Positions 1 to 64,000 of a DNA stretch of 64,000 nt are shown one piece after another. Source of the stretch: Candidatus Poribacteria bacterium (GTDB lineage Bacteria > Poribacteria > WGA-4E > WGA-3G); the NCBI GenBank assembly GCA_965214095.1, contig OZ243938.1:3936001-4000000 (forward strand). Direction: 5' to 3'. The notes beneath the pieces were generated by a model. It was not told where the DNA came from. It saw only the letters and a program-made list of their open reading frames with translations, and searched no databases. The translations under genes were made by a program, and so were the position numbers. Numbering within the stretch: position 1 is the stretch's first letter; every line of letters begins with the position of its first letter.

Positions 1-146
1 GCTACAATACCGTCTACGGAATCCATGATAAAAATAATAAGGATAGTTACAATACACGCAATACTTATATATGTGTTTGTTCCGAAGATTGCAAGGACAA
101 TAAATGTCAATATTAGACGATAGACCGTTATAGCGTTTGCTGACAT
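1..146 (-). CDS. CDP-alcohol phosphatidyltransferase family protein (5' part; runs off window start)
   Basis: Not in ORF track. Manual translation from ATG at 146 gives MSANAITVYRLILTF...IIFIMDSVDGIVA, with the N-x-I-T-x-x-R start and the DxxDGxxA motif; GGAGA RBS upstream. Confidence 0.75.
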   Translation of the reverse strand, partial: MSANAITVYRLILTFIVLAIFGTNTYISIACIVTILIIFIMDSVDGIV

Positions 147-334
147 GTCAACTATTTCTCCAATTTCTTTCTCTTATAAATAGATATATTAGCAGATACC
201 ATGATGTATATCAAGTTATTTTACTGAAATGCATGGTTATTTAGCTTTATGTTTTTCTGCTCTATTTCATTACAAACGTTAATAGTTTTGAGATACGATT
301 TAGCTTGTGAACAAACATGGTAGTAGGCATGCTC

Positions 335-449
335 ATGAAGATTAATTTATTAAACGGGTAATTCTCATTTTCTCAAACCCGGTAGGAGCGGTTTCCTAAC
401 CGCTCCGGACTTCACAAGGAAATTACCTGATTTATTTCTTAATCCTCAT
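335..449. mobile_element. 115-bp MITE-like element, family A, copy 1; carries a GTAG hairpin and sits inside another REP-like palindrome (~320-505)
   Basis: 3 mismatches to 3341-3455; terminal inverted repeats ATGAAGATTAA / TTAATC(C/T)TCAT. Confidence 0.75.
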
Positions 450-732
450 CCGCGTGCCGTCCACCTGAAAGGAATTTACGGCACACGGCGTATACCTCCT
501 ACTATGCATCGCTACAATTCAAACCTTACTCTTCGCAAAACTCATCAAATGGCAATTTATAAAACTAAATAACCCTACCTGAAGTGTCCTGAGCTATCCA
601 ATTATCACAAAATACTCTTGTTGGTGGGGTTTCTAACCCCATTTTATCCTATGCTCTTGAAATCGGGGTTGAAAACCCCTCCAACAAAAAAAACCGCGAC
701 AATTGAATATCGCTGCTACATCAGTTTTTCAC

Positions 733-762
733 TTGACTTTATACAGAAAAATAAGATAAAAT
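733..762 (+). promoter_or_regulatory. Putative sigma70 promoter
   Basis: TTGACT-18nt-TAAAAT upstream of the GAGGAG RBS at 783-788. Confidence 0.4.
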
Positions 763-794
763 CTATAGAACAAATCTGTATTGAGGAGATGTCA

Positions 795-1853
795 ATGCGA
801 ACAGTCAAATTAGGTTTGATCGGTGCAGGCGGTATTTCACAGGCACACTGTGGAACACTAGCTGAGATTAAAGGATGCGAAATTATCGCAGCTGCCGATC
901 TTGTGCCAGCGAATTTAGAACGTGCAAAAGAACGATGGGGAATAAAAAATACTTTTGATGATTACAATGAAATGCTCAAAATGGACGAAATTGAGGCGGT
1001 GTACGTATGTACCCCGACCGGTGTCCATGCTGCACCAACTGTTGCCGCATTAAACGCAGGCAAGCATGTCTTCTGTGAAAAACCGATGGAGGCCACGTTG
1101 GAAGGTGCGGAAGCGATGTGGCGTGCTTCAGTAGAAAATGATAAGATACTTATGATCGGTCTCAAACTTCGCTATTCCGGACAAGTCAAGAAAGCGAAGG
1201 AAATCGTTGACGCAGGAACGCTTGGGGATATATATTATGCCGAAACAGTGGCGGATCGACGGCGAGGAAATCCCGGTGGAAGTTTCATTCGTAAAGCAAC
1301 CGCAGGATTAGGTGCATCAGCAGACATAGGTGTTTACGCATTAGATACTGCACTCTATCTGATGGGACATCCAAAACCTGTTGCTGTCTCTGGTATTACC
1401 TCTAACTACCTGAGTCTACACAACACTTGGAATGAAGGACTGAAACAAACAGAAGTGGAAGACTTCGGTGTAGGATGGGTCGTTTTTGATAACGGTGCAC
1501 GTTTGGTATTCAAGACTTGTTGGTGTATGAATATGGATTCACTCGGTGGCACTATTTTCCTCGGTAAAAAAGCAGGTTTGCGAATCGGGATCGGTGAAGT
1601 CCGTGGTCCACAAGATGGTGTTCGCGTTTACGGCGACAAAGACGGTGAGATTCACGACGAAACATACACCGAATTTAAACCGGTAAACGTCTTCCACGAA
1701 GAAGATAGTGCATTCATTGATGCAGTCAGAGAAGGAAAACCTTCACCGATTGACCCGTATGAGATTATGCTTACAAACGTAGTCATTCAGGGAGTCATCG
1801 ATTCCTCAGAAAATGGTGGACGTGAAGTGGAAGTTACGGTGCCATCAATGTAA
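795..1853 (+). CDS. Gfo/Idh/MocA family oxidoreductase
   Basis: GLIGAGGIS Rossmann motif and AGKHVFCEKP. Start moved to ATG 795 after GAGGAG; the ORF-track N-terminus runs through repeat DNA. Confidence 0.9.
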   Translation: MRTVKLGLIGAGGISQAHCGTLAEIKGCEIIAAADLVPANLERAKERWGIKNTFDDYNEMLKMDEIEAVYVCTPTGVHAAPTVAALNAGKHVFCEKPMEATLEGAEAMWRASVENDKILMIGLKLRYSGQVKKAKEIVDAGTLGDIYYAETVADRRRGNPGGSFIRKATAGLGASADIGVYALDTALYLMGHPKPVAVSGITSNYLSLHNTWNEGLKQTEVEDFGVGWVVFDNGARLVFKTCWCMNMDSLGGTIFLGKKAGLRIGIGEVRGPQDGVRVYGDKDGEIHDETYTEFKPVNVFHEEDSAFIDAVREGKPSPIDPYEIMLTNVVIQGVIDSSENGGREVEVTVPSM

Positions 1854-1911
1854 CTACGAAATGTGACTATCCTTTTGATTATATCTGACTCTATTATAAA
1901 TATGTAATGGG

Positions 1912-1985
1912 TTGAGAAAACCCGGAACTATTCATGTCATTATAATTTCTTCAAATATATAATAAACATAAACGGGTTTTCTCAA
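1912..1985. repeat. 13-bp perfect inverted repeat upstream of the first RDD-PspA gene
   Basis: TTGAGAAAACCCG (1912-1924) and CGGGTTTTCTCAA (1973-1985). Confidence 0.6.
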
Positions 1986-2004
1986 AACTGAGGATTTTCA
2001 TACA

Positions 2005-3060
2005 ATGAAGTTACTTGAAATAGCAGGAAAAAAGTTTAGATTAGCATCCAGATTTGCACGGATGTTCGCGTTTTTTCTGGATAGTATTATCGTCTTTTGG
2101 TTGTCTGCAATACTATCCATTTTTACAAATTTCTTCGGTATAATACCAACTTTTTTTGCACCATTTTCTATTTTGGCACCGTTTTTGTTCTGGGTTTGGG
2201 GGATGCTTTTCTTAGATGGTTTCAAGAACGGTCAGGGAATTGGGAAACGTCTCTTGTCAATGCAGGTGATCCGATTGAAGGACGGAAAACCGTGTACATT
2301 TAAAGACTCTTTCGTTCGAAGATTGACATCTTGCTTCCAACCCTTTGATATTCTCTTCTCATTGGGAAACAAAAAGCAGCGTATGGGAGACCTATTCGCT
2401 GAAACGGTTGTTGTGAAATATGAACCCCACATTCAATATGATGCCCCACCTAAGAAAGAAGATCCTGAAAAGGTGTTAGAGAATGCTATCATTGAAATCA
2501 CCGCTCGGTTGACAGAGGCAAGAGAAAAGGTTGATGCATCTATTGGAATTGAAAAGCAATTTCAAAGTGCATATCAAGGGGCTTTGGTACAGGCTGAAAG
2601 ATGTGAAGAAAGGGCGACAATTGCAATCCAAGCAGGACGTGAAGACTTAGCGCGCGAAGATATTACACAACGAAACGAATATAAACGACTTGCAGAACGA
2701 TACAAAAAACAGTGGGAAGAACAACAACATGTTGTTGCAGAACTGACTAACCTGCTTGAAACACTGGAAATGAAAACAGAAGAAGCAGAGCGAAAAAGAG
2801 ATCTCGTTATCGCACAGCACAGAAATGTTGATGCACAGAAGCATCTCCAAGAAACCTTAACTGAAGTTGAGGATGGTGCCGCATTTGATATACTTAACAA
2901 AATGGAACGAAATGTAAGTGAAGCCGTCACTTTAGCAAAAGCTGCATCACAAGTAGACAACGATCTCTCAAATATGAAACTAAACAAGGAATATACTGGA
3001 TACGCTGAAGAAGCATCAATAGACGATGACTTAGCAGAACTAAAATCAAAATTACAATAA
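2005..3060 (+). CDS. RDD domain-PspA/IM30 coiled-coil fusion protein (paralog 1)
   Basis: RDD features (R..AFFLD, GQGIGKRLLSMQVIR, QRMGDLFAETVVV) followed by PspA features (EDPEKVLE, AIQAGREDLARE, SIDDDLAELKSKL). Confidence 0.8.
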   Translation: MKLLEIAGKKFRLASRFARMFAFFLDSIIVFWLSAILSIFTNFFGIIPTFFAPFSILAPFLFWVWGMLFLDGFKNGQGIGKRLLSMQVIRLKDGKPCTFKDSFVRRLTSCFQPFDILFSLGNKKQRMGDLFAETVVVKYEPHIQYDAPPKKEDPEKVLENAIIEITARLTEAREKVDASIGIEKQFQSAYQGALVQAERCEERATIAIQAGREDLAREDITQRNEYKRLAERYKKQWEEQQHVVAELTNLLETLEMKTEEAERKRDLVIAQHRNVDAQKHLQETLTEVEDGAAFDILNKMERNVSEAVTLAKAASQVDNDLSNMKLNKEYTGYAEEASIDDDLAELKSKLQ

Positions 3061-3218
3061 TCCCTGACAATAAAAACCATACAACTTTCTCATTTCAGTT
3101 CAAGTGTCGTTATCACGACTTACACACAGACAGTAGGCGCGCTTTTGAAGCGCGCTAGTTTTCTCGTTTATATTACACAAATAATAAGAGATTTTGTCAC
3201 TAACTTCTCACCATGAAT

Positions 3219-3491
3219 TGTAGGGGCGGGTCTCTGTGCCCGCCCGTTGTTTTACAGGACAAGGAATGAGCGGGGCACGGAGACCCGGGGAATACCAAAC
3301 GCGTATTCGTCTAAGTGTATTCATTCCCGGGGAATGCCTTATGAAGATTAATTTATTAAACGGGTAATTCTCATTTTCTCAAACCCGGTAGGAGCGGTTT
3401 CCTAACAGCTCCGGACTTCTCAAGGAAATTACCTGATTTATTTCTTAATCTTCATATGGCATTCATACCGTTGATTTGGGGGAACGCCTAC
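3219..3491. repeat. Nested REP-like composite: TGTAGGGGCGGG...CGCCTACA outer palindrome containing CCCGGGGAAT repeats and MITE A copy 2
   Basis: Outer arms at ~3220-3246 and ~3270-3290 plus 3485-3491; CCCGGGGAAT occurs twice (~3283 and ~3326). Confidence 0.55.
3341..3455. mobile_element. 115-bp MITE-like element, family A, copy 2
   Basis: Near-identical to 335-449; perfect TIR ATGAAGATTAA/TTAATCTTCAT; inserted in the loop of GAATGCC...GGCATTC. Confidence 0.75.
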
Positions 3492-3593
3492 AGACGTTCA
3501 TTCCGTTGATTTGGCACTACAATGGTTACTGGAATTTATTGCCAAAAACTTTACACACCTAACCATAGTATACAATGAAAAGGCACCAAAATT

Positions 3594-4712
3594 ATGTCTA
3601 TTGTCAAAGTCATAGGTGAAAAATTCAAATTAGCTTCTCGATGGTCAAGAGTCGGTGCGTTCTTACTGGACGTTGTTCTATTAGGTTTCTGCCAAGCACT
3701 TGTATTCCTTAGCGGGTTTATCCTTTACCCTATTTATGACGATATCTTGAATATTTGGAATCCAGATGTATTTACAAATAGAATGATCCTTCTGTTGAGT
3801 ATTGTCCTATGGACATTCGGTATATTATTGATGGATGGAGTAAAAAAAGGTGGTGGATTTGGAAAGCGGTTAATGTCGCTGCAAATTATTCGTTTGAAGG
3901 ACGGGAAACCAGCAAACCTAAAGGATGTTTTTGTTCGTCGCTTTGCCGGTTTATTTCAACCGATTGATTGGTTATTCGCAACAGGAAAAGAAAGACAAAG
4001 AATGGGAGACAAACTTGCAAAAACTATTGTTGTTCAGTTAGACTCGCCACTCGTTGAAATTATCCCTGAGACAGAACTAGAAACAGTAAAAGAGAAAGAA
4101 ACTGAAGAAAAGGATCTTGAAAAGGTATTAGAAGATGTTATTCTTGAGATCACAAATCGGTTTTCAGAAGCAAAACAGAAGGTTGATGCATCAATTGGCA
4201 TAGAAAAACAGTTTCAAAATGCGCACGACAATGCTGTTGCACAAGCCGATAAGTGTGAGGAACGCGCAGTAATCTCCCTACAAGCAGGACGCGAAGACTT
4301 GGCACGTGAAGACCTTGCACAACGAAACGAATATAGAAACCTCGCAAATCGATATAAGACACAGTGGGAAGAGCAGAAGCAGACAGTCCAACACCTCACC
4401 ACACTCCTTGACACGCTCCATCAAAAAACCCAACAAACACAGAGAGAAAGGGATGTTGTCCTCGCGCAACACAGAAACGTTGATGCACACGAACATCTCC
4501 AACAGACTCTAACAGAACTTCAGGGCAATAAGGCTTTTGAGATACTCAAGAAAATGGGGCAAAATGTTACCGAAGCTGCAGCGTTAGCAAAAGCAGCATC
4601 TGAGGTAGATGTAGAATTCAAGAATGTGGAAGTAAATCATGAATTTGTCAATTATGCTGAAGATGAAGCAATTGAAAAAGAACTCGCAGATTTGAAACAA
4701 AAAATACAATAG
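3594..4712 (+). CDS. RDD domain-PspA/IM30 fusion protein (paralog 2)
   Basis: Same architecture as 2005-3060: RVGAFLLD, QRMGDKLAKTIVV, LQAGREDLAREDL, IEKELADLKQK. Confidence 0.8.
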   Translation: MSIVKVIGEKFKLASRWSRVGAFLLDVVLLGFCQALVFLSGFILYPIYDDILNIWNPDVFTNRMILLLSIVLWTFGILLMDGVKKGGGFGKRLMSLQIIRLKDGKPANLKDVFVRRFAGLFQPIDWLFATGKERQRMGDKLAKTIVVQLDSPLVEIIPETELETVKEKETEEKDLEKVLEDVILEITNRFSEAKQKVDASIGIEKQFQNAHDNAVAQADKCEERAVISLQAGREDLAREDLAQRNEYRNLANRYKTQWEEQKQTVQHLTTLLDTLHQKTQQTQRERDVVLAQHRNVDAHEHLQQTLTELQGNKAFEILKKMGQNVTEAAALAKAASEVDVEFKNVEVNHEFVNYAEDEAIEKELADLKQKIQ

Positions 4713-4749
4713 GAGGATTTAGTACTGCTATTTGCTAATAGTGTAAGAT

Positions 4750-6222
4750 ATGGAAAATCAAAAACTACCAAACATCGTTTTTATTATGGCAGATGACATG
4801 GGGTATGGTGATGTTGGCTGCTATAATCCTGATTCAAAAATACCCACACCAAACATGGATCAACTTGCACAAGATGGAATCCGCTTTACAGACGCACATT
4901 CTCCCTCAGCAGTATGTACCCCCACACGATACGGTGTCTTAACTGGCAGATATTGCTGGCGCAGCCGTCTAAAACGTGGTGTGCTTTACGGATACGAACC
5001 CCCATTAATTGAACCTGAACGTCTGACAGTCGCTGGACTGCTGAAAGATGCAGGATACAACACTGCATGTATCGGTAAATGGCATTTAGGTCTTGGATTC
5101 TCTACGAAATCGGACTACGACTTCAACTTTGATGCACCACTACCGTGGGGTAATGCCAAACGCGAATTGGAAGAAAATATCGATTTTCACGCACCAATCA
5201 CAGGTGGACCAAATGATATCGGTTTCGATTATTTCTACGGCACATCGGGGTGTCCAACCTGCCAACCCCCTTACGGATTCATAGAAAACGATACTTTTGT
5301 TAAAGTACCGAATGAATATCGTGGAGAACCTGATTTCACGGGGCGTCCCGGTATGACTGCACCGAGTTGGCAGCATAAAGATGCAGACCCAATGATTGCT
5401 CAGAAAACAGTTGAATATATTGAGACACAAGCCAATTCTGAAGATCCATTCTTCATCTATATGACCCCTTCCGCTCCACATGAACCTTGTGTTGAAGAGG
5501 TTGTGCCAGACTTTGCACGCGGACAGAGTGATGCTGGACCGCGTGGAGATTTAGTTTGGTTAGTAGACTGGATGGTCGGGGAAGTCATGGACGCATTAGA
5601 CCGAACCGGAAAAACTGACGACACACTAATAATCGTTACAAGTGATAACGGAGCACTCCCCGGAGACAGAATTAAGGGTGGGAAAGGTCCAATGCCGTAT
5701 AATATCTACGACCACAAGTCGTGTGGAGATTGGCGTGGATACAAAGCACATATCTGGGAAGGCGGACACCGCGAACCCTTCATCGCAAGATGGCCAAACG
5801 TGATAGAACAGAATACCACATCAGATGAATTAGTGTGCTTAACGGATCTCATGGAAACGTGTGCAGCAATAGTCGGAACAGATGTTCCGGATGATGCTGG
5901 ACAAGATAGTTGTAATATCCTACCAGCACTCTTAGGAAAAGAAACCGATCACCAACTTCGTAAAGCAATTGTGCATCACTCCAGTAACGGTGTCTTTTCT
6001 ATACGTCACGAAGAATGGAAATTGATTATAGGCACGGAAGGATCAGGAGGATGGCCCCCACCAAGTGGCGGTGGTCCCAAACCAGATTCTCCTGGACAAT
6101 TATATCACATTCATGATGACCCGTCCGAAACAGAAAATCTATGGTCTACGCATCCAGATATTGTTGATAGGTTAACACAGTTATTGGAGAAGTTTGAACA
6201 AGAAGGACACAGTAGAATGTGA
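4750..6222 (+). CDS. Arylsulfatase (Cys-type, formylglycine-dependent)
   Basis: PNIVFIMADDMGYGD, CTPTR (CxPxR), GKWHLG, SDNG. Confidence 0.92.
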   Translation: MENQKLPNIVFIMADDMGYGDVGCYNPDSKIPTPNMDQLAQDGIRFTDAHSPSAVCTPTRYGVLTGRYCWRSRLKRGVLYGYEPPLIEPERLTVAGLLKDAGYNTACIGKWHLGLGFSTKSDYDFNFDAPLPWGNAKRELEENIDFHAPITGGPNDIGFDYFYGTSGCPTCQPPYGFIENDTFVKVPNEYRGEPDFTGRPGMTAPSWQHKDADPMIAQKTVEYIETQANSEDPFFIYMTPSAPHEPCVEEVVPDFARGQSDAGPRGDLVWLVDWMVGEVMDALDRTGKTDDTLIIVTSDNGALPGDRIKGGKGPMPYNIYDHKSCGDWRGYKAHIWEGGHREPFIARWPNVIEQNTTSDELVCLTDLMETCAAIVGTDVPDDAGQDSCNILPALLGKETDHQLRKAIVHHSSNGVFSIRHEEWKLIIGTEGSGGWPPPSGGGPKPDSPGQLYHIHDDPSETENLWSTHPDIVDRLTQLLEKFEQEGHSRM

Positions 6223-6230
6223 GGGAACTT

Positions 6231-7061
6231 ATGTCAATCAAACCTAATTCACTTTTTCGTTTATCAACGCCATCCAATCAAGACATAGAGTCGTTTCATA
6301 ATGATGGATATATCGCATATCCAGATATATTCACGGACGATGGCAGAGAAGGTTTAATTGAGGAAATAACGCATCAATTTGAACCGACGCGTCAATACAT
6401 TGCGGCATTAGAGGACGGTGAAACACCGGAACGTGCTTATTTTATTCGTCCATGGAACGAACGTAGAATATATAGCGACAGACTTATTGACGATCCCTTC
6501 ATTACGGCACTGTTACGTGCAACCATTGGTGACGCATACCACTACTGTCATTCTGCACTTAACATTGCACCCCGTGGGATCGGACCTATCCAGTTTCATC
6601 AAGACCATCACCATTGGAAGCATGAGAATCCTGTCAATCTTGCCGAACGTGATAACTACTACATTCAGATATTATATTATCCGAATGGTTTCACGCGGGG
6701 TGATCGCAACTTGAAAGTGATAGCGGGTAGTCACAAGGTTGCACCAACGGCAGAAGCAACACCAGAACGAATGCTTGCTGGTGAATTCGACGAGGAAGCA
6801 GGACGTAAACTGGAAGAGAAACGGCTCGATCTGCCACCAGGGAGTATGGTCTACATAGACGCACGCATTTTCCACGGCGTAGAAGCAAAACCTGTAGATT
6901 CCCCGCAATTATATCGCATCTTTGTGATAGACATATTCAAAGAAGCAGGTCCACCGCATCGATACACACAACACATACCCCCTGAATGGCTGGAAGACAC
7001 AACACCATACCGTAAAAAGTTATTTACTCGGGATGGCTACGTAGAAGGCTGTTGGAACTGA
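6231..7061 (+). CDS. PhyH family Fe/2OG dioxygenase
   Basis: FHNDGY, FHQD (HxD), VIAGSHK, distal IFHG. Confidence 0.85.
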   Translation: MSIKPNSLFRLSTPSNQDIESFHNDGYIAYPDIFTDDGREGLIEEITHQFEPTRQYIAALEDGETPERAYFIRPWNERRIYSDRLIDDPFITALLRATIGDAYHYCHSALNIAPRGIGPIQFHQDHHHWKHENPVNLAERDNYYIQILYYPNGFTRGDRNLKVIAGSHKVAPTAEATPERMLAGEFDEEAGRKLEEKRLDLPPGSMVYIDARIFHGVEAKPVDSPQLYRIFVIDIFKEAGPPHRYTQHIPPEWLEDTTPYRKKLFTRDGYVEGCWN

Positions 7062-7117
7062 TTCATGGTTAATATACCATAATTATGGTTTAGACAGTTT
7101 GCCATCATTGATGTTGT

Positions 7118-7560
7118 TATACCCATTCCAAAAAATGACTTCGCTTAAAGAAATAGGCTGATTGTAGTCGCGCAATTCATTGTGCCTCGGACATTTATGG
7201 TGAAGTAAAAAATAATTATGCACACCACTGTAGGAGCGATCTCCAATTTGCGACTTAACTCAGGGGTAATCGGAAATCGGATTCTCTCCTACATTTCCAA
7301 AATGTCCAATTAATTCAAGAATCTACCAATTAAAAAGTGAAATTCATTTTTAGAATTGGTATTATAGTGAATTATAAATATAAGTTGACACTTTCGACCC
7401 ACGGTAGGCGAGGTTTCCTAACCTCGCCGATGCAGAGTGTTCAAGTAATTTCAAAATCTACTATAGTAGATCACATACCTATTAGAGTATATCGTCCCAT
7501 AAGGAAATCATCCATACATTGAGGAATGTAAGAGACACAATGAATTGCACGACTACAAAC
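7118..7560. repeat. Cluster of nested REP-like palindromes and MITE-like inverted repeats
   Basis: TTGTAGTCGCGCAATTCATTGTGCCTC (7162-7188) pairs with 7532-7558; TGTAGGAG...CTCCTACA 7229-7293; TATAGT...ACTATA element 7363-7467 containing CGGTAG-GCGAGGTT-TCCT-AACCTCGC. Confidence 0.65.
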
Positions 7561-7589
7561 GCATTGATTATTTTATAGAGTGATTTACC

Positions 7590-8813
7590 ATGTCAAATAG
7601 AGGCGAATTTATTGATCTTATAAACGAATTTAAAAGAGTTTCACCGTCTATTTCTGATGAACAACGGAAGGGACTTCTTCGGAGGGGAGTCCAACAGTTC
7701 GGTATTGGAATGGATGATGCGATTGAAATCTTGAACGCATCTGGTTTGGTAATTGGTGAGAGTATTGATTATTATGAAGTGTTGGGATTATCAAGGGCGG
7801 GTTTTGAAACACGAAGTGAGTCGGAAATTGTTAATCAGGTTAGGGGCGCACACGAAAAACTATATAGTGCTTCGTTGAAAGCAGGGGGACGACCTCGTGC
7901 TGATGGTAGGACGGAGGAGCAGTGGCGGACACTCCTCAATCAGGCACGCGATGCACTCATCGATCCAGAATCACGAAACGCACCACTCATAGCTGCAGAT
8001 TTTGTAGAAGAGGAGGCAGAGAAACCACCTGTTCCTTTACATCTTCTTGAGGACATGGAGCTTATACCTGCAGGTGCGTTTAAAATGGGTGGCAGTGATG
8101 ACGAAGCATTTCAAGATGAATTGCCGGTTCATGATGTTTACCTTGATGCATTCTATATTGACAAATATCCTGTAACCAATGCACAATTCAAGGAATTCGT
8201 TGATGCGAACCCACTATGGGACAAACCGCGCGGCTTCACATTTTTTCATTCTTTTAAATATTACGATGGATATTACCTACACCATTGGGGTAAGAATAAC
8301 TACCCAGAGGAGAGAACTGACCATCCCGTTGTTCATATCAGTTGGTATGCTGCGATGGCTTATGCACGGTGGATTGGAAAACGTTTACCTACTGAAGCAG
8401 AATGGGAGAAAGCAGCGCGTGGTGGATTGGAAGACAAAAAATATCCATGGGGTGATGTGATTGATGGTGGTAAAGCAAATTATGAAAAAAGACGTCAACA
8501 AACAACCCTTGTTGGACGTTATCCTGCAAATGGATACGGTTTATTTGATATGGTGGGTAATGTGTGGGAATGGTGTCTTGATGAGTGGGATAAGAGTTTT
8601 TATGCGTTTTCGTCAAAAGATAATCCAGTATGTGGTGGGAGTATTGAAAGAATTGTTCAAAACTATACGAATTCTAAATCACATCATGTGATACGGGGAG
8701 GATCGTGGTACAATTCAGTTGAGAATGTCCGAACTGCTAAGCGATCTGGTGTCTTGCCAACATACGCGAATTCTAACATAGGATTTCGGTGTATAATACC
8801 TGTTGCGTCATAG
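7590..8813 (+). CDS. J-domain-like + FGE-sulfatase (SUMF1/EgtB/PvdO; CLec-fold) protein, array member 1
   Basis: DYYEVLGL...PRADG...LNQARDALIDP; then PAGAFKMG, PVTNAQF, RLPTEAEWEKAARGG, NGYGLFDMVGNVWEW, RGGSW, GFRC. Confidence 0.85.
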   Translation: MSNRGEFIDLINEFKRVSPSISDEQRKGLLRRGVQQFGIGMDDAIEILNASGLVIGESIDYYEVLGLSRAGFETRSESEIVNQVRGAHEKLYSASLKAGGRPRADGRTEEQWRTLLNQARDALIDPESRNAPLIAADFVEEEAEKPPVPLHLLEDMELIPAGAFKMGGSDDEAFQDELPVHDVYLDAFYIDKYPVTNAQFKEFVDANPLWDKPRGFTFFHSFKYYDGYYLHHWGKNNYPEERTDHPVVHISWYAAMAYARWIGKRLPTEAEWEKAARGGLEDKKYPWGDVIDGGKANYEKRRQQTTLVGRYPANGYGLFDMVGNVWEWCLDEWDKSFYAFSSKDNPVCGGSIERIVQNYTNSKSHHVIRGGSWYNSVENVRTAKRSGVLPTYANSNIGFRCIIPVAS

Positions 8814-8867
8814 TATTCCTATGAATCAAACACATATCCGATATGGACAATTATTGGAGTAGTGAAC

Positions 8868-10160
8868 ATGTCTAAACGCGATGAGTTTGAAGCATTTATC
8901 AGTAGACTCAAAGCAGTTTCACCTACTATTACAGATGAACAACGAAAAGGTCTTTTGCGTCAAGCATCTTTGGAGTATGAAGTGCCAGTTGATGATGCGG
9001 TTGAGATTCTACGAATAACGGGATTGGTTGTTGGAAAAAATGATAGTTATTTTGAGATATTGGATATCTCAATTGCTGAATTCAGTAACCTAAGTGAAGA
9101 TGCCATTACTACGCATGTTAATTCTACACACAAAAAACTCTATGCAACATCTTTGGCTGCAGGTGGACTACCACGTCCTGATGGAAGGTCTCAAGAACAG
9201 TGGCGGAATGTTCTGAATGAAGCGCGTGATACATTGATTGACCCATTGAAAAGACGTGAACACATTTCCATGCTTCAACACAATACGGACGAACAAAAAA
9301 TAGATGAAACTGAAAGCATACCAACTATACAAGCATCAGAAATTGTAGATTCACCTCGTCAAGAATTGAGTCATTTAACTATACCTGATGATGTAATTGT
9401 GCCAGAAGATATGGTATTCATTCCTGCTGGTGAGTTTCTAATGGGCAGCGAGGATGAAGAGGCACAAGACGATGAACAACCGAATCATGTTGTTTTTCTT
9501 GATGCCTACCTGATGGATATATTTCCAGTGACCAATTCGGAATTTAGAGGTTTTATTGATGCTAACCCAAAATGGAGTAAAACAGATATCTATGGAGAAC
9601 ATATCTCTATAGAATTTCAGGATGGGGGTTATTTAAAAGATTGGGAGGACGATACATTCCCTGATGGTAAAGCGGAGCATCCTGTTACTCAGGTGAGTTG
9701 GTATGCTGCGATGGCGTATGCCCGGTGGGTAGGGAAACGGCTACCAACAGAAGCGGAGTGGGAAAAAGCAGCACGTGGTGGTATAGGGGGAAAGAAATAC
9801 CCATGGGGTGATTCTATCGATGGTGTTGACTTCAATTCAGACGATACTACACCGATTGGAAACACTCCTGCTAATGGTTATGGGTTATATGACATGAGTG
9901 GTAATGTGTGGGAGTGGTGTCTTGATGCTTACGATCCAGAATACTATTTAGTTTCCCCACCAAAAAATCCATTTTCAGATACAGCCAACGTGTCTTGGGT
10001 GGTGAATAACTTTAGAAATATTAAGTCTCCACGCGTTTTACGTGGTGGTCCTTGGGATATTGATTCTCAAGGTGTACGCGTTTCTCACAGATTTAGCGGT
10101 AATCCGATGGATACATTTCCTACATTTGGATTTCGATGTGTGATGGATGTGAATACTTGA
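8868..10160 (+). CDS. J-domain-like + FGE-sulfatase protein, array member 2
   Basis: Paralog with PRPDG and RLPTEAEWEKAARGG; start placed at the ATG giving MSKR as in the other members. Confidence 0.85.
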   Translation: MSKRDEFEAFISRLKAVSPTITDEQRKGLLRQASLEYEVPVDDAVEILRITGLVVGKNDSYFEILDISIAEFSNLSEDAITTHVNSTHKKLYATSLAAGGLPRPDGRSQEQWRNVLNEARDTLIDPLKRREHISMLQHNTDEQKIDETESIPTIQASEIVDSPRQELSHLTIPDDVIVPEDMVFIPAGEFLMGSEDEEAQDDEQPNHVVFLDAYLMDIFPVTNSEFRGFIDANPKWSKTDIYGEHISIEFQDGGYLKDWEDDTFPDGKAEHPVTQVSWYAAMAYARWVGKRLPTEAEWEKAARGGIGGKKYPWGDSIDGVDFNSDDTTPIGNTPANGYGLYDMSGNVWEWCLDAYDPEYYLVSPPKNPFSDTANVSWVVNNFRNIKSPRVLRGGPWDIDSQGVRVSHRFSGNPMDTFPTFGFRCVMDVNT

Positions 10161-10221
10161 GGTGTTTAGTTTTTAGTACATTTTGTATCTATTGTAATTA
10201 TAGATTATTGGAACATAAATT

Positions 10222-11502
10222 ATGTCCAAACGATTAGAATTCATAGAAGTCGTCAACACATTCAAAGAAGTATCTCCGAGTATAACCGACAATCAAAGGC
10301 GCGGGTTGCTGAGTCAAGCTGTACAGAATTATGCGCTTTCCATTGAGGATGCATCAGAGATACTCAAATCTCTCGGTCTGATAGTTGGGGAGGAAATTAA
10401 TTATTTTGAAGTGTTAGAGTTGTCAATTGAAGAATTTGAGAACAAAAGTGTAACAGAAATTGCAAATTATGTTGATGAATCACATTCACGTCTATATAGT
10501 GCATCATTGCGCGCTGGTGGACTCCCGCGTCCTGATGGTAGGTCGCAAGAACAGTGGCGGATTGTTCTGAATGAAGCGCGTGATACATTGATTGACCCAT
10601 TGAAAAGACGTGAACACCTTGCCATCATTCAAGATTCTGTAGAGATAACGGAAATAGCAGCAGAAAGCACACCAGAATTCCAAGAATCCGATATTGTCGC
10701 AGTAGAAAGACCTCGTCACGAATCAAGATATGAAACATTACCTGATGGTGTTGATGTGCCTGATGATATGGTATTTATTCCTGCAGGTGAGTTTCAGATG
10801 GACAGTGAGAACGAAGAATCTAACAATACACCCATTTCAACTCAAAATGTCTACCTAAATGGTTATCTTATTGATATTTTTCCTGTCACCAACGCACAAT
10901 ATATGAAATTTCTGGATGCTAACCCACAATGGCAGAAAAAGAATGTTCCCAGTCAGTTGCATGATGGAAGTTACTTGGAATCTTGGATTGGAAGAAGACT
11001 TCCTCGTGATAAAACAAACCATCCAGTTATCTATGTGAGTTGGTATGCTGCGATGGCTTATGCGGAATGGATTGGAAAACGATTGCCGATCAAAGCAGAA
11101 TGGGAGATGGCAGCTCGCGGAGGACTACATAGGAAGAAATATCCGTGGGGAGATAGTATCAATACAGAACAGGCGAATTACGGTATGCATATCGGTAAAA
11201 CAACAGAAGTTAATAAGTATCCACCCAATGAATATGGCATATATGATATGGTCGGAAATGTGTGGGAGTGGTGTTTGGATGAATATGACGAGAATACTAA
11301 ACATCAACGTTATGATATGATAGCAGAAAATATAGGCAATATAACGAAGGATTTTTTACAAGTTAATTCTCCTCGTATAGTCCGTGGTGGTTCTTGGGCA
11401 AGCAGTGAACGTGCCACACAGATTGCTTATTGTGGATGGGCGGCTCCGAATTTTACACATTATAATTATGGATTTCGGTGTGTGAAAGAAATTGTAAATT
11501 GA
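10222..11502 (+). CDS. J-domain-like + FGE-sulfatase protein, array member 3
   Basis: NYFEVLEL, PRPDG, RLPIKAEWEMAARGG, GFRC. Confidence 0.85.
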   Translation: MSKRLEFIEVVNTFKEVSPSITDNQRRGLLSQAVQNYALSIEDASEILKSLGLIVGEEINYFEVLELSIEEFENKSVTEIANYVDESHSRLYSASLRAGGLPRPDGRSQEQWRIVLNEARDTLIDPLKRREHLAIIQDSVEITEIAAESTPEFQESDIVAVERPRHESRYETLPDGVDVPDDMVFIPAGEFQMDSENEESNNTPISTQNVYLNGYLIDIFPVTNAQYMKFLDANPQWQKKNVPSQLHDGSYLESWIGRRLPRDKTNHPVIYVSWYAAMAYAEWIGKRLPIKAEWEMAARGGLHRKKYPWGDSINTEQANYGMHIGKTTEVNKYPPNEYGIYDMVGNVWEWCLDEYDENTKHQRYDMIAENIGNITKDFLQVNSPRIVRGGSWASSERATQIAYCGWAAPNFTHYNYGFRCVKEIVN

Positions 11503-11526
11503 GGATATTATTGGGAATCATTGTTT

Positions 11527-12891
11527 ATGGCTAACCGTGAAGAATATATCAGTGTGGTGAACACACTCAAGGCAACTTTGCCGACCATTACCACGCAGCA
11601 ACGGGTGGTGCTACTCCAACAAGCCGTGCAGCAATATGGACTTTCTGCAGAAGATGCTGAAGAAATCCTGAAAACGTCTGGATTAGTCGTTGGTGAAAGT
11701 ATGAACTACTTCCGGGTGTTAGGTTTATCTTTAGAAGAAATCCAGGATAAGAGTGAGAATGACATCCTCAGTTTTATAGAGGAAACTCATCAAAAATGTT
11801 ATGGTGAATCGTTGCGTGCGGGTGGACTGCCGCGTCCAGATGGCAGAACACAAGAACAGTGGCGAACAGTTTTGAATCAAGCGCGGGATGTGCTGAAAGA
11901 TCCACAAAAAAGAGTGGAACACATAGCAATCGTAAATACTGAAACTTCACATTTTGATGAGACATTTCCACAAGATGGATTGCCGAATTTGAATCAAACT
12001 TCAATTCAACTTGCTATACCAGAAGATATGATGTTGATCCCAGAAGGTGAATACCGTGGGAGAAGTGTTGAATCTTCTTTAGGAGATTCTAAATTTGACA
12101 CCCCTGATCATACAATTCATGTTGATACGTTCTATATGGACAAATTCCCAGTAACGAATGCACAATTTAAGGAGTTTACAGATGCCAATCCGTTATCGAG
12201 AAAAACAACAAGACGTAATGAATGGAACAAAATCAAACAGAAAATGTCTATTTTTAGTAGGTTTCACGATGGAAACTACTTAAATCATTGGTATGAGAAT
12301 AATTTTCCAATTGGTATGGAAAACCATCCGGTCACTAATGTGAGTTGGTATGCGGCAATGGCTTATGCACAATGGGCAGGAAAACGTTTACCCTCTGAAG
12401 CGGAATGGGAAAAGGCCGCACGTGGTGGATTAATTGGACAACACTATCCTTGGGGTGATAACCTGGATCCTGACATGGCTCATTGTGGAAAAAGTGTCGG
12501 TACGACCTATTCTGTTGGACTATACCCACCAAACAACTACGGTTTACATGACATTGCAGGGAATGTATGGGAGTGGTGTCTGGATGAGTATGCATTGAAT
12601 TTCTATGCGACATCACATAAACAAAATCCTATTGCTGGTGCTAACACGGTAGAGGAATTGGATGAATTATTGAGCAATTTTAGAGTTTTCTCAACTGACC
12701 GTGTTCTAAGAGGAGGGACGTTGTTCACAACATCAGAACCGATGCCAATTGCCAATCGGTATGGTTGTTCACCTCTTAACACAATCCTACGTATTAGGCT
12801 TTTAGTAATACGGCAACCTACGTCTTCTACAAAGTTTGCTGCACATGTTGGGTTTAGATGTGCTTGGGATGTTCGGTTAAAATCGTATTGA
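11527..12891 (+). CDS. J-domain-like + FGE-sulfatase protein, array member 4
   Basis: NYFRVLGL, PRPDG, RLPSEAEWEKAARGG; long insertion before GFRC. Confidence 0.85.
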   Translation: MANREEYISVVNTLKATLPTITTQQRVVLLQQAVQQYGLSAEDAEEILKTSGLVVGESMNYFRVLGLSLEEIQDKSENDILSFIEETHQKCYGESLRAGGLPRPDGRTQEQWRTVLNQARDVLKDPQKRVEHIAIVNTETSHFDETFPQDGLPNLNQTSIQLAIPEDMMLIPEGEYRGRSVESSLGDSKFDTPDHTIHVDTFYMDKFPVTNAQFKEFTDANPLSRKTTRRNEWNKIKQKMSIFSRFHDGNYLNHWYENNFPIGMENHPVTNVSWYAAMAYAQWAGKRLPSEAEWEKAARGGLIGQHYPWGDNLDPDMAHCGKSVGTTYSVGLYPPNNYGLHDIAGNVWEWCLDEYALNFYATSHKQNPIAGANTVEELDELLSNFRVFSTDRVLRGGTLFTTSEPMPIANRYGCSPLNTILRIRLLVIRQPTSSTKFAAHVGFRCAWDVRLKSY

Positions 12892-12937
12892 ATATTATTC
12901 TTAACTCTTGTTTCGTTTGTATTTGGTTGATTTAGGT

Positions 12938-14281
12938 ATGTCAAAAAGAGAAGAATTCATCGCAGCAATTAATGTCCTTCGGGCTGCTTCTCAGTCTATT
13001 ACCCCAGAACAGCGAAAAGGACTTCTTCAACAGGCGGTACAGGAATATGGTCTTACGGTAGATGAGGGAACGGCAATATTAAATGCTTCAGGATTGATAG
13101 TGGGTGAAAGAATAAACTATTTAGAAGTATTAGGATTGACTTTAGATGAAATAGAAAAGAAGAACGATGCTGATATTTTGGTTCTCGTTAATGAAGCACA
13201 TCGAAAAGCGTATAATGGTTCGTTACAGGCTGGTGGATTACCTCGTGCGGATGGCAGAACACAGGCACAGTGGCGCACTTTATTAAATCAGGCGCGTGAT
13301 ACGTTGACACACCCTCATAAACGTCGTCATTATCTGGAAAAATACGTGCTCCAGGAAAACGTATCAAAGAAAACTGAAGAATCTAACCCAAAAATAGAAC
13401 TTGAAATACAAAAACCTAAATCAACTTTACCAAAACCACCGCAAACTACTATAAGGACTACGTTATCCAATGTCAGTTCTACCCAAAAGGTGCAACCTCC
13501 CGAAAATACGCCTCAATCCATGGTATTCATTCCCGGTGGTGAGTTTCTGATGGGAAGCGATGAAAATTTGATACATTCTGCCTATGTGGATTCATTTTTT
13601 ATGGACAGATACCCTGTCACTAACGCACAATTCAAGATGTTCGTAGAGGCTAATCCACAATGGCGTAGACCTACTGACTTGTATTTTTGGAACATAAAGT
13701 GGAACTCAACTAAGAAAAAACCTGAACACGATGGTGATTACTTGAAACATTGGCATGAGAACAATTATCCGGATGACAAAGCAAATCATCCTGTGACGTG
13801 GGTGAGTTGGTATGCTGCAATGGCTTATGCGGAGTGGTTAGGTAAACGTTTACCTACAGAAGCGGAATGGGAGAAAGCTGCTCGTGGTGGTGTGTCTGGA
13901 CAGAATTATCCTTGGGGAAACACAATTGATTCTACGATGGCAAACTATAGCAACACGAATGGTGGCACGGCTGAAGTTGGGCAATATCCAGCAAACGGAT
14001 ACGGTCTCTATGATATGGCAGGAAATATATGGGAGTGGTGTCTTGATGTGTATGATGCTGGTTTTTATCTAAATTCACCCCAACACAATCCTATTTCTGG
14101 TGCGAATTCAGTCAACTCTGTTACAAACGAATTTACTGATGAAAGTGTGCTACGTGTTTTGCGTGGTGGTTCTTGGCTTGATGCACCTCATTTATTGAAA
14201 ACTGCTTTCCGTTATAAGAATAATCCGAGACGTACTCTCGGAAGAATCGGTTTTCGTTGTGTTAGAACTGTTCCTGCTTAA
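12938..14281 (+). CDS. J-domain-like + FGE-sulfatase protein, array member 5
   Basis: NYLEVLGL, PRADG, Pro/Thr-rich linker, FGE motifs. Confidence 0.85.
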   Translation: MSKREEFIAAINVLRAASQSITPEQRKGLLQQAVQEYGLTVDEGTAILNASGLIVGERINYLEVLGLTLDEIEKKNDADILVLVNEAHRKAYNGSLQAGGLPRADGRTQAQWRTLLNQARDTLTHPHKRRHYLEKYVLQENVSKKTEESNPKIELEIQKPKSTLPKPPQTTIRTTLSNVSSTQKVQPPENTPQSMVFIPGGEFLMGSDENLIHSAYVDSFFMDRYPVTNAQFKMFVEANPQWRRPTDLYFWNIKWNSTKKKPEHDGDYLKHWHENNYPDDKANHPVTWVSWYAAMAYAEWLGKRLPTEAEWEKAARGGVSGQNYPWGNTIDSTMANYSNTNGGTAEVGQYPANGYGLYDMAGNIWEWCLDVYDAGFYLNSPQHNPISGANSVNSVTNEFTDESVLRVLRGGSWLDAPHLLKTAFRYKNNPRRTLGRIGFRCVRTVPA

Positions 14282-14382
14282 GTGTCAATGTTTCTGTCAT
14301 TTTTCTTGTATTTCGTCTTATGCTGTGCTAAAATTCGTATATTGAATGCACTTCTATTCTATCTGTTGAGGAGGAAGGCAAC

Positions 14383-14721
14383 ATGAAACTTTATCAAGTG
14401 ACAAAGGTGATTGATGGGGATACGTTTGAGGTGGACCCTCCGATTTCCAAGGATATTGATCTACTACCATTGATGAGACAAGTTGGTAATATAAGTTTAT
14501 ACACAAAAGTTCGCATAGCAAATATTAATGCTTCAGAGATTAATACTCCTTTGGGTGAAAAAGCGATGCTTTACTTGAGAGGGCTTTTGGAAGGAAAACG
14601 CGTAATACTCAAACCAACTGATATTTCCTATGATCGTGTTGTCGCAGATGTGTGGCGATACCCAAATCAAGTATTCATAAGTGCAATGATGGTCTATAGT
14701 GGATATGCAGAGTGGGTATAA
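14383..14721 (+). CDS. Thermonuclease (staphylococcal nuclease-like) protein, no signal peptide
   Basis: VTKVIDGDTF, VRIANINASE, YDRVVADV, MVYSGYA; strong GAGGAGG RBS. Confidence 0.8.
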   Translation: MKLYQVTKVIDGDTFEVDPPISKDIDLLPLMRQVGNISLYTKVRIANINASEINTPLGEKAMLYLRGLLEGKRVILKPTDISYDRVVADVWRYPNQVFISAMMVYSGYAEWV

Positions 14722-14759
14722 TTCAAATGTAATAGATTAAAGTAATTAATCATACTATC

Positions 14760-15110
14760 GTGGTGAATCAGATGAATTATCTAAATGACTTTCCGAACCT
14801 AATAGCAGATCAAGTAAAAATTTCACTTGGTTCTAAAAAACTCTTAAACATTGATGATGATAGACTACTTCGATCTATAGTTTTAGATGCTGCAGGACAC
14901 GTTATAGGGGTCATAGTGAATCGGATTAGAGATGGAAACAATGCAAGTATTCATTCACAAGGAACTACAGCTTTTCAAGGTGTAATCAGTGAAGTTTCAA
15001 AAAACTTGTTTGAAAAAGCACTTGACGAGTCCACAATTTCACAGGCGATCACTTTATTGAAAACGGAACAGAAAAATTATAGGAATCAGATAACAGGTAA
15101 AAATAATTGA
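14760..15110 (+). CDS. Hypothetical helical protein
   Basis: 116-aa ORF co-oriented between the nuclease and the DUF2971-like gene; no recognised motif; start uncertain. Confidence 0.5.
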   Translation: MVNQMNYLNDFPNLIADQVKISLGSKKLLNIDDDRLLRSIVLDAAGHVIGVIVNRIRDGNNASIHSQGTTAFQGVISEVSKNLFEKALDESTISQAITLLKTEQKNYRNQITGKNN

Positions 15111-15210
15111 TATAAATGTTCTGTTGTATTGATTGTTGTTGAGCAATAAACTAAGAATTTCCCGTAGAAATAAATGGTCAAGGAATTTAAAACGAATAAC
15201 ATATACTGTG

Positions 15211-15993
15211 ATGTCAGATTTTCATTCTACTGTTTGCGTTCACGATACGTTGTCTATGAATTCTATTTTGTGGAGATATATGGACTTCACAAAACTCCTA
15301 TCAATTCTTGAAAACAAAGCACTGTTTTTTGCAAGAGCAGACAAACTCGGAGACCCATTTGAGGGTTCTGTCCCAAAATCCAACATTACTTCACGTTCAA
15401 TCTTAAATCCTGATTTTACAGATGATGAGATAATCATGTATGGATTAATAATGCAGCAGTTACCACGATTTTCATTGATTAGTTGTTGGCATGAAAGCAC
15501 TTACGAATCTGAAGCGATGTGGAAATTGTATACAAGTGTGAATGGCGGCATTGCTATAAGATCAAATCTCAATACGCTAATAAAATCTCTCAAGGTTAAT
15601 GAAAAAATCCATATTGGAAAGGTACAATACGTTGACTATGAGAATGATAGGATATCTGAAGACGATCTGTTATTTCCATATCTACATAAACGAAAAAGTT
15701 TTGAGCATGAACATGAAGTGAGAGTCATCATTCAGAAACTTCCTATCGGTTTGGATTTGGTCAGAATAAGAGATCACATTGACACTTTATCATTAAGAGA
15801 AATAGATCAATGGCATGATATTTGTCCTCACGGTATTCACTATGAAGTTGAACTTAATCTCTTGATTGAAGAGATAGTGATTGCACATTTTGCTCCAGAA
15901 TGGTTACTTGATCTCGTCCAACAAGTCGCGAAACGCTACGGTTTGGAAGCACCTATAAATAGATCTGTCCTTGCGGATATACCGTCATGGTGA
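15211..15993 (+). CDS. DUF2971-like protein
   Basis: LWRYMDFTK, DPFEG, ISCWH...ESEAMWKLY, GIAI, IGKVQY, KRKSFEHEHEVR; start uncertain (ORF opens at 15133). Confidence 0.75.
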   Translation: MSDFHSTVCVHDTLSMNSILWRYMDFTKLLSILENKALFFARADKLGDPFEGSVPKSNITSRSILNPDFTDDEIIMYGLIMQQLPRFSLISCWHESTYESEAMWKLYTSVNGGIAIRSNLNTLIKSLKVNEKIHIGKVQYVDYENDRISEDDLLFPYLHKRKSFEHEHEVRVIIQKLPIGLDLVRIRDHIDTLSLREIDQWHDICPHGIHYEVELNLLIEEIVIAHFAPEWLLDLVQQVAKRYGLEAPINRSVLADIPSW

Positions 15994-16037
15994 TTCAAAA
16001 TACAAAAAAACATCTCAGAATCAGCAATCATAAAAAC

Positions 16038-17330
16038 ATGAACCAACATAACACAGAACGCGAAGAATTCATTTCAGTCATCAATACCCTCAAAGGACTT
16101 TCATCAACGATTACCGATGAACAGCGCAAAGCACTACTGCAGCAAGCAGTACAACAAAACGGTTTCTCTGTTGAGGAAGCGATTGACATTCTCAAAGCGG
16201 CAGGATTAGCAGTCCGCGAGAACGTTAACTTCTTTGAAGTGTTGGGACTGTCCATTGATAAACTTCAAAACCAAGACGAAACTACAATAGCTAGACTCGT
16301 GAATGATGCACACAAGAGTTTCTACAGTGCATCTTTAAAGGCAGGTGGACTTCCGCGAACAGATGGCAGGACACAGGAACAGTGGAGAAGTGTCTTGAAT
16401 CATGCGCGTGATACACTTCTAAATCCGCAGACACGTCTTGAACACATCACAGATGTTCAATCAGATAAATCGGAAGATGGTTATTCCGCTTGGCAAGCAG
16501 ATCCAAGGACTTTTGAACAAGATGAAATCACAACACACGATCCGAAACCTATAGCTGTCTCTATTCCTGATGATATGGTCCTCGTTCCAGCAGGCGAGTT
16601 CTTAATGGGAAGTGACCATTTGGAACATAAAGTCTATGTTGACGCATTTTATATTGATAAGTATCCTGTAACAAATGCACAATATATGAGATTCATTGAG
16701 GAAAACCCACAGTGGCGTAAACCATCAAAACGAGACACAAAAAGTAGAACCAAACAGAAAATACCTTCTATACTTAGTAAATATCACGGAGGAAACTATC
16801 TGAATGATTGGGATGGAAACGTTTTACCGCCTGGGAAAGAAGACCATCCAGTTACTCACATCAGTTGGTATGCGGCGATGGCGTATACGGAGTGGATAGG
16901 GAAACGACTACCAACAGAAGCTGAATGGGAAAAGGCTGCACGCGGAGGTGTCTCTTCGCTAAGATACCCATGGGGCAATGTCTTGGATTCAGAGAACGCT
17001 GAATGTGAGATGAAGGTTGGAGAAACACATCGTATTGGAAGATTTCCTGCCAACAACTACGGTGTACATGACATGGTCGGTAACACATGGGAATGGTGTC
17101 TTGATTTGTATGCCGCAGATGAAAATATTGAGAATATTATAACAGGTTACTTGGACGTTTTATCTGATCGAGTGCTGCGTGGTGGAACACAGTCTATTTC
17201 GTCCGAACCGATCCACACGGCTGCACGGCGACATAGCAATCCGAAATACACCATAGTACTTCCAATATCACACCATACTAATTTCGTTGCAAACACTGGA
17301 TTCCGATGTGTTTGGGGAACCCTTGTATAA
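16038..17330 (+). CDS. J-domain-like + FGE-sulfatase protein, array member 6
   Basis: NFFEVLGL, PRTDG, RLPTEAEWEKAARGG, GFRC. Confidence 0.85.
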   Translation: MNQHNTEREEFISVINTLKGLSSTITDEQRKALLQQAVQQNGFSVEEAIDILKAAGLAVRENVNFFEVLGLSIDKLQNQDETTIARLVNDAHKSFYSASLKAGGLPRTDGRTQEQWRSVLNHARDTLLNPQTRLEHITDVQSDKSEDGYSAWQADPRTFEQDEITTHDPKPIAVSIPDDMVLVPAGEFLMGSDHLEHKVYVDAFYIDKYPVTNAQYMRFIEENPQWRKPSKRDTKSRTKQKIPSILSKYHGGNYLNDWDGNVLPPGKEDHPVTHISWYAAMAYTEWIGKRLPTEAEWEKAARGGVSSLRYPWGNVLDSENAECEMKVGETHRIGRFPANNYGVHDMVGNTWEWCLDLYAADENIENIITGYLDVLSDRVLRGGTQSISSEPIHTAARRHSNPKYTIVLPISHHTNFVANTGFRCVWGTLV

Positions 17331-17396
17331 ATCATAGGGACACTTCAGATTTGGATTCCATCTCCAGCTCTGCTCTATAAAATGGATCACTAAGTT

Positions 17397-18758
17397 ATGT
17401 CTAAACGTGAAGAATTCAAAATAGCCATAGATCTACTCAGCACTGCTTCTCAGTCAATCTCAGCAGATCAACGGGTTGGTTTGCTTCAACAAGCAGTACG
17501 ACAGTATGGTCTCTCTATTGATGAAGCGGACGAAATCTTAAAGTTATCAGGGTTAGTTGTCGGAGAGATTTTCAATTATTTTGATGTTCTCAATCTCAAC
17601 CTTGAGGAACTTCAAAACCAAAGTGAATCTACCATTAGGAAGTGGATTGACATAGCGCACAAAAAAGCCTATAGTGCATCTTTAAAGGCAGGTGGACTTC
17701 CAAGACCAGATGGCAGGACACAAGAACAGTGGCGGACAGTTTTGAACCAAGCACGTGACATACTTCTAAATCCACAGACACGTCTTGAACACATTTCTAC
17801 GATACAGAATGATACCTGGGAAACAGTTGATCCTATTTGGCAAGAAGAATTACCTATACCAGAACAGGATGAAATTCTCAACCCGGATCCAACCTCACTA
17901 AGCATCCCAATTCCAGATGATATGGTTCTCATTCCAGCAGGTGAATTTCTAATGGGGAGTAAGAATGAGAATGCTGATGACCGTGAAAAGCCGATACATA
18001 ATGTCTATGTTGATGCGTTTTGTATTGATAAATATCCAGTAACAAACAGACAATACAAAGAGTTCATTGATGCAAACACGAATTGGCAAAAACCTACTAA
18101 ACAGTTTAGACGTAAAAAAACCAGACAGATGGTGAATTCTATACTCAGGAAGTATCATGGTCGAAACTATCTGACTGATTGGATTGAGAACGATTATCCA
18201 AAAGAAAAAGCCAACCATCCCGTAACTCATGTGAGTTGGTATGCTGCGATGGCTTATGCGGAATGGATAGGTAAACGGTTACCGACAGAGGCGGAATGGG
18301 AGAAGGCAGCACGCGGAGGAACAGTAGCACGAAAATATCCATGGGGAAATAGGATTGATCCTGCTAATGCTGAATATAGTAAGGATGTCGGTGAAACATA
18401 TCCTGTTGGAAAATATCCTGCAAATAACTACGGTGTGCATGACATGGTTGGCAACGTTTGGGAGTGGTGTTTGGATTTATATGATGCAGATTACTATGCT
18501 AATTCTACCATTCGCAATCCAATTGCCGGTGTGAATACAGATGAAGATATGAAGATGTTAAAATCTGGTTTTTTGAACATGAAGGCAGATCGCGTGCTAC
18601 GGGGTGGTACACATTTTACTTCATCAGAACCTATCCATATCGCTGCACGTTGGGGTGGGAAACCTCTTCTAACAAGTTATATCAGCACTTTATATTTCTC
18701 ACAGTATATGGCAAACATAGGGTTTCGATGTGCATGGGACGTAAGGTTTAAATCATAG
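17397..18758 (+). CDS. J-domain-like + FGE-sulfatase protein, array member 7
   Basis: NYFDVLNL, PRPDG, RLPTEAEWEKAARGG, GFRC. Confidence 0.85.
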   Translation: MSKREEFKIAIDLLSTASQSISADQRVGLLQQAVRQYGLSIDEADEILKLSGLVVGEIFNYFDVLNLNLEELQNQSESTIRKWIDIAHKKAYSASLKAGGLPRPDGRTQEQWRTVLNQARDILLNPQTRLEHISTIQNDTWETVDPIWQEELPIPEQDEILNPDPTSLSIPIPDDMVLIPAGEFLMGSKNENADDREKPIHNVYVDAFCIDKYPVTNRQYKEFIDANTNWQKPTKQFRRKKTRQMVNSILRKYHGRNYLTDWIENDYPKEKANHPVTHVSWYAAMAYAEWIGKRLPTEAEWEKAARGGTVARKYPWGNRIDPANAEYSKDVGETYPVGKYPANNYGVHDMVGNVWEWCLDLYDADYYANSTIRNPIAGVNTDEDMKMLKSGFLNMKADRVLRGGTHFTSSEPIHIAARWGGKPLLTSYISTLYFSQYMANIGFRCAWDVRFKS

Positions 18759-18793
18759 GTGTTTTAAATAGTGATTGATCGTAAATCACCCAA

Positions 18794-18932
18794 CTATAGT
18801 GAAAATTGAAATTAACAATATACTTTACATTTAGAAAAACTCGTTTGTAGTCGCGCAATTCATTGCGCCTCTTACATTATATGCATAAGCAATTGGGATG
18901 ATATGTTTCATTAATTGTAAGTTTTACTATAA
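18794..18932. mobile_element. MITE-like element (CTATAGTGAAA...TTTTACTATAA) carrying the GTAGTCGCGCAATTCATTGCGC hairpin
   Basis: Imperfect TIRs; core 18847-18871 recurs at 7164, 57344 and 61380. Confidence 0.55.
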
Positions 18933-18951
18933 ATTGAAGGAGAGATGATAT

Positions 18952-21264
18952 ATGAAAGATACAAATGATTATGTTTTATGGTATAACAAACCCGCTGAGC
19001 AGTGGACAGACGCATTGCCTGTAGGTAATGGACGACTCGGTGCGATGGTGTTCGGTGGCGTCCAACGTGAACGAATCCAACTTAACGAAGATACGCTATG
19101 GGATGGAGGTCCTCGCGATACGAATAATCCAAAAGCTTTGGAAGCACTTCCAAAAGTTCAACAACTACTTTTTGAAGACAAAAACGAGGAAGCAACAAAA
19201 CTGGCAGGTGAAACGATGTTAGGTGTTCCACACCGAATCAAGTCCTATCAGTCTTTGGGAGACATCATCCTTGAGTTTTCACATGATGGTGATATGTCGG
19301 ACTATCGCAGAGAACTTGATTTGGACACAGGTATTGCCAAAACCACATATAATATCGGAGATACCAGCTTCAGCAGAGAAGTATTTTCAACTGCAATTGA
19401 CAATCTCATCGTCATACATATCACATGTGATACATCAGAGAATATAGTTTTTGACGCAACGATGACACGTGAACAAGACGTTACCGTTGAAGCCATCTCA
19501 GATAATCTACTGAGATTGAATGGACAGTGCGGTGATGAAGGAATGCGGTTTTCTGCATATCTGCAAGTTCTGGCACATAGTGGTGATATTGAGTCGGATG
19601 GAGACCGAATCTCTGTGAAGAATGCAAGTGATGTGACTTTACTCCTTGCTGGTGCGACAAGTTACATCAATCAGAATGATGCAAGTGGAAACCCGCATGA
19701 GTTGTGTGAAAGTTACCTTGCTGGTGTAGAAAACAAGTCTTATGATGCAATTCTATCAGAACACATTGCCGATCATCAGTCACTATTTCGACGTGTAGAT
19801 TTAAATCTTGGTACTTCCGATGCGGACAATCTACCAACTGATGAACGTTTGGCAGCGGTTAAAGAGGGAGCATCTGATCCTGGATTGGTCGCTCTATATT
19901 TCCAATATGGCAGGTATTTGCTGATGGGAAGTTCGAGACCAGGATGCTTACCAGCAAATCTGCAAGGCATCTGGAACGAACATATGCAGGCACCGTGGAA
20001 CAGTGACTTTCATACAAACATCAATCTTCAAATGAACTATTGGGTGCCGGAAATTTGCAACCTTGCGGAGTGTCATACACCACTATTTGATTTCATGGAT
20101 ACACTTGTTGAACCGGGCAATCAAACAGCGAAACGGCATTACGGTGCTGAGGGATGGGTAGTACATCATCTCACCGATGTTTGGGGGTTCACTACGCCTG
20201 CTGATGGTATCTGGGGTATATCACCTATCGGTTCTGCATGGTTGAGTGAGCATGTGTGGGAACACTATCTTTTCGGTGGTGATGTGGAATTCCTGAAAAA
20301 ACAGGCATATCCTTTGATGAAAGGTGCTGCACGTTTTATGCTTGATTTCCTAATTGAGGCACCAGAAGGAACACCGATTGCTGGGAAATTGGTTACGAAT
20401 CCATCTCACTCTCCCGAAAACAGTTTTCTGAAACCAGACGGCACACGTTCACTTTTCACCTATGCAGCAACGATTGATTTGGAGATTATTCATGAACTCT
20501 TTACAAACTGTATTGCTTGTATAGATGTGCTCGGTGAAGATGCTGACTTACGTGAAGAATTAGTTTCTGCACTTGATCGTCTTGCACCACTTCAAATAAG
20601 TGAGAAAACGGGTAGACTACAAGAATGGATATACGATTATGACGAACCAGAACCCGGTCATCGGCACATGTCGCACATGTATGGATTACATCCGAGTTGT
20701 CAGATAACACTGCGTGGGACTCCTGAGTTGGCAGCAGCAGCAAGGAAATCGTTGGAACATCGTTTGGTGCACGGCGGTGGCGGTACAGGATGGAGTCGTG
20801 CATGGTTAGTCAACTTTTTGGCAAGACTTGAGGATGGAGAGGAAGCATTTAATCATCTCCAAACACTTCTTGCAAGATGTACTTTAACGAATCTGTTTGA
20901 TACACACCCACCATTTCAGATTGATGGCAATTTTGGTGGCACTGCTGGAATCGCAGAAATGTTGTTGCAAAGCCATACAGGTGAAGTGCATCCGCTCCCC
21001 GCGCTTCCCGAAGCATGGCGAACAGGTTATGTAAAAGGTTTGCGTGCACGTGGTGGATTTGAAGTTGATATTGAGTGGGAGGATGGAAAACTCATTCAAG
21101 CACAACTATTATCTACACTTGGCAATGATTGTTGGTTTAGAACATCTGAACAGGTAAATGTGACATGCGATGGTGAAAGAATCAAGTTCTCTCAATCAAA
21201 ACATGTTGCTAATTTTCATACAGAAGCAGGAAAAACTTACACGATAATACCGACTGAAAGTTAA
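18952..21264 (+). CDS. Glycoside hydrolase family 95 (alpha-1,2-L-fucosidase-like)
   Basis: [56 protein letters not shown]. Confidence 0.92.
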
Positions 21265-21273
21265 CACCTTAGG

Positions 21274-21493
21274 CGGTAGATGCGGTTTCTGAACCACACC
21301 TTATGCGTCAATTTAGTGTCCTTCCAGGTCTGGTAGGTTCGGTTTCCTAACCGAACCGGATCCTACGCGAAAACTTTATATGAACGGGATCGGCACAAAG
21401 CCGGTTCGGTTAGGAAACCGAACCTACCGTCTTGGGTAATAATGCGTGATTTCCCCTAAATTGATGCCTATGGTTCGGTAACCACACCTACCG
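21274..21493. repeat. Three-level nest: REP pair > MITE-like element (21302-21471) > REP pair (21332-21430)
   Basis: TATGCGTCAATTTAG / CTAAATTGATGCCTAT TIR; inner GGTAGGTTCGGTTTCCTAACCGAACCGG plus its reverse complement. Confidence 0.7.
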
Positions 21494-21562
21494 TCTTTGG
21501 CATTTAGTAGTAGTTGGGAAAAACATAAAACCGAATAAATCTGATCGCACTTAACTTAGTTA

Positions 21563-21591
21563 TTGACAATGCTCAATATTCCTGCTAAAAT
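21563..21591 (+). promoter_or_regulatory. sigma70-type promoter of the LamG gene
   Basis: TTGACA-17nt-TAAAAT with TGn extended -10, followed by an AGGAG RBS. Confidence 0.65.
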
Positions 21592-21623
21592 AACGCAATT
21601 AATATAAAGAGGAGATACTATAA

Positions 21624-22403
21624 ATGATAAGAAGAATGTTATTGTTAGGTCTTTCAGCACTGTTAGTTTTTGCTGGAAGTTTCACTCACGCGGTTGAGGA
21701 AAATGATATTCTTGTTTACTATTCATTTGACAAACTTGATGGAAAAACTTTTAAAGATGACTCTGGAAATGGGAACGATGCGGAATTAGTTGGTAATGGC
21801 AAACTGGTTGATGGTCAATTTGGTGAAGCAATCCATTTGAATGGTGGTGTTGTCGTACTAAGTCCGGCTAACGACTTTGTCGTTCCAATCGGTGAAAATG
21901 GTGAAGTTACATTGGAAGCATGGGTATACATCAACAATAGCACAAGTCATAGCGGTATCATATCAATTGAAACCATAGATGCTGGATGTTGTGTGTTCCG
22001 ATTGATGCTGTCGCCAACCCTTAACCCATTTTGGGATGCCGGTCAACATCAGGATAAAAGTCTGGCTAACTTCACATTTGAACTGAAGAAATGGTATCAC
22101 TATGTTTTAGTTGCTAATGGAGAAGATGGCAAAATATACATAGATGGCGAACTTATTGGATCACACGATGAAAACATCGAATTTCCGAAGTGGAAAGAAG
22201 CAGAAATATTTGTTGGTGCTGGTGAAGGTCCAAATACCCATCCTATTGAAGATGCGATTATTGATGAAGTTGTTATCTATTCAAAAGCATTGTCAGAGGA
22301 AGAGGTGAAAGCCTCTATGGAACTTGGCGTTGCTGGTGTTCTTGCTGTTGAAGCTAAAGACAAATTAGCGGTTACTTGGGGACAATTGAAATCAACTTAT
22401 TAG
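21624..22403 (+). CDS. Secreted LamG/concanavalin A-like domain protein with Poribacteria-type C-terminal tag
   Basis: Signal peptide, YYSFD...DDSGNGND, KWYHYV, KIYIDG, IIDEVVIYSKALS, C-terminal AVEAKDKLAVTWGQLK. Confidence 0.85.
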   Translation: MIRRMLLLGLSALLVFAGSFTHAVEENDILVYYSFDKLDGKTFKDDSGNGNDAELVGNGKLVDGQFGEAIHLNGGVVVLSPANDFVVPIGENGEVTLEAWVYINNSTSHSGIISIETIDAGCCVFRLMLSPTLNPFWDAGQHQDKSLANFTFELKKWYHYVLVANGEDGKIYIDGELIGSHDENIEFPKWKEAEIFVGAGEGPNTHPIEDAIIDEVVIYSKALSEEEVKASMELGVAGVLAVEAKDKLAVTWGQLKSTY

Positions 22404-22482
22404 GATGTTCATATTCCTGTAATTGGAAGTATCATACACATTTCTTTTCTTTTTAGGTGTAAACTATAACAAGGAGAATCGT

Positions 22483-24120
22483 GTGATTTGCAGGCAACAG
22501 TATTTTACAGTTTTACTACTTGTCTTGATTTCGTTCTGGATTGGAAACAGTGTCGCAGCAGATTCAACTGCTACTGGTACTGTTTTTCTGGATTCGAATA
22601 GAAATCAAGTAATGGACGATAATGAGAAAGGATTATCTGGTGTTCGTGTGTCTAATGGACATGATGTTGTCCAAACCGATGCCAACGGCAAATACTCCCT
22701 CTCAGTCAGTGATGACACTATCCTTTTTGTCATTAAACCTCGTGGTTATATGACATCAGTTGATAAGAACCAACTACCGAAGTTTTATTACATACACAAA
22801 CCACACGGTTCACCAGATGGATTAAAGTATGCCGGTGTCGCTCCAACTGGACCGTTACCGGAGTCGGTTGATTTTCCCCTCACTGAACAGTCCGAACCTG
22901 ACACCTTCAAGGCACTCGTCTTCGGGGATACACAACCCACTAATATGCAAGAGATTATGTGGTTGGCTCATGATGTGGTTGAAGAAGTTATAGGTACTGA
23001 TGCAGTGTTCGGAATTAGTCTGGGTGATTTGGTAGGTGATGATCTAAACTTGTTCAATCCCCTTAACGAGGTGATGGCTACTGTAGGGATACCGTGGTAC
23101 AACGTCTATGGTAACCATGATATGAACCGTCTTGCTAAAGTTGACCAATTTGCCGATGAAACTTTCGAACGCGTATTCGGTCCCACCACCTATTCCTACG
23201 ATTGGGGACCAGTCCATTTCATCATAATCGACAATGTACATTGGTCCCGTGATAAGGATAATAAAGTTGTCTACTTCAGTGAGGTGGGAGAGCAGCAGTT
23301 GGCTTTTGTCCGAAATGATCTTGCTTTTGTGCCGAAAGATCAACTTGTTGTGATATCCATGCATATTCCATTGACTGAGATGCGTGATGTACAGAAACTG
23401 ATGAATCTTCTCGGTGACCGTCCCCATACATTGTCCTTGTCTGCACACACACATGTACAACATGATGACTTCATTGGACCTGAGCACGGTTGGCATGGCG
23501 ATGACGCACATCATCATCACAATCATGCAACCACATCAGGCAGCTGGTGGCAAGGTACGTTTGATGAAGTTGGAATTCCTCACACAACGATGCGAGATGG
23601 TGCACCTAACGGATATGGCATCTTCACATTCGATGGAAATCAATATACAATCCGATTTAAGGCTGCACGTCGTCCCGCTGATTACCAAATGAATATATGG
23701 GCACCATGGGAAGTAGCATCATCGGAAACTGGCAAAACGGATGTATTGGTTAACATCTTTGGTGGCACCAAACGTTCAAAGGTTGAAATCCGTCTGGGTG
23801 AAAATGGGAAATGGAAGCCGATGACCTATACGCCTCAGAAAGACCCATACTTTCAAGCACTCAAAGAACGGGACGAAGCATACCACCTTGAACGGCAAAT
23901 GCATACTGAAATTCGGGCAAAAATGAAGGAAATGTTGAAGGAAGACAACCAACTGCCACAAAGAGGGAAGCGACTTGTTTACGGTGTTCCAAAGTCAACG
24001 CACATCTGGCAATCGAAACTACCTGCAAATATACCAATAGGAACACACGTTATCAACATCCGTACAACTGATATGTTTGATCAAACTTTCATAGGCAAAC
24101 GAATCATCCGAGTACGTTAA
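22483..24120 (+). CDS. Secreted calcineurin-like metallophosphoesterase (MetallophosN/C flanked)
   Basis: FGDTQ, LGDLV, GNHD, HIP, AHTH, DGAPNGY; GTG start after AAGGAG. Confidence 0.85.
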   Translation: MICRQQYFTVLLLVLISFWIGNSVAADSTATGTVFLDSNRNQVMDDNEKGLSGVRVSNGHDVVQTDANGKYSLSVSDDTILFVIKPRGYMTSVDKNQLPKFYYIHKPHGSPDGLKYAGVAPTGPLPESVDFPLTEQSEPDTFKALVFGDTQPTNMQEIMWLAHDVVEEVIGTDAVFGISLGDLVGDDLNLFNPLNEVMATVGIPWYNVYGNHDMNRLAKVDQFADETFERVFGPTTYSYDWGPVHFIIIDNVHWSRDKDNKVVYFSEVGEQQLAFVRNDLAFVPKDQLVVISMHIPLTEMRDVQKLMNLLGDRPHTLSLSAHTHVQHDDFIGPEHGWHGDDAHHHHNHATTSGSWWQGTFDEVGIPHTTMRDGAPNGYGIFTFDGNQYTIRFKAARRPADYQMNIWAPWEVASSETGKTDVLVNIFGGTKRSKVEIRLGENGKWKPMTYTPQKDPYFQALKERDEAYHLERQMHTEIRAKMKEMLKEDNQLPQRGKRLVYGVPKSTHIWQSKLPANIPIGTHVINIRTTDMFDQTFIGKRIIRVR

Positions 24121-24171
24121 TTGAATATCGGTTTTCAATTAGGATTATAGACTGACAACACAAGATATTGG

Positions 24172-24387
24172 TTGTTAACCTGTTTAAGTACCCCTGACTC
24201 CTACGATATGAAGGAATGGTCTCATGTTGTTGGAGCCTATTTAATGGTTATTAGTTTCGGTCTCCTTAATGCCAGGAACGATTGGTGGTGGGCTATAGAT
24301 AACATCAAACTCATAAGCACTGCATTTGAGGTAGAACCGAGAGGAAAATTAGCAGTTATATGGGCAGACATAAAAACCACACAATAG
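24172..24387 (+). pseudogene. Remnant of a LamG-type secreted protein gene (C-terminal tag only)
   Basis: EWSHVVGAY, NDWWWAIDNIK and VEPRGKLAVIWADIK, with no signal peptide or complete domain. Confidence 0.55.
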
Positions 24388-24443
24388 CCTTTTTGGCTAC
24401 ATTCAGAGCTGCTCAATACTGACTAAAATTCGGATAGAATATC

Positions 24444-24580
24444 TTATAAAGAAATGTAAAAATACGTGCCACTCCCGGTAGATGTGGTTTCCTAACCGCA
24501 TCTATGTGACTGAACAAACACCGGTTCGGTTAAGAAACCGACCCTACCGTCGTGTGTAAATAATTATGGTTTTACTATAG
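24444..24580. mobile_element. ~140-bp MITE/REPIN-like element, family B, copy 1
   Basis: Same sequence as 54420-54560 and the reverse complement of 35589-35729; two inverted GGTAG hairpins; ...TTTTACTATAG end. Confidence 0.75.
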
Positions 24581-24657
24581 TATGATTCACAATAGAACCC
24601 TTGTGGAGACTTCGATTTATGAGAACTGGATTTTTTTCGAGAATGTTTGAAGGTGTA

Positions 24658-25059
24658 ATGAGCATAGAAAAGACTTACAACCAATGTGATAAAGCATTGG
24701 GTGCTTTGCGTGCCTACAACGAAAAACGTCGTCAAGAGAATGTACCGTTTTCCGCTACAGAAAAGGCTGAACTTGATAATGTTGTTAGTATTGCTATTGA
24801 AAACGCAACGAAGATTGTTGACAAAGAAGGTGAACGCAATTGGCCTGGCGTATTTCGTGAGATGCACAAAAACTTGGCGAACATCTATTTGGAACTTGAA
24901 GAATATGATAGGGTTCGTGAAGAATGTGAACTGCTGCAAAACTACGGTGAGGTAGGTAAGTTAGATGCAGAGGAGGTCATAAAGAGTCTCAACGAAAGAG
25001 AAAATGGAGATACATCACCTGCTCCTTCAGGACCTCCAGCAGAAGAATCCAACTCATAG
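24658..25059 (+). CDS. Hypothetical protein (TPR-like helical segment)
   Basis: HKNLANIYLELEEYD resembles a TPR helix; start chosen after GAAGGTG. Confidence 0.65.
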   Translation: MSIEKTYNQCDKALGALRAYNEKRRQENVPFSATEKAELDNVVSIAIENATKIVDKEGERNWPGVFREMHKNLANIYLELEEYDRVREECELLQNYGEVGKLDAEEVIKSLNERENGDTSPAPSGPPAEESNS

Positions 25060-25148
25060 CAAGTCTCTATAACAAGGTGAAAAGTTTTGGAATATCAAAA
25101 AACGGGGAATCCCCGAACCTGAACAACTTTCATTATTATAGGTGAATT

Positions 25149-25346
25149 ATGCCTACATTTTTGTTAATCATTGTTTTCTTATTTTTGGTGTGGTCATTAA
25201 AAGGTATACTTGTTAAAGCAGCGAATGGGTCACTTAAAGGAAAGACAAATTTTTCGTTTTGGTTCTTTAGTACCCTACATGTATTGCTTTATCTAATACC
25301 CACTCTTTATGTATCCTGGTTATTGTATAAAAGGATATTGGAGTGA
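25149..25346 (+). CDS. Small two-TM membrane protein
   Basis: AGGTGA RBS; two hydrophobic segments. Confidence 0.55.
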   Translation: MPTFLLIIVFLFLVWSLKGILVKAANGSLKGKTNFSFWFFSTLHVLLYLIPTLYVSWLLYKRILE

Positions 25347-25557
25347 ACCATGAATACTTATCAAAACTTTCAACATTATAGTGATGGAAAACCTTTTGAG
25401 GAGAAACCCGTGCGTAGATTGTTTTTTCATGAATAGCAATGTAAATCGTAATTTCTGATTCTATTAACTAACGAAAATAAAAATGAGTATAACATCGGAA
25501 CATTATGCTATACCATCCTTGCAAATGTTCCAAACCTATTCGTCCTAATGTTGAAAA

Positions 25558-27450
25558 ATGGCATTTTTGAATCCTATTGCGTTTTATTTATTAGGTGCTA
25601 TACCTATAGTCATTGCCTTGCACTTTCTGAAACTGCGACGTAAACGTTATGTTGTGTCCAGTATAATGCTATGGCGTGAAAGTGCAGAAGATCAGAAAGC
25701 AAATATTCCATTTCAACGTCTCCGAAATCTTCTACTTCCAATACTCCAGTGTATATTTCTACTCCTAATAGTCGTCAGCGTGGCGCGACCTGCGTTGCGT
25801 GTCCCCGGTATCATTGATGGAAAAATCATCTTTATTGTTGACAATTCTGCAAGTATGCAATCAAAAGAGATGGGAGAGACCCGCTTGACACTTGCTAAAC
25901 AGGAAATAAAGAAACAGCTTAGACAAGTATCAGCAAGTGGTGGAATGATGATTATGACCACGCATTCTCCCAGACCGTATATTGAACAGACTTGGACAAC
26001 AGATAAAGATAAACTGATTCTTGCTGTGGACAATATCAATTCGACAGACATTGGTGGAGACTTCACGTCTGTCTTTGATCATGCTGGTCGTTATGTGGAT
26101 TCGCCAAAAGATCAGATAATATTCATCAGTGATTCGGTCGAAAACCTTCCTAATACATCTGTGCCTATTACCAAAATTCCTGTTGGCAATGATGCAGATA
26201 ATATTGGAATTGTAACATTCAATGTAGAGAGGATTTCCGATCAATATTATGTGCTGGCGAGTATTCAGAATTGGACAGATACAACCAGAGAAATAGACGT
26301 GCGTTTAGAATTAGCGATAGGTAGGTCTATTGATGAAAAAACTGTGTCTATTTCTGCTGGAGACGTGAGGACTGTACTCTTTTCGGTAAATGCTGAAAGG
26401 TTAGATGGTGAAGTCATTAGTCTCAACCTTGTTGATGTGGCTGACGACTTCAAGTTGGACAATAGAGTTTGGACAATTCTGAGTGCTGAGAAGCAATTTC
26501 AAATACTGCTCGTTAGTGATAGGCACCAATCATTCTTAATTAACCTACTGCGGAATTACGGAGACAATGTTGAATTGAAAACAGTTACAACAGATGAGTT
26601 TCACGGTTCAGGTGATGCGGATGTTGTTGTTTTTGATGGTGCATTGCCTTTGAGACATAGTTTGTTGAATGCGTCTACTAATACAAAGAACTATATCTTT
26701 ATTGATTGGCGGTCTGAACTACCGAGTTTGACAGATGCTCCTGTTGAAATGGACAGCGGCATTGTCAACGTTATCGGTGAAAACAAGACACATCCGATGA
26801 TGCAAGACGTGTCTCTAATTGGGATGGGTGTCAAAGAATCTATTACACGGAAACTACCTATCTGGGGTGATTCACTTCTTGAAACGGAGGCGGGGACACT
26901 AATTTGGCTTGGAACAGAATCTGGGAGACAGGTTTTGGTATTTGAATTTGATGCGTTTAATTCTGAAATCTCACCGTTTTCAACTACAATTCCAGATGGA
27001 CCGTTGTTAGTGTATCAATGCTTAAATTGGTTTGAGTCCAACACAAATCCTATCCAATCATTGACAAATCAAACCCACCTTTCTGACCAACAATTTCGTA
27101 CAGGAGAATTATTGAAAATTGGTGTTTCTCCTATGGACGACCTTGATATTCAAGTGAGAAAACCTGATGATACCTTGGTCAGATTGGAAAATACAACTTT
27201 CTCAGAAACAGACCAAATCGGTGTTTATTCTGTTTTCGTAGGAGATACCTTATTTGAACGGTTTGCTATCAACTTAGTTGATTCAGTTGAATCTACACTC
27301 TCACCGACCACTACACAATCTAACAATCAAAATGAAGAAAACGATAATGAACTGCACCTTCAACCCTTCAAACGCGAAGTATGGCAATGGCCTGTCTTAT
27401 TCGCTGTTTGCCTGTTCCTGTGTGAGTGGTGGTTCTATCACCGAAATTAA
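25558..27450 (+). CDS. BatA N-terminal + VWA domain membrane protein
   Basis: FLNP...PIVIALHFLK..., ARP, VDNSASM (MIDAS DxSxS), ISD, C-terminal TM ending EWW. Confidence 0.85.
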   Translation: MAFLNPIAFYLLGAIPIVIALHFLKLRRKRYVVSSIMLWRESAEDQKANIPFQRLRNLLLPILQCIFLLLIVVSVARPALRVPGIIDGKIIFIVDNSASMQSKEMGETRLTLAKQEIKKQLRQVSASGGMMIMTTHSPRPYIEQTWTTDKDKLILAVDNINSTDIGGDFTSVFDHAGRYVDSPKDQIIFISDSVENLPNTSVPITKIPVGNDADNIGIVTFNVERISDQYYVLASIQNWTDTTREIDVRLELAIGRSIDEKTVSISAGDVRTVLFSVNAERLDGEVISLNLVDVADDFKLDNRVWTILSAEKQFQILLVSDRHQSFLINLLRNYGDNVELKTVTTDEFHGSGDADVVVFDGALPLRHSLLNASTNTKNYIFIDWRSELPSLTDAPVEMDSGIVNVIGENKTHPMMQDVSLIGMGVKESITRKLPIWGDSLLETEAGTLIWLGTESGRQVLVFEFDAFNSEISPFSTTIPDGPLLVYQCLNWFESNTNPIQSLTNQTHLSDQQFRTGELLKIGVSPMDDLDIQVRKPDDTLVRLENTTFSETDQIGVYSVFVGDTLFERFAINLVDSVESTLSPTTTQSNNQNEENDNELHLQPFKREVWQWPVLFAVCLFLCEWWFYHRN

Positions 27451-28023
27451 TCCTACAAGAATCCGTTCAACTAATCTCTCCTTTGACATTGCTCCTAAGA
27501 TGGTGGTAACTACTTTTCCATCATAGAACAGTTTGTATGTCGGTGTGCCACGGATGCCGTATTCTGCTGTTATTACAGGATTTTCCTTCACTTCTAATTT
27601 TGCAACTGCGAAAACATCACGATATTCTAACGCAATTTCAGAAACCACCGGTTTCATTAGAATACAGTATGGTCATGTGTCAGATTTGAAATCAACCAAG
27701 ATGGGAAGTTTCGCATTACTAATCACTTTATCAAAAGTCTCATCAGATAATATGAGTGGTATACCAGAATACTTTCCAAAATGATTGGCTATCAGTGTAA
27801 GATCAAGAATGTTAACTGTGCCGTCACCGTTTAGATCTGGATTGGGCGATAGATCATCATCTGGCATTTCATCAAAGTGTTTTGCTACCCACACTAAATC
27901 AAGGATGTTTATCACACCATCCGCATTAACATCGGATACGAGTTGACTGTCAAAATCAACTTCTTGCGCAGACACTACTGATAACAGACTTACAACAAGA
28001 AATAGAGAGAGAAATTGTTTCAT
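27397..28023 (-). CDS. Predicted selenoprotein: signal peptide + dockerin-like EF-hand pair + thioredoxin with UPYC (in-frame TGA at 27675-27673), 208 aa
   Basis: ORFs 27673-28023 and 27397-27657 are in one frame: ...PILVDFKSDT-TGA-PYCILMKPVV...YGIRGTPT. The TGA is at the first Cys position of the Trx CxxC motif. Confidence 0.85.
27641..27655 (-). promoter_or_regulatory. Putative bacterial SECIS hairpin
   Basis: mRNA GAAACC-GGU-GGUUUC begins 17 nt after the UGA and has a G-containing apical loop. Confidence 0.6.
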
Positions 28024-28034
28024 TCAAATTATCC

Positions 28035-29399
28035 TTATAGGAGCATTAAATATGGGTTCTGAATATATTGTGACACGGTTTGTAGAAATTGGGCAGCCGG
28101 TGCTCCATCTACAACTCGGTGGTCAAACGTGAGACTTAGTGACAGCATGTGACGGATAGCGATTTCATCGTTGTGGACAATCGGTTTCTTGATAATCCTG
28201 CCTACACCGAGGATGCCACTTTCTGGCGGGTTGATGATGGGGGTAAATGCATCAACGCCATAGTTGCCGAGATTTGTTATTGTAAAAGTGCTACCTTGTA
28301 GTTCGCTCGGAGTAAGTTGGTTGTTCCGTGCTTTTTCTGCTAAAGTCTTTATCTGTTCTGATATATCGGATAAACCGATCCTATCTGCATTGCGAACAAC
28401 AGGCACTACCAGTCCATCTTCTAATGCAACTGCAACCCCGATATTGATATCTGCTTGTAACTGAATACCTGCATCTGTTAGTGTTGCATTAAGTCGTGGG
28501 TGTTCACCAAGGGAATTAGCAACTATCTTGACAAGTAGGTCGGTATAAGTAAGGCTTTTCTCTATTTTCTGTAGTTCTTCGTTGAACAGATCGCGTAGTT
28601 CCACAAGGCTTGTCGCGTCAACTTCGGTATGAAGTGTCACACTTGCATTGGTTTGAAGACTCATTGTCATACGTTCAGCGATGATTTTCCGTATGCCGCT
28701 GAGTTCAATAACTTTTGAAGCTGCGGGTGTTGGTCGGAAAACGTGTTCTGGTATCTCATCAACTGTTTGCATCACGTCATCACGGACAATTCTACCATCG
28801 GGACCGGAACCTGCAATGGATGTCAAATCAAGGCCAAATTCCTTTGCTAATCTCCGTGCCAGTGGAGAGGCTTTTAGCCGTGTGGATTCAGGTGTAGTAG
28901 GTTCTCGCGTTTCAATATAACGATGAACATCACTTTCAAGAATGCGTCCTCCAGGACCAGAGGCTTTGATTTGTGTTAAGTCAATAGAGAGTTTGTCAGC
29001 AAGTTCTTTCGCGGCAGGGGATGCTTTTATAGGTGACGATGGAGACGTAGAAACAGTTTTCGGTTTTGAGGGTGTTGAAGGTTTTTTGGTAGTCTGTTTT
29101 GACTCCTCTGTCTGCTGTGGGATTTCCATTGTATCAGCTTCAACGCGTTCTACTTCCTCACCCGGATCGGCAATTATGGCCAACAATGCGTTGACAGGGA
29201 CATCACTACCTTCTTCCGGAAGTATTTGTGCAATAATGCCGTTTGCAGGGGATTCTTGTTCATGCACTACTTTATCCGTTTCGATTTCTAACAAAGGTTG
29301 TCCCTCAGTCACGGTATCACCTTCCTGAACAAGCCATTTCCCGATCTTACCCTTTGTCATTGTCTGATCCATTTGGAGCATTCTCAGTTCTACTGCCAT
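28035..29399 (-). CDS. 2-oxoacid/acetoin dehydrogenase E2 (dihydrolipoamide acyltransferase) with two peripheral-subunit-binding domains
   Basis: Lipoyl ETDKV; ASPAAKELA and ASPLARRLA; TFDHRVVDG. Confidence 0.92.
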   Translation of the reverse strand: MAVELRMLQMDQTMTKGKIGKWLVQEGDTVTEGQPLLEIETDKVVHEQESPANGIIAQILPEEGSDVPVNALLAIIADPGEEVERVEADTMEIPQQTEESKQTTKKPSTPSKPKTVSTSPSSPIKASPAAKELADKLSIDLTQIKASGPGGRILESDVHRYIETREPTTPESTRLKASPLARRLAKEFGLDLTSIAGSGPDGRIVRDDVMQTVDEIPEHVFRPTPAASKVIELSGIRKIIAERMTMSLQTNASVTLHTEVDATSLVELRDLFNEELQKIEKSLTYTDLLVKIVANSLGEHPRLNATLTDAGIQLQADINIGVAVALEDGLVVPVVRNADRIGLSDISEQIKTLAEKARNNQLTPSELQGSTFTITNLGNYGVDAFTPIINPPESGILGVGRIIKKPIVHNDEIAIRHMLSLSLTFDHRVVDGAPAAQFLQTVSQYIQNPYLMLL

Positions 29400-29427
29400 C
29401 AAGTTTCTCCTATCTTCTTACCATAGT

Positions 29428-29727
29428 TCATCCTTCGGATTGTTCTATCAATTGTAATAGTAATTCCACGTTTTCATCTTTTTCCAGTATGAGTGCGATT
29501 TTGTGGTATCGGTCACCTTTAAAAAAAGCCTGCACAAATGGACTGAAGGCAATCAATAATTGCGATCCCAAAAAGTTCAGTGGTTTGCCAGTTTCAAGAA
29601 ATAGAATCGCAGGTGTCGTTAGATTGCGTCGGACAATCCATTGTGCAAGTCTTTCAAGTAAGACATGTTGTTCATCTTCAGGTATATCGTCAAGCACAAT
29701 TGGTATTTCTGGGTTTGGGTTGAGCAT
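29428..29727 (-). CDS. Conserved hypothetical protein
   Basis: PAILFLETGKPLNFLGSQ; co-oriented in the operon. Confidence 0.75.
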   Translation of the reverse strand: MLNPNPEIPIVLDDIPEDEQHVLLERLAQWIVRRNLTTPAILFLETGKPLNFLGSQLLIAFSPFVQAFFKGDRYHKIALILEKDENVELLLQLIEQSEG

Positions 29728-29730
29728 AAT

Positions 29731-30771
29731 CTACAAATCTAAATCGCTCAGATAATCGGCAATATGTTTCGGTTGTCCATCTTCTGTTGTTTCCATTGCA
29801 GCAATAACGAGAACGAAACTCTTGATATTGTCTTCGATCCGCGTATCAGAAGGTTCTCCACCGTCAAGCCAATCCAAAAACTCATTAAATAGATATTGAT
29901 GTGCGTAATGACTGATAGGAGGTGCTTCATAGACCTCTTTCTCACCACCAACCCGATGGATAGTCATTTGGTTTCCACCACCGATTTCAACAGTGCCTTC
30001 CTCAAATTCTGCACGGTAATGTTCTCCATTCCAACAATTGATGATACCTGCTGCGGTACTATTTCCTTCATAAGATGTGTGGACACCGTTATCCATCCTC
30101 ATCAGGTAGTAACCGCTTGAGAAATGCTTGAAACTGGACCATTCAGGATTCCAACCGAATCCAACCAGTGTTTCACAGTCTCCACCAGAGAGAAAACGTA
30201 GCATATCAAGATGATGTACTGATGCCTCAAAGAGCAGACTAAAGTCCATATCATGCCGCCAGTCTACACCCCAAGACAGATACCGACGATAATCACACGC
30301 ATATCTACCGACAATGTGCTGTAATCGTCCTAATCTGCCTTCCTCACGGATACGCACCAATTCCTGTTTATTGTTCGCGTATCGGTAATTTTGAATGATG
30401 GCACAAGGCAATCCAGTTTTCTGTGAAGTGCGTACCATCGCTTTAGCTGCCTCTAATGTATCTGCAATAGGTTTTTCACAGATAACTGGCATTCCATTTT
30501 CCATTGCTGCAACGGCTGCGGGACTATGAAATGGTGGTGGGGTTGCAACCCCACAAAAATCTGCTTTCACAGATGCACATGCTTCATTAAAATCGGTAAA
30601 GAGTTGAGAGGAACTCAGTCCTAACGCCTCACCTTGATTTTTTAGGACATCAGTTTTTACATCAGCCAAGCCGACAATCTCAACACGGTCACTGAAGTTA
30701 TTACGGAAGTTGTGAATCCAACCGCCAGCCATACCACTTCCACCAATCATCAAACATTTAAGTTTTGCCAT
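29731..30771 (-). CDS. Gfo/Idh/MocA family oxidoreductase
   Basis: MIGGSGMA, VICEKPIA, HHLDMLRFL. Confidence 0.88.
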   Translation of the reverse strand: MAKLKCLMIGGSGMAGGWIHNFRNNFSDRVEIVGLADVKTDVLKNQGEALGLSSSQLFTDFNEACASVKADFCGVATPPPFHSPAAVAAMENGMPVICEKPIADTLEAAKAMVRTSQKTGLPCAIIQNYRYANNKQELVRIREEGRLGRLQHIVGRYACDYRRYLSWGVDWRHDMDFSLLFEASVHHLDMLRFLSGGDCETLVGFGWNPEWSSFKHFSSGYYLMRMDNGVHTSYEGNSTAAGIINCWNGEHYRAEFEEGTVEIGGGNQMTIHRVGGEKEVYEAPPISHYAHQYLFNEFLDWLDGGEPSDTRIEDNIKSFVLVIAAMETTEDGQPKHIADYLSDLDL

Positions 30772-30826
30772 ATTTTCTCCTTCTTCAAAACTCTTGGTAA
30801 TGTGTTATATACATCTCAATTATAGA

Positions 30827-31342
30827 CTATTTTGTAATACTTTCCTGCATTATTTTGCCACGGTAGACATAATCATCTTTTCCGTTTCGGACACGTTCAA
30901 ATTCTGCTTCTGTTGCTTCTCGTCGGACCACTGCTGGTACACCCATTGCAATGGATCCAGATGGAATTTCCTGTCCTTCACGTACAAGTGTTCCCGCTGC
31001 AACAATTGCTCGTTCACCGATTTTACATCCGGTTAATAGAATTGCTCCCATACCGATGAGTGCTTCGTTACCAATAGTGCAGCTATGGAGAATTGCTCCG
31101 TGTCCAACAGTAACATCATCACCGATGAGACATGGGATTTCCTTGTCCATATGGATTACTGTCCCGTCTTGGATGTTTGTTCGACATCCGATATGTATTG
31201 GTTCTAAGTCTCCTCGTAATACACAGTTGAACCAGATACTTGATTCTTCACCTATTTTTACATCACCGATTATCATAGCACCTGGTGCTACAAAGACTGA
31301 TGAATGCACGCTTGGTGTTATTCCTTCATATTCTATCAGCAT
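30827..31342 (-). CDS. Gamma carbonic anhydrase family (YrdA-like) protein
   Basis: IIGDVKIG, VLRGD, TNIQDGTVIH, TVGHGAILH; hexapeptide repeats. Confidence 0.9.
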   Translation of the reverse strand: MLIEYEGITPSVHSSVFVAPGAMIIGDVKIGEESSIWFNCVLRGDLEPIHIGCRTNIQDGTVIHMDKEIPCLIGDDVTVGHGAILHSCTIGNEALIGMGAILLTGCKIGERAIVAAGTLVREGQEIPSGSIAMGVPAVVRREATEAEFERVRNGKDDYVYRGKIMQESITK

Positions 31343-31389
31343 TATCCTTTTTCCATTGATTCTTGTCAATTGTAATGATAAGATTACGT

Positions 31390-33024
31390 TTACTGCGGAA
31401 CTAATAACCTGCGAAGATTACTTACTCCGATACTATATAACATTACAAACATAGCAGCGAGGAATACTATAGAAATAAAGAAAATCAGTATTTTCTGTGA
31501 ATGCCATGCTACTATAGGTGCGATTATGATTGCTATATTAAAAAAAAGTGTCATTGTAAAAGTTAAGACTCTCAAAAGCGGTTTTGGTTGATTCGTCAGT
31601 TCTGCCATCCAAGGTAAAGTGCCTATTGTCGTATTCAATGCACATCCTGTTGGAAGGGTTATAATTGGCATCAACAGCAAAATCACCCAACTGTCTGTGG
31701 GAACTCGCAGCAGATATATTGCTATTATAGACCAGAATTCAGCGTAAAGCAACGCACAAAGTAAAGCAATCATAAATTTGCTGTTGAATAGTAAGTTCGG
31801 TTTGACAGGTGCAGATTTCATCATCCACCAAGTCTTTGCTTCATCCCGAAGTCCGTTGCAGCTGATACCGAATGTGATAAGGAAACTATAGAGAAGAATC
31901 TGAACGGACAGGAGTTCAGTTGTATATTCATCAGGTCCCGCGCCCACCCAAAATAGCACACTGATATGGATAATCAAAAAACAGGTTAACATGATGATTG
32001 CAATTACCCGTCCAGTATGTCGTATGAAGATTAAAAAGTCTTTCAACATCAAGGACTGTATCTTTCCACGTCGAAATAATAATGTAAAAGCACTTATGTG
32101 TGAAGTCGTGGCATTCCCGTTCTTGCGTGCAGGTTTACGTTTCGTTTTTAATTGTCGTATGTTCTCCCATCCACTTTGATATATCCATTGTGCTGTGAGA
32201 AATGCCAATCCAACAGATGCGATACTAATAACGAACCAACCAAGTATCCATCTCAATCGCATACCAATCGTAGTTTCATTTCCCCAACTTACTAAGAACT
32301 TTCCAATCCATTCGTGCGGATACCAAACTACGGTTGTATCAGCTGTTCTTGATGTTGTCCAATCCAGCAGAAGACTTTTCAAGGGGAACAAATCAGATCC
32401 AGCAAACAGGATGAATGAAAGTAAGAAACCTACTAACACACCAACAACAGTCCCAAGAGTCTTTAGTATTGTAAGAAGACCGGATGACGAGAAGAATCGC
32501 GCAATTACCATCATGCTTATTGTGACATTGCTCGCAATCAGAACGAGCAGGCCGATAGATACGGGTAATAACACTGCATAATAGTGCCACGGGTGTTGAT
32601 ATGTCAGACCGAAAACCACCCACGGGGGACCTAAAAAGCAGAGCATACTCATGAGACGCGAGACAGTGATGTGGATGAACTTGTATCCGAAGATAGTTAT
32701 TGGTCGAATTGGCGCGGTGTATAACATTTGCGTATCAGTTGCTTCATATAGTATTTTCAAAGAACTTTCCATCAACTCTTTTGCCACAATAATTATACCG
32801 AATACCATGAATCCGTTAATCACACTAAAAATGAGTTGAGATGGTGCATTGGTTTTATGTAAATGTGAGAAAAGCGTCCAACCTAATATAGATAACGATG
32901 CTATAAAGATTAGGTAACCTATGACCTTGAATATACTCTTTCGCCAACCTTCTTTATCGTGTTTTAGGTTGTTCAGCCATGCATAATAATCTGCTTTAAG
33001 AAGAATTGCAATATGTCTAAACAT
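31390..33024 (-). CDS. ABC-2 type transporter permease
   Basis: Many TM segments, KDFLIFIR motif, adjacent to the ABC ATPase. Confidence 0.8.
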   Translation of the reverse strand: MFRHIAILLKADYYAWLNNLKHDKEGWRKSIFKVIGYLIFIASLSILGWTLFSHLHKTNAPSQLIFSVINGFMVFGIIIVAKELMESSLKILYEATDTQMLYTAPIRPITIFGYKFIHITVSRLMSMLCFLGPPWVVFGLTYQHPWHYYAVLLPVSIGLLVLIASNVTISMMVIARFFSSSGLLTILKTLGTVVGVLVGFLLSFILFAGSDLFPLKSLLLDWTTSRTADTTVVWYPHEWIGKFLVSWGNETTIGMRLRWILGWFVISIASVGLAFLTAQWIYQSGWENIRQLKTKRKPARKNGNATTSHISAFTLLFRRGKIQSLMLKDFLIFIRHTGRVIAIIMLTCFLIIHISVLFWVGAGPDEYTTELLSVQILLYSFLITFGISCNGLRDEAKTWWMMKSAPVKPNLLFNSKFMIALLCALLYAEFWSIIAIYLLRVPTDSWVILLLMPIITLPTGCALNTTIGTLPWMAELTNQPKPLLRVLTFTMTLFFNIAIIIAPIVAWHSQKILIFFISIVFLAAMFVMLYSIGVSNLRRLLVPQ

Positions 33025-33054
33025 GAGATATTGAATTAAGACTTTTCACAACCT

Positions 33055-33813
33055 TTAGGTGTCTGTAGTAAGATCAAGGAATATATCTTCTAGTGTCTCA
33101 ACCTCATCGGTATTATTCTTTATAGGTTGTGTAGACATTTCTCGTTTCCTATTCTGTAGCTCAGCGAGTGTTCCAACAGCGATTAATTTTCCCTTACTGA
33201 TAATACCCACTCTATCACAAATCCGTTCCGCGATTTCCAAAATGTGTGTTGTCATAAAGACGGTACATCCCTGTTCACAACGTTGGCGTAATATTTCTCT
33301 CACTGTGCGTGCACTTCTGGGGTCTAATCCGCTTGTAGGTTCATCAAGGAATAGAATTTGTGGATGGTGTATGAGGACAGAGATAAGCAGTATTTTCTTC
33401 TGCATGCCGTAGGAATAACCCTTAATTTGGTCATCAGCAGCGTCATCTAATTCAAGCTGTTCAAGTAATGCTCCCATTTCATTTTCAGCTTGTTGAGGAG
33501 GCACTTCATATAAATCTGCTATCATCCGAACAAACTGTCGTCCACTCAAAGCCTCGTATAAATGGGGTGTATCGGGCATCAAACCGAGGATTGCTTTTGC
33601 TTGTAAGCTCTGCTCTTGTATATCGTATCCAGCAAGTTTTGCTGTTCCAGAAGATGGACGAAGTAATCCAGTCAACATGTTGATACTGGTTGTCTTACCT
33701 GCCCCGTTGGGACCGAGAAACCCGAAGATTTCACCTGCGTCAACTTGCAGCATGAGTGAATCTACAGCACACAACTGACCGAAGTATTTGGTAAGATTGT
33801 AGGTTTCAATCAT
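33055..33813 (-). CDS. ABC transporter ATP-binding protein
   Basis: GPNGAGKT, YSYGM, FLDEPTSGLDP, TTH. Confidence 0.93.
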   Translation of the reverse strand: MIETYNLTKYFGQLCAVDSLMLQVDAGEIFGFLGPNGAGKTTSINMLTGLLRPSSGTAKLAGYDIQEQSLQAKAILGLMPDTPHLYEALSGRQFVRMIADLYEVPPQQAENEMGALLEQLELDDAADDQIKGYSYGMQKKILLISVLIHHPQILFLDEPTSGLDPRSARTVREILRQRCEQGCTVFMTTHILEIAERICDRVGIISKGKLIAVGTLAELQNRKREMSTQPIKNNTDEVETLEDIFLDLTTDT

Positions 33814-34489
33814 TCTGACTACTGCCAAGAATATCCTTTTTTAGAGCTGCTAATGCTGCATCTACGTTGAAATCTTCTTGAGCTGTTTCGGTTGATAGCA
33901 TATTCCGCTGGTTCCGTTGTTCCCACATTTTCGCTTCAGTTTCTGCCTTTTTTGCCATCTTTTCAGCATTCTGAACAACTTGATCAATATCAATGACAAG
34001 TTCAATGTCTTCAAATTCAGCCAATACTTTATAGAATTCATCCCGAGTGCTTGCATGCTCTTGATTTTGAATTAACGCATCAACTTGATTTGAAATGTTA
34101 ATGAAACGGTTATAAACTTCAAGTAGTTCCGTCTTGAGTTGTGCAACGACGGTTTCTTGTGCAAGGATTCGATGTTCTAAGTCATGGACAAGTTGTAAGT
34201 ACTTTTTCCTTTGCTGCTGAAGTTCGTTTGCTTCTTGGTCGTCATTATTCTGTAGCAATATATCAACTCTGTTTTCACATCTGTTCGCCGCGTCAATTGC
34301 TTCGCGATATGCACGTTTGAGTTTCTGTTCGTCGGCGATTGCGGTTGCTACAAGTTTTTTCGCTTTTTGTATCTGCTGTTTCATATCCGTAATCATCTTT
34401 TCAAGAACAGATTCGCTCTTTTCGGCATTTTCTATGAATTGATTGATGTTCTCCTTAATCTGTTCTGAAATCTGTTTTAATCTCTTCAT
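33806..34489 (-). CDS. PspA/IM30 family protein (divergent)
   Basis: Amphipathic N-terminus (KRLKQISEQIKENIN), ATAIADEQKL, C-terminal VDAALAALKK; overlaps the ABC ATPase start. Confidence 0.75.
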   Translation of the reverse strand: MKRLKQISEQIKENINQFIENAEKSESVLEKMITDMKQQIQKAKKLVATAIADEQKLKRAYREAIDAANRCENRVDILLQNNDDQEANELQQQRKKYLQLVHDLEHRILAQETVVAQLKTELLEVYNRFINISNQVDALIQNQEHASTRDEFYKVLAEFEDIELVIDIDQVVQNAEKMAKKAETEAKMWEQRNQRNMLSTETAQEDFNVDAALAALKKDILGSSQND

Positions 34490-34689
34490 TGTCCAATTCC
34501 TCCGGAAATAACATCTTGAATATACCGATCTTCACCATATTGTAAGAATGAAAACCTATGTGCTAATTTTACTTAAAAGAGACACCTATACCTGAGAAGA
34601 TAGAAAAAATCTGATTGTTATGAATGACGTTTAGGGATCTAAAACTCACTAATGCTATTGATCATATTCCTATCAACTGTATTATACAT

Positions 34690-35565
34690 TTACGGATTTG
34701 ATCCCAATGTCTCGTAATTTGCGTTAACAAGGTCTACTCCAAAGCTCCTCAATCTTGACATAATTGTATGGATAGCAGCGATATTGCTATCAATTAAGAT
34801 TGAGGAACGGTTGTGTATAGCGGCAGATTCACCGAATGTACCACTGCCCGCAAAAAAATCCAATAACATATCACCTGGAGATGAATGTACTTTAACAATA
34901 CGATTTAGTATACCAAGTGGTTTCTGTGTCGGGTACCCTGTTTTTTCATGTCCACTTGTACTGACGATGGTATGCCACCAGACATCAGTCGGTGTTTTGC
35001 CACGCGCTGCCTTCTCTTTACCCACTAAACCGGGTGCCATATATGGAATCCTATCCATCTCTTCATAATTGAATGTATAAAGTTTAGGTGTTTTAGCATA
35101 CCACAAGATATTATTGTGTTTCGTGGGCCAGCGTGATTTTGATCTCCCACCGTAATCATAAGCCCATATTATTTCATTGATGAATGACTCGCGTCCAAAT
35201 ATCTCATCAAGTATTACCTTACAATAATGCACCTCACGATAATCAATATGAAGGAAAAAGCTGCCATACGGATGAAGAACACGATAGGCTTCTTCAAAAC
35301 GTGGTCGCAGAAATTTTAAGTATACATTTGAACTCTCAAATTTATCTGAGTAATGTCTGGTTTCTCCTTTGTAAGTTTTGTAAGTCTTTCCTTGAAAACC
35401 TACCCGATCTCCTTTATCATCTTGTTCTACCTGTATTTCAGTACGCAATTGGTATTTTCCAGTATTGAAGGGCGGGTCAATGTATATAAGATTGATGCTC
35501 TCATCTGAGACATGCTCTTGAAGAATTGTGAGGTTATCCCCATAAAATAGTGAGTGTTTTGACAT
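34690..35565 (-). CDS. Site-specific DNA methyltransferase (N6-A/N4-C, beta class), apparently orphan
   Basis: IYIDPPF before LDFFAGSGT; YPTQKP. Confidence 0.9.
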   Translation of the reverse strand: MSKHSLFYGDNLTILQEHVSDESINLIYIDPPFNTGKYQLRTEIQVEQDDKGDRVGFQGKTYKTYKGETRHYSDKFESSNVYLKFLRPRFEEAYRVLHPYGSFFLHIDYREVHYCKVILDEIFGRESFINEIIWAYDYGGRSKSRWPTKHNNILWYAKTPKLYTFNYEEMDRIPYMAPGLVGKEKAARGKTPTDVWWHTIVSTSGHEKTGYPTQKPLGILNRIVKVHSSPGDMLLDFFAGSGTFGESAAIHNRSSILIDSNIAAIHTIMSRLRSFGVDLVNANYETLGSNP

Positions 35566-35588
35566 ACAGATATTATTAGATTTGTGTT

Positions 35589-35729
35589 TTATAGTAAAAA
35601 ACTATAATTATTTACACACTACGGTAGGTTCGGTTTCCTAACCGAACCGGTGTTTGTTCAGTGTCATAGATGTGGTTAGGAAACCGCATCTACCGGGGAG
35701 TGTGCACATATTTTTATATTTCACTATAG
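35589..35729. mobile_element. Family B MITE/REPIN-like element, copy 2 (inverted)
   Basis: TATAGTAAAAA...TTTCACTATAG ends; reverse complement of the 24444 and 54420 copies. Confidence 0.75.
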
Positions 35730-35833
35730 AATATATTGTAAGAATAAGATGAACTGACTTTTTTGTGGATAAATTATATCAGAGTCTGTATAATTTATCC
35801 ACATCTTTTCACTATGGCAAAAGAGAATTGTCC

Positions 35834-35862
35834 TTGACGACAGACGATTTTTGGTGTAAAAT
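35834..35862 (+). promoter_or_regulatory. Putative sigma70 promoter for ruvX-mltG-lpxC/fabZ-lpxA
   Basis: TTGACG-17nt-TAAAAT. Confidence 0.5.
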
Positions 35863-35916
35863 TTTTATGTAGTATATATCATAAAGCATGCCCGATTTAA
35901 ATTAGAAGGAGTGAGT

Positions 35917-36339
35917 ATGTCTGTATTACTCGGTTTAGATGTCGGTGACGTGAGAATTGGTGTTGCAGTCAGCGACGTGCTTGGAAGTGGAGCTCACCCA
36001 TTATGTACACTGACTCGGACAAATAGACAACGTGATATTATCGCAATAGGTGATCTGGTTTCTATCCATGAAGTAGAACGCATCGTTATTGGTCTACCTA
36101 TCTCACTTGATGGGACAATTGGCACACAGGCAGAGAAGGTACAAAAATTTGGGGCTCGATTGTCGGAAGGACTGGATGTACCAGTTGAATTCTTGGACGA
36201 GAGATTTACTACTGCTGAAGCTGAGGATATTTTAGATACGCTGGAAATGAATCCGAAGGAACGAAAAAAAATTATTGATCAAGTTTCGGCTGTGATAATC
36301 CTTGATGAATATCTACGCGAACATTCAGTGGATGAGTAA
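35917..36339 (+). CDS. ruvX: Holliday junction resolvase-like / pre-16S rRNA nuclease YqgF
   Basis: LGLDVGDVRIGVAVSD, VIGLP, DERFTT, IDQVSAVIIL. Confidence 0.92.
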   Translation: MSVLLGLDVGDVRIGVAVSDVLGSGAHPLCTLTRTNRQRDIIAIGDLVSIHEVERIVIGLPISLDGTIGTQAEKVQKFGARLSEGLDVPVEFLDERFTTAEAEDILDTLEMNPKERKKIIDQVSAVIILDEYLREHSVDE

Positions 36340-36414
36340 TGGCAATTTATTGGTATATATTTGAACAGTTGAGTAGAATTCAAATAATTGGCATTACTGA
36401 TTTGGAGACAGTCC

Positions 36415-37467
36415 ATGTTTCTACGGAATATTGTTGCCGTATTAACTCGGAAACGAGTTGTCCGATTCGGATTATATACACTCGGATGTCTTGGAATCTT
36501 ATGCTTATGTCTTGTTTTAGTTGGGGCATATTACATATCACCGACCGCTTCGTCAGAGGAAATTGTTTCAGTAACAATTGTACCGGGAAGTAGCACATCA
36601 GTAATAGCGAAACACCTGGCTACAAATAATCTGATCCGTAGTCCTCTGGCATTCAAACTTGCAGTTCGGTATCGTGGTATTGGAACGCAACTCCGTGCAG
36701 GTACTTACGAACTCAGTCGGGATATGCCGCTTACGCGGATTCTTGATGAACTGAAAAAAGGGCATATTGAATATAAAACCTTTACTGTACCAGAGGGTTT
36801 TACGGCTAAAGCGATAGCTGAACTTTGGAAGGAATCTGGTTTAGGCAAAATAGAAACGTTTCGTAGCGCGATGAAATCCCCTGAATTATTGGAAAAGTAT
36901 CTGCCAGAAGGGATTTCAGCGGAAGGTTATCTTTTTCCAGACACTTACAAATTTGCTAAAGGGAGTAGCGCAGAAACAGTTGTACAGATGATGCTTTCTG
37001 AATCTGACAAAAGATGGACTGAGACGTTGGCTGAAGAAGCAGAGGTCTTAGGGTTAACTCGTCATCAAGTGATTACGTTAGCATCTATTATTCAAAGGGA
37101 AGCAGGTTCTGGATCAGAGATTCCCCGAATTGCAGGCGTATTTCACAATAGACTTAAACATAAATGGAAACTTCAAGCTGATCCGACTGTGCTCTACGCT
37201 CTGGGTGATCCAAAAAGATTGTTGACAAGAGCAGACCTAAAGGTTGAATCACCCTATAATACATATCTTCATAAAGGTCTACCACCGGGACCAATTGGTA
37301 ATCCGGGTATGGCAAGTATTTTAGGAGCGTTAAGACCGGAGAAAACACCTTATTTCTATTTTGTGGCTATTGAGAAAGGGAAACACCATTTCTCAAAGAC
37401 GCTTGATGAACATAATCGGATGATTCGTCAGATTCGACGGAAAAGAGCGGCATTAAGGAACCAATAG
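36415..37467 (+). CDS. mltG: Endolytic transglycosylase MltG
   Basis: TVPEG, EGYLFPDTY, LASIIQRE, LQADPT, SPYNTY, GLPPGPIGNPG. Confidence 0.93.
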   Translation: MFLRNIVAVLTRKRVVRFGLYTLGCLGILCLCLVLVGAYYISPTASSEEIVSVTIVPGSSTSVIAKHLATNNLIRSPLAFKLAVRYRGIGTQLRAGTYELSRDMPLTRILDELKKGHIEYKTFTVPEGFTAKAIAELWKESGLGKIETFRSAMKSPELLEKYLPEGISAEGYLFPDTYKFAKGSSAETVVQMMLSESDKRWTETLAEEAEVLGLTRHQVITLASIIQREAGSGSEIPRIAGVFHNRLKHKWKLQADPTVLYALGDPKRLLTRADLKVESPYNTYLHKGLPPGPIGNPGMASILGALRPEKTPYFYFVAIEKGKHHFSKTLDEHNRMIRQIRRKRAALRNQ

Positions 37468-37543
37468 TCGTATAATATACAACATATCAAACAAAATAAT
37501 CTATAAATAAACATATACATGTGATCGGAGTCAAATACTTTAT

Positions 37544-38860
37544 ATGGGAAATGTTGAATCACAACAAACACTTCAGTCCGAAGTCAAATTTACCGGCATA
37601 GGTTTGATGCTGGGAGAACAGGTTGAACTAACTATAAAACCTGCTCCTGCGGATACCGGTATTGTTTTTCAACGGATTGACCTACCGGATTCACCTGAAG
37701 TGAAAGTCTGTCCTGAGAACTGGGAAGATATTTTGCCACGATGTACAAGTCTACAACACGGTGAAACAACTATTAGTAGTATAGAGCATCTTTTATCTGC
37801 TCTTGCTGGACTTAAGATTGACAATGCTATAGTTGAATTAAATGCACAGGAACCCCCTGGACTTGATGGTAGTGCATTGCAATATGTAACGAAAATACAG
37901 CAAGTAGGATTGGTTCAGTTAGATGCACCCCGCAGTTATGTTGAAGTTTCTGAGCCTTTCGTTGTTTATGATGACGATAAGCAGCTTCTCTTTCTCCCAT
38001 CTGATACCTTTGAGGTGACATTTGCTTATGATCATCCGCTTACATCCCCACAATTTGCAACATGGGAGATGACAGTAGAGACATATATCAATGACATTGC
38101 TCCTGCACGTAGTTTCTGTTTTGAAGCGGAGATTGAAGCATTACAGGCTCTTGGAATTGGGAAAGGGGCAAGTTATGAAAATGTTTTAGTTGTCAAAGAA
38201 ACTGGTGAAACAAGTTCGGATTTGCGGTTTCATGATGAATTTGTGCGTCATAAAACACTGGATTTAATCGGAGACCTTTATCTTGCAGGATATCTACCGA
38301 AAGCACAAGTTATAGCGATGCGAACTGGACATACATTCCATGCGGAATTTGTTCAAGCACTGGCGGAAAAAGGTATACTTGATCAAGTCAAATCGGGAGA
38401 CAGTCAGGAGATTCAACCTATAGAGGCAAAAGACATCTATCGAATTTTACCACATCGACATCCAATGTGCTTACTGGATCGTGTCATTGAGTATGAGAAC
38501 GGAAAAAGTGCCGTTGGTATAAAGAACCTAACATATAACGAACCTATATTTGAAGGGCATTTTCCTGTTCAACCTGTTATGCCAGGAGTTCTGCAAGTGG
38601 AAGCACTCGCGCAACTTGGGGCATGGCTGCTGCTACAAGAAATCGGAGAAGAGGATCAACTCGGTTATTTTCGTTCAATTAGCAAAGCGACCTTTCGCAA
38701 AACTGTTATACCGGGAGATCAACTCCGTTTAGAAATAGAGATTATTCAACGACGTAGCACTTTGGCAAAAATTTCTGGTGAGGTGTATGTAGATGGTGCG
38801 CTTGCTACCGAAGCGGAATTGTCTATTGCACTGGCTGCGAATGAAACCGAGAGCACCTAA
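37544..38860 (+). CDS. lpxC/fabZ: Bifunctional LpxC deacetylase / FabZ dehydratase
   Basis: IEHLLSAL and HKTLDLIGDL (LpxC); LPHRHP, FEGHFP, MPGVL (FabZ). Confidence 0.92.
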   Translation: MGNVESQQTLQSEVKFTGIGLMLGEQVELTIKPAPADTGIVFQRIDLPDSPEVKVCPENWEDILPRCTSLQHGETTISSIEHLLSALAGLKIDNAIVELNAQEPPGLDGSALQYVTKIQQVGLVQLDAPRSYVEVSEPFVVYDDDKQLLFLPSDTFEVTFAYDHPLTSPQFATWEMTVETYINDIAPARSFCFEAEIEALQALGIGKGASYENVLVVKETGETSSDLRFHDEFVRHKTLDLIGDLYLAGYLPKAQVIAMRTGHTFHAEFVQALAEKGILDQVKSGDSQEIQPIEAKDIYRILPHRHPMCLLDRVIEYENGKSAVGIKNLTYNEPIFEGHFPVQPVMPGVLQVEALAQLGAWLLLQEIGEEDQLGYFRSISKATFRKTVIPGDQLRLEIEIIQRRSTLAKISGEVYVDGALATEAELSIALAANETEST

Positions 38861-38923
38861 CATGTCAAAATCCTTGTGAATTCATTTGAATGTGAATAAC
38901 TATAAGAAAGTAGAGGGGTACTT

Positions 38924-39742
38924 GTGATAGAAACAAACATTCACCCAACGGCAATCATTTCACCAAAGTCCGAAATAGGAGAAGGTGTTCGTATTGAACC
39001 TTATACCATTGTTGAAGACCATGTGCAGATTGGTGCAAATACTGTGATTGGACCGCATGTTCAGATAGGAAAATGGACAACGATAGGTGAGGATTGCCAG
39101 ATATATTTCGGTGCTTCAGTTGGGAATCCGTCAAAAGATCTGAAATATAAAGGTGAACGGAGTTATGTCCGCATTGGCAACCGAAATGTGTTGCGTGAAT
39201 ATGTTTCTATTTCTCGTTCTACTTTTGAAGATGATGAGACTGTTGTGGGGGATGACAATCTGTTTATGAATTGGGTAAACATCGCTCATGATTGTATTAT
39301 CGGTAGTCGAGTCATTATGGCGAATTTCGCTACGCTTGCTGGACATGTCGTCATTGAAGATGATGTACGTTTAGGTGCGTATGCTGCGTTACATCAATTT
39401 GTGCGTGTCGGTAGAATGGCGATGGCGGGGGGCTGTTCAAAAATCGTTCAAGACATACCACCTTACATGCTATCTGCTGGTCAACCTGCCCGTGTTCGTG
39501 ACCTAAATCGTTTGGGTATACGGACATCCCAAATCAATCCGTTATCTAAATTATCACCTGAAACATTTGCCCTCCTGAAGAAAGCCTACCGTATTTTGTT
39601 CCGTTCAGGTTTACCCTTAAAACATGCTGTTACTAAAGCAAGAGCGGAATTACCTTCGGATCCAGACCTTGATTATCTACTCAGTTTTATAGAGGCATCA
39701 AAACGTGGTGTTGGTTTTAGCCATCCTAATCGATCTTTGTAG
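38924..39742 (+). CDS. lpxA: UDP-N-acetylglucosamine O-acyltransferase
   Basis: IHPTAII, DLKYKGE, IAHDC, LAGHV, HQFVRVG, QDIPPY. Confidence 0.93.
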   Translation: MIETNIHPTAIISPKSEIGEGVRIEPYTIVEDHVQIGANTVIGPHVQIGKWTTIGEDCQIYFGASVGNPSKDLKYKGERSYVRIGNRNVLREYVSISRSTFEDDETVVGDDNLFMNWVNIAHDCIIGSRVIMANFATLAGHVVIEDDVRLGAYAALHQFVRVGRMAMAGGCSKIVQDIPPYMLSAGQPARVRDLNRLGIRTSQINPLSKLSPETFALLKKAYRILFRSGLPLKHAVTKARAELPSDPDLDYLLSFIEASKRGVGFSHPNRSL

Positions 39743-39860
39743 GGATGGGTGGACAGAATTGAACAAGGTTATTTCTTGCACATACATACCTAATTGTGGT
39801 GTAAGTATCAGATAAGAGAGATTCATATTCTACTTGATGAGCTTGTTCGGAGTATAGATC

Positions 39861-40754
39861 ATGAACAAACAATGCCTTTCTCACCTACTAACAGAAGAAG
39901 AACGAAACCACTTTGAAACGCAGGGATACCTCTACGTCCCAAACGCCTTATCTTCTGATATGGTGGAATACCTTGCTACTGCCGTTGACAAACTCCATAA
40001 AAAAGCACTTGCGACAGGTAGAGCGAAACCCGGTAATCACTGGGGTTTTTCCAATTTCTTAGGTGAAGATGATGCATTTTTGAACCTTGTTGACAATCCC
40101 ACAACCCTACCCAAAGTCTGGGGAATTCTCGGATGGAATATCTATCTTTACCATGCACACATGCACGTCAAACCGCCTGCATCACCAGATGCACAAGATG
40201 GGGATGGATGGTTGGAATGGCATCAAGATAGTGGTCGCGTGAATATTGAGATGGAAACACATCCACGTCCGCGTCTTTCGTTGAAAGTAGCATTTTTCCT
40301 TACGGATGTCTCCGAACCGGGGCGCGGGAATTTCTATATCCGTCCCGGTAGTCATTTCTCGGATGTGCCTTTATCTGAATCGGAAATCAGTCGTGACCCA
40401 CGTGAAAAGACAGCAGATGACATGCCTGATGATGCAATACCGGTATGTGTAGAACCCGGAACTGCAGTCCTTTTTGATAGAAGACTCTGGCATTCTCGTA
40501 GTCCGAACACTTCACAAATTACACGAAAGGCACTCTTTTATGGATACGGATATAGGTGGATTCGTCCGAAAGACGATATGGAAGTTGAACATCTTTATGA
40601 GCGATGCGATCCTATTCGTCGTCAACTGCTTGGTGACGCAGTGAGAAACAATGGACGTTATGTTCCAACTGATGAGGACGTACCGTTACGTGGATGGTTG
40701 ATTGAACAATTTGGTGAGGATGCCGTGTATTCACAGTCACCAGTAGGTGCATAA
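39861..40754 (+). CDS. PhyH family dioxygenase
   Basis: WHQD, LTDV, PGSH, FDRRLWH. Confidence 0.88.
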   Translation: MNKQCLSHLLTEEERNHFETQGYLYVPNALSSDMVEYLATAVDKLHKKALATGRAKPGNHWGFSNFLGEDDAFLNLVDNPTTLPKVWGILGWNIYLYHAHMHVKPPASPDAQDGDGWLEWHQDSGRVNIEMETHPRPRLSLKVAFFLTDVSEPGRGNFYIRPGSHFSDVPLSESEISRDPREKTADDMPDDAIPVCVEPGTAVLFDRRLWHSRSPNTSQITRKALFYGYGYRWIRPKDDMEVEHLYERCDPIRRQLLGDAVRNNGRYVPTDEDVPLRGWLIEQFGEDAVYSQSPVGA

Positions 40755-40783
40755 TCCTACAGTTTTGTAGTCTGTTCCAACCA

Positions 40784-41833
40784 TCATGGAATCAAACACA
40801 CTTTCCCAAAGTTCTTACGAGATTCCAACAACTGATGGGCATCAGCTGCTTGTTTTAATGGGAGTGTCCGATCAATTATAGGGACTAACAATCCCAGTTC
40901 TGCAAGACGAACAAGTTTTCTAAGTTCTTTAGACGTGCCTAATGCAGACCCCATAATTGTGAGTTGTTTTTGATACATCTTACGGATGTTGATTTCCCCG
41001 ATATTTCCAGTAGTAACACCACACGAAACAAGCCGACCGTTTTTGGCTAGACTGTTAATACTTTTATCCCAAGTCGCAGCACCTACATGCTCTAAAACAA
41101 CATCTACACCACGACCCTTTGTCTCCTCAAGTATAACTTCAGAGAAATCAACATCTGAATAGTTGATAGTAACATCAGCACCATGCGCTTTCGCACGTGC
41201 TAACTTTTCATTTGTACTTGCTGTAGCAAAGATACGTGCCCCAACGAGTTTAGCGATTTGTAGTCCTGCACTCCCGACACTACCACCTGCACCGAGTATC
41301 AGGACATCTTCGCCTGCATGGAGTTGTGCACGTGTGATGAGCATGTGCCATGCAGTAAGGTAAGCAATCGGCAAAGCAGATGCTTCCACGAAAGATAACG
41401 TTTCTGCTATCCAAATCGCATTCTTAGCAGGTGCTTTGACATACTCGGCATAACCACCATCAGTCTGGAAACCGAGAAGTTGTTGGGTGTCACATAGGTT
41501 CTCATAACCGTTGATGCAGTCATGACAGATACCGCAGGGAATACAAGGTGCAAGAAGCACACGATTTCCGATAGCAAGTTCCGGATGTTCACCAGATATT
41601 TCGACTATTTCTCCTGCAATGTCAGAACCTAATATATGAGGGGTACTCGTTTCTTCAAGTTTCTGCTTTATCTCAGGACGGTCGCGTCGCGCGTGGATGT
41701 CAAGGTAGTTGACAGCACAAGATTTGACTTTGACGAGAATTTCATTAGGATCAAGGGTAGGTGCGGTGACATCTTGATATTCTAATACGTCAATACCACC
41801 TTGTTCCGAAAACGCAACTGTTTTCATTATCAT
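40784..41833 (-). CDS. Zinc-binding alcohol dehydrogenase / quinone oxidoreductase family protein
   Basis: Structural Zn motif CGICHDC...C, GAGGSVG, GKVCL. Confidence 0.88.
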   Translation of the reverse strand: MIMKTVAFSEQGGIDVLEYQDVTAPTLDPNEILVKVKSCAVNYLDIHARRDRPEIKQKLEETSTPHILGSDIAGEIVEISGEHPELAIGNRVLLAPCIPCGICHDCINGYENLCDTQQLLGFQTDGGYAEYVKAPAKNAIWIAETLSFVEASALPIAYLTAWHMLITRAQLHAGEDVLILGAGGSVGSAGLQIAKLVGARIFATASTNEKLARAKAHGADVTINYSDVDFSEVILEETKGRGVDVVLEHVGAATWDKSINSLAKNGRLVSCGVTTGNIGEINIRKMYQKQLTIMGSALGTSKELRKLVRLAELGLLVPIIDRTLPLKQAADAHQLLESRKNFGKVCLIP

Positions 41834-41862
41834 TCAATTTATACTTCAGATGAATTTACTAT

Positions 41863-42687
41863 CTAACCATAAGCACCACTATTGAGAAATCCTAATAATC
41901 TACGTAGTCTTGGATTTGCATCCTTATAGACTGATTCCGGCATTACGTAATTCATAAACGGTTTGTATTTATGTCCTACCAGACGGCGTGCGTATGTAAT
42001 CTGTGTAATGTATCGAGTGCGTTGACTTTGGTTTGGTCCACCACGATGCCACACTTGATTGTTGAACATAATGACACTACCCGCTTTGCCAAGATTGTAT
42101 TTGATGTTATCTTTCCATTTTGTTCCATCTATTGGGTTTGAGGGTGATGCACCAAACAGGTGAGACCCGGGTATAACTTCTGTTCCACCATGTTCCACCT
42201 CTGTAACATCGGTTAGGTAGTAATTGGCAGTAAATAAGATGACAGGAAGACGAACATTCGTTGGAGGTTCACCATCAGTAACAATATAGTGTGGTGAGTC
42301 GTCTTGGTGCCAAGAAGTAATACCACCCCCAGGACGTGTTTGGAAGGAATTGTTGTGAATAATATGACATTCTCCAGGAATCAGTGCTTCAGCAAATGAT
42401 ACAATTGGTTCAATGTCAAACAACCTTAGGTTTGCTTTACTATGTTCGAACATACGATGCGATAGATGCATTGTAGATTCCATATTTCCACTGTTTAGTC
42501 CATTTGGATTGTTCTCAAGTGCCCAATCTAAATCCTCTCTGAGTTCTGCACAGTGGTCAGGCGTTAACACGTTCTGAAGGAAGAGGCATCCATCACGGTT
42601 GAAGGTTTCTACCCATTCCTGAATTTGTTCTTGGCTAACAACTTGCTCTGATAAGTACGTTGTCTTTTCTACTTTGTCATTTTCCAT
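41863..42687 (-). CDS. PhyH family dioxygenase
   Basis: WHQD, YLTDV, IPGSH, WHRGG. Confidence 0.88.
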   Translation of the reverse strand: MENDKVEKTTYLSEQVVSQEQIQEWVETFNRDGCLFLQNVLTPDHCAELREDLDWALENNPNGLNSGNMESTMHLSHRMFEHSKANLRLFDIEPIVSFAEALIPGECHIIHNNSFQTRPGGGITSWHQDDSPHYIVTDGEPPTNVRLPVILFTANYYLTDVTEVEHGGTEVIPGSHLFGASPSNPIDGTKWKDNIKYNLGKAGSVIMFNNQVWHRGGPNQSQRTRYITQITYARRLVGHKYKPFMNYVMPESVYKDANPRLRRLLGFLNSGAYG

Positions 42688-42703
42688 AGTTTTACTTTTT
42701 TAC

Positions 42704-42757
42704 AGGAGTGAACTCTGAATCGTCGTGAACAGTATCTATGATTCCAAATTCACTCCT
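42704..42757. other. Stem-loop between the DUF350 and PhyH genes
   Basis: AGGAGTGAA...TTCACTCCT arms with a further GAATC/GATTC pairing. Confidence 0.4.
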
Positions 42758-42789
42758 AAATCAATAATTATTGTTAAAAATTTGGTCTG

Positions 42790-43131
42790 TTAACCCATTG
42801 CAGCAGCAACAATAATACCGAGTGACACAAGGACACCTGCAACTGCAATACCTGCAGCAACGTTGTTATCTTCTGCAATTTGCCTGTTTAGATCGTACGG
42901 TGTCGCTAAATCAAAGACTTTGTAACCCACCATTAGTATGACTAAACCGACAATACTAAAGACGGCTACTAAAATAATGTCTCTCGCAATCATTTTCCAA
43001 GGGAACATTGAGGGATCTACAGGGGCATCACCTTCATCTTGCGCATTCGCAGTGGTTACAAATACAGCAAAAACACAGAGCGATACCATAACTAAACAGA
43101 GTGTTATTGAGACAATTCTTTTCGCTAACAT
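42790..43131 (-). CDS. DUF350 domain membrane protein with N-terminal signal/TM
   Basis: GYKVFDLATPYDL..QI...NNVAAGI. Confidence 0.8.
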   Translation of the reverse strand: MLAKRIVSITLCLVMVSLCVFAVFVTTANAQDEGDAPVDPSMFPWKMIARDIILVAVFSIVGLVILMVGYKVFDLATPYDLNRQIAEDNNVAAGIAVAGVLVSLGIIVAAAMG

Positions 43132-43250
43132 GATTCCTCCTATACGACATAGATGTCTACTATTAAAAGTATAGTTTAGGGGTTAGGTCGTTATTTCGTT
43201 ATTGATTCAAATTTCCTACAACAATTGATACTATATAGGATTAAGTTAAT

Positions 43251-46200
43251 TTATTCAACATGTTTAAGAAGTTGAAACTGCATCTCTTCAGTGATGTGAA
43301 CCTGTTTAATAAGGATCGCGTCTTTTTCAGGTATGTAACGCCATCCAGATGTAACTTCTTCAAGTGATTCAACTTGTGGTATATCAATAGCAGAATCGTC
43401 TTTATTGCTACCACTCTCTGCGCTTTGTGAACGGATGAGCGACGGGGTTTGTTCATATCCCGTTATTAGCGTATGGCTTACTTCGCCTTCTGCGTATTTC
43501 AGAGTCCACTTTAATTCACCAGAACGAGAAGCAGTCAAGTTTTCTGGAGTTGCACCGGAACTCAGATGGATTGAACCTGTGATTGCTGTTTTTACGCCTG
43601 GGTCAAGTCCACTAAGTGTATAGACATTTACCATAATGTCCTCTGGATTGAGGTGAGGACCTTTACCTTCTGTACAGAATCCATAGAATCCATCAGGATA
43701 AGTTCCCTTCAGTTCACCATCTTCCCACTGTTGGTACATAGCACTCACAGTGATGCCTTCCGCAACCTGTCGCCACTTATCTTCTTGTGTATATTGATTG
43801 AGACGTTGTAAATAATATGCATACACTAAACCGTTCCATTGAACAGGGACACCTAACCATGAATGTGTGTAGAATGTAGTACCAAAAACTGGGATAGAAG
43901 CAAACTGCATACCGGGTCGGTCAGGCAGATGCCAATGATAAAGAAATGGCAAACCTGTTTCAGCCCAATATTCTGCCTTTTTCAGATAGGTTTTATTTCC
44001 CATGATTTCATGTGCTTCCACATAAGCACCGATTGCATGTGCTGCTGCGAGGATATCGGGTTCATAGAGCGGACATTCCCATACTTGAGCTCCGCGTGGC
44101 ACAGAAAAACGATCCATATAAGAAAGTGCTTTTTTACCTGCTTCAAGCGATGCTTTGTTTCCTGTTATGCGTGCATGCTTTAGAAGTCTGCGTGCATTTG
44201 CAGCACAAGTTCCAAGAACAACATCACCCGCTTTTCCAAGGTTCTGTGTTTTCTCAGAAGACGGTTGAAATCCCCAACTACCGTCATCAGCTTGAGATGC
44301 AATTATCGGCTGCACCTCATCTTCATAAGAACCGAGAGCAGCATCTAAGTGCCCATAGTAGAAAGGAAATTCTCCACTTAGAATGTGACACGAACCGCGG
44401 GCAGCTAATCCACCTGCCCCAACATCTCCAATGGTCTTTTCCGCAATCTCCTTGACACGTTCCTTAACTTCCTCAGATTTTGTAACAAGATAATCATACC
44501 ATAGTAAAGTTGCAAAACCGGGTTCATTCCGTGATGCCCAATCAACACAGTGTCTGGATTGCCTATTTTCCGCATCCCAGACAGTGTGCATAAAACCGTG
44601 TCGTGAGAGCAGGACTTCTTCTTCATCACTACGAGGTGGTTCCAAAGCTTTCGGAGTGCCATAGGCGGATGTCCAATGTGAGATCGCTTCTAATATAGTT
44701 GCATTGCCATCCGCTAAAATTTCACAGTCCAATGTGATTTCACGTTCAGGGGTGAGTTCGTAAGCTTTTTTGGCAATCAATGTGTTTTCTTCAACCCAGT
44801 CGGGTATGGTCGGAAGAAAAAGTGCCATCAAGTGATTTCTCTCTTCATGATGCCAATTGGGTGATGCGAATACAGCAGATACATTTTGTGCATTCCCATC
44901 CCAACTTTGCAGAGGATCCCACATAATACCAACAACGGATTTCTGAATCTCAACTGCCATCACTGGGATAGTAATTTTATATGGATGTGGGACAAGTCTG
45001 TTGTTGAGAGGCGGCGCAGCATCACGCGTGTTTGATGATGGTTCGTCACCCTCAAGGTATTCTAAGCCTGGGAAAAGGGCGGCTGTTTTCTTTTCACGGG
45101 AACTCTTGTGACCCGCATAAATTTCTAAACCGCGCAACGCAAGCAGCTCACGTTCCTTGTCAACAGTTAAACGATATGTCGTCTTAACTCGCTTTGTATC
45201 TTCGGTAAGGTTAAACTCTAACTGAAGTTTCCAATTGACACCATCCACATCTTTCTGTTCACCAGTTAGATACACAATGGCTTCACCAAGACTGTTTCCT
45301 GCTAATTGGACATTATCAGGTGCAAAGTCTATGTTATGAATAGTATCATTAGAACGGTATGTTGCCTGTGCAACCGTTTTTGAAGTTGCAACCTGTTGAT
45401 AGGCACTTCCCTTTGCTACGAAAATGGCGAAATACTCATAACCTTGTTGCGTAACCTTTTGCGGATTTGTTCTGCCTTTTGATTTGCGTGTGCTTTTTTG
45501 TGGTTGTGAACCGTTGTGAACCAGAATCAGACGTAGGTGTTTATTGCCTAATATCAGATGTTGATCATGCAAAAATGTATGGAGTTCAGAGTCGACCTGC
45601 GTATCAAACTTAGGCAAGGCAGGTCGAATGTTTACTACCCCTTTCATTTGCCCTTTTCCTTTGACAAATCGTGACTTGAGCGAGACTGTGAAATTAATCG
45701 TAGAAGGACGCGAAATGCCTCGTGCATACCATACAAAGGTCGTTGTATCACCAACTGCAAGTGTCTTCAGGTTATGTGCAGAACGTCCGCGTCTTAGTTT
45801 TACATCACCTATGGTAAGTCTTGCCTTATTCCCTTTAGCAAGAGGTCCTGTCCCAACATTTTTGATTGTACATTGGATTTCAAAGGCTTCACTTGTAGTA
45901 ACTACTGCTGCAGTTGCACCAACACTCACAATTTCTAATCTCGGTTGTGATGCATATAGTGTCAACTCAAGCGGTTCGGTATCCAATTGATTATGTATTT
46001 CCGAAGCGATATCTTGAGAAGGGGTGAAATCATCACGATTAATATCAAAGATAACAGTCTGGTCTTCTGGGAACTTCGCAATTGCCATACCACACTGTAT
46101 TTCTTGCCGTAACACAGGTGGATCTTCAGTTGAAGCATCTTGAGTCCGCGTCAGTTTTAAAAGTTGTGGCTGTCCCCATAATGCCCAGGCATAACTGCTA

Positions 46201-47168
46201 TTCCCTTCAACGTTACAATGTGTAATAAAAACGAGGTCCACTTGATTCCCAGCAAAACGTGTTAAATCCACACCGTTCTGTGACCAGTGACATTCCGTTG
46301 AAACACCTTCAAAACAGTGTTCACCAGAAATTTCTATACAGAACTTGACACCGCCAGGTTGTCTTTCAGCATCGTCAAATACCACACCGTCTCTGAGACC
46401 GGTATAGAAATGGAGAAAGAGCGTTTCCTTTTCTTTGACTGCAGGCAGTTCAAGTTTATAGACTATTCGCGATGGTTCGGTTGACGATGGGTGTTCAAAG
46501 AGAGCAGGTTTTGAAACGCCACCAGAAATGTCCGACATACTTGCAGAAATCTGTTCAGCACCAGAAGACTCACTCTCATCAAACATAGCAACGAAATCAT
46601 ATAACTCTTCACTTTCACCAAACGAATAGGGACGAATAGCATCTGTTGGTACAGGGGTTTCTTCAACTTCTGATGTTTCTTGTTCTTCAGGGGTTGGTTT
46701 TTCCTCTGGAGTCTCATCGGTATTAGCCTGATCTTCTGTCCCTGATGAAACTTCAACTGAAGGCGGTTCAAAATCTTCTTGGGTTTCTTGAGATTCAGTT
46801 GGTCCTTCCTCTTCAGAACTATCATCAGATTCAGATTGTCCCTTTAGTGTCGGATCATCTTCTTCTGAGGTATCTTCAGATTCGTCATTCTGTTCTGATT
46901 CAGAAACGTCATCTTGATCAGATACAATCTCAACTTCAGGAATTGTCGGTTCCTCTGAAGTTTCTTCAGAATCAGATGTTGCTTCTTCATCCTCTTTTGG
47001 TTGTTCAGGAGGTGTATCCTCTACCAAGTCAGGTGAATCAGTTTCGTTATCATTTTGGGTGTCCTGAGGATCTTCCTCTTCAACAGGTTCGGGAGTGTCA
47101 TTTTGATGTTCAGACTCTGGTTGTTCTGGTTCAACTCCCTCCTCATCATTGTGCGTATCTTCTTCCAT
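43251..47168 (-). CDS. Large multidomain protein: acidic low-complexity N-terminus, beta-sandwich/CBM-like and CARDB-like domains, C-terminal (alpha/alpha) barrel-like region
   Basis: ~180 aa E/D/P-rich segment; VDLTRFAG...WALWGQPQL; CTIKNVG; SQADDGSW. Start placed at MEEDTHN; domain calls are by eye. Confidence 0.75.
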   Translation of the reverse strand: MEEDTHNDEEGVEPEQPESEHQNDTPEPVEEEDPQDTQNDNETDSPDLVEDTPPEQPKEDEEATSDSEETSEEPTIPEVEIVSDQDDVSESEQNDESEDTSEEDDPTLKGQSESDDSSEEEGPTESQETQEDFEPPSVEVSSGTEDQANTDETPEEKPTPEEQETSEVEETPVPTDAIRPYSFGESEELYDFVAMFDESESSGAEQISASMSDISGGVSKPALFEHPSSTEPSRIVYKLELPAVKEKETLFLHFYTGLRDGVVFDDAERQPGGVKFCIEISGEHCFEGVSTECHWSQNGVDLTRFAGNQVDLVFITHCNVEGNSSYAWALWGQPQLLKLTRTQDASTEDPPVLRQEIQCGMAIAKFPEDQTVIFDINRDDFTPSQDIASEIHNQLDTEPLELTLYASQPRLEIVSVGATAAVVTTSEAFEIQCTIKNVGTGPLAKGNKARLTIGDVKLRRGRSAHNLKTLAVGDTTTFVWYARGISRPSTINFTVSLKSRFVKGKGQMKGVVNIRPALPKFDTQVDSELHTFLHDQHLILGNKHLRLILVHNGSQPQKSTRKSKGRTNPQKVTQQGYEYFAIFVAKGSAYQQVATSKTVAQATYRSNDTIHNIDFAPDNVQLAGNSLGEAIVYLTGEQKDVDGVNWKLQLEFNLTEDTKRVKTTYRLTVDKERELLALRGLEIYAGHKSSREKKTAALFPGLEYLEGDEPSSNTRDAAPPLNNRLVPHPYKITIPVMAVEIQKSVVGIMWDPLQSWDGNAQNVSAVFASPNWHHEERNHLMALFLPTIPDWVEENTLIAKKAYELTPEREITLDCEILADGNATILEAISHWTSAYGTPKALEPPRSDEEEVLLSRHGFMHTVWDAENRQSRHCVDWASRNEPGFATLLWYDYLVTKSEEVKERVKEIAEKTIGDVGAGGLAARGSCHILSGEFPFYYGHLDAALGSYEDEVQPIIASQADDGSWGFQPSSEKTQNLGKAGDVVLGTCAANARRLLKHARITGNKASLEAGKKALSYMDRFSVPRGAQVWECPLYEPDILAAAHAIGAYVEAHEIMGNKTYLKKAEYWAETGLPFLYHWHLPDRPGMQFASIPVFGTTFYTHSWLGVPVQWNGLVYAYYLQRLNQYTQEDKWRQVAEGITVSAMYQQWEDGELKGTYPDGFYGFCTEGKGPHLNPEDIMVNVYTLSGLDPGVKTAITGSIHLSSGATPENLTASRSGELKWTLKYAEGEVSHTLITGYEQTPSLIRSQSAESGSNKDDSAIDIPQVESLEEVTSGWRYIPEKDAILIKQVHITEEMQFQLLKHVE

Positions 47169-47244
47169 TTTTCCAATTAAAAGATGATGGAAAAACGTCA
47201 TCATATTTCTTTCTCCTCTGGTCAATTTTTAGCAAGAAATGGTA

Positions 47245-48393
47245 TTACTGTTTTTCTTGCCACTGCTGTTTTTTCTGTTTCATTTCATCGTTGAGGACAA
47301 TTTCAGATGAAGGTGTTTGGCTGGTTTCGTCAATGATCCAATTGCCATCTTCATCTTTCAGCACAGGTTTGCGTTGTTCAACGGGTAGGATGCCAAACGG
47401 TTTATGCGGTTCTATCTGATACCAATAGGCAACAGAAGATGTTTCGTTGCTCAAGTGATTACCGTGTCCATGCTCAATAGTAACCCGTATCTCCTTCTCA
47501 AAACGGATAGGATTTTCAAGGTGATACACATAAGATGTCTGGTAACCTTTTGTATTGCTTTCGTGAATAGATGAACCGTTATGGGCAAATGCATTTCGTT
47601 GCATACCCCACGCCTGATTGAGATAGTCCTCTGAACCTGTGCCGTGTAAGTCTGGAGGCCATTTATAGCCATCAATCCAAATCATATCATCGCCTTCACC
47701 CCACCACGTGCCTTGAAAGTTGCTGACAGAAAGGTTACAACCGATATAGTGTCCTTTTCCTTCTGCGGATAGGATGAGATAGTTATTATCCCATGCGAGA
47801 CGTTCAGCATTGATGATATTCGCTTCCGCAGTGTTAACTGTGATTTCATGTCCCCATCCATCACAAGGATTTTCACGGTGGAATTGCGCGTGGAAATAGG
47901 CAGTATCCTCACCGAATGGTATAGGATAAAGTTCGTAGTCAACATAAAAATATTGTCTGTGTGATGTCCCACCTTCGTTGACAAGTTCAATCCGGGCAGA
48001 TTGGTTGAACGGCATTTGTAGATATGAGTTGAGTGCACATCCTGAATTAAACTGATTATTGTTGTGTGTAGATGCTGAAAACGGAATAGAGTCGTAAGAG
48101 TTCACGATTTCGTTTCCAAGACCAAAAAAATCACCTAACGGACATAAAACACTCGGATGTTCCTCATCGTCCCAAAACATCTGAATCAGCACGTTGCGAT
48201 ACCCATTTGGTTGCGTCATCCAGATGTGGTTGATACATCCTGGACCTTTAATATCTGCAAGTACGCGGGTTTCACCGGGTGCGATATCCCACGCATCGTT
48301 GTTGCGTCCTGTGGTATCCCACGAGGAAGCGCGTAGCGTCCGAGCATCTTTCACTCGCGTCAACGACGACAATAATCCATCAACATAGTTCAT
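47245..48393 (-). CDS. DUF2961 / GH172 glycoside hydrolase family protein
   Basis: GPGCINHIWMT, PLGDFFG, WWGEGDD, GTGSEDY, IEHGH. Confidence 0.9.
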   Translation of the reverse strand: MNYVDGLLSSLTRVKDARTLRASSWDTTGRNNDAWDIAPGETRVLADIKGPGCINHIWMTQPNGYRNVLIQMFWDDEEHPSVLCPLGDFFGLGNEIVNSYDSIPFSASTHNNNQFNSGCALNSYLQMPFNQSARIELVNEGGTSHRQYFYVDYELYPIPFGEDTAYFHAQFHRENPCDGWGHEITVNTAEANIINAERLAWDNNYLILSAEGKGHYIGCNLSVSNFQGTWWGEGDDMIWIDGYKWPPDLHGTGSEDYLNQAWGMQRNAFAHNGSSIHESNTKGYQTSYVYHLENPIRFEKEIRVTIEHGHGNHLSNETSSVAYWYQIEPHKPFGILPVEQRKPVLKDEDGNWIIDETSQTPSSEIVLNDEMKQKKQQWQEKQ

Positions 48394-48763
48394 TCAGTTT
48401 TCCTTTTCTAATTCTCAATTGTGAATGTGAAAATATGTAAGAGGCATTTGAATTATTATAACATATATGTAAGGAAAGTCAACATATTTATGATTAAATG
48501 AAAAAGTTGCCACTTACGGGGTTGAATGTGGCAACTTTGGGGTTCAATATTGGCAGGAAGAACTGTTTTTGGATTGGACCACCTCAATCTTACTCTTATA
48601 TATGGCGATTTTTGGTTGTTCTTAATCTTGCGGTTGCGATACCATTTGAAGTAAACAAAACATAATACTACACAGATAATAAGAATGGTTAACGAGATGT
48701 AAATCCATTGATTTTTTGTGCCGTTCTGTTTCTCATGCAATGGCGATTCGTCATCATTAGTTG

Positions 48764-49785
48764 CTATTGTAACCTGTCCCTGAGACTCAATTTTAGATTG
48801 ACTGGGTGTTGTATTTTCTTTGTAAAACCGTATTTGATGTTATTTTCGGTGGTGACGATGATATCAAATTCTAATTTAGGTTTTTTAAAGTTCTGGTTAG
48901 TAAGATACTTGTGTGAAATCAACTGAGGACTGTTTTTATTTATTTCTTTAAACTTGGAACTAATGACATTCTTTTCAGTTTCGTCTGTTTTTTCCAATGA
49001 TGACACACCTTGTTGATCATTTTGAACTTTAACAATAACATCTTTTGCTTCTACATTACTATTATTTTGCACATAAAACTCTAATCTAAACTCCTCCTGC
49101 AGGTGGATTTCTGTTTGTCGGTTGCTTCACTCTTAACTTCCCATTCCCTAAGTTCCAATTTGGGTGTGGCTTTCTTTCGAGTTTTGAATTTAAAAGGTTT
49201 TATGGGATATATTCGTCTGAAATTTGAATAAACAACGTAACTCTTAATTTCAGCACTACCATTGGAAAGTTTCGCTGAACCGGATATATTAATTCTCTCA
49301 GTTGTTGACCCACCCTCTTTGGGAATTGTTGACATATCATTAATTTCAGGAAACGACACTTCTCTTTTTGATATCTTCAGGTTCTGTGGAGAGTTTAAGC
49401 ACAATAGTAAGATTTTTGGCATCGCTATTTCCATAGTTCCGAATAGTGATAGAAAGTACATTTGGGTCTTTATCTCCACCGTCAAGGAACTCTTCTGAAA
49501 GTTCAATGTTTTCAGTCCTAAGTTTAGGTGGCATCGTGGGGTCAAAACCTTGTTGTGGTTCATGATATGTAATATCATCTGGAATCTCATTGCTGTGCTG
49601 TCCGGTGAACCACCCTTTAATTGTCTGAAAAAAAATCAACAATACAACCACTAATAGAAGAACACCAACGACTATCACAGTATGTTTGAAACTTTCCCAA
49701 ATCTCCGTTTCAAATACGAGGAAATTGGGGTGATGAATTTACCTAATGCTCTATGAACAGAACTTGGTATATACCTGATTCTCAT
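48764..49785 (-). pseudogene. Frameshifted membrane-anchored protein with CARDB/Ig-like modules
   Basis: Successive fragments in different frames (49785 start after AAGGA; 49346-49678; 49081-~49370; 48764-49072) share the I/V-x-N-x-G/S-x-x-x-AK-N/D-L/V motif. Confidence 0.55.
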
Positions 49786-49885
49786 AGTTCCTTACTCTTG
49801 CTTCCGGTCATAATTGCTTGTTAGCACATAAATATTCTCTTCGTTTCTGAAATCAGAATATTAATTCTTGGAAAATTCTGAAATA

Positions 49886-50332
49886 TCAACCGTTATTTCT
49901 CTTTTTGTTTGATTTCTTAAAGCCCTCGCCGACCCAATAGACAATCCCACCTAATATAGCAAGCGGTACAATTATAACTGCAAGAGCAAATAACGCTTTT
50001 ACCAGACTTTCAGATAGTACCCACATCCAAATGAAGAAACCTATAAGTAATAGTAAACCCAAGGCGGCAGCAAGTCGATCCCCACCTTCCCGCCAGTTGA
50101 TCTTTCGTTTCGGTTCCTGAAAGCCAATTCTACACCAATTGATGGTCCATACAATTAGGTAAATCAAAGCGGCGGGTATTATGATGATCTTAAGGGTAAA
50201 AAGCAATCCATTATTCCAAGTAAAGTAACTTCTGAAAAGGTTTTCTCTTGTGATTAATTCATAGAGTACCATAACCAAAAAAGCCAAAACGATTACTATT
50301 CTGAATAGTCCACTTTTCCAATGTGTATTCAT
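49886..50332 (-). CDS. Four-TM membrane protein with internal duplication
   Basis: Two halves each W..G..R[IL]...W...GF; AGGAGG RBS. Confidence 0.7.
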   Translation of the reverse strand: MNTHWKSGLFRIVIVLAFLVMVLYELITRENLFRSYFTWNNGLLFTLKIIIIPAALIYLIVWTINWCRIGFQEPKRKINWREGGDRLAAALGLLLLIGFFIWMWVLSESLVKALFALAVIIVPLAILGGIVYWVGEGFKKSNKKRNNG

Positions 50333-50772
50333 CTGTTCCTCCTTTTATTGCTCTTCAGTTTTCCTGTTTCTAATACGTGAGCGATATGATCTGTTGAAAA
50401 CATAGTATATTACTAACGGTCCTTTCGCTGCAGGTTTATAAATTTGCAGAACGATACATGCAAACCAAGTTGAGCCGAACAAAAATTTATGATACTGAAG
50501 CAGGTTGGGAACCGACACAAAACTTGATACTCTGACACACTTTTGAATGTTTGAAGGTATTGATGTATTTTTGATAGAACTATACGGTCATATACAACTC
50601 CTTATCGTTAGCGAAAAGCAGTGTAGTTTCAAATAAATAATATATTGACTATAGAAATCAAAAAACCACTCTTCCATATCCGTAACTGCGGAATGGAAGG
50701 CGAGGATCTATAAACATTTATAATACATATTGTTAATCTTTATAGGTCGTTAGTATAATAGCATTGACAGAA

Positions 50773-53106
50773 TTACGCATCGCTACTTTCTGAATCCACA
50801 AGATTGAGCATAGATGTTTCAGGATTAAATTCAAAATAGTACTGCTTATTACTATCCGAACTAGTTTTTGGTTCTGACTTGTGCCAAAAACGGCGTGTGT
50901 CAAATTTCAACGTTTGTTCTGTCGTTTCTTTCTTATCGTTAACAATAGATTCAAAACGAACCTTAGGATATCCTTGAGGTATCTCTTTTGGTGATGCTAC
51001 ATTCCATTCTATTGTATAATCATCTGGTTCTAAAGGATCTACCATATCCCAATCCTCATCCTCTTCCCACTTAACTTGGAAACTCATGTTACTTTTCGTA
51101 TTGTTGTGAATTATAAAAACAGGTCTTTTTGGAAAATAAGTATTCACAACAAGTACAGCAAGTACTACAATCAAAATACTTAATAGAACATCAAGCATAG
51201 AGAAAGACCTACCAAGTATAGAGAAAGACCATCCTTTTGATTTTTGAGGGATATTCTGTAATCCTTCGTTTAGAGATAACTTCTTTGCTTTTGAATTGTA
51301 CTTAAAATGATATTCAAAGGGTAGAAATTGATACTGGTCTGGTATGAATTCACTGTTTTTGTTAGAGTAGCCTATTCGGGTTCCGATCTTCTGGATATTT
51401 TCAGCAGATTTGTTATCTTCTGAAACAACAATATTCGATCTGATTTTCGTGGAATCTTCGGTTTCAATTACATTTTTTGAATAATTGATTTTCGCGGAAT
51501 CTGAAGGGGCAATTTCATACTGTTTATCGTAAAATTTCAGGTGTTTCGGATCAATAATATCTAATGTCCATTTATCGTTTTCACGCCATTTGTACTGAAA
51601 GAGGATCCGAACATCAGTAGGGTTATTGATTATGAATCTCTGAGTGCGCTTCAATTCTTCCAAGGATATACCCTTTGTTTCCACATTATTCTTAAATTGA
51701 TAATATAGAGGTGGATTCCCCCCTATCTGTTCTATGTCCTCCTTGATTTTAGTAGTCTTGTCAAAGTAACCTGTTTGTGTTAAAAGTGTTATAGAGCTCC
51801 TATTCCTTTCGGGGTATTCTCTATCACCTTGGATCTTGTCAAAACGGATTACTGGGTAACCTGGAGACACCCTCTCTGACGGTTGTCCGTATCTCCACTT
51901 TTCATTTGACTTTATGTACTCTTCTGTCCATTTTTCGTCTTCGTGCCATCTGTAGTAAAAAAATAAAGATGCTTTAGTATTATTGTGGATCATAAATGTT
52001 TGTACCAGTTTCATTTTCACCAGAGAAATTTTCTCTGTTTCAGGATCAGCCATAAATTGGTATCTCAGTGCATCATTGATCTCAATGTGGTCATTCAAAT
52101 CTCCAACATCTTTGATTCCTATACCGAAATACCGAGATTTGGTTTCTAATTCCTGTTCATTCTCCGATGATTCTTCACTATTCTGAGAATCTTTATATTG
52201 GATCTTCGGATATCCAGTTGGAATATCTTTGGAGAGTAGTGAGTGAAGTCGTTCTCTTTTGGGTTCTAAAGGTTCCTCTTCTTTCCAATTTTCATCTTCA
52301 TCTTCATTCCACTGAATGTTATAACTGATAGGCTGTTCAGTGTTATTATAGATTGAAAATATTTTTACTCCTTCAAATGTCTTATATAAGTCAATTATAG
52401 ATGATGTTGGAACAGCAAAAGTAATACCCTTATCCTGATTTATCGCTCTGGCAATTCCAATTAGACTCCCATCCATGTTGAGCACTGGACCACCACTATT
52501 TCCAAAATAAGCATCAGCATATATATGTAAATCACTATTCATTTCCTCTTTGAAGAATCCTGCTTTCCAGTGCCATAGAGGTCGTTCGTCTGGATGTCCT
52601 AAGATATGCACAGGTTTACCTTCTATTCTAGAATAATCAATTGAGAGAGGAAGTTTACGTGGAACAGCTGATCCTGGAAGGCCATCAAGTTCGATTATTG
52701 CCAAGTCTGGTTCGTTTTCTAAATGATTATATTTTGCGATGACACGTCCTCTTGTTACATAACCGAGACGTTCTAATGTGTTTTGATGATCCGTACTTCC
52801 ATAAAATGGTCGTGCCCTAACTATGTCTCCCGATGAGTCCCTAACAGCAAAAAAGACCTGCACCTCCTTATTTTCGCCGGTAACATGGTCATTGGTAACA
52901 ACGTACCTACGATTCTTGTTAATAAGGACACCACTCCCAGTTCCATCCTTAGTGACAATCCATACGACAAATTGGGTTGAACCATCTTTAACTACATCTG
53001 GAGTTATTGATAATTGTCCTATACAAATGCCTTCAACACAAAATATCAACACGGCAACAATTAAAGTTTGGAATATTATCTTTCTATACAAAATTGAATT
53101 TCTCAT
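50773..53106 (-). CDS. Trypsin-like serine protease with three ~110-aa repeats, a TM helix and a fourth repeat
   Basis: TNDHV, PDLAII, GNSGGPV triad; repeats FxIxNxT...Y.W...W...GYPxI...YxF. Confidence 0.85.
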   Translation of the reverse strand: MRNSILYRKIIFQTLIVAVLIFCVEGICIGQLSITPDVVKDGSTQFVVWIVTKDGTGSGVLINKNRRYVVTNDHVTGENKEVQVFFAVRDSSGDIVRARPFYGSTDHQNTLERLGYVTRGRVIAKYNHLENEPDLAIIELDGLPGSAVPRKLPLSIDYSRIEGKPVHILGHPDERPLWHWKAGFFKEEMNSDLHIYADAYFGNSGGPVLNMDGSLIGIARAINQDKGITFAVPTSSIIDLYKTFEGVKIFSIYNNTEQPISYNIQWNEDEDENWKEEEPLEPKRERLHSLLSKDIPTGYPKIQYKDSQNSEESSENEQELETKSRYFGIGIKDVGDLNDHIEINDALRYQFMADPETEKISLVKMKLVQTFMIHNNTKASLFFYYRWHEDEKWTEEYIKSNEKWRYGQPSERVSPGYPVIRFDKIQGDREYPERNRSSITLLTQTGYFDKTTKIKEDIEQIGGNPPLYYQFKNNVETKGISLEELKRTQRFIINNPTDVRILFQYKWRENDKWTLDIIDPKHLKFYDKQYEIAPSDSAKINYSKNVIETEDSTKIRSNIVVSEDNKSAENIQKIGTRIGYSNKNSEFIPDQYQFLPFEYHFKYNSKAKKLSLNEGLQNIPQKSKGWSFSILGRSFSMLDVLLSILIVVLAVLVVNTYFPKRPVFIIHNNTKSNMSFQVKWEEDEDWDMVDPLEPDDYTIEWNVASPKEIPQGYPKVRFESIVNDKKETTEQTLKFDTRRFWHKSEPKTSSDSNKQYYFEFNPETSMLNLVDSESSDA

Positions 53107-53257
53107 CAAAATCTCCTTCAATAAAATCATAGATCTAAAGAGGAAAGAAGTATCTGGTTTATTCTTTGATAATAAAGATACCTTTTTACGACTAGTCTAT
53201 GGAGGTCGTCAACACAACCGCTATGTCAATTTATATTCAGAACATTGAAATCACAAA

Positions 53258-54373
53258 TCATTTCTTCTCAGAATCATACAAATCAAGAATCTCAGTTCGC
53301 GAGTTATAACCGAAATGATATTCACGAGCATCTTTGATGTAATCAGGTTGAACCCCGGATCCCAGTTGCCGAAAATAGGTATTTAAGGGGTAAGTTTTTG
53401 GAGTGACCTTTTCATCGTTAGCAATATAGTCAAACTGAATCTTTGGGTAGCCAGTGGGAACAACTTTTCCGGGATACCAATGAGTCATAATTTGGTTTCG
53501 TTTAACTGTCGTTTGTTTCCATTTGCCACCTGCAGACCACTTGACATAATAATTAACAGTGAACGTAGTATTATTCGTAATTGAGAACACATGTCTTGGT
53601 TGCAGTGTATTCAATAGATCTTTTATGTAGATAGCAGGAACAGCCCAGGCTGTGTGCCGTTCATTACTTAGAGTAGCAATCCCAATCAAATTTCCTTGAT
53701 CATCAAGGACAGGACCGCCACTGTTACCTTTATAGATACCAGCAGTGAACTTAATCATGCCACTGTCAACAGATTGAAATGTTCCTGCAGCATATTTCCA
53801 TAACTTCAAACCTCCTGGATTACCGAAGATCTGAACTTGATCTTTTCTCTCCAGATAGAGATGTGCTGGATAATTGAAATTATGGTCAATTTCGCGTGCA
53901 GTATCTGGAAGTCCATCAAGTTGAATAACTGCCAAATCCGTTTTAGGGTCTTTAGCAATTACGCGACCTTCTACAGCATAACCAATTCCCTTCAGAACCC
54001 CTAAGTTATTCTTATTAACATAAAAGTTGCGTTCGTCAATCAAGACTCCGTATCGATCGCGGACTGGAAAGAATATTGCAACTTCATCATTATCCTTTAC
54101 TACGTGGTGATTTGTGACCGCAAGTCTCAATTCTGTATCAATTAACACACCACTCCCCTGAAATTTATCAGATATCACCCATACTAAAGATCTAATTGTC
54201 TTGTTATAAATCTCATCAACACTCAATTCTGGTCTCGGGATAGTTCTAACTTCAACTTCAATATCTGAAAAATCAATATCTTGACTGTAACCAGTGCTTT
54301 GACAACCCGAACAAAGTAAAACAATTACTGAAGTTAACACAATTACTTTTCTATACAAAATTGACTTTTTCAT
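53258..54373 (-). CDS. Trypsin-like serine protease (probable lipoprotein) with one C-terminal repeat
   Basis: LLCSGC lipobox-like, TNHHV, TDLAV, GNSGGPV; FSITNNT...GYPKIQFD. Confidence 0.85.
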   Translation of the reverse strand: MKKSILYRKVIVLTSVIVLLCSGCQSTGYSQDIDFSDIEVEVRTIPRPELSVDEIYNKTIRSLVWVISDKFQGSGVLIDTELRLAVTNHHVVKDNDEVAIFFPVRDRYGVLIDERNFYVNKNNLGVLKGIGYAVEGRVIAKDPKTDLAVIQLDGLPDTAREIDHNFNYPAHLYLERKDQVQIFGNPGGLKLWKYAAGTFQSVDSGMIKFTAGIYKGNSGGPVLDDQGNLIGIATLSNERHTAWAVPAIYIKDLLNTLQPRHVFSITNNTTFTVNYYVKWSAGGKWKQTTVKRNQIMTHWYPGKVVPTGYPKIQFDYIANDEKVTPKTYPLNTYFRQLGSGVQPDYIKDAREYHFGYNSRTEILDLYDSEKK

Positions 54374-54419
54374 AAAAAATCACCTTTTATCAAAATTTGA
54401 TTCCAAAGTGGAATCTGGT

Positions 54420-54560
54420 TATATGAAAAGAATATAAAAATATGTGCACACTCCCGGTAGATGCGGTTTCCTAACCGCATCTATGAGACTGAACAAACAC
54501 CGGTTTGGTTAGGAAACCGAACCTACCGTAGTGTATAAATAATTATGATTTTTACTATAA
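54420..54560. mobile_element. Family B MITE/REPIN-like element, copy 3
   Basis: CACACTCCCGGTAGATGCGGTTTCCTAACCGCATCTATG..ACTGAACAAACACCGG...TTTTTACTATAA, as in copies 1 and 2. Confidence 0.75.
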
Positions 54561-54598
54561 AGATCGGTAACGAAGCGTGTTTACTCAGAAGTCACCAA

Positions 54599-55159
54599 CT
54601 ATTTGCTGATGAAAATCTTTCCGTTCTGATGCATCAAATTAACTCCTTCCAGAAGTCCAGTAATTGCAGTTCCGGATCCCTTAAGTGTCATGTTGATATT
54701 AACTCCAGGACTCTTCTTTTTGATCATGTATCCATCAGTAATTTTCACAAGTTGATAACCGTGCGTTTTTAGCCAATTTTTAGACTCAATCTCATCTAAA
54801 AAACCTGTCGGTGGATATGGCGGAGGAGAGGGATAGTCAAATCCGTTCGCTACAACTCTTTTTTTACTATTATGATCAACTGTAATAATAGTTATCTGTT
54901 GCAGGAAAGGTTCTTCCAAAACTAAATGTTGTTCCATAAAAGAGAGACTGTCGGGCATTGCTATTTTTCCGCTATTTTCATTTATCCATTGTTGTGATTC
55001 TGAAACACTTAGAACTTTACGACCAGTCTCTTCTTGTAGTGTTAACCAAAAATTCCATTGTTGTTCAGGAGTTGGTTCTGATGGTCCTGGCGGGGGTGGT
55101 GGCTCACAACTCGCTATAAACAGAATTATTAGAACCGTTGCTATGATGTTATATTTCAT
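54599..55159 (-). CDS. Hypothetical lipoprotein, Pro-rich after the lipobox
   Basis: LFIASC lipobox followed by EPPPPPGP; AAGGAG RBS. Confidence 0.7.
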   Translation of the reverse strand: MKYNIIATVLIILFIASCEPPPPPGPSEPTPEQQWNFWLTLQEETGRKVLSVSESQQWINENSGKIAMPDSLSFMEQHLVLEEPFLQQITIITVDHNSKKRVVANGFDYPSPPPYPPTGFLDEIESKNWLKTHGYQLVKITDGYMIKKKSPGVNINMTLKGSGTAITGLLEGVNLMHQNGKIFISK

Positions 55160-55308
55160 TGTAATTTGCTCCTTTTTGAAATTATGTATTTTACTCAGTA
55201 CTAACGATTAAATCTATGCTGAATATTGAATTTGTATGTCAGATAATCCTCAACTAAAGAATTGGCATTATGCAGATTCAAACTGTTCTATTACAAAGGG
55301 AATTGAAA

Positions 55309-55479
55309 TTAATTAATCAATTCAAACCGATTCACTATACCAAGGATTACGACTATTACAAAGATAGCAGTAACCCAAATCAACAAACGTACTGCCCGCT
55401 TCACAATACTAATAACCAAGAATATAGTGAATATACCAACAATTATCAGAAATGGTAAAGAACCTACTATTTCAAGCAT
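55309..55479 (-). CDS. Small two-TM membrane protein
   Basis: MLEIVGSL...KRAVRLLIW hydrophobic hairpin. Confidence 0.5.
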   Translation of the reverse strand: MLEIVGSLPFLIIVGIFTIFLVISIVKRAVRLLIWVTAIFVIVVILGIVNRFELIN

Positions 55480-55597
55480 TACAGATTTTATCTTAAAAGA
55501 AAAAACCACATTAAGACTATGACATAATATCAACATATTATATCACATTACGTCTTAATGTGGATATTTTAGATAGAATTAACAAAAAAGTCAACTA

Positions 55598-56410
55598 TTA
55601 ATTTGACAAAACACTTTTCATCTTCTCCAACCCAATCCGAGCAACCTCCTCCGGATCTTCTTCCCAATAACTCGGATTAAACAACTCCAACGAAATAACA
55701 CCCGAATAATCCGCATCTTTCAAAATAGAGATCATCCGCTTCAGGTCAAGGATACCATCACCAGGATAAACTCTATCCGCATCAGACTGTTCTGCACGTG
55801 CAGGCTCAGCAGGAGCGTCATTGAAGTGGAAGACTGCGATTTTTTCTCCAGGAATACCCTCCATATCCTCAATCTCTCCACCACCCCGATAGATATGGAA
55901 CGGGTCAAGCACAATTGTGCTATCCGGATGATCAGCAACTTCCATAACTTCCCATGCATGTTTCACCTGATTAACACCATCAACAAAACCGAGAAACTCC
56001 ATCGCAGGTTTAACACCTATTTCTCGTCCGAGTTCAAGTAGTTTTCTGTAATTCTCGCCACCCAATTGCAAGTCTGCAACTTCGCGCGGTGGACTTGAAA
56101 TAATATAGGTTGAACCTACTGCGGCGGCTTGTGCCATCCGTTTCTTGGCATCATCCAATGCATTTTGAAGATCAGCACCAGTTGCATCGAGCCATCCATG
56201 CAACGCAATGACGGTTGGCACGGAAAGACCATTATCATCTAATGCTTTTTTCACATCTGCAAGCGACCCTCCTTGATCCTCATAATCGGATAGATCGTTA
56301 TTCCACAACTCAATTGCTGTATAACCAGTTTCTCCGGCAATCCGTATCTTATCCATCAAACTTGCAGGACGGATCGTACTTGTATTCAACCCTAACTCAA
56401 ATTGTCCCAT
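55598..56410 (-). CDS. Sugar phosphate isomerase/epimerase (AP endonuclease 2 TIM barrel)
   Basis: AIELW, AMEF, LDPFH, FHFND, RVYPGDG, SLELF. Confidence 0.88.
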   Translation of the reverse strand: MGQFELGLNTSTIRPASLMDKIRIAGETGYTAIELWNNDLSDYEDQGGSLADVKKALDDNGLSVPTVIALHGWLDATGADLQNALDDAKKRMAQAAAVGSTYIISSPPREVADLQLGGENYRKLLELGREIGVKPAMEFLGFVDGVNQVKHAWEVMEVADHPDSTIVLDPFHIYRGGGEIEDMEGIPGEKIAVFHFNDAPAEPARAEQSDADRVYPGDGILDLKRMISILKDADYSGVISLELFNPSYWEEDPEEVARIGLEKMKSVLSN

Positions 56411-56419
56411 GCTATCTCC

Positions 56420-57220
56420 TTATTTATCCATCAATGCGCGAATAAAACGCACATCTACGCGGGCAAGGTCAATCACACTCTTTACAGGTTCACCACCATA
56501 TTCACTATGGAAACTCACAGGTCCTGTATATTCCATCGTCTGCAACGTATTAATGGTTGTTTCCCAATCAACAAACCCTTTCCCCATACGAACAACTTTG
56601 CCACCTTTCATACCGGGTGAACGTGCAAGGTCTTTGAAAGCTATCACTGCTAAATGTGAACTGACAATATCAAGTGCCATGTTAATTGGCTCACCGACAA
56701 TAGACAGATGACCCGTATCAGCAAAAACACCAACATATTTGGGATCAAAATCCTTCACAAGGTTCATCACCGCACATGAATTTAGTCCCATAGAAGTTCC
56801 CGAATGGTTATGTATACAAGTACGGGGACCATATATCTCAGAGAGTTTAGCAAATCCATCAAGTTGCTCGCGTATTGAATCAACCTGAGACCAGTAGCCA
56901 CCATCTCCTGCATGCCAATGCCAATATCCCAATTTGATATTATCAACACCTGCACTTCCTGCAGCCGCATAAACACGTTTTGTGTCTTCGCTTGTAGGAT
57001 CTAAAAAGTCGCCAGGAGTCGTAACAAGCGGAATCGACATTCCTGCATCTGCAAATTGCTCTGCGGCTTCAGGTAATGCCTTAATTGCATTTTTTGGATT
57101 TACGGGATAACCGGGACGAACACAAAGGTCAGCACCATCAACCCCAACAGATTTCAACGCAGTGATAATCTCTGGAATTTCTAAACCTTCCAGATGTTTT
57201 GTGAACATTATAAATTTCAT
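56420..57220 (-). CDS. Sugar phosphate isomerase/epimerase (TIM barrel)
   Basis: IHNHSG, DTGH, FKD, GKGFVDW, FHSEY. Confidence 0.85.
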   Translation of the reverse strand: MKFIMFTKHLEGLEIPEIITALKSVGVDGADLCVRPGYPVNPKNAIKALPEAAEQFADAGMSIPLVTTPGDFLDPTSEDTKRVYAAAGSAGVDNIKLGYWHWHAGDGGYWSQVDSIREQLDGFAKLSEIYGPRTCIHNHSGTSMGLNSCAVMNLVKDFDPKYVGVFADTGHLSIVGEPINMALDIVSSHLAVIAFKDLARSPGMKGGKVVRMGKGFVDWETTINTLQTMEYTGPVSFHSEYGGEPVKSVIDLARVDVRFIRALMDK

Positions 57221-57296
57221 AATTGCTATTAGATCCGTAAATTATTTTTTTCAGTTTTTGCCATCAGTTTTCAGTTGAAGGCAGATGCGAAAATTC

Positions 57297-57413
57297 TAAT
57301 ACTATTTCTAAGAAATCAGAACTCTTTAAGAAATAATTAGTTCGTAGTCGCGCAATTCATTGCGCCTCATACATTCCAAGGCAAAAGGGTAATCATCTAT
57401 AGAATTGGTATTA
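57297..57413. mobile_element. MITE-like element (TAATACTATTTCTA / TAGAATTGGTATTA) carrying the GTAGTCGCGCAATTCATTGCGC hairpin
   Basis: Imperfect TIR; right end matches 7351-7363; core at 57344-57368. Confidence 0.55.
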
Positions 57414-57439
57414 CATTTCTTACAACTGACAACTATTCC

Positions 57440-58543
57440 CTACCAATCCACAACAGAACCATCATCAGGATGGTAAGATTCTGGATTTCGCCAATCGTGG
57501 TCTATCTTATCTTCAAGCGCATCTTCATCCAACTCAATCCCTAAACCAGGACCCGTTGGCAGTTCAACAAACCCATCTTTGAAGACAAATGGATTCTTGA
57601 GATAACCTTCACCAAGAGTGGTGTGTTCCTGCATGACAAAGTTCGGAATAGACGCATCTAATTGAATACATGCTGCTAACGAAATCGGACCGAGCGGGTT
57701 ATGCGGTGCAATACCACCATAATATGCCTCTGCCATTCCTGCGATAATACGCACTTCATTGATACCACCCGCATGACATAGGTCAGGTTGTAGAATGGAT
57801 GCTGCTTGTTTTTCTAAAATCTCACGGAAACCCCACTTGGTAAAAATTCGTTCACCTGTTGCTATCGGTAAATGTGTGCTACGAGCAATCTCTGCAAGCG
57901 TATCCACATTCTGGCACTGGATCGGTTCTTCAACAAACATCGGCTGATACGGTTCCAACGCCTTAATTAACACCTTTGCTGTCTGCGGACTCACGGCACC
58001 GTGAAAGTCAATTGCCAAGTCTACCTCAGTCCCCGCAGCTTCACGTAGTGAAGCAAAATGATCAACTGCTTTGTCAATGAACGCCTTGTTTTCAATAATA
58101 CGTGCAGGTCTACCACCAGCAACACCTGTTTTAAAAGCTGTGAACCCTTTGTCGATCCATTCCTGAATGCTATGTGCATCGCCACCACCTTTGTAAAGTC
58201 TGATTTTATCGCGTGTTGGACCGCCAAAAAGTTGGTAAACAGGGACACCAAGGGACTTTCCTGCTAAGTCCCATAATGCTTGTTCAACGCCACTCAATGC
58301 ACTTGTGAGAATTGGTCCACCACGATAAAATGCGTGACGATACATCGCCTGCCAATGATGAACAACACGTCTCGGATCTTCACCTATGAGATAAGGTGCA
58401 AGTTCATCAACTGCTTGTGCACAGGTCTTCGCGCGTCCCTCCAAAATCGGTTCACCGAGACCTACCAAGCCTTCATCTGTATGTATTTTGAGAAAGAGCC
58501 AACGGGGTTGTACAAGGAAAGTTTCTAATTTCGTTATTTTCAT
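57440..58543 (-). CDS. dgoD: Galactonate dehydratase (enolase superfamily)
   Basis: PRWLFLKIHTDEG, FYRGGP, DFHG, EEP, ATGER, QPDL, APHNPLGPI, DDGSVVDW. Confidence 0.88.
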   Translation of the reverse strand: MKITKLETFLVQPRWLFLKIHTDEGLVGLGEPILEGRAKTCAQAVDELAPYLIGEDPRRVVHHWQAMYRHAFYRGGPILTSALSGVEQALWDLAGKSLGVPVYQLFGGPTRDKIRLYKGGGDAHSIQEWIDKGFTAFKTGVAGGRPARIIENKAFIDKAVDHFASLREAAGTEVDLAIDFHGAVSPQTAKVLIKALEPYQPMFVEEPIQCQNVDTLAEIARSTHLPIATGERIFTKWGFREILEKQAASILQPDLCHAGGINEVRIIAGMAEAYYGGIAPHNPLGPISLAACIQLDASIPNFVMQEHTTLGEGYLKNPFVFKDGFVELPTGPGLGIELDEDALEDKIDHDWRNPESYHPDDGSVVDW

Positions 58544-58870
58544 ATAGAGTTCACCTTAAATGCACACCAAGTGTCCATAAAATTTTAATTTTTTATGGTA
58601 CCACCTCGTTTGTATTTTGTCAATCTAATTTTCGGGTGATGATCATTAGCTAAAGAATTCTTGACATTGCCTTTTAGTTAATCCTATTTCTTCAACTAAT
58701 GCAACATTCCTGCTATACTACATAGAAAGTTACACTTCAAAATGCAGCACATGTTGCTATACAGAATTCAGTTTTTTATCATTTTTCCTACGTATTTGCA
58801 GATTTTTTGCAACCTTTGCATCAGAAATAGGAGTCTTTGTATATGAGACAATCTATTTTGGAGAAGGCAC

Positions 58871-61321
58871 ATGGAAATAACAGACGTTCAACTAATACAA
58901 AATACATTGAATGGTAATCAAGATGCTTTTGCGGAGTTAGTCCGCAGATATCAAAATCGAGTGCATGCCCTTGCATGGCGGAATATAGGTGATTTTCACA
59001 TTGCCGAGGAAATTACACAAGACACTTTCTTACGTGCATATAGAAACCTTGGTTCTCTGAAGAATCCTCAACTATTTGCGGGATGGTTATATGTCATCGC
59101 AAATCGACTTTGCAAAACTTGGTTGTCAAAAAAAGCGCATGAGATGCAATCGTTGGAAACTATGCCTACAGAAGAACTTGAGCTGCATGCATATTCAGAT
59201 TATGCAGCGAAACAACGTGAGGATCATGCATCTGAAAATAGGATGGATCTTGTCAATCGTCTCCTCCAAAAATTGCCTGAGAGTGAAAGAATTGTCATAA
59301 CACTCCATTACCTTGCAGAGAGTTCAGTTAAAGAGATTAGCGAGTTTTTAGGTGTATCAATGAATACGGTGAAAAGCCGTCTCCATCGCGCAAGAAAACG
59401 ATTACAGAAGGAGGAAAACATGCTCAAAGAAACTTTAGGAAGTTTCCAACCATCAACTGCATTAACAGATAGTATCATCACCAAAATAAAACAGACAGGA
59501 ACGCAGATTAATCCACCTACAACCAAGACATTCATTCCAATTGTATCTGCAACGTCAACACTCGTTGTGGTATTACTCATGCTTGGCCTCGGCTCACAAT
59601 ACCTTGCACATTTTCAGAAACCATATAACCTTGATGCTACCTCAAAAATGTCAGTAGAAATCGTTGACGCATCAGTAATGATGAATCTCCCATCAGACCC
59701 AAATGTCAGAAATCAGATTGGCAATGTTGATGCACAAAATAAGAGCGACAGTGTGGATCAGAACGTGGATGCAAAGTTACCATTCTCTAACTCTGGTCGT
59801 GTGATTGATGAAGCAGGTAATCCTATTTCAGGTATAAAAATCGCACTAACCCCAGTTAGAAATGTAAATGGAGGATGGTTTCCAATAATTCCAAGTGATG
59901 AAAACGGTGATCCAATAGATATGTCTGTATATCAGGCAGAAACGAATATAGAAGGACATTTCACGGTTACTAATCCCTTAGGTGGCACCGTTAAATTAAC
60001 CTTATTTCCTCGTCTTAGATCTGGATATCGCATGTCAAAGGTTCAAATGGCAGGTTTGTATTTCTATCCTACTGAGATGTCGGGCCAAAAAGGTGTTGTG
60101 TTTGCAATATCTCCAGATGCACACCATGAAGATATTCAAGTCATACTCAAGCAGCCGCAATTGCGTGTAAAAGTCCTAAATAGCGACAGCACTCCACTCG
60201 CAAACGAAACAATAAGATGTGATATTGAAATTGAAAGTAAAGGTGGAAAATCTACATTGGATATGACAGTAGATACAGATGAAAATGGATACTTCGTGCA
60301 CTACATTGATAATTTCTGGAATAATGATGTAACATATACTTGCAGGATGACTACAACCTATGATAAGCAAACAGCAAGTGCAGCACCGTTTGAGCTGAAA
60401 TCTACACATGGGACATATAATGTTGTTCTCATTTTGGGTGAGGAGCAAGTAACAATTTCCCAACTACAGGACGATAGTAATACAAATACACCTTCTCAGA
60501 CAAATATCAATAACCAAAATCGTAAACCACCTCACAGTATTGTTCCGCAACAAACTTCTACACTATCAGGAAAGGTGGTTGATATAGAAGGTAAACCGGT
60601 AGCGGATCTACCTATATACATTCGTTCCGTAAAACCGACTGAAATTGAACGTGTAAATACAACTTTTTTTCGACAATATTATTTTAAATCGCAACATTCA
60701 CGAACAAATAATGAAGGCACTTTTACTCTCAAAAACATTTCTTCTGGGAGTATATACTTGGGGTTATTGACAGATAAGATAAACACTTTCCTACCAGATG
60801 GTCTTGCGGAAAAGAATAGCGATGATTTAGACAAAAAGGATAAGGACAAGCTGCGTACAATGGGCTTCTATGATATGGAACAAGAAGATTTTGAACCAGA
60901 TTATGAAGTGCTATCTATACGTCAACAAGGGATAACTTTTTATCCAAAAAGAAACGCTGATCCAATAGTATTTGGAATTCATCCAGAAACTGAAAATAAA
61001 AATGTAGTCGTTACGGTAAAATCACGAATGCGGATACGGGGTCAACTTCTTTCTGATGATGGCATACCGGTTGCCAATGTAAGATTCAATCTTCGTGAAT
61101 CAAGATATACTGAAGATGGAAAGGGATTTGGAAGTTCAGGTGGAAAACCAAAAACTGATGCAAACGGATTCTTTATCTATTATCCGACGGAGAAACACGA
61201 ACCCATGCATTATATTTTTGGTCTGAGATATAGAAATATGATAGCGGAGTCGGAACCTATTCTCCTTAAACCTGGAGAAAGGTTTGAGGAATTAAAATTA
61301 AAATTAGAAAGTATCCCATAG
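58871..61321 (+). CDS. ECF sigma factor with TM helix and large C-terminal carboxypeptidase-regulatory-like repeat region
   Basis: AEEITQDTFLRAY, FAGWLYVIA, EISEFLG...TVKSRLHRARKRL; hydrophobic TLVVVLLMLGLG; SGRVIDEAGNPI and SGKVVDIEGKPV repeats. Confidence 0.88.
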   Translation: MEITDVQLIQNTLNGNQDAFAELVRRYQNRVHALAWRNIGDFHIAEEITQDTFLRAYRNLGSLKNPQLFAGWLYVIANRLCKTWLSKKAHEMQSLETMPTEELELHAYSDYAAKQREDHASENRMDLVNRLLQKLPESERIVITLHYLAESSVKEISEFLGVSMNTVKSRLHRARKRLQKEENMLKETLGSFQPSTALTDSIITKIKQTGTQINPPTTKTFIPIVSATSTLVVVLLMLGLGSQYLAHFQKPYNLDATSKMSVEIVDASVMMNLPSDPNVRNQIGNVDAQNKSDSVDQNVDAKLPFSNSGRVIDEAGNPISGIKIALTPVRNVNGGWFPIIPSDENGDPIDMSVYQAETNIEGHFTVTNPLGGTVKLTLFPRLRSGYRMSKVQMAGLYFYPTEMSGQKGVVFAISPDAHHEDIQVILKQPQLRVKVLNSDSTPLANETIRCDIEIESKGGKSTLDMTVDTDENGYFVHYIDNFWNNDVTYTCRMTTTYDKQTASAAPFELKSTHGTYNVVLILGEEQVTISQLQDDSNTNTPSQTNINNQNRKPPHSIVPQQTSTLSGKVVDIEGKPVADLPIYIRSVKPTEIERVNTTFFRQYYFKSQHSRTNNEGTFTLKNISSGSIYLGLLTDKINTFLPDGLAEKNSDDLDKKDKDKLRTMGFYDMEQEDFEPDYEVLSIRQQGITFYPKRNADPIVFGIHPETENKNVVVTVKSRMRIRGQLLSDDGIPVANVRFNLRESRYTEDGKGFGSSGGKPKTDANGFFIYYPTEKHEPMHYIFGLRYRNMIAESEPILLKPGERFEELKLKLESIP

Positions 61322-61379
61322 CTCTACAATCATTATATCATTTCTGATTGATCGTCATTCATTAGGAAAGAACGTGTTC

Positions 61380-61581
61380 GTAGTCGCGCAATTCATTGCG
61401 CCTCTTACATTTAGCACCAGCGGTGCGGAAGGTGTATAGCAAACAGATATAAAAAGGAAACAAGCCCCAGCGGGGTGACAGGTGTATCGTTTTAATCCCA
61501 ATTCTAAGAAATAAAGTCGCATTAGAAGATTTACGAGGTTTTGGGAATGTCCGAGGCGCGCTTTATTGCGTCTCGGACATT
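61380..61581. repeat. REP-like palindromes
   Basis: GTAGTCGCGCAATTCATTGCGCCTC at 61380; two GC(A/C)CCAGCGG..AGGTGTAT units; hairpin AATGTCCGAGGCGC...GCGTCTCGGACATT at 61546-61581. Confidence 0.6.
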
Positions 61582-61912
61582 GTTGGAGTGGTTTCCAACT
61601 ACGAATTCTTATATTTTGGAGAACTTCCTAAACACATTAAATGCTAAACGCGCATTCAACGTTGATTTGGAATGTCACTTTTTTACCAACTTCAGTACAG
61701 TTTATCTTAACAATGGCACTTTGAAACGTCAGACTCATAATCATGTAAATCTGTAAATCCTGAAAATCTTGGTTCAGACAGAAAATCAAACTAAATTGAT
61801 GCCAATGGTGCGGTTTCCTAACCAATTCTGTGCATAAATATTGGCACATAAATTGCATTCTATGTTTACAATAAACATCAACAGCAACTATCATTAAGAG
61901 GATACCTGTTCT

Positions 61913-63991
61913 ATGAGACTTAAAATCTTTCATTCCATTTCAGTTTTCTTCATACTTCTGGGGTTAATATTATTTTCACCACTAACAATGGCAGAGACAT
62001 TTTCAGGTCACGTCATTGATCACAATGGCAATCCTGTTCCTGAAGTGACGGTTGCCCTAAGTGAATTCAATAATGAAAAAACAGATTTATCAATTACAGA
62101 TGATGATGGGGTTTTCTCTGTATCAGGAACTAATTTCCCAGTCAAAATGAACTTACATCCGAAAAAAAATAAACCTTATGTTATAAGCATGATAATTATA
62201 GAAGGAATTATCTACTATCCAGATAAACACTCAAACTATTCTGATGATTTTGTATTTTCAATTGTGGATGGAGTAGATATTCAAGATGTTCAAATACATG
62301 TGCGTAAACGAACTTTAATAAGAGGACGGGTGCTCAATCCCGATGGCACACCACTAAGTAATGTTGATGTGCGCTTCAACCTAAGTGGACAGACAATAAA
62401 TGGCACTTCAACGATAACACTTGGAATGTTGGTTCAACTTGATGCAGATGGTTATTTTGAAAAATATGTTGAAGGTCCAGGTTATTTTACGTTGTCGGTG
62501 GAATATCAGAAAAAAATTGCAAGAACAGATGAAATGTTCATTACAGGAAAACCAGAAGAGGATAATCTCGTTCTAATGCTTGGTGGCAAAACTGACAGTA
62601 ATTTTGATAAAGAGAATATAAATAAAACGCTGAGATTGCGGACTTTCCAGATGGACAGAGAAAAATCAATTCTTAGAACAACGTTGACATCAGAGGAGAA
62701 ATCAACATTCACTGGCAGCGTTGTAGATACATTTGGAAACACAGTTTCGGATATACAGATAGGTCTACAGCCAATGCAACTCCTTGAAGGTTACTTCTTA
62801 TCTGAAAGGTATCGTATCGGGACAACCAGTGATACTACTGATGATAAACCCCGTAAAAACATTACAGATTCAACACCGTTAGTTGACACTGACTTCAGAC
62901 TGCCTCCTCGAAATAGACTCACATCTCAGTTAACTTCTACAGGGACATTTTCATTCAATGGGATTGAGTATGGAGCACTTAAATTATTCGTTTTACCTGA
63001 TGATATGACGTTATCAAAGATACCTTCCAATATACGTATCTTAGATCACTTACGGACAAAATTTGAGATTCTCTCAGTCAAAATCGGGAATCTGATTTTT
63101 AAAAAAACATTAGACCAACAATCTATTTTAAGCCATATTATTTTTGGAATAAATCCTGGAACTAAAATTGACAATGTAGAAATTACCGTAAAACAGAGAA
63201 TAAATATAAGGGGAAAAATTGTCAATGCAGATGGAACTCCATTAAAAAACCGAAATACTAAGTTAAGAATAAAGGCACCACAAGGTAAAATACGCCGGTT
63301 AGGGGATGCGGATGGATATACATCAAGTGCAAATATTCAGACTGATAATTACGGAAATTTTTCCATTTATGTTGAAAAATCGGGTGATTATTACTTTCAT
63401 GTAGAATACATCCTCCTCAATGCAGAAGCAGGACCAATCACAATCAAAGACAAGTTACAACAGGATGACCTTGTCCTGAAGTTGAATGGCAAACTACTTT
63501 TTCCTGATTTAACTGCTGAAGACAAAACCACTGCTGACGAAGAACAGATACCCGATGTGTGGGTTGTTAATCCGGTCAATGGACATTCCTACAAGTTGAT
63601 AGTATGTGAAGATTGGCATGATGCTCACCACAAAGCAATACAGAACGGTGCACATCTCATCTCAATTAACGATGAAGCTGAACACAAATGGATTCAAGAA
63701 ATCTATGGCAGCAGATTCTTCTGGATAGGACTCAATGATTTAGAAAAAGAGGGTGAATGGAAGTGGGATGGTGGTGAACCTGTTACCTATAAACACTGGG
63801 AAACTAATGAACTCTTTCCTGACGGAACACTTACAGACGATGAAAAGGATTATGTGATTATGAATCTTAATGGGGCATGGCAGACAACAGCTCCGCAGTC
63901 TACCTTATGGATAATGACGCGACAAGCAATAATTGAAAATGACGGTTTGCTTTCTACTATACAGCCAAAATCAGAATCACAGAATGAATAG
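61913..63991 (+). CDS. Secreted protein with carboxypeptidase-regulatory-like repeats and a C-terminal C-type lectin domain
   Basis: Signal peptide; SGHVIDHNGNPV and RGRVLNPDGTPL repeats; NGHSYKL, GAHLISINDEAE, FWIGLND, EGEWKW. Confidence 0.85.
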   Translation: MRLKIFHSISVFFILLGLILFSPLTMAETFSGHVIDHNGNPVPEVTVALSEFNNEKTDLSITDDDGVFSVSGTNFPVKMNLHPKKNKPYVISMIIIEGIIYYPDKHSNYSDDFVFSIVDGVDIQDVQIHVRKRTLIRGRVLNPDGTPLSNVDVRFNLSGQTINGTSTITLGMLVQLDADGYFEKYVEGPGYFTLSVEYQKKIARTDEMFITGKPEEDNLVLMLGGKTDSNFDKENINKTLRLRTFQMDREKSILRTTLTSEEKSTFTGSVVDTFGNTVSDIQIGLQPMQLLEGYFLSERYRIGTTSDTTDDKPRKNITDSTPLVDTDFRLPPRNRLTSQLTSTGTFSFNGIEYGALKLFVLPDDMTLSKIPSNIRILDHLRTKFEILSVKIGNLIFKKTLDQQSILSHIIFGINPGTKIDNVEITVKQRINIRGKIVNADGTPLKNRNTKLRIKAPQGKIRRLGDADGYTSSANIQTDNYGNFSIYVEKSGDYYFHVEYILLNAEAGPITIKDKLQQDDLVLKLNGKLLFPDLTAEDKTTADEEQIPDVWVVNPVNGHSYKLIVCEDWHDAHHKAIQNGAHLISINDEAEHKWIQEIYGSRFFWIGLNDLEKEGEWKWDGGEPVTYKHWETNELFPDGTLTDDEKDYVIMNLNGAWQTTAPQSTLWIMTRQAIIENDGLLSTIQPKSESQNE

Positions 63992-64000
63992 TCTGTTGGT

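Follow-up and report, generated by a model that had tools for sequence, protein, structure and literature searches.

Genes and architecture of the array

The window analysed here, a 64,000-nucleotide stretch of contig OZ243938.1 from a sponge-associated bacterium of the Poribacteria, contains seven paralogous open reading frames (ORFs) on the + strand that align over their full lengths and share 46–51% identity with paralog 1. From N- to C-terminus, all seven encode a 56-residue three-helix domain, a module with a predicted J-domain fold, a variable linker and an FGE-sulfatase domain (PF03781, E 7e-51 to 2e-66). Paralog 1 (7590..8813; 407 aa; PF03781 E 1.4e-65) shows this arrangement with a putatively non-catalytic head, and its sister in the gene tree is L020_6033. 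It is followed by paralog 2 (8862..10160; 432 aa from GTG; E 2.5e-60), paralog 3 (10222..11502; 426 aa; E 7.7e-59), paralog 4 (11521..12891; 456 aa from TTG; E 7.2e-51), which has a long insert in the C-terminal part of its FGE head, and paralog 5 (12908..14281; 457 aa from TTG; E 2e-66), which has the longest linker. Further downstream lie paralog 6 (15987..17330; 447 aa; E 1.2e-54) and paralog 7 (17397..18758; 453 aa; E 9.8e-63). The alignment suggests that the true starts of paralogs 2, 4, 5 and 6 are internal ATG codons at 8868, 11527, 12938 and 16038, respectively. No membrane segment is predicted in any of the seven; hydropathy peaks at 1.32 (Kyte–Doolittle, 19-residue windows) and the N-termini are hydrophilic.

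An earlier note on this DNA had described a tandem array of seven co-oriented paralogs with one architecture and neither signal peptide nor transmembrane segment. The number of copies, their orientation, their shared architecture and the lack of membrane segments all stand, but the array is not continuous, as three unrelated ORFs on the same + strand occupy 14383–15993. The first (14383..14721; 112 aa) is SNase-like (PF00565, E 1.6e-5) and falls outside the adaptor family, the second (14760..15110; 116 aa) has no match in Pfam, PADLOC or NCBIfam, and the third (15133..15993; 286 aa) matches DUF2971 (PF11185, E 2.8e-5) and the PADLOC candidate defence model PDC-S31 (E 3e-20). The GC content of 14001–16000, the stretch with these ORFs, is 35.9%, and the array of the sister genome (L020) has just ~580 bp at the insertion point. 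Repeat comparison also located copies of a dispersed REP-like repeat, without strand assignment, 5' of the array (7162..7195 and a second, inverted copy at 7525–7561) and immediately 3' of it (18842..18878); about 177 copies occur in the genome.

Mean pairwise identity among the paralogs is 53–55% in the N-terminal module and 63% in the FGE core. The module is thus not clearly more conserved than the core, which qualifies the earlier picture of a conserved module, while the linker is indeed variable. The paralogs diverge chiefly in this linker (19% identity), in a single insert (12%) and, within the FGE domain, over the C-terminal third (33%). Direct repeats within 7000–19500 are solely the paralogs themselves, with 60–75% DNA identity, and the dispersed 34-nt element. 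The duplications are therefore old, and this interval has no near-identical template/variable repeat pair such as marks the target of a diversity-generating retroelement.

The N-terminal module

The AlphaFold2 model of residues 1–138 of paralog 7 (pLDDT 88) comprises a three-helix unit (1–56) and a four-helix unit (57–138), and the latter resembles J-domains. Both the helical domain of about 55 residues and the J-domain-shaped region proposed from the letters alone were thereby recovered, the latter as a four-helix J fold with its helix II/helix III hairpin. Foldseek ranks 1–13 are J-domain or DnaJ entries throughout (probability 0.63–1.00, 72–86 columns, E 0.2–1). Similarly, 11 of the 24 top rows of VIA-align are explicitly J-domain or DnaJ entries, with Z scores of 6.0–8.7 over model residues ~57–138, a range below 9 that by the tool's own statement can reflect a common helical arrangement; row 17 is a Tim14–Tim16 entry. 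The agreement with DnaJ is one of structure but not of sequence profile. Pfam has no matching family for the N-terminal ~135 residues, PF00226 appears in only one of the seven paralogs and below threshold (E 0.1), and a search of the genome with PF00226 listed four sites, all of them outside its 11 modules. A distant family member (P0122) matches PF00226 with an E value of 1.2e-4.

J proteins are generally taken to fire Hsp70 through one universal switch, the HPD motif, which is held essential for this stimulation. The motif is absent from all 50 aligned modules, and among 95 J stretches from an unbiased library search R-x-D was present in 78 and HPD in one. Judged by sequence register, Y92-S93-A94 occupies the HPD position, and in place of HPD the module carries YSxSLxAGGxPRxDG, in which Y92, S95, L96, A98, G99, R103, D105 and G106 are invariant across the 50 modules. 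Nowhere is the module more conserved than in the loop and at the end of helix II, which argues for a working interface. As modelled, the module has a J-domain fold without HPD and is a candidate for Hsp70 stimulation, a role that gene order and co-occurrence with an Hsp70 paralog support indirectly. Sequences of this kind would fall outside the curated J-protein set described in PMC10410713, from which those without the full HPD motif were excluded.

The FGE-fold heads

The nearest solved relatives of the FGE heads are true FGEs (E 7e-53). Catalysis by formylglycine-generating enzymes requires a Cys pair that follows the R-G-G-S motif. In the profile alignment to the solved FGE 6s07 both active-site Cys face non-Cys positions, as the earlier note had read them, and the genome's 26 FGE-domain ORFs all lack the pair. 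Besides the family-wide G-F-R-C cysteine, the R-G-G-S tail holds a further Cys in paralogs 3 and 4 only, one each. The identity of the heads as formylglycine-generating enzymes was therefore rejected, the fold being present and the active-site Cys pair absent. The array profile also matches Treponema TvpA (2y3c, E 3.7e-18), and the most divergent region of the paralogs is the one that holds the FGE active site. In other proteins the head attached to the module is of the WD40, ankyrin, TPR, HEAT or Ig-like type. Judged by sequence, the adaptor heads are non-catalytic and usually of the FGE/C-type-lectin fold, in line with the binding domains that had been proposed.

The FGE-sulfatase domains could also be enzymes of other branches (EgtB/OvoA-, PvdO- or SenA-like), with the N-terminal module just regulating them, and NCBIfam models for EgtB, SenA, GldK and PvdO are indeed matched (E 1e-35 to 1e-17). 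However, all scores lie far under the curated cut-offs (listed for EgtB, SenA, PvdO and GldK in that order, 123, 109, 64 and 98 bits against 360, 420, 500 and 350). The part N-terminal to the FGE domain consists of the helical module and an unconserved linker and has no DinB-like iron-binding domain, and variable surfaces on ten parallel copies are easier to reconcile with binding than with a single reaction. We regard an enzymatic role of this type as highly improbable.

A putative private Hsp70 and GrpE

The genome holds 11 modules in total, seven in the array and four more 70 kb away. The four further adaptors lie directly 3' of a GrpE-like gene (PF01025, E 8e-11) and an HSP70 gene (PF00012, E 2e-123), all on one strand. 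This Hsp70 paralog is the sole Hsp70 of the genome besides the canonical DnaK; genes for a canonical GrpE and for three DnaJ proteins, likewise canonical, lie elsewhere. Its PF00012 match stops at 509–511 of 599, and alignment with the genome's own DnaK reveals a changed interdomain linker and no lid. It scores below the NCBIfam equivalog cut-offs for DnaK (432 vs 648 bits) and HscA (336 vs 709), and no HscC model is among its NCBIfam matches. Where DnaK reads VLRIINEPTAA, the paralog reads VLQVLNEPTAA, with Gln in place of Arg; in DnaK this Arg is the residue that reads HPD.

The Hsp70 paralog stands directly 5' of the adaptor array in 27 of 42 related loci, whose named hosts are all Poribacteria. 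In this genome the seven-gene array lies 70 kb from the Hsp70 gene, and in the closest relative (G036) the whole adaptor row is ~600 kb from it, so co-transcription is not required. All 52 sampled module-bearing genomes other than this one also hold the Hsp70 paralog, and among genomes listed in both searches the 19 without the module all lack it. One representative (P0044) has the nucleotide-binding domain of Hsp70 fused to the module. The module and the Hsp70 paralog are therefore tied by gene order and co-occurrence across genomes, although these are non-independent observations because all compared genomes are close kin. Together with the J fold and the dedicated GrpE-like/Hsp70 pair, this linkage bears out the earlier suggestion of adaptors to a chaperone.

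The linkage could in principle reflect regulation and not client delivery, if the module does not activate Hsp70 and serves as a scaffold or brake, as Tim16/Pam16 does next to Tim14, or is unrelated to Hsp70. Magmas is a further HPD-less J-like protein. The absence of HPD, the failure of all seven array paralogs to reach the PF00226 threshold and the precedents of the Tim14–Tim16 fold match and of DNAJB13, described as lacking HPD in PMC10410713, are consistent with such a role. We nevertheless find it decidedly improbable: the operon encodes no HPD-bearing J protein that could be regulated, the conserved loop and helix II end point to a working interface, the Hsp70 is changed at the matching Arg, and the co-occurrence has no exception among genomes listed in both searches.

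The genes around the operon raise sulfatases as possible clients. A same-strand sulfatase ORF lies upstream in 14 of 27 Hsp70-paralog loci, and in 12 of the 16 with at least 3.5 kb upstream; this genome has the same arrangement (L012 14540–15868), with three sulfatase ORFs in the 19 kb around the operon against a genome average of ~1 per 100 kb (49–53 genes). The FGE-like heads might keep the FGE peptide groove and hold unfolded sulfatases via Cys-x-Pro-x-Arg, so that the private Hsp70 would keep them competent for maturation or export. The kinship of the heads with true FGEs and the lack of the Cys pair throughout the genome's FGE-domain ORFs agree with this. However, the module also bears WD40, ankyrin, TPR, HEAT and Ig-like heads without a sulfatase link, gene order among close kin may be merely inherited, and of the 101 genomes sampled from the family 44 lack the Hsp70 paralog. 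Further, the paralogs differ most at the FGE active-site region, which does not suggest one shared peptide ligand, and we consider sulfatase care rather improbable.

Distribution and orthology across Poribacteria

The known range of the Hsp70/adaptor system is one family of Poribacteria. The module is present in 31 of 37 and 20 of 57 genomes of the two main genera, with 1–13 matches per genome, and the Hsp70 paralog is its recurrent neighbour. A single-copy family invariant across relatives, one of the outcomes that would have spoken against the earlier note, was not what the survey found; the family is multi-copy and patchy.

In the gene tree, the genome's ten FGE-headed adaptors represent about nine distinct orthologous groups. 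Nine adaptors are each sister to one gene of the closest relative (L020), with gene order conserved, and the tenth, paralog 6 (win_15963), groups with paralog 7 (win_17394) and L020_13332 as an additional duplicate within their clade. In L020 a single row contains the orthologs of both arrays of this genome, and orthologs of the window genes stand in Hsp70-led rows in two further loci (L022 and L032). Lineage-specific duplications sit at the distal end of the array. The number of orthologous groups and the conserved gene order point to a fixed, maintained repertoire, and the one-to-one groups appear to fit such a repertoire better than a fast-changing one.

This stability bears on a possible immune-like surveillance, in which the heads would be receptors hard-wired to recognise foreign proteins, of phage or other origin, and the Hsp70 would unfold or sequester their catch. 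The patchy presence, the distal duplications and the DUF2971/PDC-S31 and SNase-like genes inside the array would fit surveillance, and FGE-fold, WD40, TPR, HEAT and ankyrin heads belong to the repertoire of sensor parts that PMC7159879 describes for prokaryotic conflict systems. On the other hand, the core operon contains no nuclease, protease, TIR or pore-forming effector, and 7000–19500 holds no template/variable repeat pair. In PADLOC-DB 2.0 the adaptor and the GrpE-like protein match nothing at E 0.01, and the Hsp70 matches only PDC-M61B (E 0.0012); PADLOC matches among 56 relatives are to repeat models such as Ankyrin and HEAT. Overall, we hold surveillance to be unlikely, and consider it slightly less probable than a fixed set of cellular clients.

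A proposed target-specific chaperone system

The most likely explanation is a private system with three components: the lid-less Hsp70 paralog, the divergent GrpE-like protein as its exchange factor, and the adaptors, which stand in a row and would act as co-chaperones. We put the probability that the seven genes are target-specific adaptors, the distal part of this system, at roughly 0.7. Each head would bind one kind of target, and the J-like module would dock on the private Hsp70 and trigger ATP hydrolysis. The Hsp70 would then clamp the target and remodel it, hold it or take it apart, and the GrpE-like protein would reset the cycle. Given that HPD is missing from the module and that Gln replaces the HPD-reading Arg in the Hsp70, the pair is probably insulated from the housekeeping DnaK/DnaJ/GrpE set that the genome also encodes. 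A more far-reaching version is tentative and somewhat doubtful: in a rewired, orthogonal Hsp70/J pair, the R-x-D-G loop and extended helix II of the adaptor and the Gln of the Hsp70 would replace the HPD–Arg contact, the Hsp70 would obey its own adaptors only, and up to 13 hard-wired heads would make it a programmable, target-specific unfoldase that polices foreign proteins or handles defined clients in a sponge symbiont.

A literature search found no published description of an HPD-less adaptor/private Hsp70 system, but several known systems share parts of it. The DnaK–DnaJ–GrpE triad with class C J-domain proteins likewise combines an Hsp70 (PF00012), a GrpE-type factor (PF01025) and J folds joined to targeting domains, with several J-type proteins per Hsp70. 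The Poribacteria system differs in its module without HPD or PF00226 match, in its Hsp70 without lid, with an altered linker and Gln for Arg and with scores under the DnaK and HscA cut-offs, and in its tandem rows of adaptors (up to 13 matches per genome). HscC, the partner of DjlB and DjlC in Escherichia coli, is also an additional, specialised Hsp70 with variant-motif J proteins of its own. There, however, His and Pro are kept (HPE) whereas the whole motif is gone here, one or two partners stand against a row of 4–13, and FGE-fold heads are missing. DjlB and DjlC are named among the HPE-bearing J proteins in PMC10410713.

Tim16/Pam16/Magmas and DNAJB13 share the J fold without HPD. They work alongside a partner that has HPD, or no longer activate Hsp70, whereas the Poribacteria operon has no HPD partner nearby and the replaced segment is strongly conserved. 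The variable proteins of diversity-generating retroelements, such as Treponema TvpA (2y3c), resemble the heads in their non-enzymatic FGE-fold binding surface and C-terminal variation, but the diversity here stems from old gene duplication with stable orthologs. The GAP1-N2 GTPase conflict systems are likewise accessory systems in which a dedicated HSP70 and GrpE are encoded next to J-domain fusion proteins (Kaur et al., 2020, PMC7159879). Those systems are GTPase-centred, occur mainly in actinobacteria and firmicutes and have DnaJ fused to FNIII or TPR, whereas the Poribacteria operon has no GTPase gene, its J module is HPD-less and its heads have the FGE fold.

If the proposed reading is true, a multi-copy family with a J fold, a dedicated Hsp70 and exchange factor and a replaced motif would represent a second way of coupling a J protein to Hsp70. 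To have one Hsp70 serve many targeting J proteins is a eukaryote-style arrangement, of which this would be a rare bacterial example, and the chaperone and adaptor could find use in engineering as an orthogonal pair. For the biology of the sponge symbionts, some of the many 'eukaryote-like' repeat and FGE-domain proteins found in Poribacteria would thereby gain a cytoplasmic role.

Fold of the N-terminal module

The seven co-oriented paralogs, here called adaptors, lie on the plus strand at 7590-8813, 8862-10160, 10222-11502, 11521-12891, 12908-14281, 15987-17330 and 17397-18758 (paralogs 1 to 7). Paralogs 2-7 align with paralog 1 over their full length at 46-51% identity, and all seven carry a C-terminal FGE-sulfatase domain (PF03781, E 7e-51 to 2e-66). 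No membrane segment was found in the adaptors, the hydrophobicity of 19-residue windows peaking at 1.32. The duplications are old, since DNA identity among the copies is 60-75%.

Pfam returned no family match on the first ~135 adaptor residues, PF00226 was matched in one of the seven adaptors at E 0.1, and a profile of the N-terminal module (residues 1-138) gave a chance-level match only against solved structures (E 0.78). An AlphaFold2 model of the module from paralog 7, computed with a seven-row alignment, reached pLDDT 88 and predicts a three-helix unit (1-56) followed by four helices (57-138). When this model was compared with the PDB by Foldseek, J-domain/DnaJ entries filled ranks 1-13 (probability 0.63-1.00, E 0.23-0.55). 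In a Foldseek-independent search of 48,161 chains, explicit J-domain/DnaJ entries made up 11 of the 24 top rows and matched residues ~57-138 at Z 6.0-8.7, where, by the tool's own caveat, Z < 8 may mean a common helical arrangement. HscB, Jac1, Tim14-Tim16, P58IPK and CSP, also among the top rows, are further J-type co-chaperones. The predicted J fold of residues ~57-138 leans on one family dominating both structure lists. The three-helix domain (1-56) has weak fold matches only (Z ~5), to ENT/EMSY, the Pex14 N-domain and RecX. In a protein atlas, top scores were at most 0.84, and TerB/DjlA and DnaJ clusters at 0.78-0.79 serve as leads only.

Absence of the HPD motif

None of 50 modules, drawn from this genome and from 39 related loci, contains HPD. 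Residues Y92, S95, L96, A98, G99, R103, D105, G106, W112 and R113 (module numbering) are invariant in this set; within D105-W112 this is partly by construction, because the pattern used to retrieve the loci spans that stretch. An unbiased library search yielded 95 J stretches, with R-x-D at 103-105 in 78 (RPD in 39 and RSD in 18) and HPD in one, a marginal match. The invariant I80 can be anchored on the conserved Ile of helix II. By this sequence register, the HPD position would be Y92-S93-A94, and the R-x-D-G motif would fall in an enlarged 11-residue loop; helix II runs to residue 97 in the predicted model. Either of these two segments may occupy the HPD site.

Diversity of heads and architectures

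Both FGE active-site cysteines are opposite non-Cys positions in an alignment to the solved FGE 6s07, and the catalytic Cys pair was found in none of the 26 FGE-domain ORFs of the genome. Mean pairwise identity among the paralogs is 53% in the three-helix domain, 55% in the J-like domain and 19% in the linker. Within the head it is 53% in the FGE N-part, 63% in the FGE core, 12% in an insert and 33% in the C-terminal third, which is the active-site part in true FGEs.

A profile search of the whole library (1.84 billion proteins) recovered only 130 representatives. Profile and word-index searches revealed other fusions of the module, to ankyrin, WD40, TPR, HEAT and Ig-like/DUF1573 domains, and further to PEGA with PG_binding_1, SH3 and PF08334. 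A scan of 56 representatives, the longer ones other than P0127 (3058 aa), gave no match to a Zorya model at E 1e-5. In the representative P0044 (536 aa), an Hsp70 nucleotide-binding domain (30-381) is joined to the module (403-532), which replaces the substrate-binding domain; this fusion, known from one record, could be a gene-call artefact. The module halves also occur separately or reversed, with J then three-helix in five representatives and J alone in 48. Among ten clusters of the distant J-only subfamily looked up, none carried a taxonomic name. The three-helix domain (56 residues) is also mobile on its own (P0027, P0038, P0039, P0048, P0052); some proteins carry one or two copies of it after the J-like domain, and another has it as a tandem pair.

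A second Hsp70 and its linkage to the adaptors

The genome encodes 11 modules, including the window's seven. The remaining four are on the minus strand, 70 kb upstream of the window array, directly behind a GrpE-like protein (239 aa; PF01025, E 8e-11) and an Hsp70 paralog (537 aa, C1 3874158-3875768; PF00012, E 2e-123, profile positions 1-509 of 599). Three of these remote adaptors have FGE heads and one a seven-bladed WD40 head. The genome's only Hsp70s are this paralog and a canonical DnaK; other loci of the genome encode a canonical GrpE and three canonical DnaJ proteins. Aligned with the DnaK of the same genome, the paralog lacks the helical lid, has a 17-residue insert and an altered interdomain linker, and reads VLQVLNEPTAA in place of VLRIINEPTAA. 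The Arg of the DnaK motif corresponds to E. coli R167, which pairs with the HPD Asp; its counterpart in the paralog is Q152. Neither the paralog nor the GrpE-like protein reaches any NCBIfam equivalog cut-off. Complex prediction with the paralog (26-row alignment) and the module (50-row) returned no answer (score 0.00 in two runs) and speaks neither for nor against binding.

A locus scan with one genome per species yielded 42 loci, 40 under the names Candidatus or uncultured Poribacteria and two under 'uncultured bacterium'. In 27 loci, the Hsp70 paralog immediately precedes the adaptor row in the same orientation; a GrpE-like ORF was detected in 10, and rows comprise 1 to 10 adaptors per 20-kb locus. 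The module is present in 54 of 151 sampled genomes of the phylum, at 1 to 13 matches per genome. Carriers are nearly all in one family (52 of 99 genomes besides this one), including 31 of 37 and 20 of 57 genomes in its two main genera. The Hsp70 paralog was found in all 52 listed module-bearing genomes and in none of the 19 module-less genomes listed for both; there was no exception among the genomes checked, which are close kin, so that this co-occurrence is not a statistical test. Two matches to the paralog each were seen in nine genomes (G057, G109, G111, G118, G121, G122, G142, G153 and G154). In eight of them the second match shares 68-76% identity with the query, and the two in G154 are at 87% and 69%; these genomes may carry a further system of this type.

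In 14 of the 27 loci with the Hsp70 paralog (L018, L026, L033, L037-L040, L042 and L044-L049), the operon is preceded on its own strand by a sulfatase gene, and this keeps alive a role of the system in sulfatase handling. At the Hsp70 operon locus of this genome (L012), the sulfatase gene upstream of the GrpE-like/Hsp70 pair is at 14540-15868 on the minus strand. Between two sulfatase genes near the operon, 3133-3639 (+) of L012 encodes a DUF3223 protein (PF11523, E 1.5e-17). About 50 sulfatase genes were counted in the genome, and the window's sulfatase (4750-6222) has the Cys-x-Pro-x-Arg motif and no signal peptide.

Orthology and history of the array

A quick maximum-likelihood tree was built from 84 FGE-headed adaptors of 13 loci. 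The ten FGE-headed adaptors of this genome fall into about nine separate groups, and nine of them each have a single sister gene in L020, the locus of the closest relative (G036), eight at SH-aLRT 100 and the window gene win_17394 at 94. The tenth, win_15963, is an additional copy inside the win_17394 clade. In L020 gene order, both arrays of this genome form one contiguous row, and orthologs of window genes also occur in the Hsp70-led rows of loci L022 and L032. This makes the window array the detached distal part of the Hsp70-led row. In G036 itself, the adaptor row is ~600 kb from the Hsp70 paralog; adjacency is common, not obligatory.

The array is split at 14383-15993 by three ORFs, encoding a SNase-like protein, a protein without family match and a DUF2971 protein with a match (E 3e-20) to the PADLOC candidate PDC-S31. 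This stretch is the GC minimum of the window (35.9%), and its ORFs are missing from the corresponding place in L020. The three ORFs may form a small defence cassette. This defence-like insertion, together with the head repertoire and the patchy presence across genomes, keeps a surveillance role alive.

Repeats, sequencing runs and expression

A diversity-generating retroelement was rejected, as no template/variable repeat was found in the array region. A REP-like element with a 19-base core has five copies in the window against 0.03 expected, at 7162-7195, 7525-7561 (inverted), 18842-18878, 57344-57362 and 61380-61398. The array has copies on both sides, at which contigs of the sequencing runs accumulate or are interrupted. 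There is no case for a mobile-element boundary, given about 177 genome copies at up to 2 mismatches and a sole L012 copy at 15992, away from the array end. In the DNA run X1, some joints bypass the array entirely (7426 to 18843 and similar); with sides of only 23-36 letters, inside the repeat, they are best read as repeat artefacts.

In run X5, labelled viral metagenome, about one fifth of sampled words from window 7000-19200 were present; its contigs have low depth and 90-99% identity across the array, and are most simply explained as cellular DNA from a relative present in the sample. Paralogs 1-5 and 7 are partly covered, at ~92-97% identity, by contigs of two metatranscriptome libraries from a single study. 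These contigs come from a relative, with DNA carry-over uncontrolled, and give a weak hint of expression. The RNA libraries X20 and X22 have no contigs on 14326-15139 and more holes elsewhere, which is not evidence of silence.

Proposed role

No published description of the adaptor architecture was found in the literature searched, and the J-protein survey PMC10410713 might list it in its supplementary tables. The nearest described cases are class C J proteins, HscC with DjlB/DjlC, HPD-less J-like proteins and the HSP70-GrpE theme of GAP1-N2 systems.

We slightly favour a fixed set of clients over surveillance, because the orthologous groups are stable and the core operon contains no effector. 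A mechanism may be proposed around what is established, namely the fold, the missing HPD and Cys pair, the gene order, the co-occurrence and the variety of heads. Each head would bind one kind of target, and the module would dock on the private Hsp70 and then fire it. The GrpE-like factor would reset this Hsp70, and the altered interface would insulate the Hsp70/adaptor pair from the housekeeping set.
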